From: Paraspadella gotoi
Lineage: Eukaryota; Animalia; Chaetognatha
Reading direction: 5' to 3'
Assembly (NCBI GenBank): GCA_051294375.1
Contig: CM119266.1
Coordinates: 20,872,780-20,936,779, forward strand
DNA: 64,000 bases
In this document: one piece after another, positions 1 to 64,000 of the stretch
Numbering within the stretch: position 1 is the first letter of the stretch
Layout of the letters: each line of letters opens with the position of its first letter
Made by a program: the position numbers and the translations under genes
The notes under the pieces: model-generated
The model's database searches: none
Told to the model about the DNA's origin: nothing
What the model saw: only the letters and a program-made list of their open reading frames with translations

Positions 1-3000
1 AGCAACGATGACTGCATCTCGACCGGCGACTCGGCGTCGCTAAAGATGGCGTTAAGGACGTTGGCGTCGCCGGTTTTCTCGATGTTGGACTTCGCCGTCT
101 GATTGATATGTTTCTTCAGTTTCAGACCTGAAACTTTGACGTCGCCTCGCGAATTCGTCGTCTCAATTTCGATTCTTTCTTCTCCTCTATCTTTTCTCGC
201 TTCCAAAGTCTCGGCGTCGATCGTCTCCGATATTTGAAATCTTTGCATCTCTTGGAACAGCTGGTCGACTCCGGGAGAGGTCACGGCGAAGCCCTCGGCG
301 TTTTCGTCGTCGACCGTCTCTCGAAGCGGCGTGCTCGTCTTGGAAAAGGTCGTAGCGAAAAAGTCTATCGCCCGTCGAGGGAATCCCGCGCCGACGACGT
401 CGACGGAGCCGATCGGATCCTCGAAGGTCAACTCGATAAAGTCTTCCGTCGCCAACTGCTCCTCCGCCACGCCTCCTCCTCCTCCGCCCCCGCAGTTAGA
501 CGTCTCGGAACACCGTCGCGACTTCGTCCGGTTCCCCGCGCTCACGTAGACGATTTCGCCGGTCTCCGTGATGCACGGGATGCTCCTCTGAATTTGCGAC
601 GGCGCCGTCAACGCCTCCATCTCCAGCGTTTCGTCGAGATCCCCGTCCTTGGATCTTCGCTGACGTCGTCGTCCCTGTTGTCGTCGTCGTCGTCGTCGTG
701 AGGACTTGTTCGTCAGTTTAGAGAAAGGGACGTTCTTTCTCGCCCGCCACTCGACGAGAGGGAGATGGTTCGCCCCCGTTCCCTTCTTCTCAACTACTTC
801 GTGCCCCGCCCTCCACGAATCACGATGACGCTTTCTCTCGCTTCTATCGCCGAATCCCTCGACCGAGATGCCGCTGTCCGACTCGGAAATGTTGGCGGCG
901 TCGAAGATGGCGGTCGCGCCCGATCCGCGCCTCTTATCGACCGCCGTATCCCAACGCCGAGCGACGATGCCATCGGGACGCCGACCGCAGTCCTCGCCGC
1001 CGCCTTTAGAACTCTTCTGTCGTCTCTGGATGACTTCGGCTGCCTTCGCCAAGTAGGATCGACAGAGGTCTTTCTCGCCATAAGTCGTCGGCAGAGACTT
1101 GCAAGTTCTAAAGCTTCTCAGCGGCGGCGGAGGCAGCGGCGGCGGCGGTGGCGCCACCCGCATCTTCTTCTTGGCCCGTTTTTCAGCGTCGTTCGGGCAC
1201 CGCCTCGTCGCGACCTCGCCTCGTTTCAAGATCAGAGGGATTTTGGCGTCGTGGCAAAACCTCATCGTCACTTTCTTGACTGAATTCCGTTGAACTGGAG
1301 TCGTCGTCGTTTTCGTCGTCGATGTCGTCGTCATCGTCGTCGTCATCGTCGTCGCCTGGTTCATCTCTCTCATCCGCGTTTTCACGGGCAGAGCGCACAA
1401 AACGCTCTCGATGTTTTCCATGACGTCCGCAAGAGGCGTCGTATCCTCGTAGGTGAAAGGTGCCACTTTGACGCGCCGATCGGTCGCCGACGGATCGGCG
1501 CATACCGGCGCGGAAAACGAAACGACCAGGCTGTTGTTGTTGTTGTTACTGTTGCTATTGTTGTTCGACTCTACGGTTTGCTGTTGCTGCTGACGAAGGT
1601 GTTGTTTCTCCTTCGCATCGAATTCGTCGAGAAAGTGCTTGTCATCCTTGATGTGGGGCATTGGGCTCACAGCCATGACTGGCTTGGTAAAGTTCGACCA
1701 GACGTTGGAAAGGGTGGTGTCCGTCGTCGTCGTCGTCGACGTCGTCGCAGCAGAACTCGCTGTTGTCGTTGTTGTCGCGGAAATCGTCGTCCTCAACGAT
1801 TCTTCTTCGCATTTCGATTGTTCATCGTAAAACTCGAAATCCTCAAAAATACATTCGTCCTCTTCCGTTTGCTGCTGCTGCTGCTGCTCCTGTGACAGAG
1901 ATGTTAAAATCTTCTCCTGCCGTTGCTGCAGCCGCGTTTGCTCCTTAATTTTTTTACGTTTCCGTCCGAAGGCAGATTCGAAGGCGATTTTCTGCGCGGA
2001 TTCTTCGTCCACGAAAACCAGGTCCACTTTCTTTGAAGGAATGCGTCGTCGTCTCATCCAGAGGCGAATCGTTCCGTCGACCGGAGGCTCGAGCGCCGAG
2101 TGTCTCGTCCGAGCAGCCGGCGTCGGGATTCGAGGCGTCGACGACGAAATGTTCTCGACGTCATTGACTCCATTTTCTCTTCTCCTCTTTCCAATCTCTT
2201 CCACTCTTCTCTCCGTCGGTTCTTTTTTCTCTTCGACCGAGGAAACTCCAAGAACCGCTTGCTCCAGCGCCACCTTCGCCTCTTGCCGAAGTTGCTTCGC
2301 CATTTGGCGCCGTAAAATGGCGCCGCGGGCTCCGTCGGAGGAGGACGTCCAAGCGGCGGCGGCGCCGAACCTTCGCGTCGCATCGTCGATTCCGTCCGAA
2401 ATTCGTCTCGATTCGTTTCGTTCGATTTCTCTTTTCCTCGTCGTCTTTTTCTCGATCCTCGATTTAATCTTTCTCAGTTTTGATTTAAATATTTTTCTAC
2501 GATTCCATTTTTTATGAGAACGAGCGTCGTCGTTGACTTCGTCGTTGTCATCGTCGTCGTCTTCGTTTCCTCGTTTCTCACGATCGAATCTCGGCAAAGT
2601 TCCAAGTTTCGCGTTTTCTTTTTCATTCGTCGTCGTCGTTGTTGTCGTCCTTTGTTTTAAAAGACAAGAAACCGGCAATTTTTCCTCGACGTCGTCGGGC
2701 GTCGTCGTCGTCAGCGTCGGCGGCAGCGTCGGCGGCAGCGTCGACGGCAGTCGCGGTATCGGCGTCGGCGGCGGTGACGATTCTCTAGTTGGCGTCGTGG
2801 ACTTTGTCATCGACGTCTCTTCCGTCGAATCTGAATGTCTTCTTCCCTCAACTTCTATTTTCTCGACTTCTTCTGTTTCCTCCTCTTTCTCCTCTGTCGT
2901 CACTTCTCTTTCCTCTCTTTCCAAGTTTCCCATCTCTCTCCTTTCTTCCATCTTCTTCCTCTCCACATTTGCCATCTCTTTCCTTCCTTCTTCTCCCTCG

Positions 3001-6000
3001 TGCAAAATCTCGTCTCTTTTCATGAGAATCGTGAAGTGCGACGACTCAGCAGCACCGCCACCGCCACCACCCGACCCCGCCTCCGCCTCTCCACTCTCTT
3101 CACCACCTCCTCCCACTTTCGCAACACTCTTCCACTCGACTCTACCACTCTGGAATAACACGGAGCCGTGAGTCAGAAGGAGAGAAACACCTGCCGAAGA
3201 ATAGAGGGAGGAGGAGGAGGAGGAGGAGGGCCTCCCGTCTTCGTTTTGAAAGAGAGAGAAATTCGAGATGAAGTGACGAGGAGGGAGAGAGGGAGAGGGT
3301 TTTCGGCGCCGGGAGGAATCGGCGTTCCAACGGCGGTCCGGCGTTGTCGGCGCCGAGAAATCGGCGGGCGTTCCGGCGACGAAGCCTTCATTAACCAAAT
3401 GATTATCGATCGGTCGTCGTTGGACAGATGGCCTCGTTAAATTCACAGGAGGAGGAGGAGGAGGAGGAGGAAGAGGAGGAGGAGAAAGCGATGAGGTGGA
3501 AGTGAAAAAACTTTCCCTTTTCTCAGCGACTTCGAAACGTCGGTCGTCGACCGGCGAGAGCGACGCCGATTGGTCAGACGAGCTGAACTCGGTACGTGAT
3601 TGGTCGACGTCGATTGTCCAGTCGCGTCCCTCGGTCAGCGTGACGATAACGTGACAAGCGTCTGTTGAGTTGATATCGGAGAGCGACGATGAGGACGGAT
3701 TTTTGAGTTTTTCGCTGATAACGCCGTCGTCGTCGTCGTCGTCGCCGTCGACGTCGTCATCCCTATCCACTCCAGCGCCGCCAGTGCACGTGACGGAGGC
3801 GAAGGGGCGCCCGAAAGTCGTGCCGATGGCGCAGGACGGCGCCGAGCGAGACAAGAAGACTTGACGGCGATAGGCGTCGGGAACGAACGTGCGAAGGACT
3901 GTAGGATAGGGTAGTGGGATAGGGTAGTAGGATAAGGTAGTAGGATAGGGTAGGGCAGATGTGGTGGGGAAAGAGAAAAAAAAAGATAAAGGATTAGCAT
4001 TTTTGTGATTTTTCGATTAAAATCTAAATTTCATTAACAAAATTAAACTTAACAGTCAGTTCCTTGCATTTTGATGCTAGTGAATATTGAGAGCATCCTC
4101 CAGGGACTGGCATAAAAATATCGTAATCCCCGATTAATTACTTAAGGAAGTGGTCCTTTTACACAATTAAAACATTTTATGAAATAGTATACCACTTCAT
4201 TTTTAGGGAAACCAGGTTCTCTGGGAGTAAATAATACAGAGTAGAGTCTGTGAGAGAGACTGTGCTTGAATTGTAAGTGTGATGGAGGGATAGCCTGTCC
4301 AAAATTTATTAAAATAATTGGTAATTTTAATATTGATTGTCCCAATTTCCTACTAATGCTATATTTAGACTGGGTGGCCACCAGCGCCACCACCAATCCG
4401 CCACCAGCGCAACCATTAACCCGCCACCAGCGCCACCACCAATCCACCACCAGCGCCACCACCAACCCGCCACCAACGCCACCACCATTGCCTCCTTTAA
4501 AAAAAAAAAGCGCAACGTCTTCTTTCGGTTGCGACCTTAATTTCCCCAACGTACGAAGCGATGACCTCGGAGGCCAAAGATAAAGACGCCGACGAAGGCG
4601 CCGCCGTCGTCGATGTCAGACGGCTTAGCTCAGGCGGTAAAGCCGTAGCGACGTGGCGGAAGATTTCCGGGTTCCTGACTCGGTTTAAGACAAGAGTTTA
4701 GAGGCTTTATTCCAGCGACTTTCCGGCAATGGCAAGGAATAAACGGTAAGGCGGGCCAAAATTGAACACTTTTTATAACTTTTAATTCTCTCAAAAAAAT
4801 TCTTTTTTTCCTTCTATTAATAAATCGATTTTCAATGCACACTTTTTGAAATAGTTCATTGAGTTGTCGCACTGAAGCTTTTAAATATTTATTAATATAT
4901 AACAAATGACAAAATTTTTTTTACAAGAATTAGTTTTTAAGAACGGATTCTATAGAACTTGAAAAGTTAAATGAAAGTTAGTACTACAATTTTTAAAATT
5001 TTGACAAAAAAATGGTTAAAAACAGAAAAAACGTTAAAAAATCATCATCATCATCACATTGGCTGAATTTTATAGTTTTAAAAATTTTTATCAATAAAAC
5101 AAAAAAATCTTAAAAATTTGTATTAATAACCTTTATCTAACTTTTAAAGCTCTATCAGAATCCATTAAAAAAATTGAAAAATTCAAAAAATTTTTTAACT
5201 ATATATAGTAATAAAATAATCTTTAAATGCTTCCGTGCGCTTATTAATAAGATAATTTTTTAAAATTATTTTTATTTTCATATTCTTTAACAGTCACTTT
5301 ATCATTATTTATTTGAGAGAACTTCTAGTTTTCAACCTGTTCTGGCCTAATAAACGGAGCTAAGATGTTTACTTCGATTAAAAATATATATTAATTGTAA
5401 AATTAGCTTTCTAAACAACTCACGAAAACCTCAGCCACAACAACAACAACCTTAACCCGGATGGCCCCGTTTTCTCAGCCGAAGTAAAAAAAAAAAGAAA
5501 AGAAAAGAAAGGAAAAGAAAAAGGTCGCGCGGGTGCTGGCGGGTGCCACGGGGTGCCAGTCTGCCAGATGCCATCGAGACGGCAGGTGTCGTTCGCAAAA
5601 ACGACAATAACGGTTGATGGATTTTTTTTCTTTCCTCCTTTTCTTTTTTTTTCTGAGCCGCTGGAGAAACGGAGGAATTTCAGGTCCTTTTTTTAGAGAT
5701 TGCCTTCGCCTTTTATTTCTTTTTTTCTGGAGGGGGGGTGGAGGGGGCGGAGCTAGAGGGGNNNNNNNNNNNNNNNNNNNNNNNNNNNNNNNNNNNNNNN
5801 NNNNNNNNNNNNNNNNNNNNNNNNNNNNNNNNNNNNNNNNNNNNNNNNNNNNNNNNNNNNNNNNNNNNNNNNNNNNNNNNNNNNNNNNNNNNNNNNNNNN
5901 NNNNNNNNNNNNNNNNNNNNNNNNNNNNNNNNNNNNNNNNNNNNNNNNNNAAGAAAAATCCTATTTCCTCCGTTTCTGGGAAAAAGGGAGGAAAAGGAGG

Positions 6001-7131
6001 AGGAGGAGGAAGTGGAAGGAGGGTGGTTGGCGCAAACGGGTTCGAAGGCGCTCCCGACTCAAAGTGGANNNNNNNNNNNNNNNNNNNNNNNNNNNNNNNN
6101 NNNNNNNNNNNNNNNNNNNNNNNNNNNNNNNNNNNNNNNNNNNNNNNNNNNNNNNNNNNNNNNNNNNNNNNNNNNNNNNNNNNNNNNNNNNNNNNNNNNN
6201 NNNNNNNNNNNNNNNNNNNNNNNNNNNNNNNNNNNNNNNNNNNNNNNNNNNNNNNNNNNNNNNNNNNNNNNNNNNNNNNNNNNNNNAAAAAAGAGACTTT
6301 GAATGAATTCAAGAGAATTATTGGAGGAAATTCTTTTTCTTTTTTTTTTTAAGCTTAGCGAAAAAGACCAAAACCGTTTTGTCTTAAAACAAGAACGGTA
6401 ATTCAAATGTGTTGCGCCGCGGTAAATGCCTTTTCACGTGTATTTATCGGGACATGACATGACGTGACATGACATGACGTGACATTACATAACAAGACGT
6501 GACATCACATGACTACATGACTACAATAACTTTCTTAGCACGTATGTTTATGACATGCACTGCATCAAAATTCTGTCTTTTATTTCTTTTTAGTTTTAGG
6601 ATTTCCTGAAGGCGGCGCTAGCAGTCCTTTAGTTTTTTTCTGTCTTAACAAAAGAGCAAACAACTATAGGCAAAGTTATATGCATTTTAATAAGTGGGAC
6701 AGACCGACGGACAGACATACCGACCGACGGACCGACCGACAGACCGACCGAAAAGTGACTTATAGAATTGCTCTGCGAGTACTCGCGGCGCAACTAAAAA
6801 AGGATGAATGGGAGACACTTAAAAATCAAAAGAGTCCACGAGACTGAAAGAATGCTAAACTAATATACAAAGAGAGAGAGAGAGACAGATAGGAGAGAGA
6901 GAGAAAGGGATAGACTTAATGAATTAAAAATATTGAAAAAGCGTGAGACAGTACATAAAATTTTAGTTAATAGCTAAATAGATAATGAACTGAATGAACT
7001 ACGTAAATAGACAAAGGTAAAAACTATTAGAAAGAAAAAAGGGATTAAGTTGATAAGATTAGGAGAAAGCTAGAAATCGTTGCCGCAATTCGCACCAAAT
7101 GCTAATGGATTTGTGGTACGACATTATTATA

Positions 7132-7172
<41 letters not shown>

Positions 7173-8628
7173 TCTCTTCTCTCTCTCAAACACGCACAGT
7201 CTGCTTTTGAAACGAAAGGGAATTTACGATGTAAGAATGCGATAAAAGAAAAAATTGTTGCGCCCACGAAAAAAAACTTTAGAATTTTGAATAAACGGGT
7301 GTGTCAGAATATGAATAAAAAAAGTTTCATTATGGAAGCGAGACGACAAACGAAGGATTGTGAGAGCTAGAGAGCGAGAGGAGACAGAGAGCGCAGAGAG
7401 AGAGAGTGTGTTAAAGAGGTAAACGCGAAGGGAACCAAGTTGTTCCGAGGCTAACAGAAGACAGAAGGAGGTTTGCTCGTTAATCCGTCACTCGTAATTG
7501 GCCCTAGAATTGCCATTTCGACAATCTACGTCTCCGATCCGAAATCCGCTGCCTTTTTGTATCCGCGCTTTGGGTGGCCCCTGGAATATAATGAGCTCCG
7601 GTCATGCGGCTCAGCACCTCTGTATTGCAGTTTTTCAGAGTTGATATTGTGATAAAGATATTATTCGTTGATGTTATTTCTTTGATCTTGACTCACCACC
7701 AGTGAAATAATAACTTTATTTTATTAAAGAAAACGCTATAATTAAATTAGTAAAATGCTTTTAAAAATATTTCCTAGTAGATTTATAGTATATATTCTAA
7801 ATTTTTCGGACGCCGACTCCCCCTTTGGATCGAATGGNNNNNNNNNNNNNNNNNNNNNNNNNNNNNNNNNNNNNNNNNNNNNNNNNNNNNNNNNNNNNNN
7901 NNNNNNNNNNNNNNNNNNNNNNNNNNNNNNNNNNNNNNNNNNNNNNNNNNNNNNNNNNNNNNNNNNNNNNNNNNNNNNNNNNNNNNNNNNNNNNNNNNNN
8001 NNNNNGAAAACCTCCGGAATCTAGAATGATTTATGGAGAAACCGGATGCCGCCCGCTAGTTTGTGACGCGGCAGAGTTTTTAAATCTCATTCTTCACTCT
8101 TTACTTCTCTTCTTTTCTTTTCTTTTCTTTTCTTTTCTTTTCTTTTCTTTTCTTTTCTTTTCTTTTCTTTTCTTTTCTTTTCTTTTCTTTTCTTCTTTTG
8201 GCGATGAATTTGTCGGTGGTGGGTGGCGGTGGATGCGGGGTGAGGATATCGTGGGGAAAGAGATAAGATGAGGTTTGGAGTTTTTGTACTAGGATTTTTA
8301 CTTAAAAATGTAAAGATATGTTTTTATATTAGTTTTATACATCAGTTTCGGCGATTTAGCAAAACGCTTCGACAAAACGATGTTCAGTTTTGAAATACAC
8401 GATTCTCGGTGACGCTTTGGCTGACACCGCGAGTGACTCTCTGAGTGACACGTTCGTTGGCAAAGAAACAGAATTCAGAGCCGTTTGTCACTATTCGCCT
8501 CGCGTAGCGCGAGGCGGCCGGCCGGATGATCGAGGTGCCGGCCCACCGGGACGCGGCCGGCGCAAACGCTACTCAGATCGAAAAACTCTTGCTTCATTTC
8601 CGATTCAGCTCTCTCCTTCTCTCTCACT

Positions 8629-8722
<94 letters not shown>

Positions 8723-11700
8723 TTTCTCTTCTTCCTTCTCTCTCCTCGTCTCTTTCCTCGCACACACTAGACCGGCCGGCATCGTTAATGGTTTTTCTTC
8801 TTATCACTTGCTCTATTCGAGGGATGACGTGAATTATAAAACGATGGGTTAAGTTGTTAGAGTAAATACATTACGTATTATTAAACGGACATTTATTTGT
8901 GATAATTCTTTCTTATTAAATTCTCTTAACCTTTATTCAATTTTAACAAAATCTCTTCGTACCTGAAGCGACAGAGTCGGCCATCGTGTTGAAGACGCGT
9001 TCCAACTTCTCCTCGTCCGCGATCCTCGTCGTCGCCGAGCGGCGCCACTTTCGGTCGTCACGTCGACGATCCACTTCACGGCGCCGCCCGACGCCGCTTC
9101 GAGGGTGGGTCTGGAGATGACTGGCGCCGGGCGCGCTTCGTCGCTCGCATCCGAACGTCAGTTTCGTCGTCGTCTTCGTCGTCGTCACGTTGGCTTCCAT
9201 CGCCTCGAGCGTCTCGTCCGCGAGATTCCTGGGGACGCCGTCCCAAACGCAGACGGCGACAACAGTGTGACGAAACTCGCAGACGTGATCGGAATGCGTC
9301 GCCACCAGCGCCAGGAGAGACTCGTCATCGCCTCGAATCAATAGCGGCGTCGTTGGTAAGGAATGTCGTTGCGGTTGTTGTTGTTGTTGTTGTTCTAGTG
9401 GAAATTCGTGACTCGAATTCGAATTATCTTCGCAGCTGAATTCTGATCTCGATCCTCGACGATCCTTTTGTTTCCACGTACTCGTCGGACCCCTATCATA
9501 ATTCAAAGTTACACTCGACGATGACATAAACGACCCTACAGGATCCGCCGCAGCCGCCGCAGCCGCAGCCGCCGCAACCGCCGCCGCCGAAGCGACCCAC
9601 TTCACTTCCCTGACGACAATTTCGGCGTCGGTCAAACACGATCTCTCACTCAACATCCGGCGGACGGCCGGAATGTCGGCACCGTGGCCCAAATCGGCAG
9701 ACGGAACCGGCGCAGACACTCCCGGACAATTGCATCGAACGCCGGTGGTTACATCCGGGGTTTGGGAATGTATCGTCATTACATCATGTTGAGGATCCGA
9801 GTTTGTTTCCGACGGAGAAGGATTCGTCGAGGTCGTCGTCGACGCCAGCGAGGGCGTCGGTGTGGGCGTCGACGTGGGCGTGGGCATCAAAGTGGGCGTA
9901 GGCGTCGAGAAGTGCGTGGAGTTCCTCGACGAAGACCGATCGTCGTGGTTGTCGCTCATCGGCGTCAACAGCGGGGGCGGTCGATGGGGAGACGCGGGGG
10001 AAGAAGGCGAAGGATGAGATCGAGGCTGATGGGGTTGATGGTGATGGTGATGGGGCTTGAGGTGAGAAGGCAGCTGAGACAGAAGACGATGGCGACCGAC
10101 ATCGTCGCGCCGATTCTCGACCAAACGACGCCAGCCGTCGTCGTCGTGATCGTCGTCGTCTTTATCGTCGTCGTCTCGACTCAAATCGAGATTCAAAATC
10201 GGAGGAACGAGATTGAAATCCGAAGAAGGAAATCGATGAAATTCGGAGGAAGTGGAGGGAGGTTGAAAGGAGGAGGTGGAGCAGGAAAGGAGCGGAGGGG
10301 GCGGAGTGGAGCTGGAGTTGAAAGGGAGAGTTGAGGTGCAGCTGGAGTGGAAAGGGGAAGTCGAGGTGGTACTGGAGTGAGAAGGGAGAGTCGAGGTGGA
10401 GCTGGAGTTGAAAGGGAGAGTCGAGGTGGAGCTGGAGTGAAAAGGGGGTGTCGGGGTGGAGCTGGATTGAAAAAGGAGAGTCGAGGTAGAACTGGAGTGG
10501 AAAGGGGAAGTCGAGGTGGAACTTGAGTTAAAAGGGAGAGTCGAGGTGGAGCTGGAGTTGAAAGGGAGAGTCGAGGTGGAACTGGAGTGAAAAGGGAGTG
10601 TCGGGTTGAAGGTTTTCGCTTCGTGATTTCGCTTCGATCCTCGATCTCCTTTCCTCCTTTCGAGTAGTTCCTCCCAACTTGGATTCGTCTTCCTTTCCTC
10701 CCTTCTTCCTTCCTCCATCCACCTTCTTTCCTCTCTCTCTCCTTCTCCCTCCCTTCGTCGCCAGCTGTTCCTCCATTCCTCCCTTTCTCCGTCGGAACAA
10801 TAAACGTTTTTTCGAGAGGCGAGAATCGAGGATTTCCACGGTTCGTCGCCGCACCCGCCGCCGCCGCCGCCGCCGCAGCCACCTCCTCCGGCGTTGTTGT
10901 TTTTTCCCTCATCACGTGACTCGGTCTCGTAGACACGTGACGAAAGAGAATCAGAGTCGGAAATTGATTTTCGTTTTTTCGCTTCTCCGAAATTTTCGAC
11001 GTTTTGGCGAAAGAGGAGAGGAGAGGGTAGCGGAGCGGATTCGGAAATAGGAGCAACGTAGGAGCGAGGCGGAAACCAAGAGTCGGGAAAGTGGAGCTGA
11101 GTTGGCGGATGATGAGCGGGTAAGGGCTGAGTCGACGGGTGAGGCAAGTGGGGCGAGTGATGGTGGGCTATGGGCGGGATATGGGGCGACGTCGATGAAG
11201 TATATGGAGGAGAAAGGGAGTGATAAACTGGATGATCGTTTAACTGCGCCTGTGGCTGGTGTGTCGAGATTGGATAGAGAGAGTGATGATTCGTCGAATG
11301 TGAGTTTGGCGGGAGGTGGTAGTGATTTGAGGGGCGTTCAAAGGCGGGAGGGTGTAAGGGATTGTGATGCGCATGCGCGAGATATTGAGTCGGCGGGTGT
11401 TGAGGCAGAGAGGCCGGGGGTGACGAGGGAATGTTAGGATGTTGTAGAGATGGCAGTGAAGTCAAAGGCAGATGATTATGCGGTGGCGGCAAAGAATCGC
11501 CGATCGAAAGGTTCGTTTGGGCAAAAAGACGAACCGAAGATGTAGAGAGCGGATCCATGGAAGGAGGATACAATGCAGCCGACGACGACGAGTGCGGCGC
11601 CGCCAGAGCGTTTCCGGCGCCGCTGATATCAAGCAAAGACGCCGGGTGTAAAGGACCGGCGTGACTCGGCGCCATCAACGGACGAATCGGCGCCATATTG

Positions 11701-13471
11701 ACGAAGTTTATGTCAAAAGGATCGAAGGAGTCCCGCGCCAACGTCGACGCCACCGACGGAAATCCGGCGTCGGAATGGAGCGACCGGAAGTCGTGGAGCA
11801 GCGGTGGTGGAGTGCAGGAGCTGGGAAGAACCATGGTGGAGCAGGATGGCGAGGATTCGAAAGAGATTGTTGTTGTTGTTGTCGTCGAATTCAGCGGCGA
11901 CGAATTTTGCTTCGAATAGAAAAATCTTCCTTCCGACGAAATCCGTTCTATGGTTTCTGCCTCTCGATGATTTTCCGTCGTCGTCGTCGTCGTCGTCTTT
12001 ATATTCGTCGTCGTCGTCCCTTCGAGCGAGACGTTTTCGCGATGAGAAACTCGCGCGTTCGTCGTCGTTGTGGTCGTCGTCGTCGTCGTCGTCGCGTTTC
12101 CCCCGCGGAAGGAGTTAAGATGATTGTTTTTCTTGGTCGCGGCCGTCGTCGTCTGTCTCGTCGTCGCTTTCGTCGTCGTCAACGCTTCGTCGTCCTCATT
12201 GTCGTCGTCGTCTTCGTCTCCAGGAAGCGAAGAACGGGCGCTGTCACCGGAAGTCAAAGCGAAAGGGCGCGGGAGAGTGGCGTGCGTGGAAAGACGAGGG
12301 CGAGGAGCGCGAAATGTTGGAGAGGGTGAGTTGATGAGAGATGAAGAATTGGGTCGGGGTGAGATCGTCACGAAGTCGCGTTGCGGTCGGTTAGGATGTG
12401 GCGGTCGGTAAGGATGTGGCGGACGGGAGGACAAAGGCGCGGGGTTGTAAGACAGGCGTGACAAGGGAACGGGCTCGGGAGTGTTGGAGAGGTGAGACAA
12501 AGGAGGCAAAGTGTCGAAAGTCGCCAAGAAATTATCGCTGTCATCCTCGAGGATTTTCATCTTTCTATTTTCTCTTCTTGACATTTCCAAGTTTCTTTCC
12601 CATTTTCGCCATAAATTGATTCAGTTGAAAATAAAATCATACTCTCTTCGTCCCTAATTGTTCTCTCATTTTCGGCGATCCCTCTCTCTTCTTCTCCAAT
12701 TGTTCTCTCTTTTTCCTCGAACGAATTCATTCTTTTCTTCGCTTCGATTCTTTTCTTTTCTGTTTTTTCTTCCAAAATCTTTTGTTCGTTTTTTCCCGTC
12801 AAGTTGTCGTCGTCGTCGTCGTGTTTGTGGTTATTGTTGTTTTTGTCTTCGTCATCATCATCGTCATCGTCTTCTTTTTCTTCGTCTTCGTCATCAAAAT
12901 CTGGCAGGAATTTCAATTTCGCGTCGCGCTCTTCTGTAAAGCGAGTGGCAAAGCGAAGGGGATTGTCAACGTTGCCATTGCCGCATGCTGGAAGGATGGC
13001 ATCGGCGCGGCGATCGGGGCCGGGAGCACGAGCGGCTTCGAAAAAACCGGCGTGGTTCGAAAAGACGCCGTCGTTCGTCTCTCTCGTCCGACGAAGGAAT
13101 TCAGGCATCTGAAAGTTTTGGACGAAAGCGTCGAGAAGAGACGCGGGCGAAGGAGTTGAGGATGAGGAGGAAGATGAGGAGTTGGAAGTTGAGAAGATCG
13201 AGGAGTTGAAAGGATGAGAAGATGAGGAGATGAGACGAGAAGAGGTTGAGAAAGGATTACATCCCCGCGCGCGTGGATGAGGCGATAACGCTCTCTCGTC
13301 GCCGCGAGGGGTCGGCGACTGCGGGGCGGAGACGAGATTAGTTCCGCGGTGATGATGATGATGCTGACGATGATGATGATGATGAAGATGACGATGATGT
13401 TGGTGAGGTTGTTCCTGGCGGCGGGGGGCGATGCTCCTCGCTCCGTCGGGGTTCGACTCTCTCTCCGTCAT
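1..13471 (-). CDS. TET: TET-family (Ten-eleven translocation) dioxygenase-like protein, highly diverged, probably catalytically inactive; >2800 aa, 3' end beyond window
   Basis: Two large coding exons: 13471..8963 (ATG of MTERESN; frame break near 12557-12620) and 3898..<1. The second exon appears open to the window edge: spot-translated, and the ORF track lists no stop-terminated ORF in that frame. The GT donor at 8962-8961 and CAG acceptor at 3901-3899 are both phase 1 and join EEKLERVFNTMADSVASV-LRTFVPDAYRRQVFLSRSAPSCAIGTTFGRPFASVTC, which matches TET2 [56 protein letters not shown]. Other collinear TET blocks: CNC (9726-9734), LGHGADIPAVRRMLSER, ESLLALVATHSDHVCEFRHTVVAVCVWDGVPRNLAD, TFGC (9147-9158) and GVSLLLTHGSVLFQ (3150-3191). 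Confidence 0.88.
4055..4330 (+). mobile_element. Copy of a short interspersed repeat family (family A), in the TET-like intron
   Basis: Shares ataccacttcat..gggaa.ccagg..ctctgggagt.aataa..gtgagagag..gtgatggagg..agcctgtccaaa with the other copies; 4055-4200 is the reverse complement of ~33430-33550. Confidence 0.7.
4376..4490. repeat. Minisatellite, unit approx. ccaccagcgccaccaccaa
   Basis: About five degenerate tandem copies visible directly. Confidence 0.8.
5762..6286. other. Two assembly gaps (N runs 5762-5950 and 6069-6286); further gaps at 7838-8005, 22953-23196 and 28064-28088
   Basis: Runs of n in the sequence. Confidence 0.98.
6400..6800 (-). mobile_element. Helentron-associated non-autonomous element (HINE/DINE-1-like)
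   Basis: The minus strand starts TTTTTAGTTGCG, then a short palindrome (CGAGTACTCG), CTATAAG and a (GTCY/GTCG)n microsatellite (6698-6750), with an internal (gacat)n tandem at 6451-6525. This is the layout described for HINE/DINE-1 elements. The far boundary is uncertain. Confidence 0.55.
10305..10604 (-). repeat. Coding 30-bp tandem repeat (~10 copies, PF[HN]SSSTSTL) in the TET-like N-terminal region
   Basis: Unit gtcgaggtggagctggagttgaaagggaga, repeated in frame. Confidence 0.9.
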
Positions 13472-14724
13472 AGTTTTTTTTTGTTTTGATTTTTCCTCTT
13501 GTTTATTCTCCTTAACTTTCATTACGACAAGAAGGAACAGTTGTTTACTTTGTTGCGGAGAAACGAGTTCATTCTTTCGATTTTCAGGACGAAAAGTAAA
13601 AAAAATATTTATATATATTTTTAGAATTCTTCACTTGGTTTAATGTTTTTTTCTTTTTTTTAAATATTTTTTTTTCTAAATCCGCCAAAGTCGACGCGCC
13701 GTTGTTTAATTTTCCCTTCGATTATCAGGGAGCGAGATTAGACTCTTGTTTACCTAAAAAGGAAAGGGGAGGGGGGCGGAATGGGGGGGAAGTTCAGAAA
13801 AAGTAAAAGGGTTTTAAAAGGACGGCACGATTTTTAATCCGCCATCAATGGAAAGGAAGAAAAAAAATATTAGTTTTCCCTTTCAATTCTTTTGTTTTCT
13901 TTTTTTTTTTTTTTTAATTTTCGCTCTTCAAACACAAGAGGCGAAAATAAAAACCTTTAGTTTTTTTTCTTCCCTAAAACAAAGTGAAAAACCCTCGCGC
14001 CTTCTGTTGCTTTTGTTGGTTTTTTTTTTTCGATGAACAAAATAATAACCGAATGGCGACGATATAACTTGTCCAAAAAAAATACACTTGTTAAAAAACT
14101 GAGATATTTTTTCATTGTTTTTTTTTTTTTTTTTGTCGTTTCGTTCGACGGATGATTCATCGATTTTTGGGTCACGTGACGTAAAAAAAATAAGTTTTCC
14201 TCTTCGAGTCGAACGATGGGAGTGAAAAAAGGCTGTGGCCTCGAGAGCGGATCGGGAGTGGACTAGAGTCGGTGTGAAAGTAAAAGCAAAGAGGATCGTG
14301 GGTGACGAATATCTATTTTTTTAAAAAAAAGAATAAGTTGTGGATGGCGCGAAAGCGACATCCTGTTTTTTTTGGAAGGAAAATCGAAGATAATGTAAAA
14401 TTAAAAAAAGAAAGAAAAAAAAATCGAAGCGAAAAGAGAAAACATCAAGAAGAAATCGTTTCAAGGTCGAACACGGATAGAGACAGAGATATAGAGAGAG
14501 AGAGAGAGTTTTCGGTCCAACGAATTCGAGTTGTGACCGGCGAGTCATTTTAGGGTATCTCGTATCGGGGTATCGATAGCTTCGACCCAGACTTGAGGGG
14601 GGAAAAACACGATGACGAGAGAAGAAGACGATGTTGACAAGACGACACGACGACGAAAAACAAGATCGACGATGATGGCGACGAATGAAACGACGACGAC
14701 GACGAAAAATTTAAACGATTGGCC

Positions 14725-14761
<37 letters not shown>

Positions 14762-14766
14762 AAGAG

Positions 14767-14820
<54 letters not shown>

Positions 14821-15737
14821 ACGTGATTGCCGGACAGAGGCGAGTTGGAAGCCTAAACGAGGAGAAAAAAACATCAACCGCCAAACAAACGTTAGACAAA
14901 ACAACGACAACTCACATTCCTGTTTCGGCAACAGTGAAACTCACGAAATCTATCAAAACATGGAAAATGATAACAATTAATTAATCTAATTGTCTTTTTG
15001 ATAGTTTTCAGTGATTTTGGGGAGAAACCTTATTCCCTTTTTGACTTTCACAAGACTCGCATCACGCTCCTCCTCTTCACCTCCGATCGAAATCCAGATT
15101 TCACAAGACGCCTCGAAATCACGTGACCCGACGAGACCACGTGACCTCTGAGAGAGTGATTCGGAACAAAAGTCACCAGAAATCACGAGATCCCGTTAAC
15201 AACGGAACTGTGCTATGGAGAAAGGATTCTGACAGTAAATGCATAATGAATGACCGGAGCCGCGGTGGCGATGGCGGCGATGGCGGCGGCGGCGGCGGCG
15301 GCGACGAATCCGTGCGAGCGAAGGGAAAGTAAGAGTTATGACCATGAGTTGGATTCCAATTGGCGAGCGATTCAATGAAAACGAATGAAAGGGAAGCCGC
15401 AGCCGCCGCCACCGCAGCCGCAAACGGCGCCGCCTTCTCAGGCTTTACTTTTTAAAGGAGGTCATTGTTTCGGTTTCAATAAAACGGGTGAGGCGAGTGA
15501 GAGAGGAAAAGAGGATAAGAGGTGAGTTAAGATACCCAAACGATACCCTACCCTCAGACAGCTGCACTCTTCCAAAGAGTTTCACTGACCCGTTTATTCC
15601 CTATACGAGATCCACAATTTCTTTTATCCCTAATCAACTTAGTCCTCTCTTTTCTCCATCATCTTTAGTTCAGCATTCTCCATCGTTTTATTTTCTCCAT
15701 CCAATTCGGCTAAACTTTTCTCTTCTCTCCATCCTCC

Positions 15738-16092
15738 TCATTTTGGCCTTATTTTCCCAGAGCGGCCCATTTTATCTTAAATTTTGAATCAAATTAGTTT
15801 TTAGGTTTAAAAATTAGGTTAAAAGTTAAGATATAAATTAGGTAAGTGATTATTTAAAGTAATTAGTGTTAAGTATTATTTTAGTGATTAGGGTTAGGTA
15901 TTAATATTTAGGGTTTAGGGTTTAAGATAAAGGATTATGGTCTAGGGTTAAGGTTAAGGATTAGATTAAGGCTGAAGATTATGGTTAGGAATTGAGTTTA
16001 AGGTTTTATTAAAAATTTATTTATAAATTTTAGATTAAAACTAAAATAAGGTTCAAAGAAACAGAAATGAGGGCTTTTGGATAAGAGAGCCC
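15738..16092 (+). repeat. Interspersed repeat family B with a degenerate TTAGGG-like interior
   Basis: Starts ttttggccttattttcccaga..ggccca, as does the copy at ~61378-61620. Both continue into a degenerate ttaggg/ttaagg tract. Confidence 0.6.
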
Positions 16093-17472
16093 TTTCTTTC
16101 CCCCTGCGGCGTCAACCACCGTTTTTTTCTTTGTCATGCAAAATTTAACAACGACTTCAATAAAACGCCGAAAAGGCATAACTTTTTAATTTCAATCCGA
16201 TTTGGATTAAAACGAGATTTTTTTTTTTGGCGGCGAATAGAAAAGAACCGTGTTCTGGATTTGTATTCGCTGGTAATTTTGGTATAATTATGTTATATTT
16301 TAGTTTTTGATGTTGTTGTTGTTTTTTGTTTTGTTTTTATTTTTTAGATGGAAAACAAATTTTACATTACCCCGTAGAATGTGGGAAAACGAGGGAAATA
16401 ATAAGTCGTAAAAATGTTGGGTTCTTTTTTTCAAAGTCCAAAGAAGCCTTTTGTTTGCGCGCAGACCGAATCGTGAGTCACCAATGAGATTCGAAGGGAA
16501 GTTGAATTCTGGCGATGACAAAAAAAAAAAAAAAAAAAGAAGAAAAAAGAAAAGAGAAGAAAAAGAAGAAAATAGGGTAGAGACGAGTCTTAAAAATAAA
16601 TCTGAATCTGAATGTGAATGTGAATCTGAATCTGAATCAATTTGAATCACGTTATCATCGCCGTCGAAAAATCATTGCAGTCAACGAATCAATGGGCGAC
16701 AGAGATATCATCTCCGGAGGTGACAATCCGAGACAGAGACAGAGACAGAGACGATTCTTTTTTTGAATTTGAAATTTGTGAATGAGATGAAAAGGTTCAT
16801 CTTGTTTGAGAATTGAGATTTCTTTCGTTCAAATATTCTTTTCGGAATGTGACGATATTGCAACGGATTGCATTCAATGTGCTCATTTTAATTTTCTTAA
16901 CTTTTCTTTTTTGACAAGAGCCGCAGAAGTAAGATGATCCACGTCTCGTTGATGAGATAGACTCACGTCTTTGATGTTTCCACAGACGTCAGAATGTCTA
17001 GAAGTGACGATCGGATTAACATATGCAATTATGCATTGTAGGACATGCTAATTTCACATCAGCGGACAATTTTGATAATGATAATACTAAGATTAAGCGA
17101 TTTAAAAATAAGATTCGATTTAAATTGCGTCACAGCGCTTATTCTCAAAGTCGAAGGCGCGAAATAAAAAAAAATATATATCCATGAATGCGTTTTATGT
17201 ATGAAGGCGACGGGAGCGTCAATCCGGTTTTTGGTTTTTAATCTCATTTGCATATAAGGAAGAGCGTCTCCTCGACATTCGTCGTCGTCGGCGTTTTTTT
17301 CGCTAGAACTTGGTCGCTATGTTGGTTGTCAGTTTTGTGAACGTCTTCATCGTCGTCTTCGTCGTCGTTTTATTCGTCATTGTCGTCGTCTTCGTTGTCT
17401 TGCGATCAATTCCAACTGATCTGAAAACTTAAACGTAGATTAGAAATTCCGCGAAAAGAATCGAGCGTCGAG

Positions 17473-17513
<41 letters not shown>

Positions 17514-17526
17514 AAAGCGGATTCGA

Positions 17527-17613
<87 letters not shown>

Positions 17614-18229
17614 GATTCGAGGGTGTGAGAGAGAGAGAAAGCGAGGAGAGAGAGGCTATTGTTGTCGTTAGCCTATCTCGATTCCAAGGTGGCGGATGAT
17701 CCGAGCTTTTAAGGATGAAGTCGATTCGAATTTAATCCTATCAATTATAATTAGAATTTTTACTGAACGTATAATTGATAAGTTTTTAATTAAAAAAATG
17801 TTATTGTCAGATTATAATTTAGATTTACGCAGATTTGACCTTCATTTGACCTTCGTTTCACGTCCGACTGACAAATCTTGATTTTCTGCAAGAATTCTCG
17901 TTAATTCGTAGGTCATAAAAGCTGACTTCCGGATTCTGTTTGGTCATTCCATCTTTATCGTCCAATCCCCAGAACCTCTACGCTGGGATTTGGCGATTCT
18001 TTATCCACCCAGTCTCGGAGTCTCATTTCACATCCCCTCCTCTACACAGCTCCCGAAGGGCTCCTGAGTCCTGACCCAGACGGACCAGATGTAGCCTCGG
18101 TTGAGCTGTTATCTCCGACGCCCGAATCGCCATTGAAAATCGAGTTGACTACGAAATTCGATACACTGATAATTGATGCACTAGTCTTGACTTGCACGTG
18201 TTTACGGTTCACGATCATATTCAACTGAA

Positions 18230-18392
18230 AGTGAATAAACGAGACTGTGAGAGAGGCTGGTTCCTGTTATGTTAATATATTAGAAGCCTTAAACCACCAT
18301 ACCCTGTCCAAAGTCAGGGACAAAATAGCTCAACATCAGCTTATTTATTAAATGAATGGATACTTTATATATTGGTTTTACCAATTTCATTA
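18230..18392 (+). mobile_element. Family A repeat copy
   Basis: gtgaataaacgagactgtgagagag..gccttaaaccaccat..ctgtccaaagtcaggg..ttattaaatgaatgga..tatattggtt. Confidence 0.7.
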
Positions 18393-18554
18393 AGTCATGT
18401 GAAAAAAAATTGAGAAACACATTATTTTAAAAGAAAAAAAATAATAGTTGAATTTTTTTCATTATTTTTCATGTTTTTATTAAAATCGGACGATGTCTGT
18501 CATTCATTCTGTTTTTGACTTTGTTGCCATTTTTGTCAAGGTCTCGTCATGTTT

Positions 18555-18588
<34 letters not shown>

Positions 18589-19081
18589 AAGAGGGTGGAC
18601 GGGATAGAGAGAGAGATGGAGAGAATGAGAAAAAAGAGACAAAAGAGGTTTAACAGTTTCGAACAGAAAGATACTCAAATTCAAAACGATAAAGTTTCAT
18701 TTAGTTTTCTTTTTTGTGTCCTTCAACCAAATATTTCTAGGTCAACGTTTTTTTTTTCATTTCCGGATCAGGATTTTCATTTCGACTGACGTTTAAAAAA
18801 TGTCGACGAACGCTGGAATGAATTCCAGTAAAATATGCGAATTTAAAATTTAAAACTTTAAAATACTGACGATTAATTTTGGCGAAGAGAAAGTCGCGAA
18901 GGCGGCGATTCGAAACCTCCGGAAACATTTAAATATATATAAATTTTATATATATTTATTATGCGTCGTTCCCTTTTGTTTGTTTGAAGTTTTTTATTTG
19001 TTTATTTCCGCGTCAGTTATTTTTGTTTTTCTGTGTGTAGAGATTCACTCGTTTGTCTTTTTTTCCTTCGATTGACTTCGA

Positions 19082-19117
<36 letters not shown>

Positions 19118-19246
19118 AAAAAAATGAAAAGAAACGAAGGACGAAAATGGAGAATCGTTGAAGGTGAAGTCTAAAAGCAAACAAGAGAAGCCAAAGTGGA
19201 TTTTGCTGGATGGAAGAAGCGGGGGGACAACAAAAAAAGAAACAAA

Positions 19247-19313
<67 letters not shown>

Positions 19314-20522
19314 GAAAGATCAAGGAAAAATAGAAAAGGAAGTAAGAAAGAAAGAAAGAAAGAAAAAAAAATAAACAAAAAACAGAAGTAGAAAGAAAGA
19401 AAAACATTCGACAACAAAGAAATTAAGAAAACGGAAGAAAAAATCCAGAAAAGGAAAAAAAATAAAGGAAAGAAACTCGATATCGGAAAGAGTCAACGAC
19501 TTGAGTCTCGCGGGGGAGACACCTCGATATTAAAGGCTTTAAGGGGTCGTCAGATTTGGGGGGTGAAAGGGGAGAAGAGGGAGGGAGGGAGGGAGAGTGG
19601 TGAGAGAGAAAGAGAGAGAGAGTGATAGATGGAGAGAGAAAGAGAGAGAGTGAGAGAGAGACAGAGAGAAATGAGAGACAGAAGGAATGTTGGGAACTGT
19701 GTGTGGACAGAGCCTTGAGCAGGATATGCAAGAAGCCATGTCAAATTTTCGTTGAAGGGAGAAAAAATGAATTTTTTAAGCTTTTTTTTTAAATTTAAAG
19801 AATAAAGACGCCGTTTCCAGAACCCAGATCTTGGCAACAACAAAAACGACAATAATAACGACGATTAGAAGAAAACCCATACCCGAGACGCCCTAATCTT
19901 TCATTTCTATTCTTAGTTTCGGGATTGGGCCACCAGTGGCGCGATTGTTGGCCCTCCGTGTCGAAGGTCGAATGATCTTTTGTTCCAAATCATTCCTAGA
20001 TTAATTTGAGGTCAAATTTCTGGGTCAGGGACGAGGCCTCAATCTCGCCCGGCGTCCGCATTCGAACGTCTGACCCTCACCCTTTCTAAAATCGGTCCCC
20101 CTTTGTCCACTTTTCATCGCCCCTTCCCAAGACCAACCCCTACTTGTCCCCTACCCTTTCCTGTCCGGATTTTTCAATCAAACGAAAAGGCTAATCGCAT
20201 TATTATCCCTCCTCCGATCAAACAAAAGCTTGCTTCCCTATTTATTGGTCAGAAATACGATCTTTAAATGTGAATAATTATTCTGGTTTTCTCTTTTGGT
20301 GATGCGAGACAATTTTCTTATCTCTTTTAAGCCCATTAAGATTTATATCTGGAAAGTTATAACTTATAACGTTTGGTTAAAAAAATTTTAATAATCATTT
20401 TGCTTACTTATTGGCAAGCTGCATCGGAAACGTGATCGTCGTTTTTCCTGATCACCTCACCCATCCCAACTTTCTCTTGAATAAACTTTGCTCAGCTGTC
20501 GACAGAAAGAAGGATGGAAAGC

Positions 20523-20558
<36 letters not shown>

Positions 20559-20916
20559 GAGAACAGTTTCACCTCGGGGTATTTCTCAGCTTTGTTCCGA
20601 AGGAAAAAAAAGATAAAGAAAATAATATAAATAGTAGAAATAATAACCTTGGCGTCGATCAAGCATTTTCACTAACTAATTAGTAAGTACGTGTTTTTGT
20701 AACCATTAATCAATTAATAATTAGTTATTGTAATAAAATTAGCTTTTTTAATAAAGAAAACGAGCGTGAGATAATAAAGAGGTAAAACTTAATTATTTTT
20801 TTAAAAGTTTTGGTATTTCGCGTCTGTCTATCACCTTTTATACTGTTTTAGATAAAAATCGCGAAAAAAATAAATGAAAGAAACTCGTCGAACTTCAAAA
20901 AATGTCCCGCTTCTCG

Positions 20917-21034
<118 letters not shown>

Positions 21035-21332
21035 GCTCTCTCTCTCATCGTACTAGAGACAGTTAGTGAGGGACCATTTCGCCGCCGCCAGCCTCGTGGC
21101 ATTTCTAAGTAGATCACGATTAGAAAGAAAAGAAAAATAGAAAAAATAAGAACAAAAAAGGAAAAAAAAATTTTCTCGAGAAGATGGAAAGAAGAGATTG
21201 TTTAAAAAAAGAAAAGAAAGAAGAACTGTGAAACTAAAAAAAAATGCTCGAACGAGTAAAAATTTCACAATGCGGGTGAGTAAACGTCAAGGAAGATGAT
21301 TTAGGTTTCGACGGCGTTGACGGACCTTTTAC

Positions 21333-24612
<3,280 letters not shown>

Positions 24613-24628
24613 AAGAGAGAGAAGAGAT

Positions 24629-26061
24629 GGAGTTTGACGAAGTTTTGACGGCGAATAGGGCCAGTAGGTTTTTTTTTTTTGACAGAGATGGCGTTTTAAA
24701 GAGTGCAGGAAAAAACAGCGAGAAAATTCGATAAGGAGGGGAATGTGAGAAAACGAAGGTATTATATATGCGTTTTATTTCGAATTCAACATGGTTAATT
24801 CAATACAAACAATAACAGCAAGCAAGATTTCGTCTATTGTCAAAAACAATAGAACATGTAGGCTGAAATTTAGATTATACAGTGGAGAAGAGAATTCTCC
24901 CTTTGAGGATAACATTTTTTAACTTGTAAATCTAAGAAATAAAGTTTTCTATACGCGGGTTTTACAATGTAAAAATATTTGGTACCAAAGATACTTTCTC
25001 ATCTGTACTCGAGAAAAGAGTATTATACTGTTATTTTCTAACATAAAGTACCAACGAAAAAACAAAAAAAAAACAAAAAAACAGCGAAAAAAAGAGAAAT
25101 ATTTCGAAAAAAAGAAATCGTTCCGTGATCCAAGAGTCAGAGATGAACGAATAATGAAAAGAAGAATTAGAGAAATTGGATCAAAGATTTATTATGAAGG
25201 AAGATCTTGAAACGTCGAGTTCGTGCGCGGAGGAACGACGACGACGACGACGACGACGAGGACGAAGAAAAAGGTCGAACCACAGAAGAATTCCAGTTGG
25301 GTTTTCGGGACGAGGTTCCTCTAATCGACAATCGGGAAAAACGAGATTTGAGAAAGATTTAGTTTGTTTATAAATTAATTTGTACGTTTTTCATTATTAT
25401 TTCATACGTGTGACATATTCCTTAGTATTCTTTTTTGTTATATATTGGTTTTTTTTTGTTTCCAAAATTAAAAATTATTTTTTAACCTAAACTAACAATT
25501 TTTGAATCGAATTCGCGACAACGAAACTAATCTTCGTTTTATCTATTGATTGAGTCAACCCCAAAAAATGCGGAAAACGAACATTTATTTTGTCTTTCGC
25601 GGTTTTGCCACGAATGGCAAATGTCATCAGAGTCATTGATTGACGATCGTCTCCTCGGTCAATCACGTGACTCAAGCAGAGGCGCCACTCGTATCCCTCC
25701 AAATAAAACCGTCGACGAATCACATACGTAGAGTCAATTCAAAAGTTTGTAAAACTGAATAATGTCAAATGTCTTATTACATTTTTGTGTTCGTTTTGTC
25801 AGTTAAATAATAATGATAATATTTTTAAAATGTTTATATGATGTTATATATTTTAATAAGATCTATAAACTCAATTCTAGATATTTGATGAATCTACAGA
25901 ACAAGACAGAATTCTTGAGAAAGTCCCAAAAAGTTGGTGCCTCATACCTCATCCCTCTTTCGCGGCCAAAACCCGTCGAGCGAATATTGGACGACAATAA
26001 AAGTCCAAAACTCATGTATTTCCATATTTTCCAGAATTTTTTATTTTCAGTTCTTATCTCT

Positions 26062-26093
<32 letters not shown>

Positions 26094-26329
26094 CTCTCTT
26101 CTTTTCTCTCTCTCTCTCTCTCTACAAAGACGGAATTCAATCGATGTCCTGACGCGCGATAACCTCGACCTCTCGCGAGAAGAAAAGAAGGAAAAAAGAA
26201 AACAAAGGAAAAGAATAAAAGGAGGAAAAAAGGAAAAGGAGAGAGGCGCCTTGTCTTCCCGACTCACGCTTATGTCAGGCGAGGTTTAGAACAGTGTAAA
26301 TGCAAGGCTGAACAGGGTTAACACTCTCC

Positions 26330-26406
<77 letters not shown>

Positions 26407-26856
26407 AGAAGAGAGAGAGAAGAGAGAGAAGAGAGAGTGGCGTAGGGCAGCCGAGAAGAAAAAAACCCGCGGCAGCCGAATTTGTCACTTGTCTCACCGA
26501 GCGATTGAGTCTAGGACAAAAAAAAAGTAGGTGAGAAAGACAAGGAGAGATTCTTTGTCCTTGTCTCATTCGTCTCACTTTGTCTTTACTTTCCTCTTTA
26601 GTTTCTTCTCTTTTATTTTAAAACTAATTTCGTTCTTCCTTATATCTTTTTTTTCTTTTTCCAATTTCCCCCACCTTTTTTTTCCTCTTAACCTAAATAA
26701 GGCGACGGGGATTCTCGTCTTTACCGACAATTTTCCTTTTTTTTCAGGTCAGATTCTCTTCCTTTTCATTTCCTTCTTTTCTCTTGTCCTTCTTTTGCTG
26801 CTTCTTGAATTTTCTTTCTTTCTTCTTTCTTTCTCTTTCTTTCTCTTTCTTTCTTC

Positions 26857-26920
<64 letters not shown>

Positions 26921-27173
26921 TTTCTTTCTTTCTTTCCATTTTCTATAAATAACTCTATCTTTATTTTGTCGAATATTTTTTTTTTCCATTTCTCTAAATA
27001 TTTCTATTTTATTTCTTCAAACATTTGCTAATTTCATTTCCCCAAATGTTTTCATTTTCATTTCTTCACCGAATTGTCTCTCGTCTTTTCAGCGACGTCG
27101 AGTTTTGATGCGAAGCGACGGAGTTTTGATCGACCGCCCATCAAAGTTGATGGCGTTTATCTCTCCCGCCGCC

Positions 27174-27240
<67 letters not shown>

Positions 27241-27821
27241 CCGCCGCCCGCCGCCGCCGCCCCGCCGCAACCGCCACGGTTTCCAAAATTTCGCTTTCTT
27301 TACTTTCTTTGACGGCTTCTGTGTTTGAGAGTTAACCCATGTTATACCTTTGACTCTTGGATATTTAGTAGTAGTTGTCCGTTATTCATGGGTCAGTTAA
27401 AACTTTCTAATTTATTCTACATGAATTTAATTAACGAAAACATTGTTCTTCTTTTTTGAGGGACTTGAAACTGTCGACATTTTCAAGAAAACCGAAAAAG
27501 CCAAAAAAAGTCAGAAAAAGTCACAAATCGTGCATCAAGAAGAACAATTGTTCTTTCGGTTTTTCTTGAGCCACTGCCGATTGCCAACGTCACCCATGCT
27601 TCTTTCATCGTGTTTCGCGTCACTATACATGGACTTTAGCGTTTTTTAAATATGTAGAAATAAAGTTCGAAATTGCAAACTTAACGCTTAAATTTCTATA
27701 AATAAAAAATACCCAATTAGATATTACAGGTATTATAGATATAGATAATCATAGTAAAAATCTTTCACATCCCGAATGCCACAAATCCACAATCACATAT
27801 CCACCGTCTTCTCTTTCAGAC
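24629..27821 (+). repeat. ~3.2 kb direct tandem duplication, copy 2
   Basis: Near-identical to 21333-24612; most differences are single-base indels. Confidence 0.93.
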
Positions 27822-28209
27822 AGACCACTAAAAACCCCAACCACTCTCCAACTACCACCACCACCACCGCCCCCCCAGCCCCATCTCCCAGGCCCCGGCG
27901 GTTCCGGCCGTTTCCGGCCGGTTCCGGCTGGAGCGACGTATCGTTCCGCTCCAATCTTCTTCGCTGCCGGAAAAAACGGCGACAGGAGCCTCGAAAACTT
28001 GGGGCGCCGGAAATGGCGAGGAGCGTGGGGGAGGGACGGGGGGGAGGGAGGCAGTGGAACCCANNNNNNNNNNNNNNNNNNNNNNNNNGGGAGGGGGAGG
28101 GGTGGAAGAGGAATTGGGGACAAAAATGTCGGGGATCGGGGAGCGACAGGGAATGGAAGGGATTGTGGTTTTGAAGGAAGTTTCGAAAAGGAGAATTTGA
28201 AAACTTGTG

Positions 28210-28420
28210 GTGAAGTGGAGAGAGAATCTTGATTAAAAAGCTTGCAGGGTCTTGATAAGTGGAGATAGAGTCTTGATTAAAAAGCTTGCAAGGTCTTGAT
28301 AAGTTATTATCTTGTAAGATGAATGGTGGCCTTAACCAACCATAGCCAGGGGACAATGGATGAACATTGAATGAATTGGACAATGAATGAATAATTTTAT
28401 ATTGGTTGTTCCAACTTTAC
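28210..28420 (+). mobile_element. Family A repeat copy
   Basis: gagtcttgatt.aaagcttgca..ttatcttgtaaga..ggccttaaccaccatagcc..aatgaataattttatattggttg. Confidence 0.65.
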
Positions 28421-29103
28421 AGAGAAGAAAAAGGGGAAAGTGAAAATTACTCGCGAATGTTCATTCGGTTCACTTAAGAACGAGTTTTTGAGAAAAACAA
28501 ACACAATCTCGATGGCAAAAAAACAAAAAAAAAACAAAACAAACAAGAGCCGTTGTCGTGGCAACGGAGTCCAAAACATGTTTATTCAAGCGGTTTACTT
28601 TTACGGGCGAGAGAACGGCGACGCGGCCGGGCGATGCGCGATTGCGTCCGGAGGGAGATGTCAGAAGGTCAAATTACAGCTTTGAGAAGGAAAAAATAAA
28701 AAGAAAACAAAAATTAATTTATAAATGTATAAATTATATAAAGTATTCAGAACATGGACGATAAAAGGACAAGATTTGAATAGAGACAAGAGACAAGCGA
28801 CAACGACGACAACGACGACAACAAACGATCGTCCAACAATCTGAGCGTCAAAGAAAATGAAAGGAGATCGAGTTCTCGTCTCAACCAAAATCCCTAATCA
28901 CCTCGTCAACGCAGGAGGAAGACGGTGGGCACGACGACGACGAAGACGACGACGATAACGGCGACGATAACGACGTTCCCTCCGTCGCCGTTGACGACCG
29001 AGAAAACAAAACATAAAAAAAACAAAAAGAAAACATTGAGGTCGACCAAGACTTTATCTCTGGTCAAAAGATCATGTCGCGGAGATGTGGTGGCTAGAGA
29101 TTA

Positions 29104-29187
<84 letters not shown>

Positions 29188-30568
29188 AGAATACGAGAGA
29201 GAGGAAGAAAAAGGAGTTCAAATTTATTTGACTAAAATTAGTTACAAAATTAGGTAAAAAACAGTCGACGAAAACCGAATATTTATTTTTGTTTCCAGCC
29301 AAAAAAACAGTGTTTTAATCTTTAAAACCTCAATCAAAAAACAAGAAAAACGAATTTGAAAGAAAATTTGTAAGACTCGGTGCGCTCGAAGGGATTACAA
29401 TAAGCGAAGTTGAAAAAATAAACTCAAAACATAGAAGTCAAATAAACGGAGTAAAAGTTCAATCGAATCTTAGTTTTCTTTTCTAAAAAGAAAAAAGAAA
29501 TCGTCAGAAAAGAAAGTCAGCGAAGGATCGATTCGAAAAAACCCTAAAAATAACGACTCTGTGACGGCGAGACCCTGAGGCGAACCTTATTCCTAGACCC
29601 CCTTTCCCTCGCCCGAGACAAATGTTCCGAGAGAGAAAAAAAACTTCTATTTTTCACGGCCATTTCAGATCGTAAAAAAAAATATGGGGAAATGTGACGG
29701 GATGTTATAAGAAGCGTGAATTCGAAACAACGGGAAACTGCGGCTCTAGGAATTCTTAGGCATAGGAAAAGCGACCGAGAAACATCCGATGATGCGCGCT
29801 CCTAAGTCTTTGCACGAAAGTGATCCGTTTTCACTGCAATTTACTGACTACTGACGATTTAGACATGCTCACGCGGCTCACGACTCGCGGCTCAAGAGTC
29901 ACGGGATCTATCTTAGTTTTTTTGTTTTTTTTTCAAGATGGCGACCGCATTTTCGAATTCGAGGCGGAAGCGATCTTTTGCGCGGGAAGAGAAAAAGGCG
30001 CTTGAGCGAAACGTTTTTTTTTTTTGTGAAGCGGAAAAACGAAATGTTTCTTTTTTCGGCGAAAGTGAAAGGAAGAGGAAAAGAATTTCACCGGCCTGAT
30101 GTGATGGGGAAAAAAATGGGGAGAGGAGGAAAGAAGATGTGAGAGGAAAGAAAGAAATTGAAACGAAAGATGAAAGAAAATAAGAATTACAAGAATATAT
30201 ACGAAATGGAGAATCGATTGTTGTTGTCGAGATATTACGAAATTTTATCTTCTCCGATATATTTTAAAAATTTGTGAAAAGATGCACTTAACAATCGACA
30301 AAGACGCTATGAGAACGGTTACACTTTTGCTATATCTTTTCCCAAAATTTCAATTCCTTAGGTGAAGGAAAGAGAGACGCACCGTCAACACCGACCCCCA
30401 CCATCGCTGAAAGTTGCTGTGGCTGAGGCTTTCTTTTTTTGTGCTAAAATTGGCAACATCAGAATTGCAGAGTGAAAAAGTTCAATCTCAATATCAGCGA
30501 AGAAAATGTCACGAGTGGAATTGCATGGAAAGATATCAGGACTAATATTAATATAATTATAATAATAT

Positions 30569-30623
<55 letters not shown>

Positions 30624-30625
30624 TT

Positions 30626-30713
<88 letters not shown>

Positions 30714-31654
30714 TCCGTTTTAAAGGAAATTGGGATATAATAATTTTTCAAAATTTCAAATCCTTTTTTAAAAACACGAAATTAAATTTATTAATGAATA
30801 TTATCATACTAAAAGTTTTATCGAAAAGTTCCGCTCGAAAAAAAAAGAAAAAAGAAAAACCAAACAGAGCTTGCCTTCGTCCGAGAAAATTGGCGATGAT
30901 GGTTTAGTGCCTAAAGGTCAAGCGACCAGAGCCAAAAGCGGATCGCAGCCTCGTTTTCGAAAAACTTTATCATCCTACCCCCAGCCGGCCCCCCTTCTTT
31001 CCACTTCTTTTCTTCACATCCCTCCTCCTCCTCACTTGGCAAGCCTCCGCCGGTGGCTCGGCCGCTGGCACGTGCCGATCCTCCTCCTCGCTGTCTCACT
31101 TCCTTTCCTCCTCCTTATAATCGTCCCTTCCTGCCTCTCCTCGTCTCTGTCCAGGGATCGGACGCAAGATCGAGAAGAAACCTCATAATCTGTCGTGTCT
31201 CTTTGGTTGTCTTTCTTTCGGGCTTCTGGACCTGTACTTGTGGAAAGAAATTTATTGCCACGATTTGGTTTGGCAGGGGGATTCTGACCTTTCCGAAGAG
31301 TGGCTGATTCCAATCTTTAGTTTGACTCTGTATATTTAGTTACGATAATTATATATAATCATATCTATATTATTTATACGGTATCCGTAGTATCTTAAAA
31401 ACTGAAATACCTGTCCATAACTCATAAAATAAATTATAAATGAATATCAATTAATAAAATTATTTAATTTAAAATAAACGACTTTTAAAGAACTTACCGA
31501 ATTATGACTACCTTACCTCTTACCTTACTTACTTACCTTATTCTTTTATTTAATTTTTCTCTTAAAATATTTACGAAAGAGGTCCTACTGGGAGAAGAGC
31601 AAGAACGACTAAAAAACAAAAGACATGGATTCAGTTAGAAAAAAATGTATGAGG

Positions 31655-31765
31655 ATATGAAATTGGTACACCCAATATAAAAATTATTCCATTCATTTAA
31701 TAAATAAGCTATCTTCGCCCCTGACTTTGGACAGGCTTGGTGTGTTTAAGGCCTCCATCACTCTT
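31655..31765 (-). mobile_element. Family A repeat copy (partial)
   Basis: ccaatataaaaattattccattcatttaataaataagctatctt.gcccctgactttggacaggct..tttaaggcctccatcactctt. Confidence 0.7.
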
Positions 31766-33329
31766 GCCGTCCCACGTACGATCGACGTCCTTTAGATAAC
31801 GATTTCTGAACTTAAATAATTACCATCTCTTTTTGATCTCAGTGATTAGTGTGAAGTTTTCTTTATTTAAAAAACGGTTTGCTATGGTTCTCATTCTTCA
31901 TTTACCTAGTACTGTTCAGTTAAATTTCATTGAGTAAAATATGGTAAGACATGATTTCTTCGGAATTATCAATCTAATCCTCATTAACAACCTAATTTGA
32001 GATGAAAGTATGATGATTTTTATTGTGTACAACAACTTTAAAGATCAAATTCCTCCTTTTAATTTTTGGGCTTTTATTTACACAAAACTTTTCAGACAAG
32101 ATGCCACATTATCTGATACATTTGTTTTTCTTTCATACCGTTTCCCTGATTCTCTTTCTTCATCTCTTTTCTTCTCTGTGTTTCTCTTATTTATCTTCCT
32201 CTTTCCTCCCCTACTTTCACGCCCGCTAACTTACTTCTCCTCATGACCCTACCTTTCTCTGCCCCACTATTTCACTTTCCTCTATCCTTTTTTATTGCCT
32301 TCTCTCCTTTCTCTTTCTTTTCCCCTCTTTTCCCCCTCTTTTCTTTCCTCTTTCCCTTCTTTCCGCCTTTCCTTTATCTCCCTTATTTTTTTCTCCTTTG
32401 CCTTCTTTTTTATGCTTTTCCCCTTTCTCTCTCATTCTCCCTTCTCCTTTTTCCTTGTTCTCCCTTCATGTTCCCCCCACTACTTTTCTGCCTTTACATT
32501 GAGCCAAATCAATAGAAATTTTTAAATCCATTATAAGAAAAGAAATTTACGGTATTTCATGATTTTTCTTTCAATTTTGGTTGCCTGGGCACAAATTTAG
32601 TAAATCGACAGATTTGCGCGAAAATATTTCCGCAAAATCTGTCGATTTGAGAAAAAACAAGTCCTGACGCTTTCCATTTGGTTAAAAGGATGCGCGTTTT
32701 TTTTGTTTTATTAACGTCAGTATGTTCCTGAACTGTTAAAACACTATAATAAATTTAAAATCTTATCTTATTAAAATAAATGCAAGTCACAAAAAGTCAC
32801 AAATTAATTGTCTCGTCTTTAAAAAATTATCTATGGCTAAACGAAATGAGTTTTTTGGATAATTTTGTAGGTGTTAAAAGCTATTCTGTGGGTGTATTTT
32901 CTGTTAGTTTAAGCCAATTTAAACTATTTTTGTTTAAAAATTAATAAAAACTAAACTGCGACTTTGACTTGTCAACTTTAAATTAATTCATAAGTGAACT
33001 ATGAATGATATAAGGAAATATATTTTACTCAGGGCGTGAAGGAAGATAAGGAAGAAGAGGAACCAGAAATAATAAAATAATCTCAACTTTCCGGCATTCA
33101 AATTGAAGACGAAAGTGAAAATGGCGAGAAATGGACATGATTTTTTTCCTAAAAGTTGCAAAAAATTTACTCTTATATATTAGAAATAGCTGGAGATGGT
33201 TTTTAACTAATCCATTTTGGCCTAATTTATATTATGGGCAATTTAAATTTTATTTTGTTAATAGTAAAACTGAACAATACTGGAAAAAACTAGTTTTATT
33301 CTGAATGCGAGGATTGTATAGCAGAGGCT

Positions 33330-33760
33330 CTACAGATTAAGACATAGCACCGGGTCCCTGCAAGCTTTCAATCAAGACTCTCTCACCAGTCTCGTTTATT
33401 CACTCCCAGAGTACCTGGCTTCCCTATCAATGAAGTGGTATAAATTTCAAAGAATTGTTTCAATTGTATGAAAAGACCACTCCCTTAAGTATTAGATCGG
33501 GGGAATACTTATTGTATTCCGCACTAGCATCAAAATACAAGGAGCTGAATTTTATAAAATTGTTACAACCAATATAAAAATTATCCATTCAATCTAATAA
33601 ATAAGCTATCTTGCCCCTGACTTTGGACAGGCTGTTGGTGGTTTAAGGCCTCCATCACTCTTACAAGATAATGACATAGCAGGTCCCTGCAAGCTTCAAT
33701 CAAGACTCTCTCACAGTCTCGTTTATTCACTCCCAGAGTACCTGGCTCTCCCTATCACGA
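33330..33760 (-). mobile_element. Two adjacent family A repeat copies
   Basis: The block caagctt.caatcaagactctctcac.agtctcgtttattcactcccagagtacctggct.ccctatca occurs twice (~33360-33430 and ~33690-33758). Confidence 0.75.
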
Positions 33761-34362
33761 TCAAATATAATTTTAGAGGGACCGGATTAAATTTTAAAAA
33801 AAATGAATTTGTAAGAAGATGGTCATTGGACGTTCAAAAGAGTTTAATATGAAATTCACCATTTATTGTAGATTAATTGCATTTAACATGTCTAGGAAAT
33901 TCAAAATTACAACAATTCCAAACAATTTTCAAAATTCAAAATTTCAAATTCAAAATTCTCAAAATTCAAAATTCAAAATTCAAAATTCAACCTAAGATTT
34001 CCCCCTGCCCAAGCATGTTTTAATACAGCATTTAACTTGTCACGAAACTAAAACAAATAATTTAATGTTATATAATAACACCTTTTACCTTGGATTCATG
34101 ACAATCGAATTGTAAAATGAAGCGAATTCGAAGATAAAGCGATCAATAAAGTAATGAGACGACGACCGAATCAACTGTATAAACAAAGTTTCCATCAAGC
34201 AAATTTGACGAGAATGTCACGCCTGCATCCCTGGACGTGACGTTTCGAGTCAAAACCAATCCATTAGGTTCGAGTTTCGATAAAAACTTTACTTTTCATT
34301 TGCTCTCCCTTCCCAAAAGTATTTAAAGGCCTCTGGCTTACCGCGACTTCGTTTTGAACAAA

Positions 34363-37300
34363 ATGGAAACGGCAAAAGGTAAGCGTTTCAATTGTCAGGT
34401 ATGTAGAATATTGAACAATTTTTTGGTTTTTTTGTTTTACGAATGTCAATAAATGAATAATTATTGAGTGTAATTCTCTTCAAGTTTTCGACGTGACCGG
34501 ATCTGCCTTAGCGCCCTCTTCGGAGGAGCGAAAAAAATATGAAAACGCGAACGAGAAACCGGAAGAAGAAGAAAAGGAAGAAGTGAACAACGGAACGCCG
34601 AAAGCTTTGCTAATTCTTTGTGAGTTTTCTTGCTCTTTTGTTTGTCTTTTAATATTCTAAGTTTTAAAGCGCGCATGTCTTTCTCTCAGCGGTGATCGGC
34701 TGCGCGAGCGCATTGGTTGACGCTACCTTCGACTGGCTCGTCGCCATAGAAACCACGGTGTCTCTTAAGAAAGAAAAAATCTTTGGCGACGTTTTTGTTC
34801 ACGAGCATCACTTGGGTCAGACATCGGGGTCATGAAGTTTTTTTCTTTGAAGACATTCTTCACCTTGTATGCTTTCCCTTTAAAGGCATCGCCATGATCG
34901 CCTTCCTAATCATTTCCGGTTTTCGCGTCGCCTTCTTCGAGCTGAGATCCTTCAGCGCCTCCTCGCGCGTCTTTTTAGCGGCGCTCTCGACGCCGCTGGC
35001 GCCACTTTTCGGCATTGGTCACCGACTGAGAGTCATCTACAGGATCTTCCGTCTGCCGGAGTAGGGCTGACTAGAGTCGTTTTCAAAATTCAATGTGCAA
35101 TGTACAAAGTTATCTAATTCATCGCCATTTTTTTTTGTGACAAGCGCCGTCGCTGTACGCGAAGATCACGTGATCAGCTCCATTTCCAAGCGTCTCTTCG
35201 AATTGACTGTCATGGAGGCGATGTGGGAGAGCGGGCCTCAACTCCTTCTCACTTGCTTCAAAATAGGCAATTTTTTTAACAAAATCAACTTTTCATTTTT
35301 TACTCATTATTATTATACTCCCTGTGCTCGTGATGACGTTTAAAAAAATCCGTGACTTGTGGCGGTATATTCACACCGCCTCACGTCCACTAAACTTCTG
35401 CCAAAATCCATTGGCTCAGAGGGGAACACACCATCCCAGGCGTTACAGTTCCATCCACAGTCCATCGACTTCCCTCTGCGTTGGCAAAGCGACACCGTCC
35501 TAGGGGTAACCGCGCCAGTGACTGAGGCGTCACTAGAGTCGGAAGCCGCAAAGCCAACAGTGTGATACCCCATCCCAATGGGCATCACAGGCAACCCGGC
35601 TGTTGCCATAGACTCTTGTTGTTATTATACTGAACTATGATTTTTTTTTGGTAATGTTATAAATCCTGACAACAAAAGAAGTGACAATATTCCAAAATGT
35701 CCCCGTCCCCGTCCCCGTCCCCGTCCCCCTCCCTGTCCCCGTCCCCGTCCCCGTCCCCTTCCCCTTCCCGTCCCCGTCCCTTCCCCGTCTCAGGATTGGG
35801 CCCACAAAGTCAATCTCCTCGAATTCCTCTCCATTTGCTCTTCCGCCTTCGGTCTCTCGTGGTCCCTCGTCTCCGCCTACGACAAATGGCGTCGGTTGGC
35901 GCGCGCGTCGCCGCTTCCGGCCTCTCGTTCGGTGGCGATGAGCGCCGCCGTGGCGGTGGTGATCCTCGGCGCCGTTCAAACGAGCGCCGTCTTCAGCGTG
36001 GAGAGCGAGCGAGACGGCATCTTCGTTCCGACGAGCGAAAACGAGGCCGCCGAGCCGGACCGCACCACGCCGGGCCTGCTATTCCTGATGATGCTGATGC
36101 CTTTGACGGCGCTGTACCTGGCGCTGGCGTCGGTGCCGCAGCTGACGCTGGCCTTCGTTCCGCTCAGCGCGGAGACGCTGCACGCGCTCTCGTCGCCCAT
36201 GAGCGGCTTGACGCTGGCGGCCCGTCTTTGCCCCCTTTTCTTTCTCTTCTTCGTCAACTCGTTCGCTTCCGTCGTTTTCGTCTACAGGGACAACTACCCC
36301 ATCGACGACGAGAGCGAAATCTTTTTGACGGATTCCTTCTTCAAGGTGAAGATATCATATTGGATTATATTTATTTAATGTCCTTTTGGAACTTTTTATG
36401 TTAACTAATGGATGGAATAGATCTCATAGGTCTAATAAACATATATTGTTTTCACTTTTAATTTAGATGACATAGATCACATTAACTATATAATATATAT
36501 ATAGTAGTACATATTGTAGTATATATTGTTGTCACTTGTTCTTTTTCAATCAATTATAATTAATTTACTAAACGAAAAAAGTTTTGGGTGTCAACAACGA
36601 TTACAATTTTTTTCCTCGGTCTTGTTTCGACTAAGTTCTTCCACTTCGTCAATTGAGATTGTGATTGTCACCAAAATAAATTGTTTTCGTTTACTATTTC
36701 AAACGCAACGAATCGAAAGTTGATATTCAATTTAAATTATTTTTTTTTAACAAAAAAATTCTTCAAGGTGGAATGTCCGTGGGAGGCTTTGCCAGATACG
36801 ATCTGCAGAGTTCTGTGGAAGAAGATGGATTATAAAGTCAGTTACGGAAGGTGTGAAAAAAAAAGAAGATTTTACACGTTGCACTCGAGCTCGCCTCATT
36901 TTTATAATCATCCTATTAACATCCTTTTAAGGCGATACTTTATATTTTACCAACTGATTTGGTTGTGCTTCACAATCGCCGCCTTCGTCTCCCTCAGTTT
37001 CTTCATCATAATTTTCCGTGAAAACAATGGACAAACTCTCTTTCGATCGCTTTACGTCAACAAGCTGGTGGAGAAGAGCAAAGCTTATTTGAAAAGGATG
37101 AAGGAAGTGAGAAAAGGAGTTTCGATTAACCTCAGCGAACAAAAAAAAACCCATATTTAATTTATTGTATTCCAGATGAACCGATGGAAAGGACTACACA
37201 AAGAAATCGGGGATGTCGAGAGAGAAATTTGCAGGCTCGGCGACAAAGAGAAACTTCTCGCAGGTTTTGTCTTCCATCTAAATCGTTTGAAATTTAAATT

Positions 37301-39386
37301 TAAGATTTAATTTCGATTCAGATTTTGACGACGGCGATCACCAGCTCAACTATCTTTTGGGTTTAATCGCCAACGCGGCAAACGCCACCTACGTCGACCA
37401 CGATTTGACCCGCTTTCTCAGTTCCAAACATCTGAAGACCAGCTCGAAAGAAGATCGACCGTCGACCCCACGAGGGAAGGAGTCGCTCGGGCAACGCGCT
37501 CGCCGTTGGCTGCTCCTCGCCGCCGTGCCCGCCATCTACGCCGTCGAGCTGACGGTCTGCTCGGCCGCCGTTTATTCACTGACCACCCGGTGTCCGCGGG
37601 GATTCGGTCAATTCCTTCCCGTCCGCGGCGACTGCTTCGCCTTTCGCGGAGACGCCGGGTTTTTGAGCTACGAGTCGGCAAGGGAGGCGTGTCGAAGAGA
37701 GGACGGGATGTTGGCTGAGGTGTATTCGAAGAAAGACTTGGACGTGATACAAGTGAGGTTATGTGAACTATAAAAATATAGGGAGTGGAAGAGGTCTTTT
37801 ATACCATTGAAACATTCTTTGAATTATTATACCACTTCATTGATAGAGAAGCCTGGCACTTTGGGAGTGAGAGAGAGTGAGAGAGAGACTGTGAGAGAGT
37901 CTTTATTGAAAACTTGTAAAAGTGATGGAGGCCTTAAACCACCATAGCCTATCCGAAGTCAGGGGCAAGATAGCTTATTTATTAAATGAATGGACTATTT
38001 TATATTGGTTTTAGCAATTTCATATTAAATTCATATTTTCCTTTCTTTCATTCTAACCCTAGCAATATCTGGCCCACGTTCTCAATCACTCGCGCTCATT
38101 TTGGATCGGGCTGACTCGTCGCCCCTGGTCGCCGTTTATCGTCGAAAAGTTCGCGGAGAAAAAAACTTTTCGTGAGCTTGTCTGGAACTCGACAGACATG
38201 ACCCCTAAGTACGCCATCCCCTGGCAGGCGGGGAATCCGAGCAAGGACGGCGATTGCGTAGAGGGATATCTGGCGTCGGTAAGTATTAATGCTTTCATCT
38301 TTTATAAAAAAAAGAAAAGAGGCTTACACATTAAATAATGTATATAGTATACATATACATTGCTTTTCGACTTTCTTTTCTTTGCGTTTTAAATTTAGAG
38401 AAAACGAAGTTTTATTTGTTACAAACAACTATAAAAAAATCGTTATTTTTAAAAAGAAAACTTTGTAAACAATTTATACGTAAAAGATAACAAATTTAAA
38501 CTGCGAGACTTTTTTGGTTTCTGGTCCAGACAACAGGGAAGTTCCTCTTCAACGACATGAATTGCTCCTGCATCAATTGCGTGGGCGCCTACCTTTGCGA
38601 GTATGTCGGGAAGGAACGCCTCTCTGCAATGGAACGCCCCAAATTTCCAGAGTGTCCACCGACTTTTCAGGATTTCGTCTTCGAAGAATCTTGTTATCAT
38701 TACGAGGCAAATATGGAAGAGGTCTAGTTTTATGTTTTATTTACCTTAAGTTATAAAACAAACATTGCCCCCCGCGAAATTTGACAAGAGGTAAAAAAAT
38801 GAATTAAAAAAATGCGCTAATTTACATTGGGGAAAAAAGTATATTGAAAGTATACTACAATTTTTTTAAAAAGAACTAAAAATCTAAACCGTTTGCTATT
38901 TTGTTTTCTTTTCGAAATAAAGACCTCTGCCGGCTGCGGCCTTTGGTGGATCAGCGCCCAGGAGAAGTGCCTCGACAACGGGGGACACTTGGCCGTCATG
39001 GAGACCCCTGCGGAGTGGAAGGTCGTCAAGAAGTTCCTGCTGCTAGAAGAATCGAAAGGCGGGAAAGGCTGGATCGGGGCCAAGCTGACTCAAGCCCAGT
39101 GGGTCAACGGGGTTGAATGGACTAACAAATCGGGATTTGGCCTTTTTAAGGATGGTGAGGAAAAAGAAGAATTGCAAGAAAACGAAATTAATTTAAGAAC
39201 GTTTAAATTTTTTTTTTACGAGGTGAACTGACCGACATGAGGCGAGGGGATTGTCTCATCACTGTCCCGTCAGATGTCATGAACGGTGATTACGACTTGG
39301 GTTGGTTCTTTGCTAAATGCAAGTACGGCCTTCCTTTTCTCTGCGAATGGAACGCCAGTTTTGAGAAGACGAATCGAACTATTTAA
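34363..39386 (+). CDS. XK-related (Xkr scramblase-like) multi-pass membrane protein with two C-terminal C-type lectin domains
   Basis: Phase-compatible exons: 34363-34378, 34485-34619, 34690-34815, 34886-35060, 35145-~35266 (donor unresolved), 35794-36345, 36768-36850, 36932-37106, 37176-37263, 37322-37752, 38063-38278, 38530-38721, 38923-39154, 39223-39386 (TAA). XK-like motifs: LVDATFDWLVA, LTVMEAMWESGPQLLL, SICSSAFGLSWSLVSAY. CTLD1: CPRGF..GDCFAF..SYESAREACRREDGMLA..FWIGL..WQAGNP..DCV..YLCE. CTLD2: CPPTF..SCYHY..WISAQEKCLDNGGHLA..WIGA..WVNG..DCL..W...C...LPFLCE. Confidence 0.78.
35342..35608 (-). ncRNA. Candidate structured non-coding RNA (or structured SINE), antisense within an intron of the XK-lectin gene
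   Basis: GC-richer island made almost entirely of consecutive hairpins. G-U pairs favour the minus strand, it ends in a T7 run, and GTATAATAA lies ~15-20 nt upstream. Family not recognised. Confidence 0.45.
35699..35790 (+). repeat. (GTCCCC)n hexamer tract directly before a CAG acceptor
   Basis: About 14 degenerate units ending at the 35793 acceptor. Confidence 0.85.
37800..38025 (+). mobile_element. Family A repeat copy (intronic)
   Basis: ataccacttcattgatag..gggagtga..gtgagagagtc..gtgatggagggccttaaaccaccatagcct.tcc.aagtcaggggcaagatagcttatttattaaatgaatgga. Confidence 0.75.
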
Positions 39387-40497
39387 TGTAATGTAAGACA
39401 AAAACACTATGCTATTCACGCGCCTGTCAATACATACTTAGCGAGATTAATCTGGTTTAAATTTAAATTGAAAAAGTATACTATAACTGTATTCAATTTC
39501 TTGACTTTCTTTTTCGAGAGTAGATCTTTTTAACTAGTAAAAATGCCATAAAAAAGGTTTTATGATCACATTAGAATTTAAGCATTAAAATATTTTGAGA
39601 AAAAAAGTACAGTGAGAGATTTACCAAATATAAGGGGATAAGGTCAAAATAAAAGGGTCAAATCGATAGAAGGAGATGTCTGAATAACTCAGTGAAATTT
39701 TCATTGGCCAAGTTGACTGGAAAAACCTAAAATAATCCTAATCGAATTATATACTCGGCCCCGGTACGAACTCTAACAATTTAGGGTCACGTAAAATTTT
39801 TTTAATGATTTCGGCTCTTGCTTAAAGCGCGCGGTACAAAAAAGTAGTAAAATCTGTAAAGTTTCTGATTTTGAATTTAACACGATTTAATTATTTTTTT
39901 TTTAAATCGACTTAATATAAATAAACATCCATTTTGATACTCAAAAGTTAAAATTTTTTAAAGTTTCCTTTCGATGCAACGACATCAACCGCTCTCTCAC
40001 CTTCAATTTCTTGAGAAAATATTTGCTTTTACAAGCAGCCTCTCAGAAATTCAAAGTGAACCAGTTGAAAAATGATCCGCGTTAAAATTGTTTAAAATAA
40101 AAAAAATTCTAGATTAATCCATTGAACGCTTGATAGCTCGTGAAAAGATTTCACTAAAAGAAGAAGAACTCAACAAATTCACACTTACATCTCGATCTGT
40201 GTACGAGAACGTGAGCGAAGAGATTTGTGTTTTAATCGAAAATAAATAAAAAATGTGGAGCTTTTCATCTGAGCTTTCGTTTTTCACCAACCTTTTCCGT
40301 CAATGTAAAGATTTTTAACTCTCAACAATAGACGTCGTTGATCTATATACTACTTCGTGTATCTACTGCCATCTTACAGTCCATTCGCCATTTTACTGCC
40401 ATCCATTTTACCAATTTAACTAAATACTGCCATCTCTTTTCATCGATCCGTCTCTATTCTCCCACCGGAATCCATACCCAGATACCACAGCACGATC

Positions 40498-42680
40498 ATG
40501 GGCATCAACGTAACCTTGTCTTGGCCTGACTACGTGGTGGCCGTGCTCTGTCTCGCCATCTCTGCCGGTATCGGCGTCTTCTTTCGGTTCGCGGGCGGGC
40601 GACAGAATTCGACGGAGGAATTCCTTATGGCCGACAGGCAAATGAGCGTTTTTCCGGTGGCGCTGTCGCTGCTGGCGTCTTTCGTTTCTGCCATCACGGT
40701 GATCGGTAAGTGAAACACATTCGATTTTAGGATTTAAAAAAAAAAGTTTAATTATTTAATCTAATCTAATATATAATCAAAACTTTGTGGCGAATTCTAA
40801 TTTCGCCTCCCGTATTGCTTGGTGAAACTCAGCTCGTCCCATTGGTTTGGACAGCTAAGCTCTCATTCACCAACAGTGAGTTCCAGGTTCAATCCTTAAA
40901 CGGTCACGCTGGTTATGTGTGATGGTGTTGGCATAAACACTCACGTGACATAGGGTGAAGGTCCAAAGCCCTAAGCGCTAGCTGTTGGGAGATGCCTCAC
41001 ACCCCGGGCATCACACATGTCTCCCCGTTCCCATACTGTGTCATAATTTATGATTCATTTCATCTTTTCACACAACTCCCCACAAAAGGCACTCCTCCGG
41101 AGACTTACGTCCACGGGACCCAATATATGCTCCTCGCCGTCGCCAACTTCTTCGTGATGCCCATCGCGGCGCATCTCTACATTCCGGTCCTCTACCGACT
41201 CCGCCTCACCTCCGCCTACGAGTATCTGGAACTCCGCTTCGACAGGCTCGTCCGAACGACAGCCTCCATCGTCTTCTCCTTCTGGATGATCGTCTACATG
41301 TCGGTGGTGCTTTACTCGCCTTGCTTAGCCCTCAGCGCCGTCACCGGGCTTAACCTGTGGATGTTGATCGCAGTGACGGGGATCATCTGCGTTTTCTACA
41401 CGACCCTTGGCGGAATGAAAGCGGTCATGTGGACGGACGCCTTCCAGATCCTGGTCATGTACTCGGGGATCGTGGCTTTTCTCGTTCTGGGATCGTCCAA
41501 CGAGGGCGGGTGGTCGGCGGCGTGGTCCGTAGCGGAGGAACGAAGGCGCGTCGAGTTCGGGAACGTGAACCCCTCGCCGCTGGATCGCCACACGGTGTGG
41601 TCCTTGCTAATCGGAGGCGCTTACACCTGGCTGGTCATCTACGCCATCAACCAGTCGCAGGTGCAGCGGTGTTTGGCATCGCCGACGCTACGAGCGGCAC
41701 AGGTGGCGATGTGGCTCAACGTGCCAGGCCTGGCGATGTTTCTTATTCTTGCGGCGCTGTGCGGAATCTTGGCGTTGGCTCGGTACCGCGACTGCGACCC
41801 GTTGGCCGGCGGAATGATTTCCAAGATTGATCAGCTCTTCCCGCTCTACGTGATGGACGTGCTGTCGGCTTATCGCGGATTGGCGGGACTCATCATCGCC
41901 TGTATTTGCAGCGCTTCTCTTAGCACCATCTCCTCAGGCCTCAACTCCCTCGCCGCGGTGCTGCTCCAAGACGTCGTTCGTTCTTACATCCGACCCAACA
42001 TCACCGACTCGGGCGCCACAAAGTTTTCCAAGGTCGTGTGCGTGGTCTACGGAGCCCTGGTCATGCTGCTCACGTGGGTGGCGTCTAAACTTGGCAGTAT
42101 TTTGACGGTGGCGTTGGCTCTGCACGGCGGCATCGGAGGTCCACTGCTGGGAGTCTTCACCTTGGGTATCTTTCTTCCCTGGGCAAACGCGGCTGGAGCC
42201 TTGGCGGGGTTGTTGTCGGGCGTCGGGATCACCATGTGGATCATCATCGGCGCTCAAGTCTATCCCGCCCCCGTGAAGAAGCTTTGCGTGTCGACGACTG
42301 GCTGCGACGAATTCGCCGAGTTTACCGTCCTCGAACCGAACTACACCATTCCAAAGTTGACCTGCAACGCCTCGTCGATGGTCCGCTATCCCGATCTCGA
42401 CGACTACGAAGGTCTCGTCATCTACAGGATCTCTTACATCTGGTACAGTTTTTTGGCCGTCATCGTCGTCCTCGTCGTCGGCGGCGTCGTTAGCGCCATC
42501 TTCGGGTTCAACTCGCCCAACGACGTGGACGAGAGATTGGTGTCGCCCCTTTATCACTTTTGTTGCGCGAAACTGCCCGAGAGATGGCGGGAGAGGTGTA
42601 GGTGTCGGAAGGCGGAAGGGAAGGGGGAAGGGGAGGGAGAAGTAAAGACAGAGATCGAGGAGGCGGAAGAGAAACTATGA
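40498..42680 (+). CDS. SLC5 sodium:solute symporter, SMVT/SMCT (SLC5A6/A8/A12-like) clade
   Basis: Exons 40498-40705 and 41089-42680, phase-1 GT..AG. Motifs: DYVV..[91 protein letters not shown]. Confidence 0.95.
40820..41040 (+). mobile_element. Possible tRNA-derived SINE in the SLC5 intron
   Basis: B-box-like GGTTCAATCC at 40886-40895, preceded by the hairpin ctcatt-caccaac-agtgag, in a GC-richer island. Only one copy in the window. Confidence 0.35.
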
Positions 42681-43146
42681 GAAAGTGAAATCTTGAATTC
42701 ATCAACATCATCATCATCATAGGTGTGAATCACTGAAACTTGATTGCTATTTCGTGTGATCCAAGTCGGTATTTTTTTTTTCGGGTTATATATAGCGTGT
42801 GAGCGTGGCGGACTAAAAAGCCTATCGATTTCAGAGTAGGATATTTGTGAGCTTGTGAATTAGTATCAAGTATGAGGGAATGCGGGTTAGTTATAAACAA
42901 ACTGTTGTAGTGTAATGGAAGAAGTGAGAGAAAAAATAAGAACGACTGGGGAAATTTAATGATTAATGAATGAAAAAAATGAGAATAATACATTTGTAAA
43001 AGGATTAATGAACAGAGATGAGATCGGGAAAGAGCGGTGGCGTGGTGAACTGGCCCGGAGGAACCACTTGTGGATCAGTGATGGGAAAGATGAAATAACT
43101 GGGAAAACGAGATGAGTTGAGACGACTGAAAGGATGTTGTGTGTGT

Positions 43147-43196
<50 letters not shown>

Positions 43197-43969
43197 CAAA
43201 GAAGAGTCACAGGAGAGTACGAGCAACCAGAGAGAGAGAGAGTGGAGAATAAAAAGAATTACGAATGAGTCATCGCCGAGGAACGGGTATAGAAAGAGAG
43301 AGTGACAGAAGGAAAGAGAGAAAGAAAAAAAAGGATCTCTGCTCGCCCGGGTGTAACACTCCGACAGTGTCACGCCCGGTTACGAAGGGAAAACTTTGAA
43401 ATCTCGTTTCCCGCATTACCGTTAAAAATCGGTTGGGCTCCGCCGCCAATTAAAAACTCGACCGACGGGTCGTAAGGACGGGAACGTTTATTTCGTTAAC
43501 TTCGTGCACAAAGTTTAAAATCGAGACTCTCCCTTTTTTTTTGGTGACGGTTTTTACTTTGTGGACACGTGGGCAGTTTATTCGTTTGGCCACTGCGCTG
43601 TTGGCAACACCTTTTTTTTTTTTGGTAAAAAAGATTCACCGCGACTGATCGTTTCAAGAAAAAAACTTTTTTTTCATAGCGCGATTAATTTTTTTTAAAT
43701 TTCATTTAATTTAAATTATGGTTTTTATTCTACCTTTACTCGGTTATTCGATCCTACTTCCTGTAAATCCGTATGTATAATAATATGTTTGTGTCTTGTT
43801 ACTCAATGAATTTGCTACTCCGTTTTTAAAACTGTTTTGTCTTATGATTTTATTCCGCTTTATTACGGAAATGTATTTTTGTCGAAAATGTTTTCGAATT
43901 TTTTATTCTCTTTTTTTTTTCGTAACCAGAAAAGAAATTTCCCTTTCGTGTCGTGACGCGATCCTTTAA

Positions 43970-46169
<2,200 letters not shown>

Positions 46170-46903
46170 ATCTCCACATTTTATTTCATCTTAAATATTA
46201 TATCTAAGGTTTTCACCAAGTAGCACGGTTTTTAAATCTCGCGACTCTAACCCAGAGCCTTGATAGTTCTATGGGTCAGAGATCGAAAATATCGGTTTTG
46301 AATCTCACCTTTGCTCCATTTTTTTTAAATCAGAAGAATGGCGTTTCAAAAAAAAAAAAAAAAAAAAATGATAAGTTTCGACTCGTATGTTTAAATTATT
46401 AATCATATACATATCTAATCCGAACAAAAAAAAACTTCATTTCATCTCGTCGTTAAAACGATGATGAAACGAGTTTTCACTGGGTTTCAAGCGATTCCAA
46501 ATAAGCTGCATTCCTGGATATCTTTATAAGTTTTATCCAAATATCTTAACTCAGGTTAAAACTGTGATTACGAAAGAAAATATATTTTAAGAATATCTGT
46601 TCTTTTTTTTCGAAGAAAATATCTGTAGTTAATTATCTTCTGATGAAGACACAGCTATATCCACTGCATCCAGCCTAAACATCTCGTTAAGAATAAAAGA
46701 AATCAATTAAAAACATTTTTTAAGAGAAAGAAAGTTTCCAGATTTAATAAATAGGTACAAATATATACAATTTGATCTACAATCACACTCAAGTAAAAAA
46801 AAAATATTTAACATCATTTTTATTATCGCGGACCAAAGCGAGTGTAGGACACGCCCCCTTTTTCAATATTCCACGACCCCAACTTCATTCCGACGTGTCG
46901 GCT

Positions 46904-49900
46904 TTACTTAACGTCCTCGCTGCGAATCTCGGCCGCGGCGCAGGACTCTCCGTGAGGGAACGCCCACCTCAAGATGGCGCCGTCCTCGGAGCAGCTGATT
47001 ATATAGCGCTGGTCGGGCGATATGGCGACGCGGGTGATGTTGCCCGCGTGCCCGATGCCCACGTGGGTCACGGATCCTTCGTTGAAGGTCCAGACCTGAG
47101 AGAGATGAGGAATTTCGTCCGTAGAATAAATAGAAGACGATCATCGAAGTAGCGGGCTTCGAACATTAAGCATTCGATAATTGTATTTAATTTGAATAAT
47201 TATTTAATAATTTTAAAGAAAAGCGCAGTCTTCTTTCGTCAAAAAGTTTTTCATTAGACGAGTTTTTAATACTTTTTCAACCTATCAAACCTACAACCTA
47301 CAATAGAATAGAAATAAAATAGAAATAAAATAGAATAGGAATAGGAATAGAAAAATATTAGAAATTACTAATCAACTAAGCTTTGAAAAACTTGGGGGGG
47401 AAGGAATTATTACTGAGAGCACAATCTCAACCCCTCACCGCCTTAAAGTCAGTCTCACTTACCTTCAGCAGCCGATCCTGTCCCCCGGTAACGAAGTACT
47501 TTCCATCGTTAGTGACTTTAATGCCGAGGATGGCGCCAGAGAGCGAACCCTCGAGGGCGCGGATGAGGTTCCCGTCGAAGCACTCGAAGTAATCGATCTT
47601 GCGGTCCGTCCCGGAGGCGATGATCTGACACTCGCGCGGTTCGAAGGTCACGCATTGGAAGAGAGAGTTGGCGAACATGATCTGAAGGCGATGGCACTCG
47701 CTAGTGGGAGGAGGGAAATGGGTAGGGAAAAGGAATGTTGATATAAGTTTGCTAACATCACCCTGTAGGCTGACAGCATTCTGAAACTTAAAGAATATTT
47801 TTTTAGAAGCTATCGAAAAATCTTACATTTTTTTCTCTCTCCATCCTTATGAAAATGAATGCCACCATGTACAATTTATCCAATTCGATTCCATTCGCTT
47901 TTTTAATTTTTTATTTCAATAAATCGATTTATCTCATTTTGTTTGCCATTTTTTTCTCGAACACCTCAACTACCTAAAAAAAATTATTTAATTACTTTTT
48001 TAAAAACTTATATCTTTGGGACAACAGTTTATTTATCTTTTTTTCACATATCCTTAAAAAAACTTAGCAGCGTGCGTGACCACGATAAATCAGAACAAAA
48101 CGAAAACCAAAATCTTTTCCTCCAAAACTCACATGATGTCCCAAAGGATGCAGGAGCCGTCGGTGGAGCAGGACACCGCCTCCCTGTTGTTCTTTTTAAC
48201 GTCGATCATCGTGACGGCGCCTTTGTGCTCCTTCAACGCACAGATCATCGACTTGGCTTCAACGGTGTTGTCCCAGATTCTGGAGGATAAGGATGATTTA
48301 GTTTGAAAAAAAACAAACTTTTGGGTCGGGCTCATCGAGAATTAATAATAAAGTGAATATTATATTGATCATAATTCGCAGAAATCCCTTTTTCCGTTCC
48401 TCACATCGTAGAACTAAAGGGTTTCACCACACACACGCTTCACACTTCACCTCACGCCGCCCTCCCCTCCCCCGCTGACGATCCTCCGCGTATCCGCCGT
48501 AACGGCGAGGGCGGTGACGCCCTGATTGTGACAATCGTGGATGGTGAAGAGGATTGTGCCCGACTCCGGAAGGAAGGCGCGGATCTTGCCGTCGTCCCAA
48601 GAGGTGAGGATCGCGGATCCGTCGCGGAGAAACTTCATCGCGGTGCACTTCATGTTGGGGACGTTGATGCGGAGGAGTTCCTGGAGGAAGGAGGCGGTTG
48701 GAGGAGGAGGAGGATGAAGAGGAAGGCAGGGGGACAAATATGGCTATTTAGTTGTTTGTTTCAGAGTCATGCTTTTGTTGATGAATGATTTATTTGGTCT
48801 TGACGTGCCAATAAAATAAAAAGAAAGCAAGATATTTCTGGAGATAACATGATTTTCAGATCTTCCGAGACTTCTGCATTTTTTTTGTTATGCACCCTTG
48901 AGGGAGACAAAAGTCACTATAGAGCAGTGCGTATTTAAAAATAAAAATCATGTTATCTCCAGAAGTATCTTGCCTTCTTTTTATTTTATTGGCGCGTAAA
49001 TACCAAATAAATCATTTATCAATATCAATGGGTAGTATTATTTAGTCCCCTTTGCTCTTTCTAACTAGAAACAATTTCAACTAATTTCACATCCTCCAAC
49101 GCCCCCCTCAATATCCACCCACCACTCCGGTGTCGGCGACCCAGATCCTGATGTCTTCGGTGGAGGCGGTGGCGAAGAGTTTGGAACAACCGTAGGGGAA
49201 CTCGACGGCGTTGATGGCGTCGGTGTGGGCGGTGAACTTGAGCTCCAGCGAGAAGTCGCGCATGGTGACTTTGTAGATTTGACATCTGAGAGGAGGGGAT
49301 CGTTATATTTATCGATCAATCAATCAATCAATCAAAATTCATTCAATTAGTCCTTTAAAGACTAGTTTTTTCTAACGCCCAACAAATGAATAATTAATTC
49401 AATAATTAATTAATACTTAAATTAACGAATAAAATATTTTCATCTCACCACAGCCTCGCAAGCAGTCGATCGACCAAATAGATAAATCAATCAATCATCC
49501 AATCGTTAAAAAAAATGTTCTCTCTCACCTGGACGTCCCCACGTAAAAGTAACACGCCTCTCCGCCGGGCCCCGTCGGCATCAGCGCCACCGACATGACC
49601 TCTCCGTCGACGCACTTGGTCTTGGCGCGCTTGAACTTCTCCTTCTTGACGAGGAGGTTGATGCTTCCGTCGCCGGCGCCGACCACGAGGTTCCCGTTGT
49701 AGAGTTGGCGGATGGAGTTGACGCCTTGGGACATCTTCTCCTTGGCGCTGGTGACGAAGAGGAAGAGGAGAGTGCGCATGTTGATCTGGACAACGTCGCC
49801 GGTTGTGGTTCCGCCGTAGATTGTCTCACCGTCTTCGTCCATCTGAAATGTAAATGACGCGGATATAATGATAGAGACTAATGCGACAAATCTCTTGTTC

Positions 49901-51592
49901 GTATTCATATTTATTTTTAATATTCATATTCAATGTATTCCATCCATTTTAGATCCGAATATGGGAGAGAGGAAACTCTGGTTGTAGGTGTGAGAATGTA
50001 TTTTTGGAAATGTTTAAACGTGTTAACTTTAATGATCACGTTACGTGTCGTCTTTCTATCGGGCTTCTGAAGAATTAAAATTATTGTTATTGTAAAAATG
50101 ACGAACAAGTTGTATGAATTAAAATCAGACATTTGTTTCATCAATTACGACCCCCCCCCCACATTACCCTTAACCAGTCTCAATAGAAATCTTGGAAAAT
50201 CCGGTCTCAACTCACGCAGATGCACTTGATGACCCTCTTGATGGGCCCCATGTTGATGTCCTCCGGGCGAATCTTCCTGTTGGGCTTGTCGTACGTCCAT
50301 CGGCGGCAGACCAAGTTGCCCGCCGTCACGAAGGTGAAGTCGTCGTAGAGGGAGTAGGCGATGGCGAGGAGTTTGTGGGCCAGAAGGACCGGGGCGCCAA
50401 ACCGGGCTGCGCAGAGAGGGCCTCTGGTGGTTTGCGGGTTTGATCGATGGCAGGAATAGAGAAGATAGATTGAGATAGAGAATATAGAAACTAAATAGCG
50501 AGACAATAGAGAAAGAGGAGAGAGAAGGAGAGAGAGGATGAGGGAGAGAGAGAGAGAGAGAGAGAGAGGAGAAGAGAGAGAGAGAGAGAGGAAGAGAGAG
50601 GAGAGAGAGAGAGAGAGAGGAGAGAGAGAAGAGAGAGAGAGAGGAGAGAGAGAGCAGGGGATAGAGATAACGAAAAAGAGAAAGAAAGAAAAGAAAGAAA
50701 GAAAGAAAGAAAGAAAGAAGAAAGAAAGAAAAAGAAAAAGAAGAAAGAAAGAAAGAAAGAAAGAACGAAAGAAAAAATACAAAAACCAAAAGAAAGAAAG
50801 AAATAAACTTTGGAAATAAAGAAGCCAACTCCATTCCCCCCCCGCCTCTCTACCTCCCGTCTCCACGTCCCAGATGACGACGCTTCCGTCATCTTGTCCT
50901 CCGATCGTCACGATGTATTTCTCCGTCGGCGAAAACGCGAGAGACTCGATCTTGACTTTGTGGAGGTTGAGTCGATGCCGCAGGGTCTTCGTCTCGTAGT
51001 TCCAGATGATGGCGTCCGCCTGGAGAAGGATAATCGTTGTTAAAATCTAGGTCATGGAGAGCGAACACGGTCGTGTGTTACGATGGAAAAGCCCTAAATA
51101 ACTACTGGATGTAGGCAAAATTATACCAATCACAGTGTCCTCAAACTTTCTATAATGTCAAATTTATACAATGTCAATTTTTCAAAACTAAAATACGATA
51201 CATCTCCGCTTCACCTTGAAGCCCATGTAAGTGACTTGGCCCGAGGCGAGGTACTTTCCCGACTTGGAGACCGTCATGCAAGAGATGTAGTTGGTGTGGC
51301 CGTTGAGAAAGGCCTGCTTCCGGGTCTTCATGTTTTCCACGACGATGCTGGACCCCAAGGGGTAGATGGAGTGTCGCCCGTCGGGGTGAATCCTCAATCC
51401 GTTTCTCACCGAACCTTTTTTTGGGGGGGAGGTGATGTAAGAAGGGTGATATTAAAATTATATTCATCTCAAAACTGAACATTTATATAATTTTAAACTA
51501 ATTGCCAGTTTACTCCGAGATGATAGCTTACCGTCGAATCCGATGACGGATTTCAACTCCAACTGGGGCATTCCATCGCCCACTTCCGGCAT
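46904..51592 (-). CDS. CFAP52: Cilia- and flagella-associated protein 52 (WD40; WDR16)
   Basis: Ten coding exons: 51592-51532, 51414-51215, 51019-50854, ~50423-50216, 49842-49529, 49285-49123, 48680-48451, 48279-48133, 47700-47463, 47095-46904. Motifs: LELKSVIGFDG, HPDG..IYPLG, YLASGQVTYMGFKADAIIW, LHKVKIESLAFS, GGQDDGSV, GTTTGDV, ELLRINVPN, LKEHKGAV, ASGTDRKI, VTHVGIGHAGNI. The exon 3/4 junction has a frame inconsistency, probably an indel error. Confidence 0.93.
48778..49022. mobile_element. Foldback/MITE-like element with ~80-bp terminal inverted repeats (CFAP52 intron)
   Basis: ttgatgaatgatttatttggt..gccaataaaataaaaagaaagcaagatatttctggagataacatgatttt (48778-48857) is the reverse complement, with few mismatches, of 48944-49022. 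Confidence 0.8.
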
Positions 51593-51950
51593 TTTCGGTT
51601 CTTTGAAAGAAAATCGTAATAAAAAGTGATAAAATTCAGAAATGTGTCGAAAGTTTTTTTTTTTTTTTCAAAATTAAGATTTATTCAAATTCTAAGAAGT
51701 ACGGAGATTTTTTAACTGAGCGAACTAGGAAAAAGGTAATAAAACACAATTAGTCAGATTAAAAAAAAATCACTTTTTAGCAAATGATAAAAACAATTAT
51801 TTCTTACCTGGATGGCTAAATCTGTCTAAAATACTCATAGTCGTTTGTTTTCTAGTTTTTTTTTTAATAAAACAGTTTATTAATTACAGCTTTTGTTGTT
51901 CTGAGTTTGATCTAAAATCTAAGAAGACTTACAAGGATTGTTTTGGAACC

Positions 51951-51964
51951 GTTGCCATGGTTCC
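51951..51964. promoter_or_regulatory. Putative RFX X-box upstream of CFAP52
   Basis: GTTGCCATGGTTCC (one perfect X-box half-site) lies ~145 bp upstream of a minus-strand 5'-UTR donor at ~51806. RFX control of ciliary genes is established. Confidence 0.4.
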
Positions 51965-52853
51965 ATTCGACTTCGGAGGAAATCCTCCTCATTCTTGTCT
52001 GAACAAGTTTCGATCGCTTTTCCATCGCATTCCCATCGTTCCAGTACAGCATGATTACAATTACGTACAAAAAATACATTGCAACGAAAATACCCAATTG
52101 CCTATTTCCCTCATCTTGAGTGTAAAACAAAAATTTATAAAAATCGGGTTTATTGCTTGGCTATGGCTACCCAATGGCTACCCTATTGAAAAAAGAAAAG
52201 CTAGAAAATTGGTTTGAATCAATCTCTAAACTCCAATACACGTCTAGACTCAACTAAGTTGTAGAAATAGAATCTTTATCTTTCCTTATCGCGAAAAATT
52301 TCGCCTTTTCCCCGGTCACTCATCGAATTTTCTCCCCATTTTTTCAAAAAATCCCTTTTGCCTTTTCGACTCCTTATCTCACGTTATCGATGCTACACTG
52401 ATGCTTCGTAGTCGCGGTTGACGCTCGAGGATAAAGTTTTTCTTTTTGTCGTTATTGTTGTTGACGGGGAAAGATTGAAGTTTTATGCGTTGTCTAGTAA
52501 AATAATGAACAAGCTGAAGCGATTACTTGATAAACTGTCCAGGAAGAAACGAGATTCCCATGGTTTTTAATCATCTATAATAATTCTTAGTTCAAAAAAG
52601 TCTTCCAAATTATAAGGTATCTTCGAAACCTGAAACTTAATGCGAAGCAATTTGCTCAACTTCAAATTATTTCGCATAGTATTTATCGTCGTCATCATCG
52701 ACGTCGTCAAGATATTTAACTTAAAAATATCTCTATCGATTTTTTTTTTCTAATTCGTTTCGCATCGTAACTTCTTATCTCCTCTCCATTCGCTCTCGAA
52801 GCAATCGCTACATCGCTGTACGGTTCCAGTGTATCTCGATTCTCGATCCAGAC

Positions 52854-52860
52854 TATAAAA
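52854..52860 (+). promoter_or_regulatory. TATA box of the myosin light chain gene
   Basis: TATAAAA about 120 bp upstream of the ATG at 52977. Confidence 0.5.
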
Positions 52861-52976
52861 GCTCCATCTCTTTCGGCCCAACCCTTTCTAAGGAGAATCC
52901 ACTTGAGCTTCCGACTACAACAACAACATCAACAACAGAGAATCGCCGTCTCCTTCTCCCGTCGCCGTCAGCGGAA

Positions 52977-54826
52977 ATGTCGGAGGCCGACGCTAAAGAC
53001 GCCTTCATCATTTTTGATGAGGCCTACGAGGTCAGTGGGTCCTTTACTCGTCTCATAGATTAATTTAATCATTTTTTGTTTATTTAACATGAGTCTAAAT
53101 TCTAAGATTTTAACATTTGAACATTTATAAGAATAAAAGATTAACCTTTTAAATAACAGTAGTCATATTAATAAACATATTTGGTTTTCGGGGATCGGAT
53201 TTATTTATTTAAATACATTAATTAACTCCTTAAAAGAAACCTAATGCAATATAGACATTCAATATAAACATTCAAGATATACATTTAAAATATAAGATAA
53301 GCAACAATGAAGGATCACCATTTGGCGATTGCTCGCCTATACCTGGATGTTGGGATTAAAGAGCCGAAATCCATGAAGGGTATAAAGTTCCCAACTGATG
53401 ACTTTCCCATTGTATAAAAATAAAAGATAAAAAATATTCAAAAAAGAAATAATTAAAAAGTAGAATAAAGAAAAAATATAATTTTAAAATTATATTCATG
53501 ACATAAAGGTGCCCCTATAGACCTTTCCCCGGTATGTATCCCTATCAGAACATACAATTTCTACATGGTAGTCTTATCCCTATTGGTAAAAAAATCAATA
53601 TAACTTTGGTCACCCCTCAAAAAATTATCCATTCCCACCCTTTCTGTTCAGCCTCTTAGATATTATTATTTTTCATTAATGACTTTCTAACAGAAATGAT
53701 GTGTGTATATCTATTAGAAAACTAGGACAGATAGTAATCTAACCTTGTGTTGTATTAGATGCTCCCTCTATTTCCAGAAGACAACACTGACTTCCCCTTC
53801 CCAAATTGAATTATTAGATAAATAAAACATTTTTAAGAAAGAAAGCAATATATAATTGATTAAATAATAAGATTAAATACTAATCCTTCATAAAATATAA
53901 AAATAGAAAATAGCTGAAACAAGTAATTTGCAAATTTTCATACATATAAACTTACATGTCCTATATTTCCTATTCTCTTTAATCTATGCCTTCAGGGCAA
54001 CGACATAGACGCATTCTACTTGGGCGACATTCTGCGCGCATTGGGATGCAACTGTACCAACGCCATGGTTTTGGCCAACGGAGGGACCGCTGCTCTTGGT
54101 AAATATAAATATCATCAATAATAGATACAAAAAGTTAAGAATGTATTACAAACGTCATGGCCATAAGTCTAACTGTAACTACTAGAAAGTAGAGCAAAGA
54201 TCGTGATATGAATTATGATTCGTCGTCAATAATTCAGTTTAAAATGAGTTGTTGTTTTTTTAAGGCGAAAAACGAATCAACTTTAAAGATTTTCTTCCTC
54301 TTTTGGCGAAAATGAAGGCAGACACGAGTTCGACTGGATGCAAAGAGGACTACATCGAGGGGCTTAAGGTGAGGAAAGACTCAATCATTACCTCAAACGT
54401 TACCGATGGCCTCATCGTCCTTTGCCTAACGCAAACTAACCTAAGCTAACCTAACGCAAGTAAAAATAAACTCATTTGAGTTTTTGACAATGATAATATT
54501 TAGTAATTTACAGTTTTAAAGTTGTCATATGAATTTGGTACGCCAGGTCTTCGACAAGGACGGATCAGGCAAGGTGGCTTTGGCTGAGGTGACCAACGTC
54601 CTCGGTTCCTTGGCCGAAAAGTTGGAAGGCAACGACGCCGACAATCTCTTCAAGCTTCTCGACATCAGGGAAGACGAGGTCAGGTTATTACTATTATTAT
54701 TATTATTATTATTATTCAAAAACTTTTCAAAGAATGCGTCAAAATAATTTTACTTCATTTTTCTTTCAGAACGGCCTTATATCCTACATGGAATTCATTG
54801 AGAAACTGCTCAACGCGTGTTCATAG
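52977..54826 (+). CDS. Myosin essential (alkali) light chain, invertebrate muscle type (EF-hand)
   Basis: Exons 52977-53030, 53996-54098, 54265-54368, 54547-54678, 54770-54826. IDAFYLGDILRALGCN.TN..V...GGT...GEK...F..FLP, EDYIEGLKVFDKDGSG and LAEKL..LLDIREDENGLISY resemble molluscan ELC. Confidence 0.9.
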
Positions 54827-55591
54827 AGCGCGAAAATTCTATTCTGATTACGGAACGACGAGATCATGGGGTTGGGGGGATTGAAAACTATCTTTGATCA
54901 TGTATGACCGGTTCTGTGGAAGGAATGTTACATTATTATTTCATCGACGAATTATGCATTGTTTTTCTGTATCAATTACATTTCATAATTTTTAAATTTT
55001 TTTTGTTATCAATAACCGTTAGTTAGGTGTTGCAACGATATAATCATGCTTTCCTTACAATTAAAAAAAACTTTATGAAAATCAGATCATTAGAAACGGT
55101 TCATACCGTCTTTTCACGACATTGCGAAAAACTCCGTCCTCGTTTTGCTAATTTGTTCCCTTCTGAAGTTAATTTCCAATAAAACTCGTCCGAGGTCGCT
55201 AAAGTAGATTAAAGTTGCCACGACGAAAGAACGCGGAGTCAAAATCAAGGTGACGTAAGCACAAAAGAACAGTCAACCAGTCGAAAAACTTCTCGGGCGT
55301 TTGTCCGGGTCGCTAGGATCGTTGAGGCATTTTGATTCCGGCATTTTTACCGATCAAAGCAGCCAATTCTTCGATAACCGAGTTTTTATTAGTTTTTTCG
55401 CTTTCAACAGGACACTCAAAATCCTATTTTGAAGCAGCTGCCAAACTGCGAGTTGAATTTATCATTTTCTAACTAATGCAGTTTTTATCGTTTTTTTAAT
55501 TTCTATATTATTTCTGTTTTCACAGAACTCGACTCCGCTACCAAAGTCTTCCTTTTTCCTAAAGTGTTACCTTGACTGTTCGCCTCCAAGG

Positions 55592-56418
55592 ATGTCGAAA
55601 AAATCAGCCCAGGATTTGACCAACGAGGAGGAGCTCTTGCTGCAGGACTTCAGCGGAACCCTCAGCAAGAAGGCGACTTCGCTCTTCTACGGAAACGCAC
55701 TTATCGTCTCCGCTCTGCCCATTTGTGAGTTGGCAGATTGAGTGAAATACCGATAGAATGACGTCATGACGTTCACTATTAATCTCATTTCATTTAGGGC
55801 TGTTTTGGCGGATTCACCAATTGGATCCCACGGAGCCCAAACACGGCGTCATCTTTTTCGTCACCACCGTTATTGCCTCCGGCCTCGTCGCGTTCGGCTA
55901 CAAAAAAGTCAAACATATCCTCAAGCACAGGTAAAATATTTCGGCACGCTCGTCCATGTTTGAAGAAAAACTTGTTCAAAATTGTTGTAGTCGAAAATTT
56001 GATTTTTCAACCGGTCTCTACACATTGTCTGTCTGTCCGTTTGTTTTTCTGTTATCATAGTCAGATCGCGACGCATTTCAAAATCTGTACCCATCCCATT
56101 TACTCCAACCCCCAAACCGCCCGCAGTATCGCCCGCAAACGCGAGTCTGCCGTATCGACCGACATGTTACGCCTCTTGGCCGACAACAAGAAGATGTCGA
56201 AGAAGGAGAAGGACGAGCGGATCTTGTGGAAGACGAACGAAGTGGCCGACTTCGAGTCGACTAACCTCACCATCTTCTACAACAACATCCTCTTCCTCGC
56301 CCTCGTCATCCTCCTCTCCTTCTTTGCGCTCAGAAACGTCCAGCCTCTCTTCAACTACGTCACCTCGACGCTCTTCTCCGCCGGCGTCGTCGCTCTCTTC
56401 TCCACCAAGACCAAATAG
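55592..56418 (+). CDS. SSR3: Translocon-associated protein subunit gamma (TRAP-gamma)
   Basis: Exons 55592-55724, 55798-55930, 56127-56418. Motifs: [52 protein letters not shown]....IFYNN. Confidence 0.96.
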
Positions 56419-56852
56419 AGAGAGATAGAGATAGAGAGAGACAATTAATTTTCTTGTTCGAGTTTTAAATTGATTGCAAGGAAAAAAATGAATAAAATTT
56501 GTTTATCTTTTCCGTTGATCGCATCCCTTGTTGGTTGTACAATTCGTTTCACTGGTTAGAAGTAAATAACTCGAATTAAAATAGCAAAAATTAAAATAAT
56601 AAGAACAGATAGAACATAAAAAAGACTAATCAAGACAAACATAAAGCGAGCTAACACATAATACTATAAAAGAGATCGTGGAGATTCTTTTGAACAAAGT
56701 TTCAATTCTGAAAATCGCGTTAACGGTTAAGGTCATTCCTGTGAGGTCATAAGACTAATTAATTTGTATCTGCGTCTAATTTTAATCAATACGAAATCTA
56801 TTACATCACGATCCATGAAAAAATTCCATAGACTCATGAATTTTTTTCTGCC

Positions 56853-59800
56853 TCATTCCGCCAAAATTCCTTCGTTCAAAATGACGCTTTGCGCCGTGAT
56901 GGTTTTTCCCGAGACTTGAGCGACAGAACGAATGACCTTGGGGGGGGGGGGACAAGTGATTCCAAAAAAAGTAGTCAACAATAAAAGATAACAAAAATCC
57001 ACACTCTCGCCACCTGCTGAATCCTGTTCTTCATGCACACGAAGAGCGAAGAATCGGCGGTGGCGCCGGAGGCAGAATTGTCGAAATGATCGATGCTGCG
57101 AAGGAGGAGCTCGTCGATGCTGCCGGCCCAGCGCTGCGTCCGCATCCACTCTGCCGCGTAGTCGCGGATTGTCTCCAGATCCGGCGAGAAGAGTTCGTTG
57201 ACGTCGTTGCCCGGAATCGGCACGACGAGAACCACGCCCACAACCTCGTCCGCCCCTCGCTTGCCGGGGGTGAATTCGAGGGAGATCTCGCCGTGATGAA
57301 GCTCGTAAGGGCCGTTGACCATCTGGTCGGAGAAAAGGGGAGGGGGGGATAAAGACACGGATTTCTTTGTTGAAAGTTCTGTTCCAGGATAAAAACTCAA
57401 AAAGTTCGACCTCGTCACCCATAGGAATCTTGGCTTGGCCGCTCAGTAACATCACGTGTCTAAAGTTAGCGTAATCCATCTCGAAAGTCGGCTTGCCTTG
57501 AGAAAAGGTTCATTCTAGGTAACGTCGGAAATGTATTGTATATATTTTTTTTCTCCAACTATCCTGGCTAATTTTACGATAAAATTTATCTTCATATTGC
57601 GTTTCAATGTTACCACTTGACAATTTAAAATGCTTACTGACGGATTTAGATTTGTGGCCAGCGTCTATGAGAACGATAAACGCCATTTCCAGGTCTTGCC
57701 AATCCTGGGCGTCGGCCTTTAACTCTCTCAAGTAGTCCGTGGCCAGAGATTTCCACAGCCGAGCCTCTAGGCTAACGAAGCGACAGGAAAACTTTACCAG
57801 CATCTCGTCAACCTATTGTTATTGTATTGGTCAATTTTTGTTAGCCATGCCATTTGCAACAATTGCATTTAATTGGGCTATTTTAAATTTAATATATGTT
57901 CACAAATGAGGTGCACCAGATACCTTATCTTCGGGAAGAAAATAAGCGACGACAGTTGACAAACAAATCGCCTAAATAAAAAAAAATTTCAATTTACGTA
58001 AACATCTCGAATGATGTTTACCTAAAAACCATAATAATAAATCATGTGCGAGAGGAATCACGTTACGCGAACCACACCTTAGAGACGCTGTTCGATTCTG
58101 CGACGGCGTTAAACTCGTTGATGACGCTGCCTCTGGAGATAAAGGCAAACTCGGCCCTCAACAGGTTCGCCCGCATGTTCTTGGCGGTGATGGTCGGACT
58201 CTGCACGTCCTTAATGACACCCTCGGGTCGTCGAAGGTTGAGGAGAAAGTTGGAGGGGAGCTTGTCGCTCCAGTCGCCCTCAAGATCCGGACGTGTCGCC
58301 TCCCCGGTGTTCATCACGTGATCGAACTCGAAGAGATTGAAAGGAATTAGATCGAAGAATGATATCAAAAGGGGAACGAGAGGTAAGGCTGTATAACAGA
58401 TAGAGAACCGGTTCCGGAAAAAAAAGGATCCCGTTCTTTCCCAATATACCTGCCAATTCTCGGCTTTGCCCCGCACAAGACCGATAGCGCCTTTAGCGAG
58501 AACTGTCCCGCTGGCGATAAAGTAGAGACCCTGGTACTTTCGCGAGGCGTTGATGTCCACGCCGGTGTTGAAGGTCTTCAGCTCGGCCTGTTCTACGATG
58601 TACCGCTGCACCGCGGGATCGCCGTCCAACCAAGCTACCACCTGAATCGAATGACCTTGTGTTTAAGAATCAAATAAGCAGGGCAGTATTGATTTCGTTG
58701 CCATATAAGGTTAAGGGTTATTTTAACAAAAGAGAATTCAATTCACCTTGAGAGCCTCCGAATAGTCTGGCAGATCGAGAGCTTTGGGCATTCTTCTGAG
58801 ATTGACCTTCTTCTTGTCCAGAATGTCGTTGAGGATCTCCTCGTCCTTGTCGTCGAGGAATCCCATCTGGTATAACTCGCTGACGCGCGTGAGTCCGGAA
58901 TCCAAGACTACCGCGGTCGCCTGACGGGTGCGGATCGACACCTGGATCGAAACCGGAAAAAAAAGTCTTGGGTTTCTAGCATTGAACCCGATTACTAATC
59001 TAATGTTTTTTGAATCGAAATTTGTTTATAAAAAATGAATTCGTAAACAAACAAAAAAACAAACAAACAAACAAAAAGACAAAAAAGCGACCTCTACTGC
59101 GGGTCGTTCCGAGCAAAACTTGGCCAACTTCTTTTGCGAGAGATAGATGTTGGATTTGTTGCGCGCCTGCGTGACCTCGTCGATCGGCTGATAGACGCTG
59201 ATGGGAACTTGGCGAATATGGGATTTGATGTCGTGCTAACCGCATCGATAAATCAAATTATACTAATAATGAAATTATTCACCTATATTCTTTAGGTTAA
59301 GTACAGAAATACCGACCTGAGCATCGACGAGTGCGGCGCTGACCTCGATGACCTCGCTATAGTTGCGATTAATGATTCCCTGAATGATCTTGGAGTCGAC
59401 AGGCATGCAGAAGCGAAAGAGGCGGGCCAAGCGGAAGAACCGAATCAGTTTGATCATCTTTACGGCGAAGAACGAACTGTCGGTACTTTCGCCTGAAAAA
59501 TCGCAGAAGTTTCCGATTGTTCGTAGCTAAAGAATTATTTTCTAACGCGTTCATTTTTAAACAATCAAAGGTTAAAGGTTAAAATAGTAGACCTCCGTGA
59601 TAAATCGGTCACATGTAAAATGCAATTGCAATAATGTAATTCTTTTTTGCTCAAATCTGATTTGCATGAAGTAATTTTTTTTCGGTTATCAGGTATAAAA
59701 ACCAACCAAATGAACAAATGAATTATCAGTTAAATCGCATCATCTTCGGTCAAGGGCGGAAGCGATAATAGAAAATTAGTCTTCAAGTTTAAAGGGTAGA

Positions 59801-62067
59801 TATATTATTAAATAACTATTCCGAGGAAACGCATTGGCAGTGTGAGCCCAATCATTACTTAAGACTTTATTTCTTAACGAAACCTAGACGAAGCCCTATG
59901 AGACATTTTTTCGGTCTGTCTGTCCGTCTCTCTCTGTCCGAGAACATTACATAAATAAAAAACTAAGCTTAAAACACTCATCGGGGCGGAGATAAATATG
60001 GATCGCCCGAGCAACAAGAGCACCAATCCCTTCCTCTCACTCTGCGGCTCCTTGCAGGCGGGCGTCCCTTCGAATCTCGGATTCAACCCGACGGCGATGA
60101 CGCTGACGAAGCCCATGACGACGATGACGAAGTCGAGCCATCCCCAAAAGGATCGCGGGAAGTAGTCCTTTTTGTGGGCGATCAAGCGGACGATGAACTC
60201 GAAAATGTAGAGAGCGAGGAATATGTTGTCGACGAGGAAGAGATAAACGTTGTCGCATTCCTTCGTCGCCTCATACACGATCGGAATCAAGTTGAGGATG
60301 ATGATGATGATGAAGATCACTTCGAACTTCATGTCCTCCACCATCTTTTTGACGCAAAGCTTTACGCGGGAGGAGGGGGGGAGGGAGATGAGGTTCGGTG
60401 GAGCGGGTTAAGTCATTGCATCAATGTGTCATCAGCGAACCTGCGAGCACCGCTTCGAGCTGGCGTCTTCTTCGGGAGTCGCGTTCGCGTTCTGATTGGC
60501 CAATTTTCGCTTTCCGCCTACTGTTCTGTTCCTGTTCCTTATGCGCGAGTTCCAACTTGTAATTTCATTTTTATTTGGGTAGCGGGCGCTGTTGTTCTCG
60601 TTGGCGTTTCCCTTGTTACACCAATTAATTGAAATATTTTAAATTTTCGTGGTCGTTCTTCTTAATTCAAGCCTTTGATTTGAATGAGAAGAAAAAAAAC
60701 CGACAATTTAAAAAAAAAACATTAAATAAAAAGTAAAAATAAAAAATTAACAAAATAGTAAACAAATATACACAAAATAAACAAACATGAGGTGACAATC
60801 ACCTTCGCCTCGATTCCCTTTTCCTCTTCATCCGCGTTGCGATTTTTGGGCGTGTCCTCCATCGCCTGGGATTTGTTCTTCGCGTTGGTTCCCTTGAGAG
60901 TTGAGTAAATTAATAAATTAATAAATTAATAAATCAATTGATAAATTGTAAAGCATCTTAATGAAAATTGAACGAAAAAGAGAATATTGGGGGCCTTAAC
61001 CCAGCATAGCCGGTCCAAAATTCAGGGGCATGAAAGCTTATTCATTAAATGAATAAATAATTGTAACATTGACAATATTTGACAAATAAAGATTGACCAA
61101 GCGAAAAATTCGTAAGTCGGAAGGACTATCACCAATTTAACCATATTCATTATTAATCATTTGATAATCTAAAATGTTCTACTATAGACCCAACACGAGA
61201 ACAAACCTTATTAGCCGACTTCTTTTCCTTTTTCTTCTTTAAGTTGGAGGGCATGCCGACCTGAGCGTAGAGCCGACTGTGCTCAGCCCGCTCGTCAGCC
61301 ACTTTCTCGACATCGGTGTACCCTTCCTCCGTCTCCGCCAACTCTTCTGTTCTGGTGGACGGAAATTAAAACGAAACTTTGGCCTTATTTTCCCAGAAGG
61401 CCCAATTTCTTCCTCGATTCGAAATCGGGTAAATTCTTATTCAAAATTAAATTAAAAGTTACTTTTAGGGATTATGAATTAGATTAATGATTAAGGTTAT
61501 GGATTGGTTAGAGTTAGAGTTATTAGGGTTAGTGATTAGAGTTTAAGGTTAGAAATTAGGGATAAAGGTTTTGGGCGAGGGTTTAAGATTCGGTCAAGGT
61601 TAGGGATTTTGTGATAAGCTTAAAAAATTATATGAGTTAAATATTAAATTCTGAGATAAATGATTATAAATGGGGCACTCTCGGAATAGAGAGCACGATA
61701 GTTATTAGGTAACAGGTATAGTCAGAGTCATCGTTCATTTCGTGTTGGCCAAACCTCGAGTGCAACTCGTGCGTGGACCACTGGCCGATGCGACTCTGCT
61801 CGTACTGGGTCAAATAGGAGACCCCCTCCAATCGGAGCAGGCGGTGACGAGACTCCTCAACCATGTCGATGACCTCCTTGCTGGAGGGCTGGTTCTGAAC
61901 CTTGACGTTACACTCGGGACAGGTCGTTTTCCGGTCGAGGAAGACGTCGCTGTCGTCTTCCTCGACGTCGTAGACGTTGTCGAGGATGACGATCTTCTCG
62001 ACGCAGACCCAGTCGGCGTCCGCGAAGAACTTGTCGCTCTTTTTTAGGGGAGTGGGGAGGTGGGCGT

Positions 62068-62123
<56 letters not shown>

Positions 62124-62194
62124 AGACCGAAAATTAATAAACGCCAACAGGGCATCGCCAAAAAAAGCCGTGAGAATCATTTAAAGTGAAGCCG

Positions 62195-62235
<41 letters not shown>

Positions 62236-63810
62236 CAATCTCGGAGGTCGTCCTTGAAAAGACGAGAGAGACAGGCCAAACAGCCAAACGAAGCGGTTTC
62301 ACGTCAAACAAAAACTTTTAACCCAATTTCTGACCTGCAGGATCCCGCTCATCTGAGTGACAGAGTCTTCTATCTTCCTCAACGCGGCCGCCATGTTGAT
62401 TCTTTTGGCGACGGAAGCTTTGGAGAATTCGAGGACGTTGAGAAGCGACCCCGTCGTCGTCGCGTTGAAGATGAGGGTAAAGAGGACGACGCCGATCGTC
62501 CAGATGAGGATCGATTGATAGCGAGACTGAACAGCAGAGGGGGGGGGAGCGGAAGATATATGGACATTGGACAGTAGGGTGGAGTGATGAAAAGATTGAG
62601 CGATGGAAGAATTTTTTTTGCTGCCTTTGTATACGTAATAAAAAATAATTAAGCCCTTTTTTTAAAAAGAATGGCATAACAGTATCATAATTTGAATTTT
62701 CTTTATAGTAATATTCTAATAAAATCATAAAATTTCAAAATCATATTTTTTCGATTTTAAGAACAGTTTCTGATTCACCGGAAAAAACTGAAAAACTTTT
62801 GTAAAATATGTCTCATGATATTTTTAGGTTAAAGCAGCGAAAAATGACTAAAATGTTTCTTCATATTATAGTTTCTATTACAGAGCGTAAAAAAGTAGAG
62901 AATTTTGACCTTTTTTCAATTTTTGACGCTGAAGACATATAAATTTTAAATAACTTATTTTCTATTTTTGATCTAACTTTTTATGAAAAATCAGAATCTT
63001 TAATAAAATTCTTTCAAAAATTATTTAAAAAAAATATTATTCTGAAAGGATATTACTATAAATATATTGTAATTAATGATACTGATCCCCAAACAATGTA
63101 ATCTAAATATTTTTTGTACTCCTTAATCATACTATCTCACGTCTAAATATCCTTGTTTGTTCACTCAAATAAAATTTCTGTTCCCCAGTGCTCCATTCTT
63201 TTGGACAGCATAGTCGCTCTATATGTAACAGTGGCAGTTCATAAGGTTGAACAATGCGAGGGCCTTTCTAAGCAACAATAAATTCAGCCAGAGCTGACAA
63301 CATTTTTCCCCAATATATTTTTAGAAGAAAGTTCTTTGTCAATTCAAATAATTAAATTTATCAACTTTATCTGGGGTCTCATTATCACGAGTATCATTAT
63401 CACATGTACTGAAAGACCGAATGGTTTGCCTCCATTGGCTTATCCGTCTTTTCTGCTGATTGACCAATCAGAGATTGAGATTGAGAGAACCAGATCATTC
63501 TTCAGATACCTGTCCTTTTCTGTCTCGTACACTAAAAAAATGCAAATAAGATTTTAGAGTCCTAATAAAACCTTCAAGGTGTGATGATTGACGTAGTGCC
63601 AGTAGATGTTGTCCACATTTTCCTCCTTGACGACGAGCGCCAGCGCCAGCCCCACGGCGCCGCGAAGTCCGCCCCAAATCATCGTTAACGCCGTTTTCCA
63701 GTTGATACCGTAACCCGTTCGTTTAAGTATCGGATACAGAAACACAATCACGATCGTCCGGATGCCGATGACCAATATGTAAATGGCGATTGTCTCGCCA
63801 ACAGCGATAC
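56853..63810 (-). CDS. SLC9C1: SLC9C1-like (sperm-type) voltage-gated Na+/H+ exchanger, 3' portion; 5' exons lie beyond the window
   Basis: NHE C-terminal helices (GYGINWK..WGGLRGAVGLALAL, 63810-63572; GVVLFTLIFNATT, 62526-62335) and ADADW (62038 exon). VSD S1-S3 (60347-~60040: FE...IILN, F..LYIFEFIVRL, WGWLDFVIV) and S4 KMIKLIRFFRLARLFR (~59413-59460). CNBD-like GLYFIASGTV (~58500-58530). Last exon 56936-56853. Confidence 0.9.
60990..61065 (+). mobile_element. Family A repeat copy (partial)
   Basis: ggccttaacccagcatagccggtccaaaattcaggggca..agcttattcattaaatgaat. Confidence 0.55.
61378..61620 (+). repeat. Family B repeat copy (degenerate TTAGGG-like interior)
   Basis: tttggccttattttcccagaaggccca followed by a degenerate ttaggg tract, as at 15738-16092. 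Confidence 0.6.
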
Positions 63811-63855
63811 CTGGCAACAGAAAAGGCAACGTCGTAGGCACTTTAAAATTTCTTA

Positions 63856-63977
<122 letters not shown>

Positions 63978-64000
63978 TCTCACACACACACCCGGCTTAT

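What the first reader, a model, noticed from the sequence alone, without database searches (positions are those of the whole stretch)
3010..9740. Candidate pseudo-TET: TET fold retained but the Fe(II)/2-OG catalytic residues are lost
Seen: after joining the 8963|3898 splice, the protein carries collinear TET Cys-rich and DSBH blocks. Established (human TET2, numbering recalled): Fe ligands H1382-x-D1384 and H1881; 2-OG contacts R1261, H1416, R1896 and S1898. Here GVTACLDFCAHAHRD reads SVTCTGGAGVDRD (3759-3770, no His) followed by an acidic insertion. [24 protein letters not shown] aligns without gaps to GVSLLLTHGSVLFQSGRVEWKSVA, putting Lys (3129-3131) at the second His. PTRISLVFYQH aligns to SSHFTILMKRD (Arg to His, 3036-3038). 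The NRRC..CAC segment and the EQLHVLP segment appear deleted. The exons nonetheless stay open over kilobases and the splice phase is intact. Inference: a maintained, catalytically dead TET acting as a scaffold or DNA/RNA reader. I am not aware of such an animal protein having been described.
Basis: partly seen in the sequence, partly recalled or inferred. Interest (0 to 1): 0.93.

Follow-up and report, generated by a model that had tools for sequence, protein, structure and literature searches.

The report
Natural catalytically dead animal TET protein
An invertebrate animal carries a long, intact, spliced gene related to the TET enzymes that erase DNA methylation, but it has lost the iron-binding motif and the other recognisable catalytic residues, so it is predicted to be enzymatically dead and is likely kept as a non-catalytic chromatin scaffold in a genome that appears to lack CpG methylation.

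Summary
The minus-strand gene is a metazoan TET homologue: the spliced product scores 53.5-60.6 bits against TET profiles, with no gap across the 8963|3898 splice. A contig of run X8 leaves the window at the acceptor, and its length fits that splice to the base. None of the seven Fe/2-oxoglutarate residues is kept (invariant in 99 of 99 fish TET2 and one invertebrate TET). Contigs from two studies show the same letters at the His sites, so this is neither an assembly error nor a hidden exon. The frame is open for at least 2,518 codons. CpG is not depleted, even in housekeeping exons (o/e 1.06-1.42).

One structural Zn site is kept.

Best reading: a natural pseudo-TET kept as a scaffold after 5mC loss (0.6). 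No host genome or orthologue was available, so a second, active TET is not excluded. The scan's earlier notes showed no such case.

The parts
12643..13471 (-). Probable first coding exon (ATG at 13471; His/Ser/Asp-rich low complexity). The link to the next exon is predicted only.
   Evidence: ORF 12557-13630; joins in frame through a candidate 71-nt intron to give 2,778 codons without a stop
12572..12642 (-). Candidate 71-nt GT-AG intron; no RNA evidence. A frameshift in the assembly or an upstream ORF are alternatives.
   Evidence: One of 6 frame-joining GT-AG pairs under 200 nt, and the one with a GTATGA donor
8963..12620 (-). Long open exon: low-complexity Ser/Pro/Thr/His-rich N-terminal region followed by the TET Cys-rich region
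   Evidence: 1,225-codon ORF; 0 stops against a mean of 39 in 200 base shuffles
9195..9740 (-). TET Cys-rich blocks with C1133, C1135, H1219, C1221 equivalents kept (9734, 9728, 9287, 9281); in-frame poly-Ala and poly-Gln insertions
9018..9194 (-). Shortened and rewritten segment: NRRC..CAC (R1261, C1271, C1273) not recognisable; LTFGC remnant keeps C1289 (9149); followed by an Arg-rich stretch
3899..8962 (-). 5,064-nt GT-AG intron containing three N gaps; removed in the X8 contig with no extra exon
3788..3898 (-). Best-conserved TET block (with 8963-9017 across the splice): Q1348, C1358, R1366, T1372 kept; R1359 reads Ala
3674..3787 (-). Site of the lost HxD iron motif, replaced by a Gly/Asp-rich stretch with a 25-residue insertion; no His
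   Evidence: same letters in X5 and X8 contigs
3630..3673 (-). Core strand NSTDACHVIVTLT, equivalent to N1387..VCTLT
   Evidence: best of 127,912 six-frame positions with the invertebrate reference; not among the top hits with the fish reference
3120..3197 (-). Distal core block GVSLLLTHGSVLFQSGRVEWKSVA; Lys at 3131-3129 in place of the iron ligand H1881
2985..3041 (-). Probable last core strand HFTILMKRDEILHEGEEG (R1896 to H, S1898 to T, Y1902 to K, H1904 to D, K1905 to E, H1912 to E); weak register
1..2984 (-). C-terminal charged, low-complexity tail of about 990 residues; runs off the window; no Pfam family
   Evidence: covered by X5 and X8 contigs

Best explanation
The gene encodes a spliced, open-frame TET homologue that lacks the iron-binding HxD motif and the distal His, is therefore predicted to be unable to oxidise 5-methylcytosine, and is likely retained as a non-catalytic chromatin scaffold in an animal whose genome appears to lack CpG methylation. 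Shown: homology, splice, open frame, the substitutions, and no CpG depletion in this window. Inferred order of events: the lineage lost 5mC; selection on the iron, 2-oxoglutarate, base-pocket and DNA-loop residues lapsed; selection stayed on a long, mostly disordered protein with a remnant zinc-stabilised TET core. That protein would work through protein contacts at enhancers and promoters, as Drosophila TET does without its catalytic activity (PMC11068012). No partner or function of this protein was tested.
For: Homology is gapless across the splice. X8 contig 30 is 1,619 nt and leaves the window at 3901; if joined to 8963 it ends at 10411, the last base of the first repeated 30-mer in the upstream exon, where an assembly-graph contig is expected to stop. 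0 of 7 cofactor residues are kept, against 42 of 106 conserved sites in the aligned blocks, and 4 of 4 residues of one Zn site (site grouping recalled) are kept. Stops: 0 in the two exons against shuffle means of 39 and 52. All insertions relative to TET2 are in frame; two long run contigs each show 3 gap letters and the others none; none of 15 listed base differences makes a stop. CpG o/e is 1.33 for the window and 1.06-1.42 in 8 of 8 exons of four neighbouring genes. Precedent: catalytic-dead Drosophila Tet flies are viable while nulls die, and the two proteins share over 92% of binding sites (PMC11068012, passages).
Against: No host genome, so single-copy status and DNMT1/3 absence are untested. 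No orthologue was found: 0 hits, 3 unrelated TETs among 1.84 billion representatives, none, one intact TET. Within-species differences are 6 synonymous and 9 non-synonymous, not significantly below neutral (p 0.13), and all lie outside the TET core. The selective loss of ligands is only modestly significant (about 0.03, post hoc, on hand-anchored blocks). The domain is heavily eroded: 71 of 209 identities to fish TET2, against 128 of 209 for an intact invertebrate TET; Pfam Tet_JBP 16.7 bits for the downstream piece against a cut-off of 34.9. No CXXC domain was recognised in the window (motif scan). CpG o/e is indirect evidence and comes from one 64-kb window.
Confidence: 0.6

Rival explanations
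1. It is a catalytically dead paralogue or old retrocopy, and an active TET exists elsewhere in the genome; the dead copy acts as a regulator or scaffold beside it.
For: The catalytic region has a single intron, whereas tubulin and the WD40 and exchanger-like genes nearby are split into many short exons; vertebrate TETs have several introns there (recalled). TET duplications occur in invertebrates, e.g. Dimorphilus (PMC11292947, passages). The genome could not be searched.
Against: No CpG depletion, even in housekeeping exons, so little substrate is expected for an active copy. TET is mostly single-copy in invertebrates (PMC8330077, passages). The neighbouring SLC5 gene is also nearly one long exon, so intron loss is not peculiar to this gene.
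Confidence: 0.2
2. The reading frame is kept for its long disordered regions, while the TET domain itself is decaying under relaxed selection and no longer folds or functions.
For: Only 42 of 106 conserved sites in alignable blocks survive, out of 200 in the whole core; the last strand keeps 1 of 15. R1359 reads Ala (PMC6625141 section 12 predicts collapse for R1359 mutants of human TET2). Low-complexity insertions interrupt four places in the domain.
Against: Four Zn residues about 150 residues apart are all kept, and block order is intact. X5 contigs show no difference across 3000-3438 and 3494-3898, against 13 in the tail, although those cluster.
Confidence: 0.15
3. The domain has a new ligand: it binds nucleic acid through the Arg-rich stretch that replaced the DNA loops, or binds a metal through the new Asp cluster and nearby His residues.
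For: Arg-rich segment at about 9100-9030; Asp at both HxD positions in one register; His at 3653, 3038 and 3002.
Against: Lys sits at the distal His position, and acidic residues sit at H1904 and K1905. Arg-rich and Asp-rich runs occur all along this protein, so they need no special reading. No model supports a new site.
Confidence: 0.05

Closest known systems
Metazoan TET 5-methylcytosine dioxygenases (human TET2, PDB 4NM6/5D9Y/9HXV; Pfam PF12851 Tet_JBP)
   Same: Long low-complexity N-terminus, Cys-rich region, then a split beta-helix core in the same order; C1133/C1135/H1219/C1221, C1289, Q1348, C1358, R1366, T1372 and the H1868-GS motif are kept.
   Different: No HxD, Lys for H1881; R1261, H1416, R1896 and S1898 not kept; base pocket and DNA-contact residues changed; the core insertion is 152 residues rather than 437 between the same anchors; a tail of about 990 residues follows.
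Drosophila Tet (PMC11068012, passages; PMC10735219, abstract)
   Same: TET in a genome largely devoid of 5mC, with essential functions that do not need catalysis.
   Different: Drosophila Tet keeps HRD and oxidises 5mC in vitro; its catalytic-dead allele is engineered. Here the loss is natural and extends to the whole active site.
Inactive fungal TET/JBP copies (Coprinopsis cinerea: 46 genes, 32 likely active; PMC12730594, passages)
   Same: TET/JBP-family genes predicted to lack activity exist in nature.
   Different: Those are multi-copy, transposon-linked genes; this is a metazoan-type gene with the Cys-rich region, in an ordinary gene neighbourhood, with a frame open over 2,500 codons.

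Membership tests
Metazoan TET family (by descent) | Cys-rich region followed collinearly by the split beta-helix core | tested here: met
   53.5 and 60.6 bits, gapless across the splice; blocks in order
Metazoan TET family (by descent) | Pfam Tet_JBP at the curated cut-off | tested here: not met
   16.7 bits against 34.9 for the downstream exon piece; no hit for the whole exons; an intact invertebrate TET scores 162.5. The spliced product was not scanned against Pfam.
Active TET dioxygenase | HxD...H iron triad (H1382, D1384, H1881) | tested here: not met
   No His in the interval; Lys at H1881; same letters in X5 and X8 contigs
Active TET dioxygenase | 2-oxoglutarate contacts R1261, H1416, R1896, S1898 | tested here: not met
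   R1261 segment unrecognisable; R1896 to His and S1898 to Thr in a weak register; H1416 unrecognisable. The role of H1416 is recalled.
Active TET dioxygenase | Base pocket and DNA contacts (N1387, Y1902, H1904, K1905, W1291, K1299) | tested here: not met
   N1387 kept in the downstream register; the other five changed, in weakly supported registers
Active TET dioxygenase | Three structural Zn sites (grouping recalled) | tested here: inconclusive
   One site 4 of 4 kept; C1289 and C1358 kept with C1298 and H1912 changed; C1193 reads His in an uncertain register, C1271, C1273 and H1380 not kept
Active TET dioxygenase | Double-stranded beta-helix fold | tested here: inconclusive
   AlphaFold on the downstream half only: mean pLDDT 39.5 alone and 40.3 with a 21-row alignment that misplaces two blocks
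Active TET dioxygenase | Oxidation of 5mC | not testable with these tools
   Needs an in vitro assay
Pseudogene | Stops or frameshifts, no spliced product | tested here: not met
   2,518 open codons; spliced contig; no stop among 15 listed differences. The 5' junction at 12572-12642 is unverified.
Pseudoenzyme that is the only TET of its genome | No second TET; DNMT1/3 absent; purifying selection on the domain | not testable with these tools
   No genome held; no orthologue found

The most novel reading that the evidence does not exclude
This is the only TET of an animal lineage that lost 5mC: a third evolutionary fate for TET (neither lost nor kept intact as in flies but converted to a pure pseudoenzyme), and the residues it kept mark the surface that carries TET's ancient non-catalytic role in gene regulation.
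Probability: 0.45. Interest if true: 0.85.

Novelty: new variant of a known kind. Interest (0 to 1): 0.72.

Why it matters
How much of TET biology is catalytic is an open question, usually studied with engineered HxD mutants. A survey reports that animal tet genes are absent only in species lacking 5mC, with flies keeping one (PMC8330077, passages). A natural, spliced TET with a dismantled active site would be an evolutionary version of that mutant. What it kept (one Zn site, the 1205-1249 and 1318-1376 blocks) and what it lost (iron and cofactor ligands, base pocket, DNA loops) would point to the parts needed for the non-catalytic role. It also shows that Pfam- or BLAST-level surveys can score such lineages as having lost TET.

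Tried and rejected
No whole genome is held. Pfam on the two whole exons: no family. ESM Atlas on both halves: no usable hit. Word search with the Cys-rich piece among longer proteins: 0 of 7,990 scored candidates. Representative search: 3 hits, a fish TET2 model and two unnamed fragments, none a close relative. JGI metagenome scans: 0 of 593 and 1 of 109 candidate stretches; the one locus, L001, is an intact TET. AlphaFold on the downstream half failed twice, so no fold search was run; this is inconclusive, and the spliced domain as a whole was not folded. The run search listed no holder on record as RNA; X8 is 'RNA?' by guess and X5 'DNA?'. Runs X10 and X11 (other organisms) gave only short repeat pieces. 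Only window 1-5200 was laid, so the upstream exon and the joint were not seen directly. An SLC5 tree (48 rows picked from 120 listed hits plus the window; quick search) did not place the host: it groups only with two unnamed proteins. Literature: seven searches aimed at a natural inactive animal TET (listings only, 1-25 papers each, open-licence library) showed none. Most subscription papers are not covered, and PMC2995806 was not held. No supplements were read; supplementary alignments of methylation-toolkit surveys could hold such a case. Earlier scan notes: 0 by words, 0 by place, 0 by sequence; the 8 of 35 TET notes listed concern mosses, viruses and Naegleria.
Full report
Gene structure. 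The minus strand carries two very long open frames, 12620-8943 (1,225 codons) and 4016-3 (1,338 codons, open at the window edge), separated by an AT-rich interval with three N gaps. A GT donor after 8963 and an AG acceptor before 3898 join them in phase 1 to give 2,518 codons without a stop. Base shuffles of the two exons give on average 39 and 52 stops, never fewer than 18 and 36 in 200 shuffles each. A third frame upstream (ATG at 13471) joins through a candidate 71-nt intron, which would give at least 2,778 residues; that join is predicted only.

Homology. The piece 8964-9743 hits human TET2 chains in the PDB at E 1.2e-4, the only significant hits among 6 listed. The piece 2991-3899 hits them at E 0.02, below a flagellin-hook repeat protein that I take as a chance hit, and gives Pfam Tet_JBP 16.7 bits, under the cut-off. 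A profile of 99 TET2 cores (of 125 stored proteins; those with all four anchors) scores the spliced product at 53.5 bits, and the alignment crosses the splice without a gap. Adding an intact invertebrate TET from a metagenome contig (L001) gives 60.6 bits. In ungapped scans against all six frames of the window, four blocks with the fish reference rank first or, for the block that spans the splice, above every unspliced position. With the invertebrate reference the same holds for three of these and for the VIVTLT strand, while the HLG block is matched by 15 of 127,804 positions. The blocks are in TET order. The Cys-rich region makes this a metazoan-type TET.

Active site. Human numbering was carried over from the fish-to-human alignment, with the construct start at 1129 recalled and checked against residue names in PMC6625141 (table 1 passages and section 12). 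Fe ligands H1382, D1384 and H1881 are named in PMC6244454 (passages). R1261, H1881, R1896 and S1898 are listed as cofactor ligands, and W1291, K1299, H1904 and K1905 as DNA-recognition residues, in PMC6625141. H1416 and the Zn-site grouping are recalled. All 23 positions checked are invariant in 99 of 99 fish cores and in L001. In the window there is no His between GRPFASVT and CHVIVTLT, so HxD is absent in any register: Asp/Asp from upstream, Ser/Ser from downstream, with a 25-residue acidic insertion between. H1881 reads Lys in a gapless, top-ranked block. The R1261 segment has no match. The last strand aligns weakly (25 and 213 of 127,888 positions score as well) and gives R1896H, S1898T, Y1902K, H1904D, K1905E and H1912E. 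Kept are C1133, C1135, H1219, C1221, C1289, Q1348, C1358, R1366, T1372, N1387 (one register) and H1868. Of 106 conserved sites in eight hand-anchored blocks 42 are kept; the chance of keeping 0 of 7 cofactor residues at that rate is about 0.03, and of keeping 4 of 4 Zn residues about 0.025 (post hoc).

Independent sequence and splicing. Nine listed runs of one organism in three studies hold half or more of the sampled words. Four runs were laid on 1-5200. X8 contig 30 (1,619 nt) matches 3729-3901 with no difference and then leaves the window. The three bases past 3898 match both the intron end and the end of the upstream exon. If it continues at 8963 it ends at 10411, which is the last base of the first repeated 30-mer of a tandem repeat in that exon, where a contig from a 31-mer graph is expected to stop. 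This fits a direct splice with no hidden exon and no net length change. The joint itself was not displayed, and X8 is RNA by the tool's guess only. X5 contig 20 matches 3729-3898 and has 145 other letters upstream; it does not extend to 3901, which I cannot explain (variant base, other donor or exon, or clipping). Both runs read through the HxD site with no difference. X5 covers the Lys and His codons with no difference. X8 has one unlisted difference in 3076-3438, too few to turn AAG into a His codon. The listed differences (13 rows were not shown) give 6 synonymous and 9 non-synonymous changes and no stop, all outside the TET core; this does not differ significantly from neutral (p 0.13). 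The two other organisms laid gave no orthologue.

Host context. Neighbouring genes are an SLC5 transporter, alpha-tubulin, TRAP-gamma, a C-type lectin domain gene, a WD40 gene and an ion-transport-domain gene. The best named SLC5 hit is an annelid protein at 50%, followed by brachiopod, mollusc, chelicerate and amphioxus proteins; a tree groups it only with unnamed proteins. The host is thus an invertebrate bilaterian that I could not place. CpG o/e is 1.33 for the window and above 1 in 31 of 32 bins, and 1.06-1.42 in 8 of 8 exons of four neighbouring genes. Gene-body methylation depletes CpG in such genes (established knowledge), so 5mC is probably absent or scarce; this is indirect.

Fold. 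AlphaFold on the downstream half gave pLDDT 39.5 alone and 40.3 with an alignment that misplaces two blocks. This is inconclusive for half a domain. Erosion is strong: 71 of 209 identities to fish TET2 against 128 of 209 for L001, 1 of 15 conserved sites in the last strand, and Ala at R1359. The fold may be only partly kept.

Mechanism. Most likely (0.6) the lineage lost 5mC, catalysis and base recognition lapsed, and the protein was kept for protein contacts in chromatin. Drosophila shows that this is viable: its genome is largely devoid of 5mC, Tet-null flies die, catalytic-dead flies live, and TET acts with PRC1 (PMC11068012, passages; PMC10735219, abstract). Rivals are a dead paralogue beside an active TET (0.2), decay of the domain within a protein kept for its disordered parts (0.15), and a new ligand (0.05).

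Novelty. Surveys describe tet as absent only in species without 5mC, flies excepted (PMC8330077, passages), lost in Myxozoa (PMC7826176, passages) and HxD-intact in three annelids (PMC11292947, passages). Inactive TET/JBP copies are known in fungi (PMC12730594, passages). Seven searches (listings only) showed no natural inactive animal TET; the library lacks most subscription papers and no supplements were read. Verdict: a real, new variant of a known family; interest 0.72, limited by the unknown host, the missing orthologues and the untested copy number.

Noticed in passing
window 4501-4698 (+ strand, inside the intron): A 66-codon antisense piece scores 10.2 bits (E 0.028) against the TET profile at the helix that spans the splice; the best score in 20 reversed or shuffled controls was 7.1. 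It lacks the following Cys and GRPF and is not a DNA copy of the exons. Chance or an old inverted remnant.
   Followed up: partly
window 3898 (run X5, contig 20): The contig stops matching at 3898 rather than 3901 and has 145 other letters upstream; it may show another donor or exon, or a variant last exon base. X5 is guessed to be DNA, but its depth rises towards the gene's 3' end (6, 9, 17, 52) and one intron bin has none, as in RNA.
   Followed up: partly
window 10249-10611: Tandem repeat with a unit of about 30 nt, 78-84% alike, inside the coding exon; encodes Ser/Thr/Pro/Phe-rich decapeptides.
   Followed up: partly
window 21333-24612 and 24629-27822: Tandem duplication of about 3.2 kb, 93-96% identical, with N gaps in both copies; a real duplication or two haplotypes assembled in series.
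   Followed up: no
window 48778-49022: Imperfect inverted repeat of about 250 nt inside the WD40 gene.
   Followed up: no
window 15860-15990: Degenerate CCCTAA-like (telomere-like) repeats on the minus strand upstream of the gene, seen by eye.
   Followed up: no
window 34700-63000: Neighbouring genes: a membrane protein resembling XK-related proteins (recalled, no Pfam hit) with C-type lectin exons (about 35.0-39.3 kb), SLC5 with one 1.5-kb exon (40.4-42.7 kb), alpha-tubulin (44-46 kb), a WD40 gene resembling CFAP52 (46.9-52.9 kb, minus; name recalled), TRAP-gamma (55.5-56.4 kb), and an SLC9C-like exchanger (about 57-63 kb, minus; name inferred from an Ion_trans hit).
   Followed up: partly
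P0001: The Danionella TET2 database model is internally duplicated and skips the HxD-bearing segment, probably a gene-model error; HxD-less TETs in databases need checking against DNA or RNA.
   Followed up: no
L001:1-3045: Uninterrupted 1,015-codon frame of an intact invertebrate-type TET in a metagenome contig; used here as a comparator.
   Followed up: yes

What the first reader, a model, noticed from the sequence alone, without database searches (positions are those of the whole stretch)
34363..39386. XK/Xkr scramblase-like domain fused to two C-type lectin domains
Seen: one exon chain runs from XK-type helices (D-x3-D in TM1, E-A-x2-ESGPQL-L, S-x2-S-x4-SW-L-x2-Y) through a charged linker and a further hydrophobic segment (WLLLAAVPAIYAVELTVCSAAVYSL) into two CTLDs. 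Every junction between the membrane region and the lectins is phase-compatible with no stop. Established: Xkr8/CED-8 expose phosphatidylserine and, in vertebrates, rely on separate Ig-domain partners (basigin/neuroplastin). I know of no XK-CTLD fusion. The CTLDs lack clear EPN/QPD and WND motifs, so may bind non-sugar ligands. Inference: a ligand-sensing scramblase or receptor.
Basis: partly seen in the sequence, partly recalled or inferred. Interest (0 to 1): 0.75.

Follow-up and report, generated by a model that had tools for sequence, protein, structure and literature searches.

The report
XK-fold scramblase fused to two lectins
An animal gene, like a distant relative found in another data set, joins a membrane domain predicted to have the fold of XK-type lipid scramblases to an extra membrane helix and two C-type lectin domains, so it likely encodes a lipid-flipping protein that carries its own surface-recognition module; I did not find this layout in the papers searched, and its activity is untested.

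The parts
34363..34378 (+). Exon 1 (start codon)
   Evidence: ATG and GT donor; no homology or RNA support
34485..34619 (+). Exon 2: charged N-terminal tail and start of TM1
   Evidence: AG/GT and phase; alignment to P0001 starts at residue 39
34690..34815 (+). Exon 3: TM1 with D-x3-D (D61, D65 at 34719-34733)
   Evidence: tblastn P0001 39%; motif position
34886..35060 (+). Exon 4: TM2 and the inner-leaflet helix region
   Evidence: tblastn P0001 and P0004; hydropathy
35145..35266 (+). Exon 5: hydrophilic TM3 with E-x3-E and PQL; GC donor
   Evidence: contig covers 35159-35267 and continues in exon 6; W, second E and P shared with 4 of 4 long relatives, first E with 3 of 4
35300..35630 (.). 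High-copy repeat in intron 5; holds the 35420-35505 piece that can pass for an exon
   Evidence: contig depth about 20,000; skipped by contig; lowers profile score from 274 to 255 bits
35794..35800 (+). One-base discrepancy at the start of exon 6 (window one base longer than the spliced contig), next to a 100-base low-complexity tract
   Evidence: 166 versus 167 bases; letters of the contig were not shown, place inferred from coordinates
35794..36345 (+). Exon 6: TM4-TM7 of the XK-fold domain
   Evidence: phmmer hits P0001-P0004, E 3e-31 to 1.6e-16; GC3 0.84 in this frame
36768..36850 (+). Exon 7: outer loop before TM8
   Evidence: phase; aligns with the loop motif of relatives; no contig joint listed
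36932..37106 (+). Exon 8: TM8 (36933-37016) and start of the linker; second acceptor at 36997
   Evidence: aligns with TM8 of P0001, P0003, P0004; contig joins 37106 to 37176 and starts matching at 36996
37176..37263 (+). Exon 9: charged, helical linker
   Evidence: contig joint 37106-37176, GT..AG
37263..37335 (+). Caspase-type DxxD/G motif (residues 491-495) across the exon 9/10 joint
   Evidence: only such motif in the model; one also in the P0004 linker; shuffle chance 0.11 and 0.10
37322..37752 (+). Exon 10: rest of linker, ninth helix (37507-37581), start of CTLD1 (from 37591)
   Evidence: contig 37328-37546; Lectin_C E 0.025; tblastn P0004 E 6e-6; no Met before the helix in this exon
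38063..38278 (+). Exon 11: middle of CTLD1
   Evidence: Lectin_C E 0.064
38530..38721 (+). Exon 12: end of CTLD1 (to 38601), start of CTLD2 (from 38653)
   Evidence: phase and cysteine pattern
38923..39154 (+). Exon 13: middle of CTLD2
   Evidence: Lectin_C E 6.8e-5; 23 of 23 PDB matches at E<=10 are CTLD proteins; contig joint to exon 14
39223..39386 (+). Exon 14: end of CTLD2 and stop
   Evidence: contigs 39222-39286 and 39260-39428

Best explanation
One gene encodes a protein of about 900 residues in which a domain predicted to have the eight-helix XK/XKR fold is followed by a likely cytosolic linker, a ninth membrane helix and two likely extracellular C-type lectin-like domains, and it most likely works as a plasma-membrane lipid scramblase that carries its own single-pass partner. 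Shown: exon chain, lectin domains, a fused relative, the acidic pairs in TM1 and TM3. Predicted: XK fold (on two relatives) and topology (eight helices leave the linker inside, as in XKR9; the ninth helix takes the lectins out). Inferred mechanism: the D61/D65 and E175/E179 residues form the head-group path as D26/D30/E137/E141 do in XKR8; the linker takes the place of the inhibitory C-terminal tail, and release of it, most likely by a caspase cut at the DxxD site, would switch scrambling on and cut the covalent tie to the lectin half; the helix-plus-lectin half would do what basigin does for XKR8 (surface delivery) and would hold the scramblase at cells or particles that the lectins bind, probably through non-sugar or calcium-independent contacts.
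Against: No Pfam XK-related hit and no sequence match to solved XKR chains. Foldseek E-values are only 0.013-0.083, TM about 0.5. The fold was predicted for relatives, not for the window protein. TM5 has no internal Arg in 0 of 5 sequences and TM7 no Asp in those 5, so the R214-D295 bridge that PMC8500837 calls well conserved in the family seems lost; the position three before the first TM3 Glu (R134 in XKR8, needed for scrambling) is T, S or A. The linker shows no similarity between the two fused proteins (z -0.2), so the two caspase-type sites cannot be shown to be homologous; each has about 10% chance. Purified hXkr4 and CED-8 scramble without cleavage, and purified XKR9 showed no scrambling, so neither fold nor site fixes the function. 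The window's own letters are out of frame at exon 5/6. Ten of 13 introns have no contig joint. One contig starts at a second acceptor in exon 8 that would drop most of TM8. P0001 stops about 25 residues after TM8, so not every family member need be fused.
Confidence: 0.45

Rival explanations
1. Ligand-gated scramblase: binding or clustering of the two lectin domains moves the ninth helix and linker and opens the lipid path in living cells.
For: The layout is what a receptor would need: outer binding domains, a helix and a linker tied to the regulatory end of the XK fold; release of the C-terminal tail activates XKR8 without cleavage (PMC10938166 abstract). The layout is kept in two very divergent proteins.
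Against: The linker is long (about 120 and 220 residues), unconserved and in large part low-confidence in the model, a poor rigid lever. No ligand is known. Nothing tested here shows coupling.
Confidence: 0.2
2. A lectin receptor or adhesion protein in which the XK fold no longer scrambles and serves as membrane anchor, scaffold or docking site.
For: Loss of the R214-D295 pair and of the R134-equivalent basic residue; divergence beyond Pfam detection; six of nine human XK-family members are listed as orphans (PMC9333335 table lists 7 of 9 entries without or with substrate as read: XKR4, XKR8, XKR9 are the ones with phosphatidylserine).
Against: The acidic pairs needed for scrambling are kept across proteins only 24-34% identical, which is hard to explain if the path is unused.
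Confidence: 0.2
3. The copy in this window is a broken allele or young pseudogene (real frameshift at exon 5/6).
For: The window's letters give a frameshift; the correcting contig has depth 2, comes from one run, may be another individual (2 differences in exon 14), and its letters at the joint were not shown.
Against: Even if this allele is broken, P0004 shows the fused protein.
Confidence: 0.07
4. Two products from one locus: an XK-only protein (ending by read-through at 37158 or 37308) and a separate type II lectin made from transcripts that enter exon 8 at 36998, for example by trans-splicing.
For: One contig starts matching at the AG at 36996-36997 with 14 unplaced letters before it; in-frame Met codons exist at the end of exon 8 and start of exon 9; P0001 looks XK-only; no contig joins exons 6-7, 7-8 or 9-10.
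Against: P0004 is one ORF with both halves; the halves share exon 8; the 14 letters fit an in-frame splice from exon 7 as well. This may be a minor isoform rather than the main product.
Confidence: 0.08

Closest known systems
XKR8-basigin/neuroplastin complex (PDB 7DCE, 8XEJ; PMC8500837, PMC10938166)
   Different: The extra helix is part of the same chain and runs inside-to-outside (basigin is a separate type I protein); lectin domains instead of Ig domains; R214-D295 pair and R134-type residue apparently absent; 14-15% identity in the structural alignments; no Pfam XK-related hit.
XKR4 and XKR9 (PDB 9BOJ, 7P14/7P16; PMC12334663, PMC8298096) and C. elegans CED-8
   Different: None has a ninth helix or ectodomain; XKR9's caspase cut removes 16 residues, whereas a cut here would free a 400-residue membrane-anchored lectin piece; CED-8 is cut at the N-terminus.
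Type II C-type lectin-like receptors (NKG2D, LOX-1, CD69, CLEC2D; weak PDB matches)
   Same: Cytosolic part, one helix, then CTLD; no EPN/QPD or WND motif.
   Different: Two CTLDs in tandem with insertions; the cytosolic part continues into an eight-helix XK-fold domain; matches are weak (best single domain 12.6 bits for the window piece) and give no ligand.

Membership tests
XK/XKR family | Match to the Pfam XK-related profile | tested here: not met
   0 of 11 window pieces, 0 of 10 search hits, 0 of 4 aligned relatives covering the whole domain. The spliced window protein itself could not be scanned, and no known XKR was run as a positive control.
XK/XKR family | Eight-helix fold of two four-helix repeats | tested here: met
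XK/XKR family | Acidic path residues D26/D30 (TM1) and E137/E141 (TM3) | tested here: met
   D61/D65 and E175/E179 with the same i, i+4 spacing, kept in relatives; equivalence by spacing and helix order, not by a printed residue-level alignment to XKR8.
XK/XKR family | PQL kink in hydrophilic TM3 | tested here: met
   P182-Q183-L in the window and P0004; P-S in P0001-P0003.
XK/XKR family | R214 (TM5)-D295 (TM7) salt bridge | tested here: not met
   No internal Arg in TM5 and no Asp in TM7 in the window and P0001-P0004; 4 short relatives keep an Asp in TM7. Judged from helix content.
XK/XKR family | Basic path residues R134 and R183; R98-D129 bridge; W45 gate | tested here: inconclusive
   Three before E175 is T/S/A, not basic; an Arg at the end of TM4 is kept in 5 of 5. 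Exact equivalents could not be assigned.
Caspase-activated XKR scramblases (XKR4/8/9) | Caspase site in the cytosolic tail after TM8 | tested here: inconclusive
   One DxxD[G/S/A] in each fused protein, both in the linker; shuffle chance 0.11 and 0.10; pattern recalled; cleavage not testable.
Caspase-activated XKR scramblases (XKR4/8/9) | Lipid scrambling activity | not testable with these tools
   Needs a cell or liposome assay.
C-type lectin-like domain superfamily | Lectin_C match and conserved cysteines with W-I-G motif | tested here: met
   Pfam hits on exon pieces, two stretches in P0004 at E 4e-12, PDB matches, cysteine list.
Ca-dependent sugar-binding C-type lectins | EPN or QPD, and WND | tested here: not met
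   CTLD1 N-P-S and F-N-D (partial), CTLD2 E-L-T and W-F-F; motif definition recalled.

The most novel reading that the evidence does not exclude
A family of XK-fold receptors, invisible to Pfam, in which ligand binding by tandem lectin domains (or a caspase cut that unhooks them) switches on lipid scrambling in living cells: a self-contained recognition-to-phosphatidylserine device for phagocytosis, cell fusion or immune tagging in invertebrates.
Probability: 0.2. Interest if true: 0.85.

Novelty: new variant of a known kind. Interest (0 to 1): 0.62.

Why it matters
Characterised XKR scramblases are switched from the inside (caspase, kinase, tail release) and borrow a separate Ig-domain partner. 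A natural single-chain version with a ninth helix and lectin domains offers a direct way to ask whether an outside signal can gate an XK fold, what the partner helix does, and whether the second repeat's salt bridge is needed for scrambling. Because the domain escapes the Pfam profile, architecture searches would miss the whole family, so XK-fold diversity in invertebrates is likely undercounted.

Tried and rejected
Word-index searches with exon 6 and exon 5 found nothing; the profile search returned only P0004. PDB sequence searches with exon 5, exon 6, P0001 and alignment A2 gave no XKR match. Two scans of metagenome contigs did not recover the DNA of the relatives, so what follows the P0001 stop and whether P0004's contig is a transcript could not be read. 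No whole genome is held, so paralogues were sought only in the window (none). No run on record as RNA was listed; X1 is a guessed RNA run with a small share of words, and uncovered exons are no evidence on expression. The protein atlas did not answer for the window piece, P0001 or P0004; for the fragment P0010 it gave only hits under 0.9, not used. The lectin part of the P0004 model is low-confidence and was not used. P0005 (1 of the 10 hits) is a repetitive protein with unrelated Pfam hits and was dropped; P0006 was left out of alignments A3 and A4, P0008 out of A3. The 35420-35505 piece was rejected as an exon (repeat, skipped by contig, lower profile score). A basigin-like Glu in the ninth helix was considered and dropped: P0004's helix has none. 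Rfam matches near the gene are below cut-off. Neighbouring genes give no functional link.
Full report
Setting. The window is from an intron-rich eukaryote with GC-rich exons and AT-rich introns. Neighbours include a sodium:solute symporter, tubulin, a WD40 protein, TRAP-gamma and an ion-transport-domain protein; an invertebrate animal is my inference. No whole genome is held.

Gene model. Fourteen exons run from ATG 34363 to stop 39386; 12 of 13 introns are GT-AG and intron 5 is GC-AG. Exons 1-5 give 191 codons plus one base; exons 6-14 give 710 codons and a stop, with all eight junctions in phase. In 12 of 14 exons the model frame has the best synonymous-codon score of the three frames (exons 1 and 9 are the exceptions; exon 2 is a near tie).

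Joining exon 5 to exon 6 on the window's letters shifts the frame (stop at codon 398). An open reading of 930 codons is possible with an 86-base piece at 35420-35505, but that piece lies in a repeat covered at depth about 20,000. A contig of run X1 covers 35159-35267 and 35799-35852 with three letters between: 166 bases against 167 for the direct splice and 253 with the piece. One base less restores the frame. Relatives have the same number of residues at this joint, and a profile of four relatives scores the direct join (X at the break) 274 bits against 255 with the piece. The site borders a 100-base low-complexity tract. An assembly slip is the likeliest cause; a frameshift allele is not excluded, since the contig has depth 2 and its letters were not shown.

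RNA. X1 is only guessed to be RNA, but its contigs skip GT..AG introns here and in the symporter gene. They bridge 3 of the 13 introns: 5, 8 and 13. Exon 8 carries TM8 of the membrane domain and is spliced to exon 9. Exon 10 has no Met before the ninth helix and intron 9 is 58 bases, so the lectin half must start in exon 8 or 9 or further up. Against a simple picture, the contig over exon 8 starts matching at the AG at 36996-36997, with 14 unplaced letters in front. A splice from exon 7 to this second acceptor is in frame but removes 22 residues of TM8; from exon 6 it is out of frame; a trans-spliced leader or artefact is also possible. The relatives support the upstream acceptor.

Relatives. 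phmmer of exon 6 against 1.84 billion representatives gave 10 hits at E<=0.001; one (P0005) is a repetitive false hit. P0001 (406 aa) covers the whole membrane domain, 34% identical to the model over residues 39-456, and ends about 25 residues after TM8. P0002 and P0003 are partial. P0004 (1,020 aa, one ORF on a 3,747-base contig) has the membrane domain (24% over residues 48-445), a linker, a ninth hydrophobic helix (644-662) and two Lectin_C stretches (E 4e-12). So 1 of the 4 long relatives is shown to be fused, 1 seems unfused and 2 are too short to tell. The start of CTLD1 scores 22.3 bits against P0004 and at best 12.6 bits per domain against PDB lectins, which favours one old fusion but is not proof; linker, ninth helix and CTLD2 are not significantly alike (z -0.2, 0.1, 1.9). 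A profile search returned only P0004, so the layout is rare in these collections, which cover animals poorly.

Residues. PMC8500837 names D26, D30, R134, E137, E141 and R183 as needed for scrambling and R214-D295 and R98-D129 as stabilising bridges conserved in the family. The window has D61/D65 and E175/E179; D-x3-D is kept in P0001 and P0004, E-x3-E in P0001, P0002 and P0004. The place of R134 holds T, S or A. TM5 has no internal Arg and TM7 no Asp in the window and P0001-P0004. The first repeat, which holds the lipid path, is therefore XKR-like; the second has drifted. I file it as XK-fold, working likely as an XKR, but not as a member by the Pfam definition.

Topology and regulation. With eight helices and a cytosolic C-terminus as in XKR9, the linker is inside and the ninth helix takes the lectins out. 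N-glycosylation sequons agree (7 of 7 in P0004, 6 of 8 in the model); the charge bias round the helix is weak (4 versus 2 and 3 versus 2 basic residues). Each fused protein has exactly one DxxD[G/S/A] (pattern recalled), at 491 and 494, both in the linker; shuffled linkers give one in 11% and 10% of trials. XKR4/8/9 are cut after TM8, and release of the tail activates XKR8. Against weight on this: the sites cannot be aligned, and purified hXkr4 and CED-8 scramble uncut. The lectins lack EPN/QPD and WND, CTLD1 keeping partial N-P-S and F-N-D; their best, weak, PDB matches are NK-receptor-type and snake-type CTLDs.

Odds. Fusion real: about 0.9. XK fold: about 0.9. Scrambles lipids: about 0.6. 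Of the mechanisms, built-in partner with tail release 0.45, ligand gating 0.2, non-scrambling receptor 0.2, broken allele 0.07, split products 0.08.

Literature. Eight searches of the held library for such a fusion or for invertebrate XK diversity: 19 papers; 0; 1; 2; 5; 6; 0; 25, none holding 'XK-related'; I saw listings and abstract openings only, and none describes an XK-lectin fusion. One search located the structure papers. Read: PMC8500837 passages; PMC8298096 passages and section 7; PMC12334663 passages; PMC9333335 one table passage; PMC10938166 abstract and opening text. No supplements were opened; genome-paper supplements or InterPro could list such a protein, though likely not under an XK label. 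Earlier scan notes report half-XK domains fused to LRR or Venus-flytrap sensors on other DNA (unchecked); no note matched this sequence or P0004.

Verdict. A real, rare and apparently undescribed architecture: full XK fold, ninth helix, tandem CTLDs, seen in two very divergent proteins. New variant of a known kind; function inferred.

Noticed in passing
window 33546-33757, with copies at 31655-31765, 37787-38033, 4128-4288, 18230-18393, 28264-28419, 45397-45532, 60988-61054: A dispersed high-copy repeat; one copy gives a weak Twister-P5 ribozyme match at 33616-33659 (-), 24.3 bits against a cut-off of 37.6, E 0.09 in a 7.5-kb search and 0.77 in the whole window. Other copies did not match.
   Followed up: partly
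window 35267-35793: Intron 5 has a GC donor, holds a second high-copy repeat with no other copy in the window and ends in a (CCCCGT)n tract.
   Followed up: partly
window 36851-36931: Intron 7 is 81 bases and has no stop in frame, so retention would keep the frame; the relatives' profile prefers the spliced form (274 versus 263 bits).
   Followed up: partly
window 40497-42680: Sodium:solute symporter gene (SSF, E 8.8e-32), mostly in one large exon; a 1,937-base contig confirms the intron between 40704 and 41088.
   Followed up: partly
window 3-4016 and 8946-12620 (both -): Two long open frames (1,338 and 1,225 codons) rich in homopolymeric amino-acid runs, with no Pfam match at E<=0.01.
   Followed up: no
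window 59877-63979 (-): Exons with an Ion_trans match (E 3.5e-10) downstream of pieces that look like a Na/H exchanger; resembles the sperm-type exchanger with a voltage sensor (recalled, not tested).
   Followed up: no
window 62072-62236: (GA)n and (TC)n tracts face each other and give many microRNA-family matches below cut-off; low-complexity artefact.
   Followed up: yes
P0007, P0009, P0010, P0011: Short relatives keep an Asp in the middle of TM7 where the window has Asn, suggesting a sub-branch closer to the XKR8 D295 state.
   Followed up: no
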